A stretch of 64,000 nt of DNA from Acutalibacteraceae bacterium (lineage in GTDB: Bacteria > Bacillota > Clostridia > Oscillospirales > Acutalibacteraceae). Positions 1 to 64,000 of this stretch are shown here, in pieces. The translations under genes were made by a program, and so were the position numbers. The stretch covers positions 5,010-69,009 of the forward strand of contig JAZSPR010000050.1 of assembly GCA_045537555.1 (NCBI GenBank). Direction: 5' to 3'. Each line of letters starts with the position of its first letter. The stretch's first letter is position 1. The notes under the pieces are model-generated. The model was not told where the DNA came from, ran no database searches, and was given only the letters and a program-made list of their open reading frames with translations.

Positions 1-198
1 GTTTATTGCAAACATTGCCGTACCTATAGGAAAATTCCAGAGGTGATTTGCAAGAATCGCAAGACCTGTTGCACCGCCCGAAGATATTTCATTGGGCGAA
101 ACAAAACAGTTGACACCGACTGCATAGATGAATGCACCTGCCGAGCAGATAAGTATATCGAGTATTAATTCTTTGTAATTTATTTTATTCTTAACCAT
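1..198 (-). CDS. YitT-family (DUF161-type) integral membrane protein, N-terminal part only (gene runs off the left edge)
   Basis: Hand translation of the minus strand from ATG at 198 gives MVKNKINYKELILDILICSAGAFIYAVGVNCFVSPNEISSGGATGLAILANHLW, a typical YitT N-terminus. The start overlaps the mrnC stop by 8 nt. Confidence 0.55.
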   Translation of the reverse strand, partial: MVKNKINYKELILDILICSAGAFIYAVGVNCFVSPNEISSGGATGLAILANHLWNFPIGTAMFAIN

Positions 199-622
199 TG
201 TGCACCTCTGTTAAAAAACGGAACAATTCTTTAAGTCTGTCGGTGTTGCCGTTTATGTAAAGCCAGCCGAAAAGCACTTCAAGCCCCGTTGCGGCGTGGT
301 ACTCACTTTTTGACTTGTTACGGGGAGTGTGTGCCGTGTGGGTGTTTCTGCCTCTTATGAACATTGTGTTTTCTTCTTCGGTCAGATGAGGAATAAGCAT
401 TTTTATGGCATTTGCCTGATAGGTGGCATTTACCATTTCAATGTTTCTTTCGTGAAGCTTGTCTGCTTTGCATTTTGCCGAAACAGTCAGATATTCACGC
501 ACCATAATTCCCCATACGCCGTCACCGAGGAATGCAAGGGCAGAAACGGGGTAGCCCTCTGATGAAGTATTTTCCGTTTTCAGTTTATCGAAATTAAGTG
601 TAGCATCAGGGCACATACTCAA
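191..622 (-). CDS. mrnC: Mini-ribonuclease 3 (Mini-III, 23S rRNA maturation)
   Basis: 143-aa ORF with ALAFLGDGVWGIMVREYL, RGRN, HAATGLEVLFGWLY motifs typical of Mini-RNase III. It overlaps the obg stop by 17 nt, consistent with one operon. Confidence 0.8.
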   Translation of the reverse strand: MSMCPDATLNFDKLKTENTSSEGYPVSALAFLGDGVWGIMVREYLTVSAKCKADKLHERNIEMVNATYQANAIKMLIPHLTEEENTMFIRGRNTHTAHTPRNKSKSEYHAATGLEVLFGWLYINGNTDRLKELFRFLTEVHNG

Positions 623-1877
623 ACTCCAGATCGTAAATATTTACAGTATCGCCTTCCTGAATACCTCTGTTGCGGAGAGCATCAAGAATACCGCTTGTGC
701 CGAGCACTGTCTGGAAATACTGAAGTGACTCATAGTCATCCATATCTGTTTTGTTGAGTATTTTAAGAAGCCATTCTGCCTCGACATAATATGTGTCGTC
801 GATAACAGAAACCTTGAAGCCTGTGTTCTTTTTCTTTTCGAGCATTTCCATGGGAATGGGCTCTGCTTCATATTGCTTGATGGGGGGGAGTGTTGCGAGC
901 ATAGCAGCTGCGGCATTAACTACTTCCTGAGTACCTTCAAGAATGGGAGCGCAGATTTCAAAATACTGCAGACCCTTTGATTCAATATAATTTCTGAACT
1001 CTTCTCTCTGCTCATCTGTTGCCATATCGATTTTGTTACCTGCAACAATCTGAGGACACTTTGAAAGCTCTTCATTGAACACAACAAGCTCTTTGTTGAT
1101 TGTTTCAAAGTCTTCAATGGGGTTTCTGCCTTCACTTCCTGCAACGTCAACAACGTGAATGAGCATGCGGCATCTTTCAACATGACGTAAAAATGCGTGA
1201 CCGAGGCCTGCACCTTCACCTGCACCCTCGATAAGACCGGGGATATCAGCCATAACGAATGAGCTTTCGGGCCCCATTCTCACAACACCTAAAACGGGTG
1301 TGATTGTTGTGAAGTGATAGTCAGCAATAATGGGCTTTGCTTCACTTACAACGGAAACAAGAGTTGACTTGCCTACATTGGGGAAACCGATGAGACCCAC
1401 GTCTGCAAGAAGCTTGAGTTCAAGGATAACTTCCCATTCTTCACCGGGGACACCGTCTTTTGCAAAACGGGGAGTCTGACGGGTGGGAGTTGCAAAATGA
1501 GAGTTACCCCAACCGCCTTTACCGCCTTTTGCGGCAATGAAAGGCTCGTCCGAGGACATATCGGCAATAACAACTCCGCTTTCAGCTTCACGGATTATTG
1601 TGCCGCGGGGGACTCTGATTATGAGGTCCTGACCCTTTTTGCCGTTCTTTCTTGAACCTGAACCGTTCTGACCGCTTTCGGCTGTGTATTTTCTTTTGTA
1701 ACGGAAATCGGCAAGAGTTGAAAGGTTAGTGTCAATCTTAAAAACGATGTCGCCGCCTTTACCGCCGTCACCGCCGTCGGGACCGCCCGAAGCGACATAC
1801 TTTTCTCTGTGGAATGCAACGGCACCGTTACCGCCGTTACCTGCCTTTATTTTTATTTTTGCTTTATCAACAAACAT
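606..1877 (-). CDS. obg: GTPase Obg/CgtA
   Basis: 423 aa. It has the N-terminal Gly-rich Obg fold (MFVDKAKIKIKAGNGGNGAVAFHREKY), G1 GFPNVGKST, G3 DIPGLIEGA, G4 NKID and a C-terminal TGS-like OCT domain. Confidence 0.95.
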   Translation of the reverse strand: MFVDKAKIKIKAGNGGNGAVAFHREKYVASGGPDGGDGGKGGDIVFKIDTNLSTLADFRYKRKYTAESGQNGSGSRKNGKKGQDLIIRVPRGTIIREAESGVVIADMSSDEPFIAAKGGKGGWGNSHFATPTRQTPRFAKDGVPGEEWEVILELKLLADVGLIGFPNVGKSTLVSVVSEAKPIIADYHFTTITPVLGVVRMGPESSFVMADIPGLIEGAGEGAGLGHAFLRHVERCRMLIHVVDVAGSEGRNPIEDFETINKELVVFNEELSKCPQIVAGNKIDMATDEQREEFRNYIESKGLQYFEICAPILEGTQEVVNAAAAMLATLPPIKQYEAEPIPMEMLEKKKNTGFKVSVIDDTYYVEAEWLLKILNKTDMDDYESLQYFQTVLGTSGILDALRNRGIQEGDTVNIYDLEFEYVP

Positions 1878-1972
1878 ACTTTATACCTCGTAGTTTTATG
1901 TTTACATAATTAATCATTATAAGTATAGCATATTTAAATTAAAATATAAATAGGGAAAATAAATTTTTTTGC

Positions 1973-2004
1973 AAAAAAATAACCGCAGAAATTAATCTGC
2001 GGTT
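1973..2004 (-). terminator. Rho-independent terminator of the dockerin-protein gene (minus strand)
   Basis: 9-bp stem AACCGCAGA/TCTGCGGTT with a 6-nt loop. The A-run at 1973-1980 on the plus strand gives a T-run on the minus strand. Confidence 0.6.
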
Positions 2005-2011
2005 ACAGTTA

Positions 2012-2983
2012 TCAGAAGTTTGTTGTTAATGTTTCAATTCTTCCGTTATTATCGATAATATTTAAATTGATTAATCTCGGATATGTATATGTTGAGTATT
2101 GGGGGTGTTCATACATAAGTTGATAATTTTCAAAATTATAAACTTCATATATTGTAGTCGGTGCACCGAAATGCAATGCAATGAGGTCAATATAATCTGT
2201 CTGTGTTCGGAATAACTTGTTATAATTGTTGTAATATGTGGGTTTTGGATTCCAGCAATTCAGACTCATAATTCTTTTTTCTTTTTGTGATGAAAGAATA
2301 TCACAGCTGTATAAAGTGAATCCTTCTGACATAGTTTCTGTCATAGCAAATGAATAAAGATTTGTTTCGGGATTCTTCCAGATAAATAAATCTTTATCTG
2401 CAAATTCTTCAGTAACATACTGAGCTTTTAGTGCAACTTTTCCGTTTTTGCAATCATATATTCTCAGAAGAAAAACATCAGCAGAATATGTTGTTATTCC
2501 CTCAGTTTTGGTATGATATGCAACAGCTAATTGCGGATTTTCAGAACCTGACATCATCTTGCATATTACTGCACCTATAAAATGATATTGCACATTATTA
2601 TGTGTTAATATATAGTCGTCTTTTCTCAGTTGTTCAATGTATAATTTTGTGTAATCAACTGCAGGAGAAGGTTTGCCGTTTGTGTAAGACACGGGAGTTT
2701 CAAGTTTTGCTGCCGTTCTGAGAGCTTTACGGGCATCTGTTGCACTTATTTTTCCGTCTGTATTACAATCTGCTATCAGTTTCTGCTCAGCATTAAGGGT
2801 TGCAAGTGAAGCAGAAGCCCTGAGAATCAGTCTTGCATCGGAAGCTTCCACTTTACCGTTTTTATTAATATCGCCATAGTATAATGTTGCTTCGGCAGAT
2901 ACGGTAATACCTGTCAAGGGAAGTGCTGATAACAGCATTATAAAACAAAGGGTTGTTGAAATTATTCTTTTTGTGATGTTCAT
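2012..2983 (-). CDS. Secreted protein with an N-terminal dockerin module and an unassigned ~220-aa C-terminal domain
   Basis: Signal peptide MNITKRIISTTLCFIMLLSALPLTGITVSAEA. Two dockerin repeats follow: GDINKNGKVEASDARLILRASA and DCNTDGKISATDARKALRTAA. GGAGG RBS upstream. Confidence 0.7.
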   Translation of the reverse strand: MNITKRIISTTLCFIMLLSALPLTGITVSAEATLYYGDINKNGKVEASDARLILRASASLATLNAEQKLIADCNTDGKISATDARKALRTAAKLETPVSYTNGKPSPAVDYTKLYIEQLRKDDYILTHNNVQYHFIGAVICKMMSGSENPQLAVAYHTKTEGITTYSADVFLLRIYDCKNGKVALKAQYVTEEFADKDLFIWKNPETNLYSFAMTETMSEGFTLYSCDILSSQKEKRIMSLNCWNPKPTYYNNYNKLFRTQTDYIDLIALHFGAPTTIYEVYNFENYQLMYEHPQYSTYTYPRLINLNIIDNNGRIETLTTNF

Positions 2984-3141
2984 ATATGTAACCTCCGTGT
3001 TTTTTTATTATTTTATCATTTCTGAACGATTTTGTAAACAGTTTAAAAAAATTTGTGCTATAATGTGAACCTGAACACAATCTTCGTTATCTAATAGATG
3101 AAATACAAATTCGGTACCGTTTGTATGGAAAGGATAAAACT

Positions 3142-3603
3142 ATGGATAAACAAACATTTCAGAGCAATGTTCTGTCCTCGGAAGAAATGCTGTACAGAAT
3201 CTCCAAATCAATTTGTTTTTACGAAAGTGATTGTGAAGATGCCGTGCAGAGTGCAATTCTTAAGGCTTATGAAAAGCTTGACTCACTGCGTGAAGAAAAG
3301 TATTTCAGAACATGGATAACAAGAATACTTATCAATGAATGTTACAGAATAAACAAGCTCAAATACAGAGAAGTGACATTTGCCGAATATTCTCTTACAT
3401 ATGAGGCAAGGGAAGATAACTATTCATTCGTGTTTACTGAAATCATGAAGCTTCCGCCTAAAATCAGGATTGTTGTGCAACTGCATTATGTCGAAGATTA
3501 TTCTGTAAACGAAATTGCTTCAATTCTGCATATACCGTCAGGCACAGTAAAAAGCCGTCTTTCAATCGGCAGAACAAAGCTTAAATCAATACTGGAGGAG
3601 TAA
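3142..3603 (+). CDS. ECF-type sigma-70 family RNA polymerase sigma factor
   Basis: The track ORF 3121-3603 starts at TTG. I prefer the in-frame ATG at 3142 after GGAAAGGA. Region 2 (DAVQSAILKAYEKL, FRTWITRILINEC) and region 4 (YSVNEIASILHIPSGTVKSRL) are recognisable. Confidence 0.8.
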   Translation: MDKQTFQSNVLSSEEMLYRISKSICFYESDCEDAVQSAILKAYEKLDSLREEKYFRTWITRILINECYRINKLKYREVTFAEYSLTYEAREDNYSFVFTEIMKLPPKIRIVVQLHYVEDYSVNEIASILHIPSGTVKSRLSIGRTKLKSILEE

Positions 3604-3605
3604 TA

Positions 3606-4919
3606 ATGAATATAAATTTAAAAAATGAATATCCTGAAATGCCCGAAAGTTTTCATTCTGTTGTGTTTGAAACGGTTCAGAGTGTTGAAGAAAAGGGTAT
3701 GTCTGTCAGAAAAAAATCACCCCTGAAAGTTGTTGCACTTGCGGCGGCAATTACGGCTCTGCTTACCTTAACAGGTTTTGCGGCAAACACTGTCTATGAA
3801 AAATTTATCAACAAGGAGAATTATAAGGTAACTCTTGACCTGAACGAAGAATCAACAGATAATTTGAAATCACCGGAATATGTAAAACTCAATTTCGGTT
3901 ATCTGCCCGAATATCTTGACACAGCCGATGCTCCGTATAAGCTTGGAATAAAGACACAGACAGGTGATATTGCTCCCTCGGGGCTTACATTCCGTCTGTT
4001 CAGAAATGAAACGGCAAAAGACCTTGAAATATTCTATGTCGGCAGTGCAACTGAGTGTATGTTCGGTGACAATCAGGGTGCTGTTATGAAAATTGACACG
4101 GGTATTGAATCCGACGGTGACAATTATGATAAGGAGTTTCTTATCAATTTCGCTGATATGGGTTATGTTCTTCACTGCTATGTTTCGGAAAGAATCAGCG
4201 AAGATGAAATGATGAAAATTGCAAACGGACTTTCTCTTACAGAAACAGATAAAGAACACGCATTTATCATTGATACTTATATTCCGACAACGGATAACGG
4301 TGGAATAATTGAACCCTCTTCTGATATTGTATACTCATATGCAGAAGACGCTGTTGTAAGAGAGCTTGGCGAAACATTCAATATAACAGCCCACAACGGT
4401 GATATTGACGGAAATGATTATACACTCTGTGTAAAAAATATTGAAATCCGTGATAATGTAAAAGGTCTTGATTACAGAAGTTTCAATCTTGCAAAAGATA
4501 TTTCTGACTATGTTGATGAAAACGGCAATTTTAAAACTTATGATCGCAAAATTTATAATTACGGCGACGGTGTAAACTCAATTTCATCAATAAAGAAAAC
4601 AGAAACTGTCGGCAGAAAAATAATTCTGATTGATATTGAAGTCACAAACAATGAAAAATCAGCAAATGAGTTTTACATTGATGCAGGTATCTGCAGTATC
4701 AGCGGAACACACGAAGCAAACAGATTTAACAACTTTGAAGCCTCTTATATAAGCGGTCAGTACGGTGGGACCGGCGGTTATTATCACATTCCCTTTGAAG
4801 CAGGTGAAAAGAAAACTGTAACTTACGGTTTTGTTATTGATGACGATGCCGATTTTACAGACCTTATGTTTATTGCCGGAAGTCTGTGGGATGTTACGGA
4901 CGGTGTTGTAATAGAATAA
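3606..4919 (+). CDS. Single-pass membrane protein, putative anti-sigma factor partner of the ECF sigma
   Basis: It starts 2 nt after the sigma gene stop. A short cytoplasmic N-terminus is followed by one TM (LKVVALAAAITALLTLTGFAA) and a ~370-aa extracytoplasmic domain. No zinc-finger anti-sigma motif is visible, so the function is inferred from position only. Confidence 0.4.
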   Translation: MNINLKNEYPEMPESFHSVVFETVQSVEEKGMSVRKKSPLKVVALAAAITALLTLTGFAANTVYEKFINKENYKVTLDLNEESTDNLKSPEYVKLNFGYLPEYLDTADAPYKLGIKTQTGDIAPSGLTFRLFRNETAKDLEIFYVGSATECMFGDNQGAVMKIDTGIESDGDNYDKEFLINFADMGYVLHCYVSERISEDEMMKIANGLSLTETDKEHAFIIDTYIPTTDNGGIIEPSSDIVYSYAEDAVVRELGETFNITAHNGDIDGNDYTLCVKNIEIRDNVKGLDYRSFNLAKDISDYVDENGNFKTYDRKIYNYGDGVNSISSIKKTETVGRKIILIDIEVTNNEKSANEFYIDAGICSISGTHEANRFNNFEASYISGQYGGTGGYYHIPFEAGEKKTVTYGFVIDDDADFTDLMFIAGSLWDVTDGVVIE

Positions 4920-4926
4920 TAAGCCG

Positions 4927-5643
4927 ATGTCGAAAAAACATAATAAGGATAATACCCGGATAACAGTCCGTATAAATTCTTTGCTTATGGTAATTTGCTT
5001 TGTGGGGTTAGTATTATTTTTATCCGATAATGCTCTGATTGAAATGGATACCATGTCTCAGAATCCTGATTATCCCACGGGGTGCGAGATGGTTTCGGCT
5101 GTTATGGTGCTTGATTATTACGGTTTTGATGTGACTGTTGATGAATTTTCCGACAAATATCTGTTAAAGGGAAATGCTCCATATATATCTGACGGTGTAT
5201 GGTACAGCAGTGACCCTGATAAAGTTTTTCTCGGGGACCCGAAAAGTGAAGACGGCTGGGGAATATGGGCAAAAGGTCTGGCAAGAAGTATAAACTATTT
5301 CTTTGATGAAAAAGGAATTAAGGCAGATGCAGTATATTCCTGCTCAGACACACTTGATAATCTGTGCCTGAAATACATCCGAAACAATATTCCCGTTATT
5401 GTGTGGTGCACTGTAGATATGGCAGAGCCTTACAAAAATATAAGTCCCCGTATCGAAAACAGTGTTGACCGTTTTACATGGATAAGCCCCAATCACTGTA
5501 TGGTTCTTGTTGGATATGATGCTACGGGATATTATTTCAATGACCCTATGACGGGAAAATGCCGTAAATTCGGGAAAAATGAGTCTCAGATTGCATTCGG
5601 TGCCAACAATTCCCAGTCGGTTGTGATTGTCACGGAGAATTAA
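4927..5643 (+). CDS. Membrane-anchored C39-like (papain-fold) peptidase domain protein
   Basis: N-terminal TM (LLMVICFVGLVLFL). The motif YPTGCEMVSAVMVLDYYG carries a candidate catalytic Cys, and NHCMVLVGYD carries a downstream His, as in Peptidase_C39_2 proteins. Confidence 0.6.
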   Translation: MSKKHNKDNTRITVRINSLLMVICFVGLVLFLSDNALIEMDTMSQNPDYPTGCEMVSAVMVLDYYGFDVTVDEFSDKYLLKGNAPYISDGVWYSSDPDKVFLGDPKSEDGWGIWAKGLARSINYFFDEKGIKADAVYSCSDTLDNLCLKYIRNNIPVIVWCTVDMAEPYKNISPRIENSVDRFTWISPNHCMVLVGYDATGYYFNDPMTGKCRKFGKNESQIAFGANNSQSVVIVTEN

Positions 5644-5725
5644 TTCATAAAATTCTTTTTTACTCTTGCATTTTCTTTCGTGAAGTTGTAAAATAATCTG
5701 TAGATTATTGAAAGGAAAGTGTAAA

Positions 5726-6298
5726 ATGAAAAAGTTTATTGTTGAAACATCTGCAAGACACGTTCATGTATCACGTGAAGATCTTGATATTCTCTTCGGT
5801 GAAGGCTATGAACTCACAGTTAAGAAGGAACTCTCACAGCCCGGTCAGTATGTAACTAACGAAAGAGTTGCTGTTGTCGGCCCCAAGAGCCAGTTCCCCG
5901 CAGTTTCAATCCTCGGTCCCGTAAGACCTGCTACTCAGGTTGAAATTTCAGCTACAGACGCAAGAGCAATCGGCGTTGTTGCTCCTATCAGAGAGTCAGG
6001 CGACACAGCTGAATCAGGCTGCTGCAAGCTTGTAGGCCCCAAGGGTGAAGTTGAACTCAAGGACGGCGTTATCGTTGCTAAGAGACATATTCACATGACA
6101 ACAGCTGATGCTGCAGAGCTTCAGGTTGCTGACAAGGACGTTGTTAATGTTAAGATTGAATCAGAAGGCAGAAGCCTTGTTTTCGGTGATGTTGTTGTAA
6201 GAGTTAATGATAACTTCGGTCTTGCAATGCATATCGATACAGACGAAGCAAATGCTTGTTCTGCAACTCCCGCAACAATGGGCGAAATCGTTAAGTAA
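5726..6298 (+). CDS. pduL: Phosphate propanoyltransferase / PduL-type phosphotransacylase
   Basis: The track ORF begins at 5708. ATG 5726 follows GAAAGGAAAG. The N-terminus MKKFIVETSARHVHVSREDLDILFG and the second repeat AKRHIHMTTADA are the two PduL half-domains. Confidence 0.85.
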   Translation: MKKFIVETSARHVHVSREDLDILFGEGYELTVKKELSQPGQYVTNERVAVVGPKSQFPAVSILGPVRPATQVEISATDARAIGVVAPIRESGDTAESGCCKLVGPKGEVELKDGVIVAKRHIHMTTADAAELQVADKDVVNVKIESEGRSLVFGDVVVRVNDNFGLAMHIDTDEANACSATPATMGEIVK

Positions 6299-6315
6299 TA
6301 ACACAATAAAATGAA

Positions 6316-6355
6316 GGACTGTAAAACGTTGAGTTTTACAGTCCTGTTTTTTTTT
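6316..6355 (+). terminator. Rho-independent terminator after pduL
   Basis: 12-bp stem GGACTGTAAAAC/GTTTTACAGTCC with a 5-nt loop, followed by a T-run. Confidence 0.8.
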
Positions 6356-6357
6356 GA

Positions 6358-6559
6358 TAAATCAGAATTTGTCGAGGTCCCCTCGACAAATTAATGAGTA
6401 ATTAGTAATGATTAATGAGTAATGGTGGAAAGGGCTGCGCCCTTTAAATCCTATTATAGAGCGAAGCGGAACATAAGTCGCTTGCGACTTCCGACATTAC
6501 TCATTACTCACTACTCATTGCTCATTTTTGTCGGGCAACAGCCCGACAAATTATTGTTT
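6358..6559 (+). repeat. Structured intergenic repeat, copy A (GAGTAAT-word arms)
   Basis: The element starts TAAATCAGAATTTGTCG with a hairpin. Its arms are built of (T/G)AGTAAT words on the left and ATTACTC words on the right. The core is GGAAAGGGC-TGC-GCCCTTT..CCTATTATAG. It ends TTTGTCGGGC-loop-GCCCGACAAATTATTGTTT. The stop of the 603-aa minus-strand gene lies in the last 9 nt. Confidence 0.8.
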
Positions 6560-8362
6560 GTCTTCTGAATTAAGTTCAGGTAAAGAGTATTTCTCTTTCA
6601 GCTCTTCGATTTTTTCAAGCTTTGCCGATAATCTGAGAACGATTCTTGCATCGGCGGCATTTACATTTGAATCATTGTTGATATCGGAAACCTTCTTCTG
6701 AGCTTCTGAAAAGTCGGTTTCAAGTTTTGCCGAAAATCTCAGGATAAGTCTTGCATCGGCGGCTGTGACACCGTCTGAGAGCGTTGCATCGCCCCATTGA
6801 GTAAGTTGCACGGGGTTATCGGGATTTGTCGGGTTTTCGGGGTCTGTGGGATTTTCAGGCTCTTTTGTGTTAATCCATTTTGCATAAAGAGTGATGTTTC
6901 CCGTTGTATATGCTCTGATGTATTCGATTTGCTGAGTGTATTCTTCGTCAAGATACCATCCGCCGAATTTGTAATCTGAATTGATAGTCTGAGCCTCTTC
7001 AAGAGACACCTGTTCCGTGGTTGTTCTGACAAATATTTTGTTTTTGTTCACAACCTGTGATTCCTTTACTTCACCTGAACCGAGAACATATGATACGGAG
7101 TATGTTTTTTCTGTTATATCGGCATAAATGATGATGTCGCCGTAAGAATCGGCAGGTATTGAATCAATTTTTATTTTTCTTGCTTCGTCAAGACACCAGC
7201 CGTTAAAAATGAAGCCTTCTGCCTCGATGGGAAGGAGAGTTGTGTTGTCACCGAAATTGTATTTTACGGGGTTGGGATTCTCAACTTTAAGATAAGAAGG
7301 TCTTATCATCGCATAGTCATATGAAATACTGTACACAGCCGTTTCCCATTTTGCATATAATGTCAGGGGCTCAAGCTGACCTGCTTTTACGGTTGTAATT
7401 TTTTTTGTGAGCTCCTTATTTGTGTACCAACCTGCAAAACGGTAGTTTTTGTCTGTTGAAACGGGATCGTTGAGCAGAAGAGTATCAGTACTTCTTGCGG
7501 ATTCGGGATTGTTTGCATAAACTGTTGATGCATCAATTCCGCTTGAATCTGCAAGGACATATGTTATATTGTAACTTTTTACAGCCCATTTCGCATAAAG
7601 AATTATGTCTCCGCTTGTGCCTTCTGTAATTGATGTTACCTGATTTGTAAATAATGAATCGGTAAACCAGCCTTCAAAGGTGAATGCGGGGTCATCGGTT
7701 GAAGCATCGGCGAGAACGAGTTCCTGAGAGTAAGTATACTCTGCGGGATTGGGGTTTTCCACTTTATAGGAACTTTTTTCGGCTTCACCCATATAATATA
7801 AAACGGAGAAGGAAGCTTCTTTCCATTTTGCATAAACCGTTACGTCTTCGCAAGTGTAGGAATTAATTGATGAGACGGGTTTTTTGTATTCTTTATCAAG
7901 AAACCAGCCTTCAAATGTGTAATTGCCCGATGTGTGGTTAGGGGCATGAAGATAAACCGTTTCGGTTGTTTTTCTTAAAGTATCATTGCTGTTTGTTATA
8001 TCGGATGTGTCTGTAAGCACACCTGGGGTTGTAAGGACGTAATTTACGGAATATTCCGATTCATACCATTTTGCGTATAAAGTAATATCACCCTCAGAAT
8101 CTTCAGGGATTGATGTTATTTTTTCATTCATTGATGAATCTGCAAACCAGCCCTGAAAATCAAAGCCCTCGCATTCGGGATTATTGAGAATTAATTCCTC
8201 ACCTTTTATGTAGCTGTCGGGGTTGTTATTGATAATATATTCAGAGCGAATATCTGCAACGGTAAAATCATACTTAATAGTGTATTCTTCGTTAGCATTT
8301 GCCGTAAGAGGAAATACGGCAATAAGACAAAGAATCAGAAATATATATATGCATTTTTTCAT
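6551..8362 (-). CDS. Secreted Listeria-Bacteroides repeat (Flg_new / InlB B-repeat type) protein with C-terminal dockerin
   Basis: Signal peptide MKKCIYIFLILCLIAVFPLTANA. About seven ~75-aa repeats follow, each with Y.(I/V).Y..., F.GW(F/Y), (I/V)TLYAKW. The C-terminal dockerin reads DATLSDGVTAADARLILRFSAKLE and DINNDSNVNAADARIVLRLSAKLE. Confidence 0.85.
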   Translation of the reverse strand: MKKCIYIFLILCLIAVFPLTANANEEYTIKYDFTVADIRSEYIINNNPDSYIKGEELILNNPECEGFDFQGWFADSSMNEKITSIPEDSEGDITLYAKWYESEYSVNYVLTTPGVLTDTSDITNSNDTLRKTTETVYLHAPNHTSGNYTFEGWFLDKEYKKPVSSINSYTCEDVTVYAKWKEASFSVLYYMGEAEKSSYKVENPNPAEYTYSQELVLADASTDDPAFTFEGWFTDSLFTNQVTSITEGTSGDIILYAKWAVKSYNITYVLADSSGIDASTVYANNPESARSTDTLLLNDPVSTDKNYRFAGWYTNKELTKKITTVKAGQLEPLTLYAKWETAVYSISYDYAMIRPSYLKVENPNPVKYNFGDNTTLLPIEAEGFIFNGWCLDEARKIKIDSIPADSYGDIIIYADITEKTYSVSYVLGSGEVKESQVVNKNKIFVRTTTEQVSLEEAQTINSDYKFGGWYLDEEYTQQIEYIRAYTTGNITLYAKWINTKEPENPTDPENPTNPDNPVQLTQWGDATLSDGVTAADARLILRFSAKLETDFSEAQKKVSDINNDSNVNAADARIVLRLSAKLEKIEELKEKYSLPELNSEDKQ

Positions 8363-8583
8363 TTTTTATTTTCCTTCCTTAAAAACGGGAGTTGAATATA
8401 TTATAAAATAGTAACAAAAATAAGTCAACTGTAATAATTTACATGAAATTATTACAACTTTGTAATAATTGATTACAGGTTTGTTATAATCATTGACTTT
8501 AAGGGGGAATTGGTGTAAAGTATGCAACGTAGTGAGTAATCACTGATTATAGTTTTGATTATTATGAAAGGAGCTAACATATA

Positions 8584-8739
8584 ATGAAGAAGGTTATTCT
8601 TACAGTTGCTGCTCTTCTTGTTTCAGCTGCTATGGTTTTCTCATTTGCAGGTTGTACAGAAAAGCCCGTTGACGGTGAAGATGAAAGCGTTGCTGCTACA
8701 GACGTTGTAGAAGCAGAAGCAAGCTCAGTTCTCGCTTAA
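8584..8739 (+). CDS. Small lipoprotein (51 aa), not in the ORF track
   Basis: AAAGGAG RBS, then ATG 8584. The translation is MKKVILTVAALLVSAAMVFSFAGCTEKPVDGEDESVAATDVVEAEASSVLA with lipobox FAGC. A terminator follows immediately. Confidence 0.6.
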   Translation: MKKVILTVAALLVSAAMVFSFAGCTEKPVDGEDESVAATDVVEAEASSVLA

Positions 8740-8773
8740 TTTGTTAGCAAATATTTAATTTAAATGAAAATTG

Positions 8774-8798
8774 CTCCCGACTTTTGTCGGGAGTTTTT
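8774..8798. terminator. Terminator hairpin between the small lipoprotein gene (+) and cca (-)
   Basis: CTCCCGAC-TTTT-GTCGGGAG followed by TTTTT. It sits 3 nt from the cca stop codon. Confidence 0.65.
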
Positions 8799-8800
8799 CA

Positions 8801-10123
8801 TTAATGTCTGCTTTTTTTAACAAGGTCAAGAAGAATCTTTTTTTCATTCTTTTCCGGGTGTTTTATAACAGTTTCAACAAGAAAATTGAGTGTGTCGCCG
8901 ATATCGTTTGCAGGGATGAGTTTTTTCAGGTCGTTCCCGTCAACTGCAAGCTGTTTTATTGAATAAGGCTCGTCGTTGTTCATTATTTCATCAAATGTGG
9001 AGTAAGCAAAAACAAGCTTGTCGGCAATATCTCTGTAACCCTTTGAAAGACCCGATTTATCTGCACGGCGGATTTTCATAAGCCTTATGAAATTTTTTTC
9101 GCCGAGCTCTCTGATGTATTCTTTTACCTGAATACGTGTTTCGGGCACTTCCTTATCGTGAATTGAAACAAGGTATGACACGGTATTTATATATTCTTTG
9201 CTGAATTTCAGTCTTCTTAAAATGTTTTCGGCAATAACACCGCCGACAGCGGCATGGTTTTTAAATGTTGAATTGCCGTTTTCGTCAATTGCGTGTGTTG
9301 CGATTTTGCCCGTATCGTGAAGGAGCATTGTTAGTCTTAAAACGGGGTTGGCTTCAATATTGTTAACGGTGTGGACGGTGTGCACCCATACGTCGTATGC
9401 ATGTTTTTTTCCGTACTGCTTGAAATCGAATTCAAGTCTTAATTCGGGAATGAATACTCCGATTACACTCCTGAATTTTGTAAGAACTTCAAAAACATTT
9501 TCACCGCACAAGAGCTTCATGAGTTCCTTTGTAAGTCTTTCGGCGGCAATTGCACCGAGAAGATTTTCATTCTTTATTATTGATTCAGCTGTTGCTTCTT
9601 CTATGTTGAAACCGAGAACCGATGAAAAACGGACAGCTCTCATGATTCTCAGTCCGTCTTCATTGAATCTTTTATCGGGTTCGCCTACACAACGGATGAT
9701 TTTATTTTCAATGTCGTCTCTGCCGCGGAACGGGTCAATAATGCCGTCTTCGTGGTTATAAGCCATGGCATTTATAGTGAAATCACGTCTTGCGAGGTCA
9801 TCTTCGATATTGCTTGTGAATGAAACCGAATCGGGATGTCTGTTGTCTGAGTATTCACCGTCAATTCTGAATGTTGTTACTTCAACGGGTGTTTTTCCCG
9901 ATACAACAAGCACGGTTCCGTGGTCAATGCCCGTGTCAACCGTTCTGAATGACGCAAAAATCTTTTTGAGTTCTTTCGGTGATGCATCTGTTGTAACATC
10001 CCAGTCATCGGGTTCTCTGCCCATGAGTGAATCACGCACACAACCGCCCACAACATAAGCTTTGTGGCCGTTTGCGGAAAGAATATTTATAACATTTTCT
10101 ACGTCGTTCGGTATTGTTATCAT
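8801..10123 (-). CDS. cca: CCA-adding tRNA nucleotidyltransferase with HD domain
   Basis: 440 aa. It has [23 protein letters not shown] (polymerase beta-type head), [10 protein letters not shown] and an HD region (LLHDTGK). Confidence 0.85.
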
Positions 10124-10160
10124 ATTGATTGACTCCTGTGGTATTTTTTTGGTAATTTAC

Positions 10161-10189
10161 TTGAATTATCTGATATTTTGTGTTAGAAT
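10161..10189 (+). promoter_or_regulatory. Putative sigma-A promoter of nrdR
   Basis: TTGAAT (10161-10166), a 17-nt spacer, then TAGAAT (10184-10189) preceded by TGt (extended -10). Confidence 0.45.
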
Positions 10190-10223
10190 AAAAACACAAC
10201 ACAAAATACAGCAGGTGATTAAT

Positions 10224-10685
10224 GTGAAATGTCCGTTTTGCGGTTATGAAGAAAGCAAAGTTATCGATTCCCGTCCTACAGACGAGGGTGAAAAAATCAG
10301 AAGACGCCGTGAATGTCTGCAGTGCCAGAAAAGATTCACAACATATGAAATCATTGAAACATTGCCCATCGTTGTAGTTAAGAAAGATAAGTCAAGGCAG
10401 GTTTTTGACCGCACAAAGCTTATAGGCGGTATGCTCAGAGCATGTGAAAAGCGTCCCGTGCCTCTTGAAGTTATTGAACACGCCGTTGATGACATTGAAG
10501 CTCAGCTTCAGAATTCAATTGACAGGGAAGTTACTTCAATCAAAATCGGTGAACTTGCAATGGACAAACTCAAGAATATTGATGAGGTTGCGTATGTCCG
10601 TTTTGCATCTGTTTACAGACAGTTCCGTGATATCAACTCATTCATGGATGAACTCGGAAGACTTCTCGGAAGTAAAAACATCTGA
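10224..10685 (+). CDS. nrdR: Transcriptional repressor NrdR
   Basis: The track ORF (10062-10685) has a hydrophobic N-terminal extension that overlaps the cca start. The real protein begins at GTG 10224 after AGGTGA. It reads (M)[41 protein letters not shown] (zinc ribbon) plus an ATP-cone. Confidence 0.9.
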
Positions 10686-10712
10686 TATCTTACAGCATGA
10701 TCTGATTTCAGG

Positions 10713-11765
10713 TCATGCTTTTTCTTTTGGCAACTTTATAATGAATGTGGTACCTTTGCCGAGCTGACTTTTTACACTTATTTTTCCGCCGCAGAGTGTT
10801 ACAACTCTTTTTGCAAGGGGAAGACCGAGTCCGTTTCCGTTGAGCTTGTGTGATGCATCGCCCTGATAGAACTTATCGAAAATGTGTTTCTGAGTTTTGT
10901 CATCCATTCCGATGCCGTTATCGGTTATCCTGACGGTTGTATAAGAATCGTCAGAATAGCATTTTATTTTTATTATTCCGTTTTCGGGAGTGAATTTTAC
11001 AGCATTGCTGAGAATATTCTGCCACACGTGAGAGAGCATTTCTTCATTTGAAAAATATCTGACTTCGGAGAGCTCGAGGTCAAATTCTATGTTTTTTCTG
11101 CTCCATTCCTTTTCAAGCAGGAGGATACATTTTCTAATCTGTTCATCAAGATAGAAATGAGTTTTTCCCGTAACCATCTGCTGATTTTCAAATTTTGTTA
11201 AAAGCAGAATGTTTGATGACATTGAAGCGAGTCTGTCTGATTCATTTACGATTATGCTTATATATTCTTTTTTCTGCTCTTCGCTGAGTTCGTCGTTCTG
11301 AAGCTGTTTTGCAAAACCTTTGATTGATACGATTGGCGTTTTGAATTCATGAGAGAAGTTGTTTATGAAGTCATTACGGAACATTTCCGTGCTGCCGAGT
11401 TCTTCTGTCATTGAATTGAAGCCTTTTACAAGGTCTGTGATGATAGTGTCGCTTTTCGGCGGTGTGACACGTGCGGAGAAATCACCGTTTGCAACTTTTT
11501 TCTGAGATTTTATAATTCCGTCAAGAGGCTTGAAGAAGTGCCTTGTTACAAAAAGAGAAACACCCGTGCCGATGATTGTACTTGAAATAAATGCAATAAA
11601 CGTAAGCGAGACGGGAGCCAGCTGAATGAAAAGCTGAGGAAACAGTCTTCTTATCAGCAGGATTGTAAGCATTGTTGCTCCGCTTGATGAGAAAAGAATC
11701 AGGAAGAAAACTACCGTAATGATGATGTGAAATGCCCAGTCTCGTCTGAACAGATTCTTAAACAT
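10713..11765 (-). CDS. Sensor histidine kinase (two TM, HAMP, HisKA, HATPase_c)
   Basis: H-box FINNFSHEFKTPI, N-box LSNAVKFTP, G-boxes DNGIGM and GNGLGL. Confidence 0.85.
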   Translation of the reverse strand: MFKNLFRRDWAFHIIITVVFFLILFSSSGATMLTILLIRRLFPQLFIQLAPVSLTFIAFISSTIIGTGVSLFVTRHFFKPLDGIIKSQKKVANGDFSARVTPPKSDTIITDLVKGFNSMTEELGSTEMFRNDFINNFSHEFKTPIVSIKGFAKQLQNDELSEEQKKEYISIIVNESDRLASMSSNILLLTKFENQQMVTGKTHFYLDEQIRKCILLLEKEWSRKNIEFDLELSEVRYFSNEEMLSHVWQNILSNAVKFTPENGIIKIKCYSDDSYTTVRITDNGIGMDDKTQKHIFDKFYQGDASHKLNGNGLGLPLAKRVVTLCGGKISVKSQLGKGTTFIIKLPKEKA

Positions 11766-11776
11766 ATTTTTTCTCC

Positions 11777-12442
11777 TTAAACGGCTTTATAGCCGAGTCC
11801 TCTTATTGTGACTATGCTGAAATCGGGATTATTTTTGAATTTGTCACGCAGTCTGTTTATATGAACGTCAACGGTTCTTTCGTCCGTGTCAGAATCCATA
11901 TCCCAGATTTCATCCATAAGCTGACGTCTTGTGAAAATTTTATCTTTATATGAAAGAAGCTGAAAGAGAAGCATAAACTCTTTCTGAGGCAGTTCAACGG
12001 TGCCTTCGGGAGTTGTAACGGATAATGAATCGTGATTGAGGACGGTGGAGCCGATTGTGATTTTTCTTTCGCTTGCAATTTTTGAACGTCTGAGAAGTGC
12101 CGCAATGCGAAGGAGCATTTCTTCTTCGTCAACGGGTTTGACCATATAATCATCCGTTCCCGCAAGGAAGCCTTCTTTTTTGTCCATATGAGATTCTTTT
12201 GCCGTAACCATAAGTATAGGTGTTTCCCAGCCGCATCCACGAAGAGTTCTTGTAAACTCAAAACCGTTCATTTTCGGCATCATAACATCAAGAATAATCA
12301 GGTCAACGTGAATCCTGTCCATAATTTCAAGCCCTTCTTCACCGTCACATGCACAGACGGTGTCATATCCGTTCTGCATAAGAACGGTGCTTGTGAGCTT
12401 TCTTGTGTTCTCGTTGTCATCAACAATCATTATTTTCAGCAT
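11777..12442 (-). CDS. OmpR-family response regulator
   Basis: The track ORF extends to 12475. The likely start is MLKIMIVDD at 12442. It has a receiver domain (DLIILDVMMP, TAK) and a winged-helix output (TVDVHINRLRDKF, IVTIRGLGY). Confidence 0.9.
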   Translation of the reverse strand: MLKIMIVDDNENTRKLTSTVLMQNGYDTVCACDGEEGLEIMDRIHVDLIILDVMMPKMNGFEFTRTLRGCGWETPILMVTAKESHMDKKEGFLAGTDDYMVKPVDEEEMLLRIAALLRRSKIASERKITIGSTVLNHDSLSVTTPEGTVELPQKEFMLLFQLLSYKDKIFTRRQLMDEIWDMDSDTDERTVDVHINRLRDKFKNNPDFSIVTIRGLGYKAV

Positions 12443-12515
12443 CTTAAGCCACCTCATTATATTATTATATAACATAATTCTTCACAGTACAACAGTATTT
12501 AATAAAATAATTAAT

Positions 12516-12697
12516 AAACAATAATTTGTCGGGCTCTTTCAAATTCGCAATTTGAAATGCTCAATTCGCAATTTCGGAAGTCCTTCGGGCTTGAATTATA
12601 TAAATGGGTCAAAGGGCGAAGCCCTTTCCGCAATTGAGCATTGCGCATTGAGAATTGAGAATTTTTGTCGAACTTCAGTTCGACAAATTCTGATTTA
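12516..12697 (-). repeat. Structured intergenic repeat, copy B (ATTCGCAATT-word arms)
   Basis: It starts AAACAATAATTTGTCGGGC. Word arms are present, and the core is TCGGAAGTCC-TTC-GGGCTT..TATATAAATGGGTCAAAGGGC-GAA-GCCCTTTCC. It ends TTTGTCGAAC-TTCA-GTTCGACAAATTCTGATTTA. It is the reverse complement of the copy C layout. Confidence 0.8.
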
Positions 12698-12833
12698 TTA
12701 AACAAAAAGGACGTCTTTGGGAGACACTTCAAAAAGAAGATTCTCCCAATTTTTTTTACATTAAAAATGACACTTTCGGTTTGAAAGTGTCATAGTGGGT
12801 TACATGCTTAAAAAATCAACCTATCTCAAAAAT

Positions 12834-13067
12834 AAGTGATCTTGTGAGACAGGTCTCACAGTGATATTTTGCCTTACGGCAAAGTGATATTAAAACCTTT
12901 GGTTTTAGTTATATTATATTCGCCCTAAAACTCGCGATGCGAATATAACTTGGGCGAAGCCCAAATACAACTGCGTAGCAATATAACTCGCCAAAGGCGA
13001 ATATAACTGAGGCACACTTCCTTACGGAGTGTGCCTCTTCCGGGCGTCCTTCGTTTATTCTGATTTA
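12834..13067 (-). repeat. Divergent member of the repeat family, copy B2 (word + mini-hairpin arrays)
   Basis: AGTGATATT / AGTTATATT words alternate with AATATAACT words. Between them sit tiny hairpins: TTGCC-TTAC-GGCAA, AAACC-TTTG-GTTT, TGGGC-GAA-GCCCA, CGCC-AAA-GGCG and GAGGCACACT..AGTGTGCCTC. It ends in ..TTCTGATTTA, which contains the GH38 stop codon. Confidence 0.55.
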
Positions 13068-16019
13068 TTCTTTTACGAATCTTACATTCACAAGCTCGAA
13101 GCCGTGGAGGTTGAGTGCTGAATCTGTTTTTTCTGAAATCTTTTCTTCCATGATATTTACTGTTTCAGCCATTTTGTAACCCTTGATTGAAACTGTTGCA
13201 GTCTGTTCTGAATCTGAACAGTTGTAGAAACGGGCAATGAGTCCGTTGCCGTCTTCGGGAGCCTTGATTGTTTCAAGAATGATGTTGTCGTTGTCTGATT
13301 TGTAGCAGGTGCCTTCACCGTTTCCGCCGTTGCCTTCTGTGATAACAAGAGGATTGTTGACGAAATATGCTCTCTTGTATGTCTCCTTGCCGACTTTTCC
13401 AGCGTGAGGCATAACAGCCCAGTTGACTTCGTGATGTCCCTGGTCAACAATCTTGCCGGGGCCGCCTTCGGGTGAACGGATAAGGTCGAGGTCGATTACA
13501 CCGAACTTGCAACGGTAACCGTACTTGGAATCATTGATGAATGAAAGACCCATATTGTCTTCTGAAAGGTCAACGAACTTCTGAGCTGAAACTTCAAACT
13601 GAGCAAGCTCCCATGAATCGTTTTCAGTTACTTTTCTCTTGAGGTGACCGAACTGTATGTTGAAGGATGCTTCATCAGTTGCAACGTTTGTGGGAAGAGC
13701 CATACGGAGCATTGAAACTGTGTCATTCATTTCGATTTCCATTTTACCGTAGAGAGTGTTGTCGCCGTCAAGAACCCAGTAGGTCTGAGTGATTTCCGTA
13801 TTCTTGATTTTATATGTTGCCTTTGCACTTGCCTTTGCACCGTCTGTGTCTGTTTCAAAAGCGATACATACAGCATCTTTCTTTGTGTTGATGTAGTCTG
13901 CTCTGCAGTCTGTCATATCCCAGCAGTCGCCGTAATCATCGTACATTGAGAATACGAAGCCCTTTGAATCTGCAGGCATGAATTCACGACCGAGTGCCTT
14001 GTCGAAAATTGATGATACATAGCCGTCCTTGAACTGAACTTTTATCTTGTCATTTTCGATTGTGTGATAGTCTGAATATGCCTTGAACTCGGTTGTTTTG
14101 TCCTTGATTTCGGTTGCACCGAAAGCGGGGACTGAAACATCATACCATGTCTTGCCAAGCTTTATCTTTGTATCATAATCGAATGCGTTGAGGTTGACAG
14201 CTGAATTCTTCTTGTAGAGTGAATTGAGGAGGTCCTGAGTTGCATATGTGAGCTTGTTGTGCATTGCCTTGTAACGGGGCACGCATTCCTCGTAAACTCT
14301 GTTGATTGATGAACCGGGAAGGATATCGTGGAACTGATAAAGAAGAACTTCTTTCCACATTTCGTCGATTTCTTCCTTTGAAATGGGAAGAGCAAAACCT
14401 GCATCCTTTGCCATTTGAGCAACTATTTCATAGTTACGAAGGGCAAATTCACATTTTCTGTTATATTTCTTGTTGTCACTTCTTGTTGTGTATGTACCCT
14501 GATGTCTTTCAAGGTAAAGCTCGCCTTCATAAGTGGGATAGGGTGTTACACCGTCGTCAAAATCATTGAAGAAGTCCATAGCCTTAGCAAATTTAACCTT
14601 AGGCATGCTTCGGAGGCTTTCAAATCTTCTTCCTCTTTCGATATGCTCAAAACCGGGACCTGCACCGCCGTCACCGATACCGTAAAGCATCATTGCCTTG
14701 TTTGAAATGGGTCTTTCAATATATCTCTTTTCACCTTTTGTCATGTGACCTGCATAACAGGGTGAGTTGTATGTGTTTTCAGGCAGCATATGAGCGAGAA
14801 TTGTTGAGCCGTCAAGGCCTTTCCAGTAGAATGAATGATAGGGGAAGTCGTTATAAATGCTCCAGCTCATTTTCTGAGTGAGGAAATAGGGAACATCGGC
14901 AAGCTTCATAACCTGAGGTACACATGCTGAGTAACCGAAGCTGTCGGGAACCCAGAAAATCTTCATATCAAGACCGAATTCATCACGGTAGAACTTCTTG
15001 CCGTAGAAGAACTGACGGACAAGGCTTTCGGGCCCTATAAGGTTTGAATCGGGCTCAACCCATGTTGCACCCTGAACATCCCATTTGCCTTCTGCAACAA
15101 GGTCTTTTACCTTTGCATAAACCTTGGGATATCTGTCCTTGACCCATGAATAAAGCTGTGCCTGAGAAGCACCGAAAACGTAACCGGGATACATTTCGGT
15201 GTTCATAATCTGAGTTGAGAATGTTCTGCCGCCCTTACGGTAGCTTTCTCTGATGGGCCAGAGCCATGCAAGGTCAAGATGCGCATGACCGACTGCGTAA
15301 TATGTGAAATCTGATTCTGATTTCTGTGAAAGGATAGGTTCAAGCACCTTTCTCTTTTCTGCAGCCTCTGCATCTGTCAGATAGTCACATTTGATTGCAT
15401 TTAAAGCAGTTTTTATCTCTGCCTTGAATTCCTCGTCATCGCCGTAATCAAGAACACCTAAAAGAACATGCACATCATATGCAAGGTCACGCATGTTTGC
15501 ATTTTTCTTTGCGGCATAAAGCTCGTGGAAACGTGATTCTCTTCTGCTGTTGCCGAAAAGGTCGTTTGCCGCGCCGTCAATCCAGAAATCGAAATATTCA
15601 CCGTTAAGAAGAGCATCTGTAACGGGAATGATTCTCTTCATCGGTTCGCCGAGACTTCTGTCTGAATCTGATGAAACGCAGGTGATTGCCTGAATTTCAT
15701 TGCCGAAGCGGTCATATACAAGACCTTCACCGCCGCAGTCAACGATAACTGTGTCACAGCCTTCGGGTCTCTTGCCTGTGATGTGGAACCATGCGCAGTC
15801 AAATACATTTTCGCACCATTTGCCGCCGATTTTAACGGTGAATTTGTCACCCTTATAACGGTCTTCAAAGCTTAAGGGTTCAAGTGAATAATAACCCGTG
15901 CCGTCAAGCGGAGAAATAATACGGTATGCTAAGTCGAAAAGCAGGTCTGAGAAATTCTCAAAGCTCTGTCTTTCGGGACAATCAAATTTTTGTTTGAAAT
16001 TAAAAGTCATCTGTTTCAC
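13065..16019 (-). CDS. GH38 alpha-mannosidase (cytoplasmic, no signal peptide)
   Basis: 984 aa. It has YAVGHAHLDLAWLWP, WVPDSFGYS, ERHQGTYT and LLYQFHDILPGSS, all hallmark GH38 blocks. Confidence 0.9.
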   Translation of the reverse strand: MKQMTFNFKQKFDCPERQSFENFSDLLFDLAYRIISPLDGTGYYSLEPLSFEDRYKGDKFTVKIGGKWCENVFDCAWFHITGKRPEGCDTVIVDCGGEGLVYDRFGNEIQAITCVSSDSDRSLGEPMKRIIPVTDALLNGEYFDFWIDGAANDLFGNSRRESRFHELYAAKKNANMRDLAYDVHVLLGVLDYGDDEEFKAEIKTALNAIKCDYLTDAEAAEKRKVLEPILSQKSESDFTYYAVGHAHLDLAWLWPIRESYRKGGRTFSTQIMNTEMYPGYVFGASQAQLYSWVKDRYPKVYAKVKDLVAEGKWDVQGATWVEPDSNLIGPESLVRQFFYGKKFYRDEFGLDMKIFWVPDSFGYSACVPQVMKLADVPYFLTQKMSWSIYNDFPYHSFYWKGLDGSTILAHMLPENTYNSPCYAGHMTKGEKRYIERPISNKAMMLYGIGDGGAGPGFEHIERGRRFESLRSMPKVKFAKAMDFFNDFDDGVTPYPTYEGELYLERHQGTYTTRSDNKKYNRKCEFALRNYEIVAQMAKDAGFALPISKEEIDEMWKEVLLYQFHDILPGSSINRVYEECVPRYKAMHNKLTYATQDLLNSLYKKNSAVNLNAFDYDTKIKLGKTWYDVSVPAFGATEIKDKTTEFKAYSDYHTIENDKIKVQFKDGYVSSIFDKALGREFMPADSKGFVFSMYDDYGDCWDMTDCRADYINTKKDAVCIAFETDTDGAKASAKATYKIKNTEITQTYWVLDGDNTLYGKMEIEMNDTVSMLRMALPTNVATDEASFNIQFGHLKRKVTENDSWELAQFEVSAQKFVDLSEDNMGLSFINDSKYGYRCKFGVIDLDLIRSPEGGPGKIVDQGHHEVNWAVMPHAGKVGKETYKRAYFVNNPLVITEGNGGNGEGTCYKSDNDNIILETIKAPEDGNGLIARFYNCSDSEQTATVSIKGYKMAETVNIMEEKISEKTDSALNLHGFELVNVRFVKE

Positions 16020-16141
16020 CTCAAGGTTATATTTTAATTCTATTATAATAAAAATGATAACATTGTCAATAAAATATTTGAAATATTTGTATAAGTTTTA
16101 CATAAAAAGGGAAAGATATAGTGAATTAATAACCCGAAAGG

Positions 16142-16585
16142 ATGAAAACAATGATTGAACAGGATACAATTAAACTTCTTCGTGAATGTGATGCAGGTGT
16201 TAAAATGGGTACGGCATCAATTGACGATGTTATTGAGTATGTTGATTCCGATATTCTCAGAAAATATCTCAGCGAATGCAAGATTGAACACGAAAAGCTT
16301 AATACTGAAATTCAGTCTCAGCTTGACAAATTCCACGATGAAGGCAAGGACCCGAATCCCATGGCAAATGCTATGTCATGGATAAAGACAAACGTAAAAC
16401 TTGCGATGAAGGAATCCGATCACACAATTGCAGACCTTATGACAGACGGATGCAATATGGGTGTAAAATCACTCAATATGTATCTCAATAAGTACAAAGC
16501 CGCCGATGAAGTTTCAAAAGACATCTGCAAAAGACTTATCAATCTTGAAGAGAAGCTTGCAATTGATATCAGAGGTTTTCTTTAA
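16142..16585 (+). CDS. Hypothetical cytoplasmic all-helical protein
   Basis: 147-aa ORF in a clean intergenic context, with a terminator downstream. The alternative start ATG 16151 has better spacing from AAAGGA. I recognise no motif. Confidence 0.5.
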   Translation: MKTMIEQDTIKLLRECDAGVKMGTASIDDVIEYVDSDILRKYLSECKIEHEKLNTEIQSQLDKFHDEGKDPNPMANAMSWIKTNVKLAMKESDHTIADLMTDGCNMGVKSLNMYLNKYKAADEVSKDICKRLINLEEKLAIDIRGFL

Positions 16586-16590
16586 ACAAA

Positions 16591-16625
16591 AAACTCACAG
16601 ATTTTCGTCTGTGAGTTTCTTTATT
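16591..16625. terminator. Bidirectional terminator between the 16142 ORF (+) and the M28 peptidase gene (-)
   Basis: AAACTCACAGA-loop-TCTGTGAGTTT, flanked by an A-run upstream and a T-rich tail downstream. Confidence 0.7.
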
Positions 16626-16634
16626 GTATAAATA

Positions 16635-17963
16635 TTATTCAGCTTTTTCGTCTTTTTTTACTTCAACGTCTTCGTCAGCAAACTTAAGTATTGTTGACAT
16701 GATGATGTCGTAGCTTGCTTCAATTGCTTCGGGAACAAGTCTGTCGTAGCTGTCACGTCTGTTGTGATAGTAATCAGCAGGAGAGGGGTCCATAGCTGCA
16801 AGACAAGTTGCTGTGATACCTGCCTGAGTAAATGCTGCAGCGTCTGATGAACCGAAGAATACGTTTGCAAATTCAAGGTCATCGTGACCTGCTTCAATTG
16901 CGGCATCCATAACAAGCTGACAGAATTCGGGGTCGTGCTTTACTGTGCCTGTCATATCTCTTGAATAAACATTGAGATATTCACGGTCACAGAGAGTGTC
17001 AACGCAGAGAACTGCTGTTTCAACACCTGATTCCATATATTCTTTGTAATGATCCTTTGCGAACTGCTTTGCACCGCGAAGACCTGCTTCTTCACCGTCT
17101 GTAATCATAGCAACAACTTCAGTGTTCTTGAAGTTGATTCCTGCTTCGTCAAGCATCTTGAGAGCTGTTGCGGCTGCAAGTGTACCTGTAAGGTTATCGT
17201 TTGCACCGGGAACAAGGTTTTTGAAGTTAACGAATGCAAAGAGAGTGAGCATATTGAGGATTGTGAAGAAGTGGAACGGATATGAATATTTATCCATAAA
17301 CTTTGTGAATTTTGAGTTGTTTCCTGATGCTGTAAGAACAGCAGTAACCGAACTTGCAACAGCAGAAACAATACCTGAAACGATTGAGCCTGCCATAACG
17401 GGAGTCATATACTTAGCCTTGCCGTAGTATGTGTGACGCCATTCATATGCAGAGTCAATATGACCGTTGATAACGATTCTCTTCTTTGTTTCTTCTGTAG
17501 CCTTTCTTGTAGCAATAAGGTTCTTACCTGTAATCTTCTTGTAAAGAGGCTCACAGAATTCTTTGTAAAGAAGGAATTCCATAGCTGTTACGGTAAGACC
17601 TGCAATAGCTGTTGTACCTACAATAGCATGAGGAAGTGCTTTGCAGTTTGCAAGCTTTCCGAGTTTGCCGAGCTTTTCGGGTTTTACATATTTAATCACA
17701 CCGCCTGCGGCAATTGCTGCAATGATTGATGCGCTGACTGACTTTGTGAAGTGAAGGAATGCCTTGGGAGCCATCTTGTATTCTTCATAATGTGTTTCGT
17801 CACAGTATTTTTCAAGGTCCTTACGGAGCATTTCCTGAGCTTCAAAACATTCTTTACTGCCCGGCTCTCTTCCGCCGACTTTTTTGATTATTTCGGTGAT
17901 TTTTTCAACTGAATAATCAACATTATCTTTGATGATTTTTTTATCAAAATCCGCAAATTTCAT
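16635..17963 (-). CDS. M28-family metallopeptidase with internal membrane segments
   Basis: 442 aa. It has NDNLTGTLAAATALKML and ITDGEEAGLRGAKQF (M28 zinc-ligand blocks), hydrophobic stretches near aa 75-125 and 190-245, and a GGAG RBS. Confidence 0.7.
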   Translation of the reverse strand: MKFADFDKKIIKDNVDYSVEKITEIIKKVGGREPGSKECFEAQEMLRKDLEKYCDETHYEEYKMAPKAFLHFTKSVSASIIAAIAAGGVIKYVKPEKLGKLGKLANCKALPHAIVGTTAIAGLTVTAMEFLLYKEFCEPLYKKITGKNLIATRKATEETKKRIVINGHIDSAYEWRHTYYGKAKYMTPVMAGSIVSGIVSAVASSVTAVLTASGNNSKFTKFMDKYSYPFHFFTILNMLTLFAFVNFKNLVPGANDNLTGTLAAATALKMLDEAGINFKNTEVVAMITDGEEAGLRGAKQFAKDHYKEYMESGVETAVLCVDTLCDREYLNVYSRDMTGTVKHDPEFCQLVMDAAIEAGHDDLEFANVFFGSSDAAAFTQAGITATCLAAMDPSPADYYHNRRDSYDRLVPEAIEASYDIIMSTILKFADEDVEVKKDEKAE

Positions 17964-18236
17964 TCTTTGGTCTCCTTGTTAGTTAATATCAATTTAATAA
18001 TATAGTAACATTTTTCTCCCGTCAAGGTGAATTCAGAATGTTTTATGTTATATTCATTGCAAATTCATAATTTGTTAATATAAAATTATAAAAATCCACA
18101 CAAGTTTGTTTTTTGTGATTGCGGAAATATTTTGCTTGCATTCGGGCACAGTCCGATAAATTCTGATTTGTGCAAATTTTACATTATAATTAATATATTT
18201 TTTACAACAAAATCAAAAGAAAATAATATTCTTATA

Positions 18237-18265
18237 TTGAAATTGTTGACATTTTATGCTATACT
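18237..18265 (+). promoter_or_regulatory. Putative sigma-A promoter of the 1841-aa surface protein gene
   Basis: TTGAAA (18237-18242), a 17-nt spacer, then TATACT (18260-18265) preceded by TGc. The upstream region is AT-rich. Confidence 0.45.
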
Positions 18266-18331
18266 TTTAGTGAATAATTATGGGCTTTTATATGCAAATA
18301 ACTCAGAAAGCCTATTAAGGGAGGAAATTAT

Positions 18332-21300
18332 ATGTCGAAAATCAAAAATTATTCTCGACACATCGTGGTGCTGTTAGTAGCTTTTGCAACAGTATTCACA
18401 TGCCTTTTTGCCTTCACTCCTGAAGCAGATGCAGGCGCAACTAATTACAAGTGGCGAGTTTCTTACCAGCTCGATCAGGGTAATAACAATACCGAATCTT
18501 GTTATGTAAGACTCTATTACAAAACAAACAACGGTACCGGCTCTGAAACTTATGTTCAGATTGAAGGTGACGATATCACTTTCGATAAGGACAAACACGG
18601 CTGGTATTACTGGACATCAGATTCATCAGTCGGTGCACCTTCCAGTGGTGGTTCTTTCAGAAGTTCTCATACACTTCCTGCCGGTGCATTCCCCACTAAA
18701 GTTGATGTTTATGTATATTGTGAAAGCGGTTCACCTGCTTATCAGGAAGTCAGAATCAAGTCCATTAAACTTGAAGTTATGAATCAGAGCGGTTCTGTTG
18801 TTGCTGCATCAGGCACGGCAGACCTTACAGTCCCCAGCAGTAAGGATGCACAGAACAGAACTGCTACTGTTACAATTCCGACAACATCATATCCTTATGT
18901 CACAAACTGGAGCATAAGCGGTCTTCCTTCAACATATGCTTATGTTAACAGAGACGGTTCAAACTACACTGCTACTGCTACTATCACTGCAGAAGACAAC
19001 TACGGTGTAAACTGGGTGAATGCTCCCACAACAACAGGTACAAATGTTACTGTAAATAACGGTTCAACTGCAACTCCTACTGTTGTTTTCGGAAATAAGG
19101 ATACCGACTACAGCGCATCTATCACATCTAAGTGGTCAACAGGGAATTCTTCCCAGTCAACGGTTTCCAAAACATATTCAATTTCAACTGTTTATGTTCC
19201 TCATAAGCTCACAATTGATGCAAACGGCGGTACATACAGTGCAACTAACCCCATTACGGGTAAATACAGTTATGAAACTGCAGAAGTTTCAAATCCCACA
19301 AGAACTGCATATACATTTGATTCCTGGACAATGACTTCAGGCGACGGTGTAATGAACGGAAGTTCATTTACTTTCGGTAAAAATGATTCTGCAATCAAGG
19401 CAAACTGGACTCCTGTACAGTATACAATTGCTCCTGTATATGAAGGTAATTCATATTCTGATGTTGCATATAATATTGAAACAACAAGCATTTCTCTTCC
19501 CACTCCTTCAAGAACAGGTTATACATTTGCAGGCTGGGTAGTTTCAGCTGCAGCCGGTAACTGGACTGTAGGTGAGAGTGTAACAACAAATCCCGCAGGT
19601 AAATACGGTAATATCACCGTTTCACCTTCATGGACTCCCAACAGCTATACACTTAACCTCAATGCAAATAAAGCAGGAGCTTCTGTTTCTCCCGCATCAA
19701 AAACTGTTAAGTACGAAACAGCAATCGGTGACCTTCCCGTTCCTACCGTAACAGCTTACGATTTCATCGGCTGGTTTGATGCATCACAGGGCGGCTCAAA
19801 GGTTACTGCTGATACTGTTTATACAACAGCAGGCAATTCAACAGTCTATGCACAGTGGTCTCCCACCGTATACAAATTCATTATTGATGAAAACGGCGGC
19901 GACACAGCAGCTGACGGTGCATACAATATTGAAGCAGGTGTTATTCCCGAAGGAACAACAAGAACAGGTTACACATTCAGCCATTGGGAAGTAAAAGAAA
20001 GTGTCGGCAACTGGGTTGCAGGTTCAACAGTCAATCCCGGTGCAAGTGCAGTAGGAAAATACGGTGATGTAACTCTCAAGGCTGTTTACACACCCAACAA
20101 CTATACACTTAATCTTGACCTTAATACTCCCGCAGGTGCTGTAACAGAACCTGAATGCGAAAAGAGTTCAATGTCTGTTACATTTGATAATGCAATCGGA
20201 ACTCTTCCCGTACCCACACTTGACGGTTATGATTTCGCAGGTTGGTATACATTATCATCAGGCGGAACTGCAGTAAATGCATCAACAGTTTATAAAACTG
20301 CAAGTGATTCAACAGTTTATGCAACATGGACACCTAAATCCTATACTATTATAATAGATGAAGATGCAGGTGTAGCAGTACCCGACGGTTCATACACAAT
20401 CGAATCAGGTGTTGCTCCCGAAGGTACAACAAGAACAGGTTACACATTCAGCCATTGGAAAGTTAAGGAATCTGTCGGCAACTGGCTTGCAGGTTCAACA
20501 CTCAATCCCGGCGACAGCATGACAGGTAAATACGGTAACGTAGAGCTTATTGCTGTATGGACTGCAAACAAATACACAGTTTCATTTGATCTCAACGATA
20601 CAGAAGGTGTATCAGATGCAACTGCAGACAAGACAACAATTCAGGCAACGTATGATGCATACCTTGATGCAAATGAAACCCTTCCCGTTGCAACAAGACC
20701 CGGTTATAACTTCCTCGGCTGGTTTACTCAGCCCGAAGGCGGCGAAGAAATAACGGAATCTCTTATTTATACCGTAGAGGGCGAATCAACATACTATGCT
20801 CATTGGGAACTTGTTACTTATACTGTTTCATTCAATGTAAATAACGGTAATCCCATGGAACCCATTACATATACGGTTGAAGATGAACTTGTTCTTCCCG
20901 AAGCTGTAAGAGACGGTTATGAATTCATAACATGGCGTTTCCTTCAGGCATCTACAGGTTCATGGGTAAGAAATACAACTTATAAGGGTGACCTCGGCAA
21001 CAAGAACTGGGGTAATGTCACTCTTACTGCTGATTACAAAATTAAAACTTACACAATCACATGGGATATTAACGGCGAAATTGAAACATCAGAACATGAA
21101 TACGGCACATATCCCTCACATGCAGATCCCGCTGTTACAACAGACCCCTATTATGAATATCTGTTCACAGGCTGGACTCCCGATATTGAACTTGTTACAG
21201 GTCCGACAACTTATACAGCCGAATTTGAAAAATTCCCCAAATCATATAATGTAAAATGGGTTGATGAAGACGGCAATACTATTCACAGCGGTCTTCTCGG

Positions 21301-23857
21301 TTACGGTGAAACAATTCCCACAAATGTTGTAGATGCACCTTCAAAGGAAGGTTATACAGTAGAGTGGGATTACAGCGGTCATGTAACAATGCCTGCAGAA
21401 AATATTGTTATCAAGCCTGTTTACACTCCCATTAAATACAAAATCACATGGAATGTTGAGGGAACTGAATTCCATTATGATATGGTTGATTATGATTCAC
21501 TTCCCGTATATTCAGGCTCAACTCCCGTAAAGGCTGCAGACAGTAAATATACTTATACATTTGCAGGCTGGACACCCGAAATCACAGTTGTAAAGGGTGA
21601 AGCAACATACGAAGCAACATTTGATAAGACACCTCAGAATTATACCGTTTACTGGTATGCTGAAGACGGTACTCTTGTCACAAGCTATGTTCTTGCTTAC
21701 GGTTCGGCAATCACAAATATTCCCAAAGTTCCCGAAAAGATCGGTTCTGTAGGTTCATGGGTTGATGTTCCCGAAACAATGCCCGACCACAATGTTGAGA
21801 TTTATCCCGCATACGTAAAGGGTGCTCTCGTTACATGGTATCTTGACGGTACGGCAGACGGTGCTTATTATCAGCAGGGCTTTGAAAACGGAACACAGAT
21901 TGAATATAACAGAAGCAATCCCGAAAAGCCTGCAGATGCTGAGTATACATACACATTTGAAGGCTGGTCAGAAACTCCCGGCGGTGAACTTATTTCGGGT
22001 TACCCCGTAGCAGGTTCAACAGATATCGTTTACTATGCTGTATATTCAAAGACTCCCAATGAATATACAATCACATGGAAAGCTGACGGTAATGTTGTTC
22101 TTGAAGAAACAATTGCTTACGGCTCAGGTATTACAAATGTTCCTGCAGTACCCGATAAGAAGGGTCACACAGGTAAATGGGGAACATTCCCCGCAACAAT
22201 GCCTTCAACAAATGTAACTGTTGAAGCAGTTTATACTCCCAATGATTACACAATCACATGGGTAGTCGGCGATGAGGTTTATCCCACATTATTCACTTAC
22301 GGCACAATGCCCGTATTCACAGGTGTCACTTATAAACCCTCAACAGCAACAACTGATTTCACTTTCACAGGTTGGGATAAAGACATTACTCTTGTTGAAG
22401 GTGACACAACTTATACAGCTCTGTATTCAGAATCTGCAAGAAAGTATACTGTTACATGGCAGTATGAAAACGGTGCAGTAATTGAAACTGACACAGTTGC
22501 AAACGGTGAAGCAATTACTTATATTCCTGTTATTGCAGAAAAAGAAGGTCACGAAGCAAAGTATGAAGTACCCGCTGTAATGCCTACAGAAAACATTACA
22601 ATCACGGTTACATATGAAGCAAAGAGCTACACAATTACATGGAACACACCTGCAGGTCTTATTGAAGAAACATGGAAATACGGCGAAACACCCGTATACG
22701 ATACTGAAAAGTACGGCGTTCCCGAAAAGGCAGCTACTCCCGAAAAGCAGTACACATTCCTTACATGGAGCCCCTCAGTTTCAACAGTTAAGGGTGACAC
22801 AACATACACAGCTATCTTCTCGGAAACAACAAGAAAGTATACGGTTGTATGGTACGTTGACGGTGAATTCTATGAAACAAGAGATATTGCTTACGGTTCT
22901 GTAATTCCCACTCTTCCTGTTCCCGCTAAAGACGGTTATATCGGAAACTGGGATAATGCTTACAGAACAATGCCTGCAAAGGATCTTACAATCAATTCGG
23001 AATACACAGCAAGAAAGTATACTGTTTACTGGAAGGTTGAAGGTCTTACAGTTTACTCTGCATCAGTAAGCTACGGTGATGTGATTCCCGAACAGAAGGT
23101 TCCTGAAAAGCTCGGTTACACAGGTGCATGGGTAAATGTTCCCGAAAAGATGCCTGCTCAGAATATTACAATCACAGCAGAGTATAAGGCAAACGAATAT
23201 AACGTAACATGGCGTGTCAACGGTGTTGATAATCACGATATCGCACAGTACGGCACAGATTATGTGATTACATTCACAGGCGAAACTATTCCCGAGGATG
23301 TAAGAATCACAGTCGGCGGAACAACTCTTGCAGTTGAAAATTATACTTATAACCTTGAAACAGGTGTTCTCACAATCAAGGGTACAGCTATTTTAGGTGA
23401 CATTTTCGTTACAGCAAGAGCTCTCGGCGGTAAGCTTGATGTTGTTATTAACTCAACAAATGCGTCTCTGACAAATCAGAACACAACAATCAATGAAAGA
23501 CAGGCATACCACACTCAGATTATTCCCGAAAAGGGTTACCTTCTTCCTGATTTCGTTGAAATCTATGTTGACGGCAGACTTATAACTGAAGGTTATGTTT
23601 ATAATCCTTCAACCGGCAAGCTCACAATCAATGCCGAAGTTGTTTTAGGTGCTATTGAAATTACATTCGATTGTCCTCCCGATCCTGATTACGATCCTTC
23701 AGCTCCCGAAGAAGATGAATCAGTAAAAAATTGCGGCTGTAATTGCCACAGCAAGAACGCCTTTATTAAGTTCTTCTTTGATTTTGCAACATTCCTTCGT
23801 AAACTCTTCGGAATGGAACAGTATCGCTACTGTGATTGCGGTGCAGCACACTGGTAA
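18332..23857 (+). CDS. Giant secreted surface protein: unknown N-terminal domain, about 17 or more Listeria-Bacteroides (Flg_new) repeats, Cys/His-flanked amphipathic C-terminal tail
   Basis: AAGGGAGG RBS. Signal peptide ..VAFATVFTCLFAFTPEADA. From about aa 290 to 1560 it is made of reiterated units with TGYTF.GW, YG..TL.A.(W/Y)TP..YT(I/V). The C-terminus reads CGCNCHSKNAFIKFFFDFATFLRKLFGMEQYRYCDCGAAHW. Confidence 0.85.
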   Translation: MSKIKNYSRHIVVLLVAFATVFTCLFAFTPEADAGATNYKWRVSYQLDQGNNNTESCYVRLYYKTNNGTGSETYVQIEGDDITFDKDKHGWYYWTSDSSVGAPSSGGSFRSSHTLPAGAFPTKVDVYVYCESGSPAYQEVRIKSIKLEVMNQSGSVVAASGTADLTVPSSKDAQNRTATVTIPTTSYPYVTNWSISGLPSTYAYVNRDGSNYTATATITAEDNYGVNWVNAPTTTGTNVTVNNGSTATPTVVFGNKDTDYSASITSKWSTGNSSQSTVSKTYSISTVYVPHKLTIDANGGTYSATNPITGKYSYETAEVSNPTRTAYTFDSWTMTSGDGVMNGSSFTFGKNDSAIKANWTPVQYTIAPVYEGNSYSDVAYNIETTSISLPTPSRTGYTFAGWVVSAAAGNWTVGESVTTNPAGKYGNITVSPSWTPNSYTLNLNANKAGASVSPASKTVKYETAIGDLPVPTVTAYDFIGWFDASQGGSKVTADTVYTTAGNSTVYAQWSPTVYKFIIDENGGDTAADGAYNIEAGVIPEGTTRTGYTFSHWEVKESVGNWVAGSTVNPGASAVGKYGDVTLKAVYTPNNYTLNLDLNTPAGAVTEPECEKSSMSVTFDNAIGTLPVPTLDGYDFAGWYTLSSGGTAVNASTVYKTASDSTVYATWTPKSYTIIIDEDAGVAVPDGSYTIESGVAPEGTTRTGYTFSHWKVKESVGNWLAGSTLNPGDSMTGKYGNVELIAVWTANKYTVSFDLNDTEGVSDATADKTTIQATYDAYLDANETLPVATRPGYNFLGWFTQPEGGEEITESLIYTVEGESTYYAHWELVTYTVSFNVNNGNPMEPITYTVEDELVLPEAVRDGYEFITWRFLQASTGSWVRNTTYKGDLGNKNWGNVTLTADYKIKTYTITWDINGEIETSEHEYGTYPSHADPAVTTDPYYEYLFTGWTPDIELVTGPTTYTAEFEKFPKSYNVKWVDEDGNTIHSGLLGYGETIPTNVVDAPSKEGYTVEWDYSGHVTMPAENIVIKPVYTPIKYKITWNVEGTEFHYDMVDYDSLPVYSGSTPVKAADSKYTYTFAGWTPEITVVKGEATYEATFDKTPQNYTVYWYAEDGTLVTSYVLAYGSAITNIPKVPEKIGSVGSWVDVPETMPDHNVEIYPAYVKGALVTWYLDGTADGAYYQQGFENGTQIEYNRSNPEKPADAEYTYTFEGWSETPGGELISGYPVAGSTDIVYYAVYSKTPNEYTITWKADGNVVLEETIAYGSGITNVPAVPDKKGHTGKWGTFPATMPSTNVTVEAVYTPNDYTITWVVGDEVYPTLFTYGTMPVFTGVTYKPSTATTDFTFTGWDKDITLVEGDTTYTALYSESARKYTVTWQYENGAVIETDTVANGEAITYIPVIAEKEGHEAKYEVPAVMPTENITITVTYEAKSYTITWNTPAGLIEETWKYGETPVYDTEKYGVPEKAATPEKQYTFLTWSPSVSTVKGDTTYTAIFSETTRKYTVVWYVDGEFYETRDIAYGSVIPTLPVPAKDGYIGNWDNAYRTMPAKDLTINSEYTARKYTVYWKVEGLTVYSASVSYGDVIPEQKVPEKLGYTGAWVNVPEKMPAQNITITAEYKANEYNVTWRVNGVDNHDIAQYGTDYVITFTGETIPEDVRITVGGTTLAVENYTYNLETGVLTIKGTAILGDIFVTARALGGKLDVVINSTNASLTNQNTTINERQAYHTQIIPEKGYLLPDFVEIYVDGRLITEGYVYNPSTGKLTINAEVVLGAIEITFDCPPDPDYDPSAPEEDESVKNCGCNCHSKNAFIKFFFDFATFLRKLFGMEQYRYCDCGAAHW

Positions 23858-23870
23858 TCTTTAAAAATTT

Positions 23871-23899
23871 CTCCCTGACGAAAGTCAGGGAGTTTTTTT
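23871..23899 (+). terminator. Rho-independent terminator
   Basis: CTCCCTGAC-GAAA-GTCAGGGAG followed by TTTTTTT. Confidence 0.85.
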
Positions 23900-24010
23900 G
23901 TAGATAATATACAATTATGACTCTAAAAAATGTATATCTAAAATAAAAAAAAGTGGTGAAAAAGTCAGTTTGATATGATATAATATATAATTGTATAAGG
24001 AGGTCTTCTA

Positions 24011-26521
24011 ATGGACGTTAAAGAAAAAGTTGTCGACACCGTCGGCAAGGTAAAAACTTATTGGAAAACACCCCCTAAAGGTCGTTATATGAACTTCAGG
24101 GAAATTGCTGCATACTCGGGCGGCGGTATCGGTGCTTACATGATTATCACACTCGGTAACGCATGTCTTCTGGCAATGGGTAACACACTTATCTCTTCAA
24201 CACTCGGTGTTGGTGCCACGGATATGTACCTGCTCTATGTTATCGCAATTCTTATCAATATTCCTTTTACAGGAATCCGTGCCACCATTATCGATAACAC
24301 GAGAAATAAAGCCGGTAAATACCGTCCTTACATAGTTACAATGGCTATTCCTACTGCCATTATATGTAACCTTATTGTATGGTTCCCGTATGATAAGTTA
24401 AGCTTAATCGTCGGTAACGGTCAGATATTCGGCAGAGATGCAGACTATGTTGCAAAATGTGCACTCATTCTTGTTCTGAATATCGCACTCAACTTCATTT
24501 ACTATTTCTTCTACGACGGTTATGAAAACCTTATTCATGTTCTTTCACCCAATACGCAGGAAAGAACAGATGTTGCATCAATCAAGAGCGTCGTTTATTC
24601 ATTCGCCCCCACAATTGTTAATCTTTTCACTCCCATTATTGCAAAGAATCTTTTCCATACAAACACAACGGATATCCGTGTTTACAGATTCCTCTATCCC
24701 ATTCTTGCCGTACTCGGTATTCTTCTTTGTATTGTTGTTTACAAATACACGGAAGAAAAGATTGTTCAGGCAAGAACTCACGTTGTGCAGATTAAATTCA
24801 CAGATGCTCTCAGAGCGGTTGCAAAGAATAAGTATTTCTGGATTATATCACTTGCAGGTTGGATAGGATTCCTTGAATCAGCATATTCAAACATTCTCAA
24901 CTGGCTTTACAACTACGGCGGTGCATGCTCAGGTAACGTTTACGGTCTTGTTGTTACCCTTTACGGTAACGCATCTCTCTGGGGTATGATTGCCGCTCCC
25001 TTCTGTATCAGAAAATGGGGTAAAAAATCAGTTCTTGTTGTTACAAACATAATGAATGTTGCATTCATTCTTATGATGCTTCCCTTTACTCAGGAAATGA
25101 ACAACCTCACAATCTGGCTTGTTCTCGGATGCCTTTACCTCAATGCTCTTATGGGCTCTTTTGCACATATTCTCAATCCTGCAATTCAGGCAGACATCCG
25201 TGATTATCAGCAGTATCAGACAGGCGAAAGAATTGACGGTATGTTCTCAGCCGTTGCAACAATCGGTACAATCATCACTCTCGGAACTTCTGCAGTTCTT
25301 CCCGTTATTTATGAAAGAGGCGGAATTACAGCCGAAATGGCTAAGAAAGTAACAGCTGACCCCAATGTTCTCAACCGTGTTCTCGGTGACGGAAAAACTG
25401 TCGGTCAGATTCTTGCAGAACAGCTTGCTGTAGGTCAGGATAACTATGCAAATCCCTATTCTGCACTTTATGATCTTGATATTTTCATTCCTCTTATGCA
25501 TGCTCTTATTATCATCGCCGCTGTCGGTGCTTTTATGAACGTTATTCCTTATTTCTGGTATGACTTCAATGAAAGAAAGCAGCAGTCTGTTGTCCGTGTT
25601 CTTAAGGTTCGTGCAATGTATGAAGACCACGGTAACGGCGCACTCAAGGATGAAGACCTTGTTGAAGGTGTTGATATCATCAGAACATCAAGAGAAATGG
25701 CTCTTGAAACACCTAAGGTTCTTGATAAGAAGTCATATAAGGGCATTTCAGACAAAGAACAGAAAAAGATAGCTAAAAAGGCTTATAATGCTGACAAGCA
25801 GTTCAATGAAGAAATTGAAATTGCAAAATTTGTCTGTGCTGAACTTGATAAATATTCAAATCCCGTTTACTATGCACAGCTTGAACAGAGCCGTAAAGTT
25901 TTCTCTGCAGGTCTCCACGGTCTTCTTGACATGAATATCAATGAAATCAATGCTGAAATCTCAGCTGCAAAGGCAATGTCCAAGACTGATGATGCGGCTA
26001 AGGAAGCTCGTTCAAAGGCTATTGAAATTGCAAAGAACAAGAAGCTTGCTTTCAAGGAAATCAGAAAGAATTTCAGAAATCCCGAAGATTTTGTTCAGCC
26101 TGATTTTGCAGACCTTGAAAAATATTTCGATGAAGAAGACGAATGTGATGAAATCCTCAAGAAGCTTTATCTTGAAAAGGCTGCAGCAAAGAAGTCAAAG
26201 GATAATGTAAGACTCGGCGAGCTCAAAGACGAAATCAAGGCAATTGAGACAAAGCGCAAGCTTGCACGTGACAACAGCAAGAAGGAAATGGATAAGCACG
26301 CAAAGTTCAACCGTGCCGCAAAGCCTTATCTTGATGCTGAAAAGATGGTTCATCAGTACGAAAACTATCAGCACTTTGATGAAATTGCAGTAGATTACGA
26401 AGAAGCAAAGCAGAGAGTTGAGGCAAAGCGTGCCGCAGATGAAGCAGAACGTCTTGCAAAGGAAGCTGAAGAAAAAGCTTTCAGAGAACAGCTCAAGGCT
26501 CAGAAAAAGTCAAAGAAATAA
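24011..26521 (+). CDS. GPH/MFS-type sugar:cation symporter fused to a ~310-aa Lys/Glu-rich helical C-terminal extension
   Basis: AAGGAGG RBS. About 520 aa carry roughly 12 hydrophobic segments and a GPH-like N-terminus (YMNFREIAAYSGGGIGAY). From about aa 520 the sequence is entirely charged and helical (..AKEARSKAIEIAKNKK.. EAKRAADEAERLAKEAEEKAFREQLKAQKKSKK). Confidence 0.7.
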   Translation: MDVKEKVVDTVGKVKTYWKTPPKGRYMNFREIAAYSGGGIGAYMIITLGNACLLAMGNTLISSTLGVGATDMYLLYVIAILINIPFTGIRATIIDNTRNKAGKYRPYIVTMAIPTAIICNLIVWFPYDKLSLIVGNGQIFGRDADYVAKCALILVLNIALNFIYYFFYDGYENLIHVLSPNTQERTDVASIKSVVYSFAPTIVNLFTPIIAKNLFHTNTTDIRVYRFLYPILAVLGILLCIVVYKYTEEKIVQARTHVVQIKFTDALRAVAKNKYFWIISLAGWIGFLESAYSNILNWLYNYGGACSGNVYGLVVTLYGNASLWGMIAAPFCIRKWGKKSVLVVTNIMNVAFILMMLPFTQEMNNLTIWLVLGCLYLNALMGSFAHILNPAIQADIRDYQQYQTGERIDGMFSAVATIGTIITLGTSAVLPVIYERGGITAEMAKKVTADPNVLNRVLGDGKTVGQILAEQLAVGQDNYANPYSALYDLDIFIPLMHALIIIAAVGAFMNVIPYFWYDFNERKQQSVVRVLKVRAMYEDHGNGALKDEDLVEGVDIIRTSREMALETPKVLDKKSYKGISDKEQKKIAKKAYNADKQFNEEIEIAKFVCAELDKYSNPVYYAQLEQSRKVFSAGLHGLLDMNINEINAEISAAKAMSKTDDAAKEARSKAIEIAKNKKLAFKEIRKNFRNPEDFVQPDFADLEKYFDEEDECDEILKKLYLEKAAAKKSKDNVRLGELKDEIKAIETKRKLARDNSKKEMDKHAKFNRAAKPYLDAEKMVHQYENYQHFDEIAVDYEEAKQRVEAKRAADEAERLAKEAEEKAFREQLKAQKKSKK

Positions 26522-26534
26522 TTAAGGTTAAGTT

Positions 26535-27785
26535 ATGGCATACGAAAATCTTTATGAAAATCTTGGTATGATGGCGGAAAAAATAAAGGATGAAAAAGTC
26601 CGTGAAATGTTCCGCAAATGCTATCTTAATACACTTGAAACCACCGTAAAATATGATGACGAGGGCAATGTCTTCGTCATCACGGGTGATATTGAAGCAA
26701 TGTGGCTGCGTGACAGCAGTGTTCAGGTCAGTCATTATGTCAGAGCCGCAAAAGAAGATGAAGATGCAAAAGCTCTTGTCAGAAGTCTTCTCGAAAGACA
26801 GTTCGGGCTTATCTGCCTTGACCCTTACGCCAATGCTTTCAATGAATCGGCGAACGGCAGAGGTCACAACGATGATACAATGAAGCTTGATATCGTCTGG
26901 GAGCGTAAATACGAGATTGATTCTCTCATTTACCCTCTTTGGCTTCTTAACAGATACTACGAAAACACAGGTGATAAGGAAATCTTCGGTGAGAAGTTCA
27001 ATAATGCTTACAAAATAATTCTTGATACTCTCATAACAGAGCAGAACCCGAAGAATTCGGAGTATTATTTCCGCAGAACGTGGGAAGACGGTAAGGATAC
27101 TCTTGATAATAACGGTTACGGCGCCGATTATGCTTACACAGGCATGGTCAGAAGTGCATTCAGACCGAGTGACGACAAGTGTGTTTATCCTTTTCTTGTG
27201 CCCTCTAATATGTTTATTGTCGCAACTCTCAGAAATCTTCACAAAAACCTTTCAGATGCAGATGTTGCAGACCTTTACAAGGCTACTGCAGAGAATCTGT
27301 GTGCAGAAGTCGAAAAGGGCATAAATGACTTTGCTGTTGTTGAAACAGAAAAAGGGAAAGTTTATGCTTATGAGGTTGACGGGCTCGGCAATAAGCTTAT
27401 GATGGACGATGCGAATGTCCCCAGTCTTCTCGCTCTGCCTTATATGGGGTATTGCAGTAAAACAGATGAAATGTATCTGAGTACAAGAAAGTTTGTTTTA
27501 AGCAAATCCAATCCCTATTACTTTGAAGGCACAGCCGCAAAGGGAATCGGAAGTCCTCACACTCCCGAGAATTACATCTGGCACATAGGTCTTCTTATTG
27601 AGGGACTTACAACAGATGACAGGGAAGAGATTGAAAGAATTTACAACACTCTTCTTTCAACAGACGCAGGTACGGGCTTTATGCATGAGGGCTTCAACTG
27701 TGATAATCCTGATGAATTCACAAGAAGCTGGTTTGCCTGGGCGAACACACTTTTTGCAATATTTATGATTGATAAAATACTTTAA
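26535..27785 (+). CDS. GH125 exo-alpha-1,6-mannosidase (DUF1237 family)
   Basis: 416 aa. It has ITGDIEAMWLRDSSVQV, PYANAFN, WERKYEIDSL and W.GLL.EGLT blocks typical of GH125. It begins 13 nt after the transporter gene. Confidence 0.85.
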   Translation: MAYENLYENLGMMAEKIKDEKVREMFRKCYLNTLETTVKYDDEGNVFVITGDIEAMWLRDSSVQVSHYVRAAKEDEDAKALVRSLLERQFGLICLDPYANAFNESANGRGHNDDTMKLDIVWERKYEIDSLIYPLWLLNRYYENTGDKEIFGEKFNNAYKIILDTLITEQNPKNSEYYFRRTWEDGKDTLDNNGYGADYAYTGMVRSAFRPSDDKCVYPFLVPSNMFIVATLRNLHKNLSDADVADLYKATAENLCAEVEKGINDFAVVETEKGKVYAYEVDGLGNKLMMDDANVPSLLALPYMGYCSKTDEMYLSTRKFVLSKSNPYYFEGTAAKGIGSPHTPENYIWHIGLLIEGLTTDDREEIERIYNTLLSTDAGTGFMHEGFNCDNPDEFTRSWFAWANTLFAIFMIDKIL

Positions 27786-27790
27786 AAACA

Positions 27791-27823
27791 ACAGGACAAA
27801 TTCTCCGAATTTGTCCTGTTTTA
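27791..27823 (+). terminator. Rho-independent terminator after GH125
   Basis: 13-bp perfect stem ACAGGACAAATTC / GAATTTGTCCTGT with a 3-nt loop, followed by TTTTATC. Confidence 0.75.
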
Positions 27824-27962
27824 TCAATTCATGTCAAAAAATTAATAAAAATATGTATATGTTGCACAAACATTGCTTAATAAATTATTAACAAATGTCA
27901 ATTGAAAATGGTGTAATAATTTGGTAATATAAAAATGTAAAATATTAAAGGAGGTAATATCC

Positions 27963-29060
27963 ATGACAAAAAAATTAATTTCAATCACACTTTCAGTTCT
28001 TCTTGTATTTTCGCTTATTGTACTTCCTGTAAGTGCCGAAGAAGTATTAGATGATGCTGTTGAACTCTCTTTAGGTGAAAAAATCACAATTAATTTTACT
28101 GATGAAATCTATGAAAAATACATTAAATTTGTTGCAGACAAAACAATGACTGTTGCTGTATCTTCTGAAACAGCTGATGAAAGCGATCCTTATTGTATGG
28201 TTTTTGATGCTGACGGAACAGATATTGCTTCTGCTGATGACAGTAATGCAGGATATGATTTCATTTGCAGGTTTGAAGTAACTGAAGGTGAAACATATTA
28301 TATTCTTGTTACTGTATATGATTTTGGTCCTGCAACCACTGTTGTTTCACTTGACTGTGGTCATTCTTATACAGACGGTATCTGCGATGATTGCGGAGAA
28401 GTATGCACACATGATGTTTTTAATGATTTCGGTGAATGTGAATGTGGTCAGTATTTTGAAGGCGATGAACTTGTAATCGGTGAAAATTCTTTTGCTTTTG
28501 AACTTAACCAAGCGAAGTATTACAGATTTGTTCCCGAAGAAACAGGAATATATATCCTTCGTTCCGAAAGTGCAGAAACTGATCCTTACTCATTTTTGTA
28601 TGACAAAAATAATAAAATTCTTTATAGCGCTGATGATTCTGAAGCAGACTATAACTTTGAATTGCTTTGTTACCTTGAAGAAGGTGAACACTATTTCTTT
28701 GAAATAGGCGATTACTTTGAAAATGCAGAATGGACAGGTACATTTGAAGAGTTTGTTCATGAGGGCGAAGACGGTGAGCACGAAATCTATCTTGAAGATG
28801 AATATATCGGCACATGTCAGGATGTAAGCTACAGCGCAGGTATTTATTGTGAAGACTGCGGTGTGTATATATACGGTCATGAAGAACTCGGTAACGGCTA
28901 CCATGAAGATTATGATGTTGATGGAAAATGTGATTACTGTGGTTATGTGCTGTATGAAGAGCCCTCAGGAATTGAAGTACTCGGCGATTTTGTTATAAGA
29001 GCAATTGTATTTTTCAGAGATCTTTTCCTTACTATTTTTACAATTTTAGGAATCTGGTAA
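27963..29060 (+). CDS. Secreted protein with two PPC-like (pre-peptidase C-terminal type) modules, several C(D/E)xCG motifs and a hydrophobic/amphipathic C-terminal tail
   Basis: AAAGGAGG RBS. Signal peptide MTKKLISITLSVLLVFSLIVLPVSAEE. Two related ~100-aa modules are present (..DPYCMVFDADGTDIASADDSNAGYDF.. and ..DPYSFLYDKNNKILYSADDSEADYNF..). The tail reads GDFVIRAIVFFRDLFLTIFTILGIW. Confidence 0.55.
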   Translation: MTKKLISITLSVLLVFSLIVLPVSAEEVLDDAVELSLGEKITINFTDEIYEKYIKFVADKTMTVAVSSETADESDPYCMVFDADGTDIASADDSNAGYDFICRFEVTEGETYYILVTVYDFGPATTVVSLDCGHSYTDGICDDCGEVCTHDVFNDFGECECGQYFEGDELVIGENSFAFELNQAKYYRFVPEETGIYILRSESAETDPYSFLYDKNNKILYSADDSEADYNFELLCYLEEGEHYFFEIGDYFENAEWTGTFEEFVHEGEDGEHEIYLEDEYIGTCQDVSYSAGIYCEDCGVYIYGHEELGNGYHEDYDVDGKCDYCGYVLYEEPSGIEVLGDFVIRAIVFFRDLFLTIFTILGIW

Positions 29061-29081
29061 TGTATAAATGAGTATAAAAAT

Positions 29082-29114
29082 AATCGGCGCATCTTCGGAT
29101 GTGCCGATTTTGTT
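29082..29114. terminator. Bidirectional terminator between the 27963 gene (+) and GH43 (-)
   Basis: 12-bp stem AATCGGCGCATC / GATGTGCCGATT (one G-U pair) with a TTCG loop, followed by TTTGTTG. Confidence 0.7.
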
Positions 29115-29120
29115 GTATAT

Positions 29121-30089
29121 TTATTTCAGAACGGGAACTCCTTTTTCGTCAAACCTTACTTTTCTGATTCTTGCATGACGGCAGGGGTCATAAAGTGATT
29201 CTTCGCAGTATGTACCGCATTCACCGTGTAAGTGGCTTTCGGGTCTTGCATGATAAACAAGTAAAAGATTTCCGTTTTCGTCAGTTACAAAGCTGTTGTG
29301 CCCCGGTCCCGATTCACCTGTAAGGTCAGAAGTCTGCAATACGGGAGAATCGAGTTTTTTCCAGCTTGCAGGGTTCATAAGGTCACTGTCAGAATCGGCT
29401 TCAAGTCTTCCCATGCAGTATTCGGAGCCCGTACCCGATGCCGAGAAGAAAACATAAATTTTATTCTGAGTTTTCAGCACGCTTGCACCTTCGTTTACTC
29501 TGAAAACAACCTTTTCCCAATCATATTCGGGTTTTGTGAGAAGAATAGGTTTGTTTATGAGTTTCTGAGGGTTTTCGGGATTAATTTCAGCCATAAAAAG
29601 AGAAGAATCACCGATGATTTCTGCCCATATGAGATAATGTCTTCCTTTGTGTTCAAAATAAGTCATATCAAGTGAAAAACTGTTGAAGGAAATATCATCT
29701 TCTTCTGAAGATTGCATTTTTCCCATTTCAATCCATGTGTCATTAAACGGGTCATTTCCGTTACATTTTAAAAGATAAGGTCTTATGTGCCACACATCGT
29801 CGCTGTTGGCGGCGGCAAAGAAAACATACCACTTTCCGCCGATAAAATGTATTTCCGGTGCCCATATATGCCTTGCCATGATGCCCGTTTCATGAGCTTG
29901 CCAAATTGCTTTTTCTTCAGATTCTGCAAGTCCTTTTACGGTTTTGCTTCTGCGGAGTATTATTCTGTCATAGCCGTGCTGAGCATCACCGAAAGCCGGG
30001 TAAGACGCAGTAAAATAGTAATATCCGTCATTACCCTTTGTTATATACGGGTCGGCTCGCTGTATAATAAAAGGATTTTTATATTCCAT
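29121..30089 (-). CDS. GH43 family glycoside hydrolase (arabinofuranosidase/xylosidase-type five-bladed propeller)
   Basis: 322 aa. It has NPFIIQRADPYITKGNDGYYYFTAS, IWAPEIHFIGGKWYVFF and NEGASVL blocks. There is no signal peptide. Confidence 0.85.
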   Translation of the reverse strand: MEYKNPFIIQRADPYITKGNDGYYYFTASYPAFGDAQHGYDRIILRRSKTVKGLAESEEKAIWQAHETGIMARHIWAPEIHFIGGKWYVFFAAANSDDVWHIRPYLLKCNGNDPFNDTWIEMGKMQSSEEDDISFNSFSLDMTYFEHKGRHYLIWAEIIGDSSLFMAEINPENPQKLINKPILLTKPEYDWEKVVFRVNEGASVLKTQNKIYVFFSASGTGSEYCMGRLEADSDSDLMNPASWKKLDSPVLQTSDLTGESGPGHNSFVTDENGNLLLVYHARPESHLHGECGTYCEESLYDPCRHARIRKVRFDEKGVPVLK

Positions 30090-30165
30090 TGTTTTTCACT
30101 CCTTTTTATTGAGTATAATACAAAACTTGCAGTTAATCAATAGTAATGATGAATATGTAATATTA

Positions 30166-30357
30166 TAAATCAGAATTTGTCGGGCTGTGCCCGACAAAAA
30201 TTCGCAATTGGAAATTCGCAATTCGCAATTTCGGAAGGGGCTTTGCCCCTTACCCTATTATAATGGTTCAAAAGGCGGAGCCTTTTCCTTAATTGCGCAT
30301 TGATAATTGCTAATTGCTAATTTAATTTGTCGGGATCAGCCCGATAAATTATTGTTT
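30166..30357 (+). repeat. Structured intergenic repeat, copy C (best-preserved copy)
   Basis: The element starts TAAATCAGAATTTGTCGGGC-TGT-GCCCGACAAA. The left arm has three ATTCGCAATT words. The core is TCGGAAGGGGC-TTT-GCCCCTTACCCTATTATAATGGTTCAAAAGGC-GGA-GCCTTTTCC. The right arm has AATTGCGCATT, AATTGCTAATT and GCTAATT words. It ends TTTGTCGGGATCAGCCCGATAAATTATTGTTT. The dpaB stop lies inside the last 9 nt. Confidence 0.85.
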
Positions 30358-30921
30358 AATGATCGGCTGAATCTGTTTTCCGAGAAGAGCTTCAAGAAGA
30401 GTATCGTGAATTTTCCGAAAATCGGCAACAATTGATGTCGGTTTGTTTATATAATCATCCTGACTGTAAGGAACAAAATAAATGTTTTTGTAATTGAGAA
30501 GATTACCTATATTTTTTGCGGCATTGCTGAGTGCATCGTTTGTTGAAACGGCTATTATAACGGGATTTGCATTTCTCAGCGTTGATTTTGCCGCAAGTGT
30601 TACGGGAGTATCTGCAATGCCCGTTGTCAGTTTTGCAAGCGTGTTACCCGTACACGGAGCTATAACGAGCGCATCAATCATATTCTTCGGCCCTATCGGT
30701 TCAGCTGATGTAAGAGAGTGAATTATTTCTTTGCCCGCAATTTCTTCAATCTTATCAATAAAGGATTTTGCTGTTCCGAAGCGTGTATCGGTAGAGTATG
30801 CATTGTATGACATAATCGGGAAAATATCAATTCCTGCTGTTTTCAGTTGTTCCATAACGGGAATGACTTTTGAAAAAGTGCAGAACGAACCGCACAGCGC
30901 AAAGCCGAGTTTAATTGCCAT
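30349..30921 (-). CDS. dpaB: Dipicolinate synthase subunit B (SpoVFB)
   Basis: The track ORF extends to 30957. The likely start is MAIKLGFALCGSFCTF at 30921, overlapping the dpaA stop. It has a flavoprotein fold (APCTGNTLAKL). Confidence 0.85.
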   Translation of the reverse strand: MAIKLGFALCGSFCTFSKVIPVMEQLKTAGIDIFPIMSYNAYSTDTRFGTAKSFIDKIEEIAGKEIIHSLTSAEPIGPKNMIDALVIAPCTGNTLAKLTTGIADTPVTLAAKSTLRNANPVIIAVSTNDALSNAAKNIGNLLNYKNIYFVPYSQDDYINKPTSIVADFRKIHDTLLEALLGKQIQPIIKQ

Positions 30922-31759
30922 ATTCACCACCTCCGCAGAATGAAAGTATAGTTTCACATATAATTTTACCTGCCGTTTCGGGTGCAGTTCTTCCCGGAAG
31001 AGAACCTGCTTTTATTATGTTGATTCCGTGATTTTTTGCACAGTCAAAATCAACCCCGAAAGGTGCAGATGCAATTTCAATAATAAGACATTCTTTTCTG
31101 AGATTTTTTATTATATCATGGTTTATTACAAGAGAAGGAACGGTATTTATTATTGCATCAAATTCGTGACAGATGTGCCTGAAATCATTGATGCGACAGA
31201 TTTTCATGCCATCGTTAAAAGCTTCGGTCAGGTTCTTTTCACTTCTTGCAACACAAGTCACGTCGGCGCCGAGGCATCTCAGTTTTCTGCATAAGACACT
31301 TCCGCATCTGCCGTAGCCCGTTACGGCACATTTCAGATTGTTTATTGTAACAGGCAATGAGTTTATAAGAAGTCCTATAACTCCTTCGGCTGTAGGGACA
31401 GCATTCATAATGGTCAGGCTGTCATTTTTATAATAATCAAATACTGTCACATTTTTATTTTTGAGTTTTTGTTCCTGTTCTTCTGTGAAAAGTCCTCCTG
31501 CTACAATGCATCCCGACGGTATGAGCCTTAAAAAATCACCGAAGTAAAAAAGTTCATCCGAAAGGGGAGCATTTATGTTGATTCTGTCACGGCTGACAGG
31601 AACGGGAAGAATAAAAATATCTTTGTTTGTGAAGTCATCAGCTTTATAATCACCGGGATAAATCCTTTGCGATTCAAATCCTTTTTCAATCAGTTGTTTA
31701 TCGAGATATGAAAAACGGCAGTCGCCGCCGATTATCATAAATTTCGGTTTGTCTTTCAT
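30911..31759 (-). CDS. dpaA: Dipicolinate synthase subunit A (SpoVFA)
   Basis: The track ORF runs to 32020 through AT-rich upstream DNA. The credible start is MKDKPKFMIIGGDCRFSYL at 31759. It has an NAD-binding GYGRCG motif and sits directly upstream of dpaB. Confidence 0.8.
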   Translation of the reverse strand: MKDKPKFMIIGGDCRFSYLDKQLIEKGFESQRIYPGDYKADDFTNKDIFILPVPVSRDRININAPLSDELFYFGDFLRLIPSGCIVAGGLFTEEQEQKLKNKNVTVFDYYKNDSLTIMNAVPTAEGVIGLLINSLPVTINNLKCAVTGYGRCGSVLCRKLRCLGADVTCVARSEKNLTEAFNDGMKICRINDFRHICHEFDAIINTVPSLVINHDIIKNLRKECLIIEIASAPFGVDFDCAKNHGINIIKAGSLPGRTAPETAGKIICETILSFCGGGEYGN

Positions 31760-31896
31760 AAAAAAAACCTCCTGAAACATTCTATGATAATTGATATGTA
31801 TTTGTGAAAAAATTGCTTTCAAAGGATTGTTTTTTTTATTTAAATAAATTATAATATAAAGATATAATAGGTTATTATACTCATTTAATATATATA

Positions 31897-33951
31897 GTGT
31901 TAGGATCTGATTTTTTGAGCCGCAAATTCTGGCGTGTTCCTTCTTTTGATAAAAAACAGGCTGCCGAGCTTGCATATGAATACGGCTATGATGCAATGGC
32001 TGTTCTTCTTCTCGCCGCAAGGGGTATAACAGACCCTTGTGATGTTGCAGATTTCCTTGAAAGTGAAACAGAACTTTTTGACCCGTTTGATATAAAAGAT
32101 ATGGAAAAAGCTGTTGACAGAATCAGGAAAGCCATTGAAACTCAGGAAAAAATTGCTGTTTACGGCGACTATGACGCCGACGGTGTAACAGCAACAGCAT
32201 TGCTGTATCTTTACCTTGAATCGGTCGGAGCGGATGTCACATATTATATTCCTTCAAGAATGAATGAAGGATACGGTCTTCATAACGATGCCGTTGATAC
32301 TCTTGCCGATAAAAACATAAACCTTATAATTACGGTGGATAACGGAATAAACTCCGTTGACGAAGCCGCATATATAAAGTCCAAGGGAATTGACCTTATA
32401 ATCACGGACCATCATCAGCCGGGCGGTATTCTTCCCGATGCTGTTGCAGTTATAAATCCTCACAGAGCAGATGACATGAGTTCTTTCAAGGAGCTCGCGG
32501 GTGTCGGTGTTGCTTTCAAACTTGCCGCCGCTCTTGAAGACGGTGACTGTGAGAGTATTCTTGCCGATTTTGCAGATATTGTATGTATCGGTACAATTGC
32601 AGATATCGTTCCGCTTAAAAGTGAAAACAGAATTCTTGCAGTAAGAGGTATTGAATCAATAAATCATTCCGACAGAGCGGGAATTATTGCTCTTAAAAAA
32701 GTTGTGGGCTATGAAGACCGTGATTTCACATCAACAAATGTCGCTTTTACAATAGCTCCGAGAATTAATGCGGCGGGAAGAGTTGAAGAGGCAACAACCG
32801 CCCTGAAACTTCTTCTAACCGATGACCCTGATGAGGCAGAAGAGCTTGCAGAAAAACTTGATAAATTCAATGTGATGCGTCAGGAAACGGAATCGGGAAT
32901 AGTTGATGAAGCTGTTGCACGTATTGAATCGGATGAATCAATTAAATATTCAAGAGTTATTGTTGTTGACGGTATGGACTGGCATGCAGGTGTTATCGGA
33001 ATTGATGCATCAAAGCTTGTTGACAGATACGGTAAACCCGTTATGGTAATAGCAAGGGACGGCAGCGGAGAGGCAAAAGGCTCATGCAGAAGTATTGAAG
33101 GATTTTCGTTGTTTGATGCTCTGACAGATGCGGGAGATTTGCTTGTGCGTTTCGGCGGTCATACCCTTGCAGCAGGTTTTACGGTTACTGATGAAAACAT
33201 TGATGCATTCAGAAAGAAAATCAATGATTATGCATCTCAGATGCCGCCGTTTTATCCTGTTCTGAATCTTGACTGTAAAATCAATCCGCAGAGCATTGAT
33301 GTTGATTTTGTTGAGAGTATTTCATGCCTTGAACCGTTCGGTGCTGAGAATCCTCAGCCTCTTTTCGGAATATATAATGTTATTCTCCGCTCGGTAAGAC
33401 CCATAGGTGCGCAGGGTAAGCATCTGCGACTGACATTTGAAAAGAAAAATCAGCAGTTCGGTGCAGTTTTTTTCGGCATGACACCCGAAGAATTCCCTTA
33501 TGATACGGGAGATTGTATCGACCTTGCCGTAACAATAGATAAAAATGAATTCAGAGGCGAAGTGAAAGCCAATATTTATGTGAAATCTGTCAGACTTTCC
33601 GAATTCAATGATGAAGATTTTTTCAGCAGCGAGCTGTTATATAACAAAGTCAGATGCGGAAGTTCTCTTTCGGAAAGTGAAAGAGCATCCGCATGTCCTG
33701 ACAGAAATTTTTCAGCCCGTGTGTTCAGATATATAAAAAGTCAGCACGGATGCGTCAAGAGTGCCGAGCAGATTGCAATAAAGACGGGTTCAGGTTCACA
33801 CGATGCGTGTAAAGTTCAGATTGTTCTTGATGCGTTCTGTGAGCTGGGACTTTTAAAGAACGAAAACGGATGTTACAGTGCCGTTGAAAATGCGGCAAAA
33901 GTGAGCCTCGGTTCTTCGGAACTGCTCAGAAGATTGGGATATTGTGATTGA
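31897..33951 (+). CDS. recJ: Single-stranded-DNA-specific exonuclease RecJ
   Basis: 684 aa with a GTG start. It has DHH motifs (VYGDYDADGVTA, VDNG, ITDHH) and a DHHA1 motif (GGHTLAAG). Confidence 0.9.
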   Translation: MLGSDFLSRKFWRVPSFDKKQAAELAYEYGYDAMAVLLLAARGITDPCDVADFLESETELFDPFDIKDMEKAVDRIRKAIETQEKIAVYGDYDADGVTATALLYLYLESVGADVTYYIPSRMNEGYGLHNDAVDTLADKNINLIITVDNGINSVDEAAYIKSKGIDLIITDHHQPGGILPDAVAVINPHRADDMSSFKELAGVGVAFKLAAALEDGDCESILADFADIVCIGTIADIVPLKSENRILAVRGIESINHSDRAGIIALKKVVGYEDRDFTSTNVAFTIAPRINAAGRVEEATTALKLLLTDDPDEAEELAEKLDKFNVMRQETESGIVDEAVARIESDESIKYSRVIVVDGMDWHAGVIGIDASKLVDRYGKPVMVIARDGSGEAKGSCRSIEGFSLFDALTDAGDLLVRFGGHTLAAGFTVTDENIDAFRKKINDYASQMPPFYPVLNLDCKINPQSIDVDFVESISCLEPFGAENPQPLFGIYNVILRSVRPIGAQGKHLRLTFEKKNQQFGAVFFGMTPEEFPYDTGDCIDLAVTIDKNEFRGEVKANIYVKSVRLSEFNDEDFFSSELLYNKVRCGSSLSESERASACPDRNFSARVFRYIKSQHGCVKSAEQIAIKTGSGSHDACKVQIVLDAFCELGLLKNENGCYSAVENAAKVSLGSSELLRRLGYCD

Positions 33952-33960
33952 GGTGAGTGT

Positions 33961-36159
33961 ATGGAAAACACCGCACAGAATACAGGAAGACAACTGTATG
34001 ATGAATTAAGAAAGAAAATAGTCGGAGTTTTCTCGGAAGAGAGTATCGCCGTTGTTGACAGAGCATTTGAACTTGCAAACTCTGCCCACGGAGACCAGAA
34101 GAGAAAATCGGGTGAACCTTATATCATTCACCCCATTGCCGTTGCCACAATTCTTTTTGATGAACTGGGTATGGATATGCCCTCTGTTGCGGCGGCACTT
34201 CTTCATGATGTTGTTGAAGATACACAGTATGAACTTGATGAAATCAAAGACATGTTCGGTGAAGAAATCGCACTTCTTGTTGACGGTGTAACAAAAATCA
34301 ACCGTATGCAGATTTCAAGCCGTGAGGAGCAGCAGGCGGAAAACCTTCGTAAAATGCTTATTGCCATGTCTCAGGATATAAGAGTTATCATCATCAAGCT
34401 TTCCGACAGAGTGCATAATATCAGAACGTTGCAGTATGTCCCCGAAGAAAAGAGAAGACTTACAGCAAAGGAAACACTTGAAATCTATGCTCCTATTGCT
34501 CACCGCCTCGGTATCAGAGCGTTCAAAGAGGAGCTTGAAGACAGATCAATCAGTTTCCTTGACCCCGTTGCATACCATGATATTGGTGAAAGGCTTGAAG
34601 TTCAGAGCTCACAGAGACAGGAATTTCTTGAACAGATAAAAGAGAAAATAACAAGTCGTGTTCATGAAACAGTAGGTGAAGCAAAAGTAGACGGACGAAT
34701 CAAGAGTGTTCACGGTATTTACAGAAAAATGTTCATCGGCGGAAAGAGCTTCGATGAAATCTATGATATATATGCAGTCAGAATCATTGTTGATACCGTA
34801 ATTGACTGTTATAACTGCCTCGGTATTGTACATGATATGTATCATTCAATTCCAGGCAGATTCAAGGATTATATTTCAACTCCCAAGCCCAACATGTATC
34901 AGTCACTTCATACAACACTTATCGGCAAGGAGGGAATTCCTTTTGAAGTGCAGATAAGAACATGGGAAATGCATCAGAATGCCGAATACGGTATTGCCGC
35001 TCATTGGAAATACAAAATGGGCAGAAATGACCGTGATGTTGACAACCGTCTTCTGTGGATAAGACAGATGCTTGAAAGTCAGCAGGAGTCGGATAACGCA
35101 GGTGACATCGTTCAGGATATCAAGAGCGACCTTGTTCCCGAGGAAGTATTTGTTCTCACTCCCAAGGGTACGGTTATCTGTCTTCCCAAGGGGGCGACTG
35201 TAATTGACTTTGCCTATGCAATTCATTCCGCTGTCGGCAATAAGATGACGGGTGCAAAGGTTGACGGAAGAATTGTTCCCATTGACTATGTTGTGAAAAC
35301 AGGTGAGATTGTTGAAATTCTTACTTCCTCACAGCAGGGCAAAGGGCCCAGCCGTGACTGGCTGAAAATCGTAAAGACAGGTGCCGCAAGAACAAAAATC
35401 AGGTCATGGTTCAAGAAAGAGAAACGTGACGAAAATATAGTTGAAGGTAAGTCTGAGTTTGAAAAGGAACTCAGAAGAAGTAATATAAGACTTTCTGATG
35501 AAAATATGGAAAAACTCATCAGTATTCTTTCTGAAAAACAGAGACAGAATTCGGTTGATGATTTCTATGCCGCAATCGGTTACGGCGGAATCAGTATTTC
35601 AAGACTTATGCCCCAGATAAGGGACGAAGTTGCAAAATTCCAGGCGGCTGATCAGCCCAAGACAGTAGAAATCAAACTTACAAAACCGAAAGCATCAAGC
35701 GGAGACGGAATTGTTGTTGAGGGTATTGATAACTGTCTTGTCAAGCTTTCCAAGTGCTGTAATCCTATTCCCGGTGATGATGTTATAGGCTTTATTACAA
35801 GAGGACACGGTGTATCTGTTCACAAGAAAGACTGTCCAAACGTTCCTTCAGATATTTATACATCACCCGAACCTGAAAGATGGATAAATGTCAGGTGGGA
35901 AGAAAACGCAAAGCAGGCAGGCTTCAACGCAACACTTGCAATTTACTGCATTGACAGAATGTCACTTCTTGCCGATGTCTCCGTGTCGCTTTCAAATATG
36001 CACGTTATGATTCATAACGTTAATACACGTGATAACAGAGACGGCACAAGCGTTATCTATATGACAATCACGGTAAACAATTCGGAACATCTCAGAGGAA
36101 TTGTTTCAAAGCTTCTTAAAATAAACGGAATACTCAACATTGAGCGTTCAGGCTCATAA
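33961..36159 (+). CDS. relA: Bifunctional (p)ppGpp synthetase/hydrolase (RelA/SpoT, Rel)
   Basis: 732 aa. It has an HD hydrolase (HPIAVATIL, LLHDVVEDT), a synthetase block (YRSLHTT-like QSLHTTLIG, IRTWEMH), and TGS and ACT domains. Confidence 0.95.
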   Translation: MENTAQNTGRQLYDELRKKIVGVFSEESIAVVDRAFELANSAHGDQKRKSGEPYIIHPIAVATILFDELGMDMPSVAAALLHDVVEDTQYELDEIKDMFGEEIALLVDGVTKINRMQISSREEQQAENLRKMLIAMSQDIRVIIIKLSDRVHNIRTLQYVPEEKRRLTAKETLEIYAPIAHRLGIRAFKEELEDRSISFLDPVAYHDIGERLEVQSSQRQEFLEQIKEKITSRVHETVGEAKVDGRIKSVHGIYRKMFIGGKSFDEIYDIYAVRIIVDTVIDCYNCLGIVHDMYHSIPGRFKDYISTPKPNMYQSLHTTLIGKEGIPFEVQIRTWEMHQNAEYGIAAHWKYKMGRNDRDVDNRLLWIRQMLESQQESDNAGDIVQDIKSDLVPEEVFVLTPKGTVICLPKGATVIDFAYAIHSAVGNKMTGAKVDGRIVPIDYVVKTGEIVEILTSSQQGKGPSRDWLKIVKTGAARTKIRSWFKKEKRDENIVEGKSEFEKELRRSNIRLSDENMEKLISILSEKQRQNSVDDFYAAIGYGGISISRLMPQIRDEVAKFQAADQPKTVEIKLTKPKASSGDGIVVEGIDNCLVKLSKCCNPIPGDDVIGFITRGHGVSVHKKDCPNVPSDIYTSPEPERWINVRWEENAKQAGFNATLAIYCIDRMSLLADVSVSLSNMHVMIHNVNTRDNRDGTSVIYMTITVNNSEHLRGIVSKLLKINGILNIERSGS

Positions 36160-36170
36160 AAGGAGATAAC

Positions 36171-36632
36171 ATGAAAGCAGTAATTCAGAGAGTAAAGTCA
36201 TCATCCGTAAAGGTTGACGGTGAAATTGTCGGTCAGGTCGGTCACGGTTATCTTGTCCTCCTCGGTGTTATGGAGGGTGATACAAAGGCTCACGCAGAGC
36301 TTATGGCAAAGAAAACTGCCGCACTTCGTATCTTCTGTGACGAGAATGATAAGATGAATAAATCCGTTCTTGATATTGACGGTGAGATTCTTGTTGTTTC
36401 TCAGTTCACTCTGTGTGCCGATGTAAAGAAAGGCAACAGACCTTCATTTGACAATTCTGCTCACCCCACGGTCGCAAACGAACTTTATGAATATTATATG
36501 CAGTGTCTTAAAGACAACGGTGTCAGAAAAGTCGAACATGGCATCTTTGCCGCAGAAATGGAAGTTTCGATTGTAAATGACGGACCCGTGACAATTCTTT
36601 ATGATACGGATATATGGAACGTTAAACAATAA
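36171..36632 (+). CDS. dtd: D-aminoacyl-tRNA deacylase
   Basis: 153 aa. It has MKAVIQRVKSSSVKVDG, LVLLGV, VVSQFTL and NDGPVT. AAAGGAG RBS. Confidence 0.95.
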   Translation: MKAVIQRVKSSSVKVDGEIVGQVGHGYLVLLGVMEGDTKAHAELMAKKTAALRIFCDENDKMNKSVLDIDGEILVVSQFTLCADVKKGNRPSFDNSAHPTVANELYEYYMQCLKDNGVRKVEHGIFAAEMEVSIVNDGPVTILYDTDIWNVKQ

Positions 36633-36812
36633 TTTGTCGCTCAGCGACAAATTATTGTTTCAATTCTCAATTCGAAATGCTCAATGCGCAATTTTGGAAA
36701 AGGCTCCGCCTTTTGAATCATTATAATGGGGTAAGGGGCAATGCCCCTTCATCAATTGCGAATTGCGAATTTAGCATTGCGAATTTATAAGACCCCGACA
36801 AATTCTGATTTA
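36624..36812 (-). repeat. Structured intergenic repeat, copy D (intercistronic, between dtd and the MBL hydrolase gene)
   Basis: The element opens with the perfect palindrome CAATAATTTGTCG-CTCAG-CGACAAATTATTG, which starts at the last sense codon of dtd. Its core is almost identical to the reverse complement of copy C. It ends ..CCCCGACAAATTCTGATTTA, 10 nt before the MBL start codon. Confidence 0.85.
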
Positions 36813-36822
36813 AGGTGTAATT

Positions 36823-37452
36823 ATGATTATCCGAACCATCCCTCTCGGGCCTGTGAGAGCAAACACTTACATTGTGAGTGATGAAAAACACGACGGTACT
36901 TTCATCGTCGATGCAGGTGCTTACAATCCACGTTTTGAGAGGCTTATAAATGATAAAAAAATTGAATATATACTTCTCACCCACGGTCATTTTGACCACA
37001 TTATGGGTGTGAGTGAACTCAAAAAGCATTTTCCCGAGGCAAAGGTATGCATTCACGAAGCTGATGCCCCCATGCTCTCAGACGATATGCTTTCTCTTGC
37101 ATTTGCTTTCGGTGCAAGTGTTGATAAAGACCTTAAAGCAGATATCATTCTTCATGACGGTGATGAACTGCCTTTCGGTGATAAGAAAATAAAAGTTATT
37201 CACACTCCCGGTCACACAAAGGGCGGTGCGACTTTTGTTGTTGATGACTGCATGTTCACGGGTGACACACTATTTTACAGAAGTGTGGGCAGAACAGATT
37301 TCCCCGGCGGAGATTCACGCATTCTCAATAACTCAATCTGCCGTCTTTTTGATACGGACGGCGATTACAATGTTTATCCCGGTCACGATATAAATACAAC
37401 TCTTTCTGATGAAAGAAACAATAATCCTTACGTAAATTGGAGTAAAAGATGA
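36823..37452 (+). CDS. MBL-fold metallo-hydrolase (glyoxalase II-like)
   Basis: 209 aa. It has THGHFDHIMG, HTPGHTKG and GDTLF. Confidence 0.85.
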   Translation: MIIRTIPLGPVRANTYIVSDEKHDGTFIVDAGAYNPRFERLINDKKIEYILLTHGHFDHIMGVSELKKHFPEAKVCIHEADAPMLSDDMLSLAFAFGASVDKDLKADIILHDGDELPFGDKKIKVIHTPGHTKGGATFVVDDCMFTGDTLFYRSVGRTDFPGGDSRILNNSICRLFDTDGDYNVYPGHDINTTLSDERNNNPYVNWSKR

Positions 37453-38903
37453 CACTTGCCGTTCTCGGACATAATTTCAGATATGAAACTGAAAATGTCA
37501 TAAGAATATTTTTCCCTCTTGAAAAAATAAATGTAACCCAAGAGTTGCCCGAAGAAACGGACGACTGTGTTATCACATATCTTAAAGATGATAAAATCGG
37601 CTGTGAAGTGAATCTTTTCTGCGGTAACGGTAAAAGGGAAGCGTCAGTTGATAATAAAGACGAAAAAGAACTTGAGCTTATTCTGGCACGTCTTCTTTAT
37701 GATATTTTTACATCAATGACGGGAATTGTGCCTTCATGGGGTGTTCTGACAGGTGTTAGACCCTCAAAGCTTATGCGTACTCTGATTGCAGAAAACGGTA
37801 AAAGTGAAGCTGTTGACTATTTCAGAAACGAACTTCTTGTAAGCGACAAGAAAACTCAGCTTGCACTTTCAGTTGCCAAGGCAGAGGACAGAATTATAGC
37901 TCTTTCGGGTGAAAAATCATATTCACTCTATGTTTCAATACCTTTCTGTCCCACAAGATGTTCATATTGTTCTTTTGTTTCACATTCAATTGCTCAGGCA
38001 AAGAAGCTCATTCCCGATTATGTAAGACTTCTGTGTGATGAACTCAGAGAAATCTCCGTTATTGCTGATAAAATCGGTCTTAAACTCGAAACAATCTATT
38101 TCGGCGGCGGTACTCCGACATCCCTTGATGAAGCATCACTTAAGGCTGTCACCGATGCCGTAAATACATATTTTGACGTAAAAAATGTTCGTGAATATAC
38201 AATTGAAGCGGGCAGACCCGATACTCTGAATAAAGAAAAACTTGAAATTATGAAAAATGCGGGTGTAACGAGAATCAGCATAAATCCTCAGACTTTCAAC
38301 GGGGAAGTGCTCCAAAACATCGGCAGAAAACATTCTCCCGAAATGACAATTGAAGCCTTTAAAATGGCAAGGGAAGCGGGATTTGACAATATCAATATGG
38401 ACTTTATCGCAGGTCTTCCCGGTGACACTTATGACAGCTTCAGAAACAGCATTGATACTGCTGTTTCGCTCTCTCCCGAGAACATAACCATTCACACTCT
38501 TGCTCTCAAAAGGGCGGCAAACCTTGTAACAAGAGGAGAAACCGACTCTGTTTACAGAGAAACTGCAAAAATGCTTGAATTTGCCGATTCGGCTCTTCAT
38601 TCAGAAGATTATTTTCCTTATTATATGTACCGTCAGAGCAAAACTGTCGGCAATAACGAAAATGTCGGCTGGAGCAAAGAGGGCAGGGAATGTCTTTATA
38701 ATATCTATATGATGGAAGAAATTCATACCGTTCTTGCCGCCGGCGGCGGGGCTGTTACAAAGCTTAAAAATCAGGCTGACGGCAGAATTGAAAGAATTTT
38801 TAATTTCAAATACCCTTATGAATATATCAGCAGATTCTCGGAACTGCTTGAAAGAAAAAAATATATTTACGAATTTTACGGGATGACTGAAAATGAACGT
38901 TAA
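37449..38903 (+). CDS. hemZ: HemZ-type oxygen-independent coproporphyrinogen dehydrogenase-like radical SAM protein
   Basis: 484 aa. The start overlaps the MBL stop (ATGA). It has a ~150-aa N-terminal extension, then YVSIPFCPTRCSYCSF (CX3CX2C), GGGTPT and a HemN-like C-terminus. Confidence 0.75.
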   Translation: MTLAVLGHNFRYETENVIRIFFPLEKINVTQELPEETDDCVITYLKDDKIGCEVNLFCGNGKREASVDNKDEKELELILARLLYDIFTSMTGIVPSWGVLTGVRPSKLMRTLIAENGKSEAVDYFRNELLVSDKKTQLALSVAKAEDRIIALSGEKSYSLYVSIPFCPTRCSYCSFVSHSIAQAKKLIPDYVRLLCDELREISVIADKIGLKLETIYFGGGTPTSLDEASLKAVTDAVNTYFDVKNVREYTIEAGRPDTLNKEKLEIMKNAGVTRISINPQTFNGEVLQNIGRKHSPEMTIEAFKMAREAGFDNINMDFIAGLPGDTYDSFRNSIDTAVSLSPENITIHTLALKRAANLVTRGETDSVYRETAKMLEFADSALHSEDYFPYYMYRQSKTVGNNENVGWSKEGRECLYNIYMMEEIHTVLAAGGGAVTKLKNQADGRIERIFNFKYPYEYISRFSELLERKKYIYEFYGMTENER

Positions 38904-39870
38904 AAAAGAATTTGTTTATGAAAAAATAGAAAATGTACCCGAATGTCACGCTTCAACCGTTCTGCCTCTTCCCGACGGTAGAGTAATGGTTGCGTGGTTT
39001 GCGGGGGAGCATGAGAAAAACGACAATGTGCGTATATGGTTTTCCGTAAAAGAAGACGGAAAATGGAGCGAACCTGCAAAAATTCCGTCAGATGAAAATA
39101 TTCCTCATTGGAATCCCGTTCTTGATATGAGAAATGACGGCGTCATCAGGCTTTATTTCAAAAAAGGCAAGGAAATAAGTGAATGGGTCACATGGTTCTG
39201 TGATTCTGCAGACGGCGGAAAGACATGGACCGGGGCTCAGGTACTTGTTCCTGATGATTATTCGGGCGGCAGAGGTCCCGTAAAGAATAAATGTATAAGA
39301 ACATCTCAGGGGCTTCTTCTTGCTCCCGCATCAAGCGAAGTAACAAGACCCTTGTGGAGATGCTTTATTGATGTTTCCCGTGATGACGGCGACACATGGA
39401 CAAGAACTGATTATATTGTAAGACCGAGAAAAAATTTCGGTCTTGTGCGCATGATTCAGCCCACACTCTGGGAAGATGATAATAAAATTATCCATGCCCT
39501 TATGAGAACAGATAAAGGCAGAATCTATAAAAGTCATTCCTATGACGGCGGTTTTTCATGGTCAAAGGCTGAAAGAACCAGACTTCCCAATAACAACAGC
39601 GGAATTGACTGTGTAAGAGCTTCTGACGGCAAAATTTATCTTGTATATAACCCCGTTGAAGAAAACTGGGGAGGCAGGTCACCCCTTGAACTTGCCGTGT
39701 CAGAGGATAACGGTGAAACTTTCAGAACGGTTCATGTTCTTGAAAATGAAAAAGGCGGGGAATTTTCTTACCCCGCAATAACATGTTATAATAATAAACT
39801 TCGTATAACATATACATATAACAGAAAGAAAATCATGTACTGCGAAATTATGAAAGAAGGATGCAATTAA
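38893..39870 (+). CDS. BNR/Asp-box repeat exo-alpha-sialidase-like beta-propeller protein (no signal peptide)
   Basis: 325 aa. It has four Asp-boxes: SADGGKTWT, SRDDGDTWT, SYDGGFSWS and SEDNGETF. It overlaps the hemZ stop by 11 nt. Confidence 0.7.
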   Translation: MNVKKEFVYEKIENVPECHASTVLPLPDGRVMVAWFAGEHEKNDNVRIWFSVKEDGKWSEPAKIPSDENIPHWNPVLDMRNDGVIRLYFKKGKEISEWVTWFCDSADGGKTWTGAQVLVPDDYSGGRGPVKNKCIRTSQGLLLAPASSEVTRPLWRCFIDVSRDDGDTWTRTDYIVRPRKNFGLVRMIQPTLWEDDNKIIHALMRTDKGRIYKSHSYDGGFSWSKAERTRLPNNNSGIDCVRASDGKIYLVYNPVEENWGGRSPLELAVSEDNGETFRTVHVLENEKGGEFSYPAITCYNNKLRITYTYNRKKIMYCEIMKEGCN

Positions 39871-41642
39871 TGGCAGGACGGAAAAAACAATCACTCTTAA
39901 ACGGTGCGCTTGTGCTTGTTGTTGCAACTGCATTCGTTGAAATTGTGGGTGTGCTTTATAAAATCCCTCTTACGGAGCTTATCGGCACAATAGGAAGAGG
40001 CTATACGGGTACAGCATTCAATCTTTATATCCCTATACATAACATAGCCCTTGCAGGTCTTCCCGTTGCGATTTCAAAGCTTGTAGCCCAGAGTGTTGCC
40101 GAAGGTAAATTCAATAATGTAAAGAAAATCTATAAAATAGCACTCCGAATGTTCGTTGTAGCGGGTGCAATCGGTTCAATTCTTGTTCTCGCCCTTGCTT
40201 ACCCATATGCCAAGAGTATGGAAGCAATGGCTTCATTGCCGTCAATTATAATGATTGCTCCTGCTGTGTTCGTATGCTGTGTAATGGCTACATACAGAGG
40301 CTATTATTCGGGGCTCCGTAATCAGACTCCCACCGCACTTTCTCAGATGTGCGAAGTTGTGGGCAAGCTTGCATTCGGTCTCGGACTGGCATTCGTTGTT
40401 CAGCGATACGGTATGTCCTGCTTTGAACAGGGACTTCCTGTTTTCGGCACACAATGTGCAACAGTTGAAGAAGCCGTTATGGCACTTACTCCCTATGCAT
40501 CAGCCGCTTCAATTTTCGGCGTTACAATGGGTGCTGTGTGTTCTCTTCTTTTCCTTGTTTTAAGGCATAAGATTGTCGGCGACAAGATAACAAAAGAGGA
40601 GCTTGATGCTTCACCTCTTGCCGATACGGGTAAAAATATTGCAAAAATGATGCTTACAATTGCAGTACCCGTTGTTGTCAGCACACTTGTAATGAACATC
40701 ACAAACCTCATTGATTCATGGTCAATTCAGGCAAGACTGCAGTATGCCGTTAATTCGGGCAGACCGGTAATTGAAGCAATGTTTTCTGAAGCCATGGCAC
40801 TTGCTCCCGAAATGGACAATGTTCAATTGAAATCATACCTTTACGGTGCTTACGAAATTGCCCTTGACTTCAGAAATCTTGTTCCCACGATAACAACGAC
40901 TCTTGGTATGAGTGCAATTCCCGTTCTTGCCGAAGCATGGACACTCAAAAATAAATTGATGATACGTTCATCAATCGAGTCTGTTATGAGAGTTGCTATG
41001 CTCATTTCTCTTCCTGCAGGTATCGGTATGGCGATACTTTCAAAGGACCTTCTCAACATCATGTACGGTGTATCCGACAGCGTAACGATTTCGGCAACCG
41101 TTATGGCACTTTACGGATGCTTCACATTCATTATGGCAGCTGCACAGCCTCTTATCAATATGCTTCAGGCTATAGGCAGAGCAGATGTACCCATGAAAGC
41201 CGTCGGTTTTGCCGCAGTTGCAAAAGTTTTAATTAATTTTATTCTTGTAGGCATTCCTCAGATGAATATTCTCGGTGCAATTATCGGTACTTTCTGCTTC
41301 TATATCATCACCGTCAGTTACAATCTCAATGCACTTATTAAAGAAACAGGCGTAAAGCTCAGCTACAAATCTGTTTTCTTTAAACCTCTTATCTGTGCTC
41401 TTATGTGCGGCACGGGTGCATGGGCTGTATCGGGTATATGCAGAAGATTTATGCCCGCGTTTGAGTTCGGTTCAAGAATATCATCTTCAACCGTTTCAGC
41501 CGTTATCGGCATTATTGCGGCAGTTGTGATTTATGTGCTTGCTTTACTTTTCACAAAATCAATTGTCCGTGACGATGTAAAAATGCTCCCCAAGGGAGAA
41601 AAAATCTGCAAAGTACTTGAAAAATATGACCTGATAGGGTAA
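39870..41642 (+). CDS. MOP-superfamily polysaccharide/lipid II flippase-like protein (YabM/SpoVB/MurJ-like)
   Basis: The track ORF starts at 39861. ATG 39870 (TAATG overlap with the upstream stop, AAGGA 9 nt upstream) fits better. It has about 14 TM segments, and its position before mazG-hup matches the Bacillus yabM-yabN order. Confidence 0.75.
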   Translation: MAGRKKQSLLNGALVLVVATAFVEIVGVLYKIPLTELIGTIGRGYTGTAFNLYIPIHNIALAGLPVAISKLVAQSVAEGKFNNVKKIYKIALRMFVVAGAIGSILVLALAYPYAKSMEAMASLPSIIMIAPAVFVCCVMATYRGYYSGLRNQTPTALSQMCEVVGKLAFGLGLAFVVQRYGMSCFEQGLPVFGTQCATVEEAVMALTPYASAASIFGVTMGAVCSLLFLVLRHKIVGDKITKEELDASPLADTGKNIAKMMLTIAVPVVVSTLVMNITNLIDSWSIQARLQYAVNSGRPVIEAMFSEAMALAPEMDNVQLKSYLYGAYEIALDFRNLVPTITTTLGMSAIPVLAEAWTLKNKLMIRSSIESVMRVAMLISLPAGIGMAILSKDLLNIMYGVSDSVTISATVMALYGCFTFIMAAAQPLINMLQAIGRADVPMKAVGFAAVAKVLINFILVGIPQMNILGAIIGTFCFYIITVSYNLNALIKETGVKLSYKSVFFKPLICALMCGTGAWAVSGICRRFMPAFEFGSRISSSTVSAVIGIIAAVVIYVLALLFTKSIVRDDVKMLPKGEKICKVLEKYDLIG

Positions 41643-41693
41643 AATATCAAGGTATAAGTCAAAAAATGAAAAAAATGGGACGGAAATTTTAAA

Positions 41694-42401
41694 ATGGCTG
41701 TTGACTATCCGATAAAAGATAAGTATAATATAGAAGACTTACTCGCTATAATGCGTATTCTCAGGGCTCCCGGCGGTTGTCCTTGGGATGCTGAGCAGAA
41801 TCACGAGTCAATCAAAAAGAATCTTATTGAAGAGACTTATGAAGTGATTGAAGCTGTCAATAAGGAAGATACTGAGCTTCTCAAAGAAGAACTCGGCGAT
41901 GTTCTGCTTCAGGTTGTTTTCCATGCCGCAATGGAAGAGGAAAAGGGTGTTTTCAATTTCTCTGATGTTGCTGACGGCATATGCAAAAAGCTCATTGAAC
42001 GTCATCCCCATGTTTTCGGCGATATTGAAGTGTCGGGAACAGACGATGTTCTTACAAACTGGGATGCAATAAAACGCAATTCCAAAAAGCAGAAAACAAC
42101 AACTCAGGCTATGGATTCCGTGCCCAGAGAGTTACCCGCGCTCATGCGTGCGGCAAAGCTCCAGTCAAAGGCAGCAAAAGCCGGTGTTGAAGTTGACGGT
42201 GATGTTTCCCGTTATATTTCTCAGAAGGCTTCGGCTGAAATAACAGAAAAGTCAGTCGGTGAACTTCTTTTTGCTGTCTGTGCGGCTGCAAGACAAAACG
42301 ACATAGACCCTGAAGAGGCTCTTACAAAGGTCTCTGATGAATTTCTTTCATCATTCGGGGAATATGAAAAGAGTGAAGAAAAAACATCACTCTATAAATA
42401 A
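41694..42401 (+). CDS. mazG: MazG-family nucleoside triphosphate pyrophosphohydrolase
   Basis: 235 aa. It has GCPWDAEQNHESIKKNLIEETYEVIEA and EELGDVLLQVVFH (EExxE/D MazG motif). Confidence 0.85.
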   Translation: MAVDYPIKDKYNIEDLLAIMRILRAPGGCPWDAEQNHESIKKNLIEETYEVIEAVNKEDTELLKEELGDVLLQVVFHAAMEEEKGVFNFSDVADGICKKLIERHPHVFGDIEVSGTDDVLTNWDAIKRNSKKQKTTTQAMDSVPRELPALMRAAKLQSKAAKAGVEVDGDVSRYISQKASAEITEKSVGELLFAVCAAARQNDIDPEEALTKVSDEFLSSFGEYEKSEEKTSLYK

Positions 42402-42460
42402 TTTGCCAAATATTGTATTTTAATAAATTTGGAAGATATAATAAAGGAGGAAAAAAGATA

Positions 42461-42736
42461 ATGAAGAAGACAGACCTCGTTGCTGCAGTTGCAGCTAAGG
42501 CAGAGCTTTCAAAGAAGGATGCAGAAGCAGCTGTTAACGCTGTTGTTGCTGCTGTTTCAGAAGCTCTTGCTAACGGCGACAGTGTTCAGCTTGTAGGCTT
42601 CGGTACATTCGACGTTCGTGAACGTTCAGAAAAGCAGTGCCGTAACCCCAGAACAGGCGAAACAATGACTGTTGCTGCTACAAAGGTTCCCGCTTTCAAG
42701 GCAGGCAAGGCTCTTAAAGACGCTGTTGCAAAGTAA
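42461..42736 (+). CDS. hup: DNA-binding protein HU
   Basis: The track ORF starts at 42413. ATG 42461 follows AAAGGAGG. The 91-aa product reads MKKTDLVAAVAAKAELSKKDAEAAVNAV..GFGTFDVRERSEKQCRNPRTGE. Confidence 0.95.
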   Translation: MKKTDLVAAVAAKAELSKKDAEAAVNAVVAAVSEALANGDSVQLVGFGTFDVRERSEKQCRNPRTGETMTVAATKVPAFKAGKALKDAVAK

Positions 42737-42753
42737 TTAAATCTTTTCCTTAT

Positions 42754-42791
42754 AAAAAACAGAGAAGCTCAGAAAGCTTCTCTGTTTTTTC
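42754..42791. terminator. Bidirectional terminator between hup (+) and the WYL regulator gene (-)
   Basis: 10-bp stem CAGAGAAGCT / AGCTTCTCTG with a 5-nt loop, an A-run upstream and a T-run downstream. Confidence 0.85.
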
Positions 42792-42792
42792 T

Positions 42793-43788
42793 TTATTTCA
42801 ATCGGGAGATTGCCTGTTCAAGTTGTTCTTTATATTGATTCACAGCTTTTTCGGGTGCGGTGATTGTCATTTCTCCGCCGAATGTGAATACCCATGAATA
42901 AAGTGTCGGTGTGAGTGCGGCATCAACGGTGACTGTGTATTCTCCGTCTTCGGTCGGGATGAATTTTACCTTTTTGCCGAATTTATCAATTACCGCACCG
43001 GCGAATTTATCGGGACACTTTATTGTGACGGGTTCAATTTTTCCCGAGAACATCATAAGTGTTGCATTTGAATATTCGGCAACATCAAATTTTCTGAAAT
43101 AACCTTTGCCGTCACGTGATTCATTTATGATTTCAACTTTATCCATTTTGTCAACACGGTAATGCTTTATGAGTGCCGTTTTTGATTCATAGGCGATAAG
43201 ATAATATTTCTCGTTGTCATACTGGAGTGCAAATGGGCTGACTCTTATCGGATTTGCTCCGTTGTGATAATGCTTTTTCTTGTCGGCGCCGTAGTTGTAA
43301 TAAAGAAATGAAATCTGCCTGTCATCACGGATAGCGGAGTAGATATTATCTGTGTTGTAATATATCGATTCGTTTTCATTCTTGATTCTGTTAACGATGA
43401 AAACTTCTCTTTCAAGCTCTTTGCGGTCATATTCGCTTACAAGGTTACCGATTTTCTTTATGAGCTCAAAACTCTTTTTCTGGGTGATGAATCTTGATGA
43501 CTGGATTGCATCAACAAGGAGCTTTAATTCCGTAATCTGAAAATCTCTTGAAAGGAGATTGAATCCGCCGTTTCTGCCTCTTGTTATATTGATATCCATT
43601 CCGAGGCTCTGCAATGCTTCAATATCGGAATAAACGCTTTTTCTTTCGGCTGTAATGCCGTTTTCCGAAAGCATGTTTATAATGTCAGCGGTTGAAACGG
43701 AATGTGTTTCATCTGTTTTTTCCTGGAGGAACTGTGCTATTCTTATAAGTTTTAATTTTTGTGTTTCGTTTCTGGGCATTTTTTTCAC
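42793..43788 (-). CDS. HTH + WYL domain transcriptional regulator
   Basis: 331 aa. It has an N-terminal winged HTH (LKLIRIAQFLQEKTDETHSVSTADI), a central WYL-type region (ISFLYYNY..IRVSPFALQYDNEKYYLIAY) and a C-terminal WCX-like domain. Confidence 0.75.
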   Translation of the reverse strand: MKKMPRNETQKLKLIRIAQFLQEKTDETHSVSTADIINMLSENGITAERKSVYSDIEALQSLGMDINITRGRNGGFNLLSRDFQITELKLLVDAIQSSRFITQKKSFELIKKIGNLVSEYDRKELEREVFIVNRIKNENESIYYNTDNIYSAIRDDRQISFLYYNYGADKKKHYHNGANPIRVSPFALQYDNEKYYLIAYESKTALIKHYRVDKMDKVEIINESRDGKGYFRKFDVAEYSNATLMMFSGKIEPVTIKCPDKFAGAVIDKFGKKVKFIPTEDGEYTVTVDAALTPTLYSWVFTFGGEMTITAPEKAVNQYKEQLEQAISRLK

Positions 43789-43974
43789 CTCTTATTGTTT
43801 ACAACAATTGCATTATAACACATTATGTGTCCGAAAAACAGTACCTTTTATAATATTTTAAAAATATAATAATTAATATTTTAATTGTTGATTTTGTTAT
43901 CTGTTTAATGGTATAATACAAAAAAAGAAATAATCTGTATTTTTTTTGTGCAGATTGATTGGAGGAAGATGCAG

Positions 43975-45432
43975 ATGAGCGGTTCTGCAACAACTGAAAC
44001 AAAGTATTTAAAATCCAAAGAATGGATACTGTACCTTGCAGGTGTGTTTTTCTACACAATGATGACAGGTATGGTAGGAGGTAACAGAAATGCTTACCTT
44101 GTAAATGTTCTCGGTCTGCCCGAAGAAACAAACGCATTCTGTTCTGCAGTTACAAGTATTTCATGCTTTATTCTCAATTTCTTTATCGTTATGTATATCG
44201 ACGGCAGAAAGATGGGTAAAAAGGGTAAATTCAGACCGATTGTTCTTACAATTGCTCTGCCTATGTTTATCATTCTTATGTTAAATTTCATAGCTCCCAA
44301 AGGTATTGCGGGAACAACACTTATTATCTATGTTCTTACAATCAATATCGCATGGGGACTTATATGCACATTCGGTAATTCAATCAATATGATTGCAAAT
44401 GTTATGACACCCAACATGAAAGAACGCGACCAGCTTCTTTCATTCAGAAGTATTTCTTCAGCTGTAGGTAACTCAGCTCCTCTCGTTGTTCTTCTTGTTG
44501 TAGGTGCAATATGGAAAGATAACGAAGGGCTTCAGTACATCATTTCAGCAGCAATCTGCGGTGTTGCAGGTGTTATAACTGTTCTTCTCGGCATGAATGT
44601 TGTAAGGGAAAGAATTCCTTATACTGCAGAAAAGAAGAATCCTCTTGAAGGTTTTAAAGATATCATAAGCAATAAATATGCATGGACAATCATATTCTCA
44701 GAGTTCCTCAAGAGCTTCAGAGGTATTGCTACATATATGGAAACATTCCTTGCAATTGCCGTTCTCGGTTCTGCTTCAAAGAAGATTATCTTTGTTCTTC
44801 CCGTAGGTATCGGCACAGCAGTAGGTATGCTTGTAATCAACTTCCTTCTCAAAAAATTCAACGCAAGAGTTCTTTATATTGCCAGCGGTATCTATTCGGT
44901 TACTGCTAACTGTATTGCTTTCACGGTCGGTTATTTTTATTTCAAAAATCCCAATACAATTCTTATGATTGTGTTTGTTGCTTTCCTTTTCCTCATCGGT
45001 CTTCAGTTCGGCGCATCAAACCTTCTTCCTTCAATGTTCCAGGCTGACGTTCTTGAAGATATCGAACTTAAAACAGGTAAGAGACTTGACGCATCAATGC
45101 CATTTGTTATTTCAATCGGCACACTCATAAGCGGTACAATTGCAAGCACACTTGCACCCCTTGTTCTTTACGGCGACAATTCAATCATCCACTATGTTCC
45201 TCCCGTTGACGGAAGTAATATTGTTCCCGAACAGACATTTGAAACAAAGATTCTTCTTCTGTTCTTCTACACAATTATTCACGGTATCATGATGTTCCTT
45301 GCAGGTGTTCCTTTCTTCTTCTACAAACTCACAGGCAAGACAAAGGAAGATATCCACAATGCGGTTGTTGAAATGAGAAAGAACAGCCGTACATCAGATT
45401 TTGTTGCGGAGGAAGTCAATGAAGCCCTTTAA
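43975..45432 (+). CDS. GPH/MFS-family transporter
   Basis: The track ORF starts at 43948. ATG 43975 lies 9 nt after GGAGG. The protein is hydrophobic throughout with about 12 TM segments. Confidence 0.7.
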   Translation: MSGSATTETKYLKSKEWILYLAGVFFYTMMTGMVGGNRNAYLVNVLGLPEETNAFCSAVTSISCFILNFFIVMYIDGRKMGKKGKFRPIVLTIALPMFIILMLNFIAPKGIAGTTLIIYVLTINIAWGLICTFGNSINMIANVMTPNMKERDQLLSFRSISSAVGNSAPLVVLLVVGAIWKDNEGLQYIISAAICGVAGVITVLLGMNVVRERIPYTAEKKNPLEGFKDIISNKYAWTIIFSEFLKSFRGIATYMETFLAIAVLGSASKKIIFVLPVGIGTAVGMLVINFLLKKFNARVLYIASGIYSVTANCIAFTVGYFYFKNPNTILMIVFVAFLFLIGLQFGASNLLPSMFQADVLEDIELKTGKRLDASMPFVISIGTLISGTIASTLAPLVLYGDNSIIHYVPPVDGSNIVPEQTFETKILLLFFYTIIHGIMMFLAGVPFFFYKLTGKTKEDIHNAVVEMRKNSRTSDFVAEEVNEAL

Positions 45433-46777
45433 GTTTTTTGTCATAACTGACACTCATTATTTTGCAAAAAGTCTTTCTGCAAGCGGCAAGCCCTATGAAG
45501 AGTTTATGGATTTCGAGCAGAAATGCTATGCTGAAACTCCTTACATAAATGATGCTGCTTTTGATTTCCTTGCAAAACAGACGGAAACGGACACAATTCT
45601 TATTGCAGGAGACCTTTCATTCAACGGTGAAAAGGCAAGTCATGAGGAGTTTGTACAGCTTCTGGGTAAGCTCAAAGATGCAGGAAAAGACGTTTATGTT
45701 GTAACCGCAGGTCATGATATTGAGCCGAATCCTTTTGAATATACCGACGAAGGCAGACGCCATGTTGAAGGTGTGAAATTCTCTGACCTTTATGATTATT
45801 ACCGTGATTTCGGCTATGATAAGGCAATTTCATTCTACAGAGAAAATCTTTCCTATGTAGCTCAGCTTGCCGACGGTATCAGACTTCTCGTTCTCTGTAA
45901 CGACAGCGAAGAAAAGAAGAATATTGCTTATACAGATGAACTTCTTACATGGGCAAAAGAACAGATGGACAAAGCAAAGGAAGACGGACAGATGATGTTT
46001 GCAATGGAGCATTATCCCGTTCTTCCCGGTCAGCCCATTCTCACACTCATTCCCGATGCAAGGCAGAAAGAGAGCAAAAAGCTCTATACACTTCTTGCCG
46101 ATAACGGTGTGCATCTTATCTTTACGGGACATATGCATAATCAGAGCATCAATGTTGTTGAAACAGAAAACGGCAATAAGTTCTATGATGTCTGCACAGG
46201 CTCACTTATCGGCTGTCCCGCTTTTATGCGTCTTTGTACAATTGAAAATGAAGTAACTGTTCATATAAAGAGCATTCCCGTGCCTGATTTCAGCTGGGAT
46301 ACAAAGGGTAAGGACTGCACAGTTTATCTCCGTGAGCAGTTTGAAAGAATGATAAGAACCCTTGTGGGCAGTATGCAGTATGACCCGGGAAGATTCTTAC
46401 GTAAGCTCGGCGGTGACAAGCCCAAGCTTCACAAGGTTGTAAAAGTAGTGGGTAAAGCTCTTAATACATGGACTGTTGGCAGAGTTGCAAAGATTTTCTT
46501 TGTAAAGGCTCATAAAGATATTAAAGACAGAAAATTTATTGACCTTGTTGTTGACATCGCAAGAAATGCCTTTGAGGGTGACCAGCCTTTTGTTGAGGGC
46601 ACCCCCGAGGGTGATACCGTGCTTAAAGTGTTCAGAAGACTTAAGCCTGTTTTCAGAATTCTCAACAAAAAGCTTCACGGCTCACAGGGTGAAGAAATTG
46701 ATATGTATGAACTTCTGATACATTCACTCGGTAATTACGGCATTTCAGATTACAATGCAATGCTTATTTTTGAATGA
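45419..46777 (+). CDS. Calcineurin-like metallophosphoesterase
   Basis: Start MKPFKFFVITDTHYF, overlapping the transporter stop by 14 nt. Motifs are DTH, GDLSFNG, AGHD, MEHYP and FTGHMHNQ. Confidence 0.8.
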   Translation: MKPFKFFVITDTHYFAKSLSASGKPYEEFMDFEQKCYAETPYINDAAFDFLAKQTETDTILIAGDLSFNGEKASHEEFVQLLGKLKDAGKDVYVVTAGHDIEPNPFEYTDEGRRHVEGVKFSDLYDYYRDFGYDKAISFYRENLSYVAQLADGIRLLVLCNDSEEKKNIAYTDELLTWAKEQMDKAKEDGQMMFAMEHYPVLPGQPILTLIPDARQKESKKLYTLLADNGVHLIFTGHMHNQSINVVETENGNKFYDVCTGSLIGCPAFMRLCTIENEVTVHIKSIPVPDFSWDTKGKDCTVYLREQFERMIRTLVGSMQYDPGRFLRKLGGDKPKLHKVVKVVGKALNTWTVGRVAKIFFVKAHKDIKDRKFIDLVVDIARNAFEGDQPFVEGTPEGDTVLKVFRRLKPVFRILNKKLHGSQGEEIDMYELLIHSLGNYGISDYNAMLIFE

Positions 46778-46778
46778 T

Positions 46779-64000: not shown

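Follow-up and report, generated by a model that had tools for sequence, protein, structure and literature searches.

Palindromic repeats with tagged terminal hairpins at gene ends in ruminant-gut Clostridia

What kind of element recurs between the genes of a 64-kb stretch of Acutalibacteraceae DNA (the whole stretch analyzed here, hereafter the window), and how could it have come to lie so precisely at gene ends? The initial annotation had placed copies of a repeat at six intervals, and all six hold what was described; a seventh trace, consisting of a solo hairpin and end, can be added at 18142–18169. The window contains five full copies (A, B, C, D, and F), one partial relative (B2), and one solo end. 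These copies are related beyond chance, as had been proposed: positions 30198–30325 and 36659–36786 show 86% complementarity over 128 nt, and further repeat families join the copies. With up to three mismatches, AAATCAGAATTTGTCG has 13 matches in the window compared to 2.1±1.6 expected, a number reached in 0 of 100 shuffles, while CGACAAATTATTGTTT has 15 matches compared to 2.3 expected. In the list below, the end carrying AAACAATAA is called R-type and the opposite end, carrying TTCTGATTTA, L-type; the strand of a copy is the direction from its AAACAATAA end to its TTCTGATTTA end, which is also the direction of the abutting gene.

6358–6559, minus strand: copy A, with its L-type end at 6358–6374 and the hairpin of that end at 6368–6390
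6544–6559: R-type end of copy A, enclosing the stop codon (6551–6553) of the dockerin/Flg_new protein gene 6551..8362 (minus strand)
12516–12697, plus strand: copy B, with its R-type end at 12516–12531 lacking a local hairpin partner
12670–12697: L-type hairpin and end of copy B
12834–13067, no strand assigned: B2, a partial relative made of an inverted pair of Gut-1-like hairpin arrays and an end remnant
12859–12924 (plus strand) and 12938–13009 (minus strand): the Gut-1-like hairpin arrays of B2
13057–13067: L-type end remnant ATTCTGATTTA of B2, whose 11 nt are all that it has in common with the family
18142–18169, no strand assigned: solo terminal hairpin with L-type end TCGGGCACAGTCCGATAAATTCTGATTT, a truncated remnant
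30166–30357, minus strand: copy C, with its L-type end at 30166–30182 and hairpin at 30176–30198
30199–30231: left heptad arm of copy C
30235–30251: core hairpin 1 of copy C
30252–30269: loop of copy C with ATTATAATGG
30270–30286: core hairpin 2 of copy C
30289–30322: right arm of copy C
30323–30351: R-side hairpin of copy C
30342–30357: R-type end of copy C, holding the dpaB stop codon at 30349–30351 (...ATT AAA CAA TAA)
36624–36812, plus strand: copy D, within the operon relA-dtd-[D]-MBL-rSAM
36624–36639: R-type end of copy D, enclosing the dtd stop codon at 36630–36632 (GTT AAA CAA TAA)
36624–36660: perfect R/R′ mini-hairpin of copy D
36796–36812: L-type end of copy D, without a local hairpin
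59716–59962, plus strand: copy F, with a degenerate R-type end GAACAATAA that holds the GH2 stop codon at 59722–59724
59723–59749: R-side hairpin of copy F
59753–59829: Gut-1-like array of copy F, small hairpins spaced by (A/G)TGATGT
About 59847–59866: core hairpin 1 of copy F
59895–59924: GTAG...CTAC palindrome of copy F
59946–59962: L-type end of copy F, followed by a native terminator at 59970–59998

The names of RelA and of 2 of the 3 tandem radical-SAM paralogues in the copy D operon are given from homology or synteny only.

Architecture of the repeat

Each copy is a single long imperfect palindrome. The terminal hairpins carry outward tags, TAAATCAGAA or TAAACAATAA, followed by AATTTGTCG...CGACAAATT, and enclose the arms and the double-hairpin core. 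The two ends are imperfect inverted repeats of each other, in agreement with the original description, and both chromosomal orientations do occur among the copies. The core, which had been regarded as conserved, is found in A to D and is absent from F, and the arms that had been called variable are in fact 7-nt-periodic heptad arrays complementary to each other (AATGAGT in copy A, AATTGAG/AATTCGC type in copy B). B2 had been listed as a divergent copy, but only its 11-nt end remnant is shared with the others.

Copy C folds into one long hairpin (−91.2 kcal/mol, z = −11.3), and the predicted stem-loop energies of the five window copies range from −48 to −92 kcal/mol. The alignment also points to pairing: 22 of 44 consensus pairs show compensatory changes, the paired cells amount to 90.8% as compared to 79.5% in shuffles (0/500) and 35–47% in slid controls, and the tops of the terminal hairpins covary (AGG/CCT, GGC/GCC, GC/GC). 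Folding energies calculated for both strands of 20 copies displayed no consistent bias toward the transcribed strand. Because neither strand is consistently favored in these predictions, the palindromy looks like a property of the DNA. The core also reads TATAAT, but it has no −35 hexamer at usable spacing and a promoter scan makes no call there, so we rejected a promoter reading.

The invariant module is an outward tag of 9–10 nt, TAAA(T/C)(C/A)A(G/T)AA, placed directly 5′ of a stem with the foot AATTTGTCG/CGACAAATT and a covarying top. Such terminal hairpins are 23–40 nt long (13 strict instances in the window and related loci), and one tagged hairpin (about 40 nt) can occur by itself, as in the mini forms of loci L048 and L050. 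The commoner arrangement has two inverted tagged hairpins, or one long outer stem, around a replaceable interior, which consists of heptad arms and the double-hairpin core in the window and of Gut-1-like hairpin arrays or GTAG-tagged palindromes elsewhere. The latter are nested as interior modules in copy F (59895–59924), L038, L074, L105, and L200. A different stem follows this outer tag, AAACAATAATTT, in L119, which belongs to an Oscillospiraceae relative; a tag plus a variable hairpin is the logic known from REPs.

The label “MITE/REP-like” was apt, as the copies are non-coding, about 180–250 bp long, and bounded by imperfect terminal inverted repeats and terminal hairpins. More specifically, we lean toward reading them as mosaic palindromic repeats that are non-coding and non-autonomous and follow the plan of REP doublets or BIMEs (REPIN-like). 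The terminal hairpins are repeated short extragenic palindromes in the REP size range (about 20–65 nt), and inverted doublets and mosaic combinations of the REPIN/BIME kind are present, with the whole element folding as a single stem-loop. The tag, however, ends in ...CAGAA or ...CAATAA, and the foot tetranucleotide GT[AG]G/CGTC is lacking; the REP-like model is weakened because the tag is not that of the described REP superfamilies.

Stop codons, dispersal, and exchange of interiors

The repeats had been described as intergenic throughout, which is inaccurate: in A, C, D, and F, the gene that abuts the element has its stop codon within the AAACAATAA end, and the GH38 gene 13065..16019 (minus strand) stops at the TAA of the B2 remnant (13065–13067). 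Across the window and related loci, 12 of 24 R-type ends either contribute the stop codon of the ORF upstream or adjoin it, as against 0 of 28 L-type ends (p = 1.3 × 10⁻⁵). Conversely, an ORF starts within 35 nt beyond 10 of 26 L-type ends and beyond 1 of 25 R-type ends. The stop codon, located in the first hairpin's 5′ half, is never separated from the element by a spacer, while 9–35 nt are left on the opposite side, where the Shine-Dalgarno sequence and ATG of the next cistron or a native terminator follow; the L-type end of copy D, for instance, runs directly into AAGGTG and an ATG at 36823. The elements sit precisely on stop codons and point one way with respect to the gene before them. 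This orientation tracks the upstream gene and not the direction of replication suggested by GC skew (n = 7). Two members are not behind a gene: copy B lies 40 nt upstream of a response-regulator gene start (12475) and abuts no stop codon, and the solo end lies upstream of the gene for an 1841-aa surface protein.

From its position, the element would be co-transcribed with the upstream gene, to which the tag would give its TAA (...AAA CAA TAA, or tAA|ACAATAA). The remainder would fold into a very stable stem-loop, with the stop codon on one side and the native terminator or the Shine-Dalgarno sequence of the next cistron on the other, and might act there as a 3′-end protector or a partial terminator.

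The family is present in several ruminant-gut Clostridia MAGs (Acutalibacteraceae and relatives), with the same ends and quite different interiors. A scan of a genome collection for the end motif returned at least 110 stretches, most of the matches outside Clostridia being due to chance. When the window is compared with unrelated loci of other species, only the elements align (83–91% identity) and the flanking DNA does not; copy A and L041 3327–3537, for example, are 91% identical over 212 nt although the L041 locus is unrelated. These alignments show a family dispersed among several species at non-homologous loci.

At other sites the family is long-lived. The genes flanking copies C and D (dpaB, dtd) are core genes in conserved synteny, and the element is kept at their ends over long divergence. 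Nearly all relatives have an occupied dpaB site, and family members occupy dpaB ends in lineages down to 72% protein identity. On comparative grounds, then, the family persists at one and the same gene end across deep divergence. Its loss is tolerated: L116 has a plain terminator, and the L198 site is either empty or secondarily deleted. At the orthologous dpaB-GH43 site, copy C and L200 are about 95% identical in flanks and termini, while their interiors cannot be aligned. This pair of sequences shows that the interior is exchangeable while the ends and flanks stay in place.

Mobilization and rival explanations

How would such elements spread? We propose that spread and reshuffling occur in trans, on the tagged hairpins, through an enzyme encoded elsewhere, the likeliest candidate being a single-strand-DNA nuclease-ligase of the HUH/Y1 class (RAYT/IS200 type); RAYT group 1 has been reported in Clostridia (PMC5581495). 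Interiors would be swapped by recombination or template switching between the conserved ends, and the mirrored heptad arms would reflect maintenance of a palindrome on DNA rather than selection on one RNA strand. A REP/BIME/REPIN-like repeat mobilized in trans by an HUH/Y1-type enzyme is the reading that we somewhat favor.

The absence of a transposase from the window, noted at the outset, held up in Pfam, NCBIfam, and PDB scans of 42 ORFs, with the 1841-aa surface-protein ORF left out, and the cognate transposase that the initial annotation had suggested looking for was found neither in the window nor in 24 related loci. All-versus-all BLAST of the 125 complete ORFs in these 24 element-bearing loci gave only housekeeping and dockerin similarities, and none of those of up to 260 aa has an HUH-Y1 motif. 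No Y1/RAYT or other transposase gene is linked to the ends in about 230 kb of element-bearing DNA, and no end pair encloses an ORF, as an autonomous IS with the same termini would, among the 110 genome loci listed. An end-motif scan of IMG/VR gave 69 stretches, all chance 16-mers; two scans of JGI metagenomes gave zero matches and then eight ordinary terminators; and blastn against PLSDB and INPHARED found no phage, its only matches being to heptamer-repeat DNA in Nostoc plasmids.

The repeats could instead be classical TIR-type MITEs, that is, internally deleted derivatives of a DDE IS (IS630/Tc1-mariner-like) that a transposase acting in trans moves by cut-and-paste into TA dinucleotides, duplicating the TA, and that owe their gene-end pattern to purifying selection. 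This account fits the size of the copies, the fact that they encode no protein, and their presence in either chromosomal orientation, and it also fits the 17-nt imperfect terminal inverted repeats TAAATCAGAATTTGTCG and TAAACAATAATTTGTCG, which agree at 14 of 17 positions. T...A flanks are found at 14 of 20 copies, readable as TA + AATCAG...TTGTT + TA; given these repeats and flanks, a TA-duplicating DDE transposase fits equally well. Yet within the supposed TA only the outermost base varies (at about 9 of 40 ends); the inner one hardly changes, contrary to expectation for a neutral duplicated flank. We compared several junction models at dtd, dpaB, and other sites (TA/TAA duplication, T^A without duplication, AAA^TAA, and alternative boundaries), and none restores the native stop codon at all sites. 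The empty dtd sites are compatible with TA duplication or with duplication-free AAA^TAA insertion. For copy D, TA duplication predicts the empty site GTT AAG GTG TAA (NVKV*), which is the C-terminus in L112-like relatives; L111 and L114, however, the loci most closely related to that of dtd (80% nucleotide identity), read AAATAA, which is better fitted by insertion without duplication. Stop codons occur in two of three frames of the AAACAATAA end and one of three of the other end, so selection alone would favor the observed orientation, but a 2:1 frame advantage cannot reach 12:0, and selection alone leaves unexplained why a spacer is missing on the stop side when 9–35 nt remain on the other. 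Mini single hairpins and L119, with the same tag on another stem, are atypical of TIR recognition, and the 110 genome loci listed include no autonomous copy. We regard a TIR-type MITE as unlikely. The HUH/Y1-type model has a difficulty too, in that IS200/IS605-type insertion into the lagging-strand template does not predict an orientation that departs from the replication direction suggested by GC skew.

The initial annotation had also considered a structured RNA module. Its guess at the location, 3′ UTR or intercistronic, was right and can now be made more precise; a dedicated RNA function is not supported, given the lack of strand preference. In its fullest form, this explanation holds that a 3′-UTR or intercistronic stabilizer, terminator, or translational coupler related to Gut-1 is selected at gene ends and copied by ordinary recombination. 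The constant orientation relative to the upstream gene speaks for it, as do the stop codon in the 5′ half of the first hairpin with the other end 9–35 nt before the next start codon, the many compensatory pairs, the long retention at the dpaB and dtd ends, and the terminal hairpins, which score as terminator-like when facing outward. The F and B2 arms, moreover, match Gut-1, considered a likely non-coding RNA by those who discovered it, and REPs next to stop codons are implicated in regulating translation according to the background given in PMC6006769. But folding energies do not favor the transcribed strand, and the interiors found at one site are unrelated and interchangeable, so no RNA sequence or shape is conserved beyond “long hairpin.” Neither copy B nor the solo end follows a gene, copies 83–91% identical at unrelated loci of different species need a copying mechanism, and loss is tolerated (L116, L198). 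We consider an RNA module quite improbable. BIMEs bind IHF, gyrase, and Pol I, and by analogy the repeats might be dispersed protein-binding DNA sites (nucleoid, gyrase, or regulator palindromes). The hairpin foot is indeed a conserved palindrome, B, L050, L104, and L117 read TGTCGAA/TTCGACA, of which TGTCGAA resembles a Spo0A box, and the organism has the sporulation genes dpaA and dpaB. Most stems, however, read TGTCGAG, TGTCGGG, or TGTCGCT, which is not the 0A box, and gene 3′ ends are occupied instead of promoters, leaving this explanation barely credible.

Known repeat systems and Gut-1

REP, BIME, and REPIN sequences are likewise built from short hairpins whose stem foot is preceded on the 5′ side by a conserved tag and which are arranged singly, as inverted doublets with a spacer, or as mosaics, and they too are non-coding, dense in extragenic DNA, and vertically long-lived. 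REPs lie within a few bases of the 3′ ends of upstream ORFs and their termini donate stop codons (PMC3733652), as in the family described here. The differences are that the tag here is TAAA(T/C)(C/A)A(G/T)AA and yields TAA, whereas theirs is GT[AG]G or CGTC and yields TAG; that the interior is much larger (100–300 nt, with heptad arrays, a double-hairpin core, or Gut-1-like arrays); that theirs come with RAYT (TnpA-REP) nucleases, while no RAYT is linked here; and that the host is an uncultured lineage of ruminant-gut Clostridia instead of Enterobacteria, Pseudomonas, and others.

The Correia (Neisseria), RUP (pneumococcal), and ERIC (enterobacterial) MITEs are also non-coding elements of 100–250 bp with terminal inverted repeats, which form long stem-loops if co-transcribed and often lie near genes, altering transcript ends. 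No mobilizing enzyme is known for Correia elements either. Unlike these TA-targeting elements, the present family takes its orientation from the upstream gene, also occurs as a single-hairpin mini form, and swaps interiors between fixed ends. PATEs, derived from IS200/IS605, share subterminal hairpins at both ends, the lack of a clear target duplication, and one conserved flank as a possible target or cleavage motif (in the present family, the base before AAACAATAA is T in about 75% of copies); here, in contrast, the ends are mutual inverted repeats, no replication-strand bias is evident, and neither tnpA nor tnpB was seen with such ends.

Integron attC sites offer an analogy only: they have short conserved inverted ends around a hypervariable palindromic middle of variable length, lie right after or overlap the upstream stop codon in a fixed orientation, and are recognized as folded single strands. 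The ends AAACAATAA and TTCTGATTTA lack RYYYAAC/GTTRRRY boxes, and the surroundings are syntenic core genes with no cassettes, integrase, or attI, so an attC assignment was rejected; dif/Xer and CRISPR readings were likewise rejected on sequence grounds. It is a speculative and rather remote idea that a dedicated single-strand recombinase uses the tagged ends as its recombination sites, which would make the family a cassette-exchange system for non-coding structured modules. If that were true, fixed “sockets” at stop codons would take heptad arms and core, Gut-1-like arrays, or GTAG palindromes, the swaps would serve to adjust 3′ ends or intercistronic junctions of core genes, and integron attC logic would have a non-coding equivalent, in which the orphan Gut-1 would find a context.

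The preferred REP/BIME-type reading, if confirmed, would extend “tagged hairpin” repeats to uncultured ruminant-gut Clostridia, where a new tag provides core genes with TAA stop codons, and would offer a clean natural case of an orthologous site at which the repeat ends stay fixed and the interior is exchanged. Such repeats would also change annotated protein C-termini (...KQ*), break MAG assemblies, and pass for structured RNAs.

Gut-1 (RF01706) was described from metagenomes of the human gut as a candidate ncRNA standing on its own (Weinberg et al. 2010, PMC2864571). The family had not been recognized as a named one, and no Rfam family reached its gathering score in the window; this verdict needs the qualification that the F and B2 arms match Gut-1 below threshold. 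With the full model, the B2 arms score 29.4 and 31.1 bits and F scores 28.8 bits (E = 2 × 10⁻⁴ to 8 × 10⁻⁴), all below the gathering score of 50. At the E-value level, copy C gave only spurious miRNA and snoRNA matches and the 130-nt module in L038 gave none. Gut-1 has three small tetraloop hairpins spaced by GUGAAAU-like heptads, and similar arrays occur here, with the difference that they form mirror-image pairs inside or next to palindromic repeats. Confirmation would tie this orphan Rfam motif to palindromic repeat elements and not to a free-standing sRNA. A bona fide Gut-1 match (59.7 bits), without the termini of the family, lies in an element-bearing genome (L074, 5854–5928).

Copies and architecture of the repeat

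The initial annotation described six structured repeats in the window, and the reported sequences are present in all six intervals. Five of these are full copies. B2 is only a partial relative: it retains 11 nt of an end, and its body consists of two hairpin arrays that mirror each other. One further trace was found. In the list below, L-numbers denote stretches of other genomes retrieved for comparison.

Members of the family in the window
6358-6559: copy A (matches a copy in L041 at 91% identity)
12516-12697: copy B
12834-13067: B2, partial relative
18142-18169: additional trace, a solo hairpin with an end
30166-30357: copy C (matches a copy in L024 at 89% identity)
36624-36812: copy D (matches a copy in L024 at 83% identity)
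59716-59962: copy F (matches pieces in L048 and L074 at 83-89% identity)

A repeat search of the window aligned C (30198-30325) with D (36659-36786) at 86% complementarity across 128 nt, and repeat families D7 and D14 also join the copies. The end motif AAATCAGAATTTGTCG, allowing up to 3 mismatches, has 13 matches in the window (2.1±1.6 expected) and the end motif CGACAAATTATTGTTT has 15 (2.3 expected), counts never attained in shuffled sequence. Each copy has an L-type end (TAAATCAG) and an R-type end (AAACAATAA), arranged as follows.

Parts of a copy, from the L-type end
1: tag, 10 nt
2: terminal hairpin, whose foot is AATTTGTCG/CGACAAATT and whose top varies with covariation (AGG/CCT, GGC/GCC, GC/GC)
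3: arm
4: core, two hairpins flanking ATTATAATGG
5: second arm, complementary to the first
6: second terminal hairpin
7: closing tag, TTATTGTTTA

The ends are imperfect inverted repeats, as originally proposed (tags TAAATCAGAA and TAAACAATAA; 14 of 17 positions match, including the stem foot), and the entire element is palindromic. The two strands of copy C have folding energies of -91.2 kcal/mol (z = -11.3) and -74.6 kcal/mol (z = -7.9). A consensus fold, built from an alignment of ten copies with the heptad-arm and double-hairpin-core architecture, contains 44 pairs, and compensatory double changes occur in 22 of these; the proportion of cells that are paired is 90.8%, compared to 79.5% in column shuffles (0 of 500 reach the observed value) and 35-47% when the partners are slid. 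Both arms are built of heptads, with an autocorrelation of 0.70-0.81 at lag 7 and of 0.70-0.84 at lag 14; the repeated unit is AATnnnn-like, and its copy-specific tetrad is mirrored in the opposite arm. Since the two strands fold about equally well across 20 copies, with neither consistently better, we take the palindromy to be a feature of the DNA and not the outcome of selection on a single RNA strand.

Placement of the ends at stop codons

The main new finding is where the ends lie relative to stop codons. The ORF entering the R-type end of copies A, C, D, and F terminates at that end's TAA, reading ...AAA CAA TAA (GAA CAA TAA in F), and the TAA of the GH38 gene comes from the L-type remnant of B2. 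Across the window and related loci, an ORF of ≥150 aa finishes at 12 of 24 R-type ends (at the internal TAA in 7 cases and at a boundary tAA|ACAATAA in 5), as opposed to 0 of 28 L-type ends (p = 1.3e-5); about nine or ten of the 12 sites are independent, because some are orthologous. On the other side, 10 of 26 L-type ends are followed within 9-35 nt by a Shine-Dalgarno sequence and the start of the next gene, and most others by an apparent native intrinsic terminator. The element, in a single orientation and with zero spacer on the stop-codon side, therefore fills the gap between a stop codon and a pre-existing ribosome-binding site or terminator; copy D does so inside a relA-dtd-MBL-rSAM operon. 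Stops occur in two of three frames at the R-type end and one of three at the other, so that reading-frame selection could give a bias of 2:1 size, but neither 12:0 nor zero spacing. GTAG REPs are reported to behave in the same way: neighbouring ORFs often take their stop codon from the REP terminus, and the majority of these REPs lie within 20 bp of ORF 3' ends (PMC3733652).

Orthologous sites were compared for dtd and dpaB. Dtd homologues of at least 95% identity all end in ...NVKQ*, and relatives at 86-91% identity in NVK*, NVKV*, or NVKA*; empty dtd sites read ...AAATAA... in L111 and L114 and ...AAGGTCTGA... in L112. A duplication-free insertion, AAA^TAA, would fit these sequences and agrees with the nearest dtd relatives (80% nucleotide identity); a TA duplication in an NVKV* ancestor would also fit. 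In L198 (1650-1670; Dtd 92% identical), the gene ends AAA CAA TAA, i.e., AAACAATAA, the element's exact 9-nt tag, yet no element follows dtd and the next gene begins 3 nt on without a Shine-Dalgarno sequence. This site could be the footprint of a deletion, or a native KQ* older than the insertion; L199 has a native AAG CAG TAA.

The native DpaB C-terminus is ...QP(I/V)(I/L)(L/K/T)*, but in many lineages the protein ends in ...IKQ*. The dpaB site of L116 is empty, with a plain terminator, and a family member stands at the dpaB end in each of L117, L118, L119, L200, and L201, with differing interiors, slightly differing junctions, and in one case a CAA-to-TAA change. Judging from these sequences, the element's presence at the dpaB end is evidently old. 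The cleanest case is L200, where the dpaB-element-GH43 synteny is that of the window: flanks and termini are ~95% identical to those of copy C as far as AAACAATAATTTRTCG at one end and CCCGACAAATTCTGATTTA at the opposite end, and the 192 bp (window) and ~330 bp (L200) in between are not alignable. With its ends fixed and its middle unalignable, the interior must have been exchanged or rebuilt.

Relatives and nature of the element

The repeats had been proposed to form a family, and further copies do exist in related genomes. An end-motif scan of one genome per species returned at least 110 stretches, mostly chance 16-mers; among the matches listed, genuine two-ended copies occur in about ten ruminant-gut Clostridia MAGs (Acutalibacteraceae and "Clostridia bacterium" of buffalo and roe deer gut). 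Alignment of the window to these genomes is confined to the elements, with unrelated flanks, and sequence has therefore been copied between loci and lineages. Throughout, ends are constant and interiors variable: elsewhere they carry other heptads (TGTACAA, AATGCAC, GTGAACA) or inverted GTAG-tagged palindromes (GTAGGGGCGCCCATCGGGCGTCCG, GTAGGGACCGATGCCCACATCGGTCC), and in L048 and L050 the interior is absent, leaving ~40-nt single hairpins with both tags. Some elements bear R-type ends on both sides, and in L119, an Oscillospiraceae relative, the tag AAACAATAATTT is unchanged in front of a different stem. Searches of IMG/VR, JGI metagenomes, PLSDB, and INPHARED yielded no family members.

Heptamer tandem repeats are a known oddity of cyanobacteria, and one arm of copy C (30199-30231, AATTCGC heptads) is matched by blastn at 85-94% to heptamer repeats present in multiple copies on cyanobacterial plasmids, including those of Nostoc (up to 14 places per record), probably a convergent simple-repeat likeness. 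Separately, a ~130-nt conserved module, catttgtcaaagacaaatcggaaatctttgatttccgcataacgaacaaattgat...gttgcaatagaacg...cgttattgctccattacattacgcaatc, enclosed by inverted GTAGGGACCGATG...CATCGGTCC palindromes, occurs in L038 (500-700), L026, L092, and L073 (1330-1450); an Rfam search with the L038 module gave no match at E≤0.1.

No Rfam family reached its gathering score in the window. The full Gut-1 model matched the arms of F (59753-59829) and B2 (12859-12924 and 12938-13009) at 28.8-31.1 bits (gathering score 50; E about 2e-4 to 8e-4), and Gut-1's GUGAAAU spacers resemble the arm heptads of this family. A true Gut-1 hit (59.7 bits) lies in L074 (5790-5930), just downstream of a tRNA gene and terminator and without the family's termini. 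This hit is one of two mirrored arrays of small hairpins, whose spacers read (G/A)TGATAT in one array and ATATCAT in its partner; the arrangement suggests that Gut-1, described as a candidate non-coding RNA from human-gut metagenomes only (PMC2864571), is a palindromic repeat module and not a stand-alone sRNA.

The family resembles REP/BIME/REPIN elements in its tag-plus-hairpin unit, inverted doublets, mosaic composition, density, stop-codon donation, and long persistence; unlike REPs, its tag is neither GT[AG]G nor CGTC, and a motif search of ORFs up to 260 aa in ~230 kb of element-bearing DNA revealed no Y1-like ORF. A TA-duplicating DDE-type MITE competes seriously with this reading, given that the ends also form decent inverted repeats flanked by T...A. 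The window was said to lack a transposase, and Pfam, NCBIfam, and PDB scans of 42 of its ORFs indeed found none. The terminal hairpins score as outward-facing terminators, and the element's position by itself makes it plausible that it acts in RNA as a 3' stem-loop, a partial terminator, or a coupling device; we regard such a role as a consequence of where the element sits, not the reason it exists.

Surroundings in the window

The window is unremarkable chromosomal DNA from a fibre degrader that bears dockerins and forms spores, encoding GH2, GH38, GH43, GH125, DpaA/DpaB, RelA-Dtd, and RecJ, among others; a tRNA search found none. The genes at 18332-23857 and 6551-8362 contain internal DNA repeats of ~390-630 nt and encode large secreted proteins; a 603-aa protein carries Listeria-Bacteroides (Flg_new) repeats and a dockerin (Pfam), and the other large ORF is of 1841 aa. 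Given dockerins both here and at 2012-2983, the host looks like a cellulosome-type, Ruminococcus-like organism. Between B and B2 (12698-12833) are two more unrelated hairpins followed by T-runs (ggagacacttcaaaaagaagattctccc, gacactttcggtttgaaagtgtc), so that the 590-bp gap between the GH38 and response-regulator genes is almost all stem-loops.

Three tandem paralogues of ~645 aa (49627-55429; spacing ~1.93 kb; repeated DNA segments 63-88% identical), the first a radical SAM protein by Pfam, precede a glycosyltransferase gene and one more radical-SAM gene, the fourth; together these genes look like a peptide- or glycan-modification cluster. Two ORFs, 3606-4919 (437 aa) and 27963-29060 (365 aa), had no Pfam, NCBIfam, or PDB match. 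The former looks like an anti-sigma factor, as its gene comes after that of an ECF sigma factor and a single membrane helix is predicted in it; the latter encodes a Cys- and acid-rich secreted protein.
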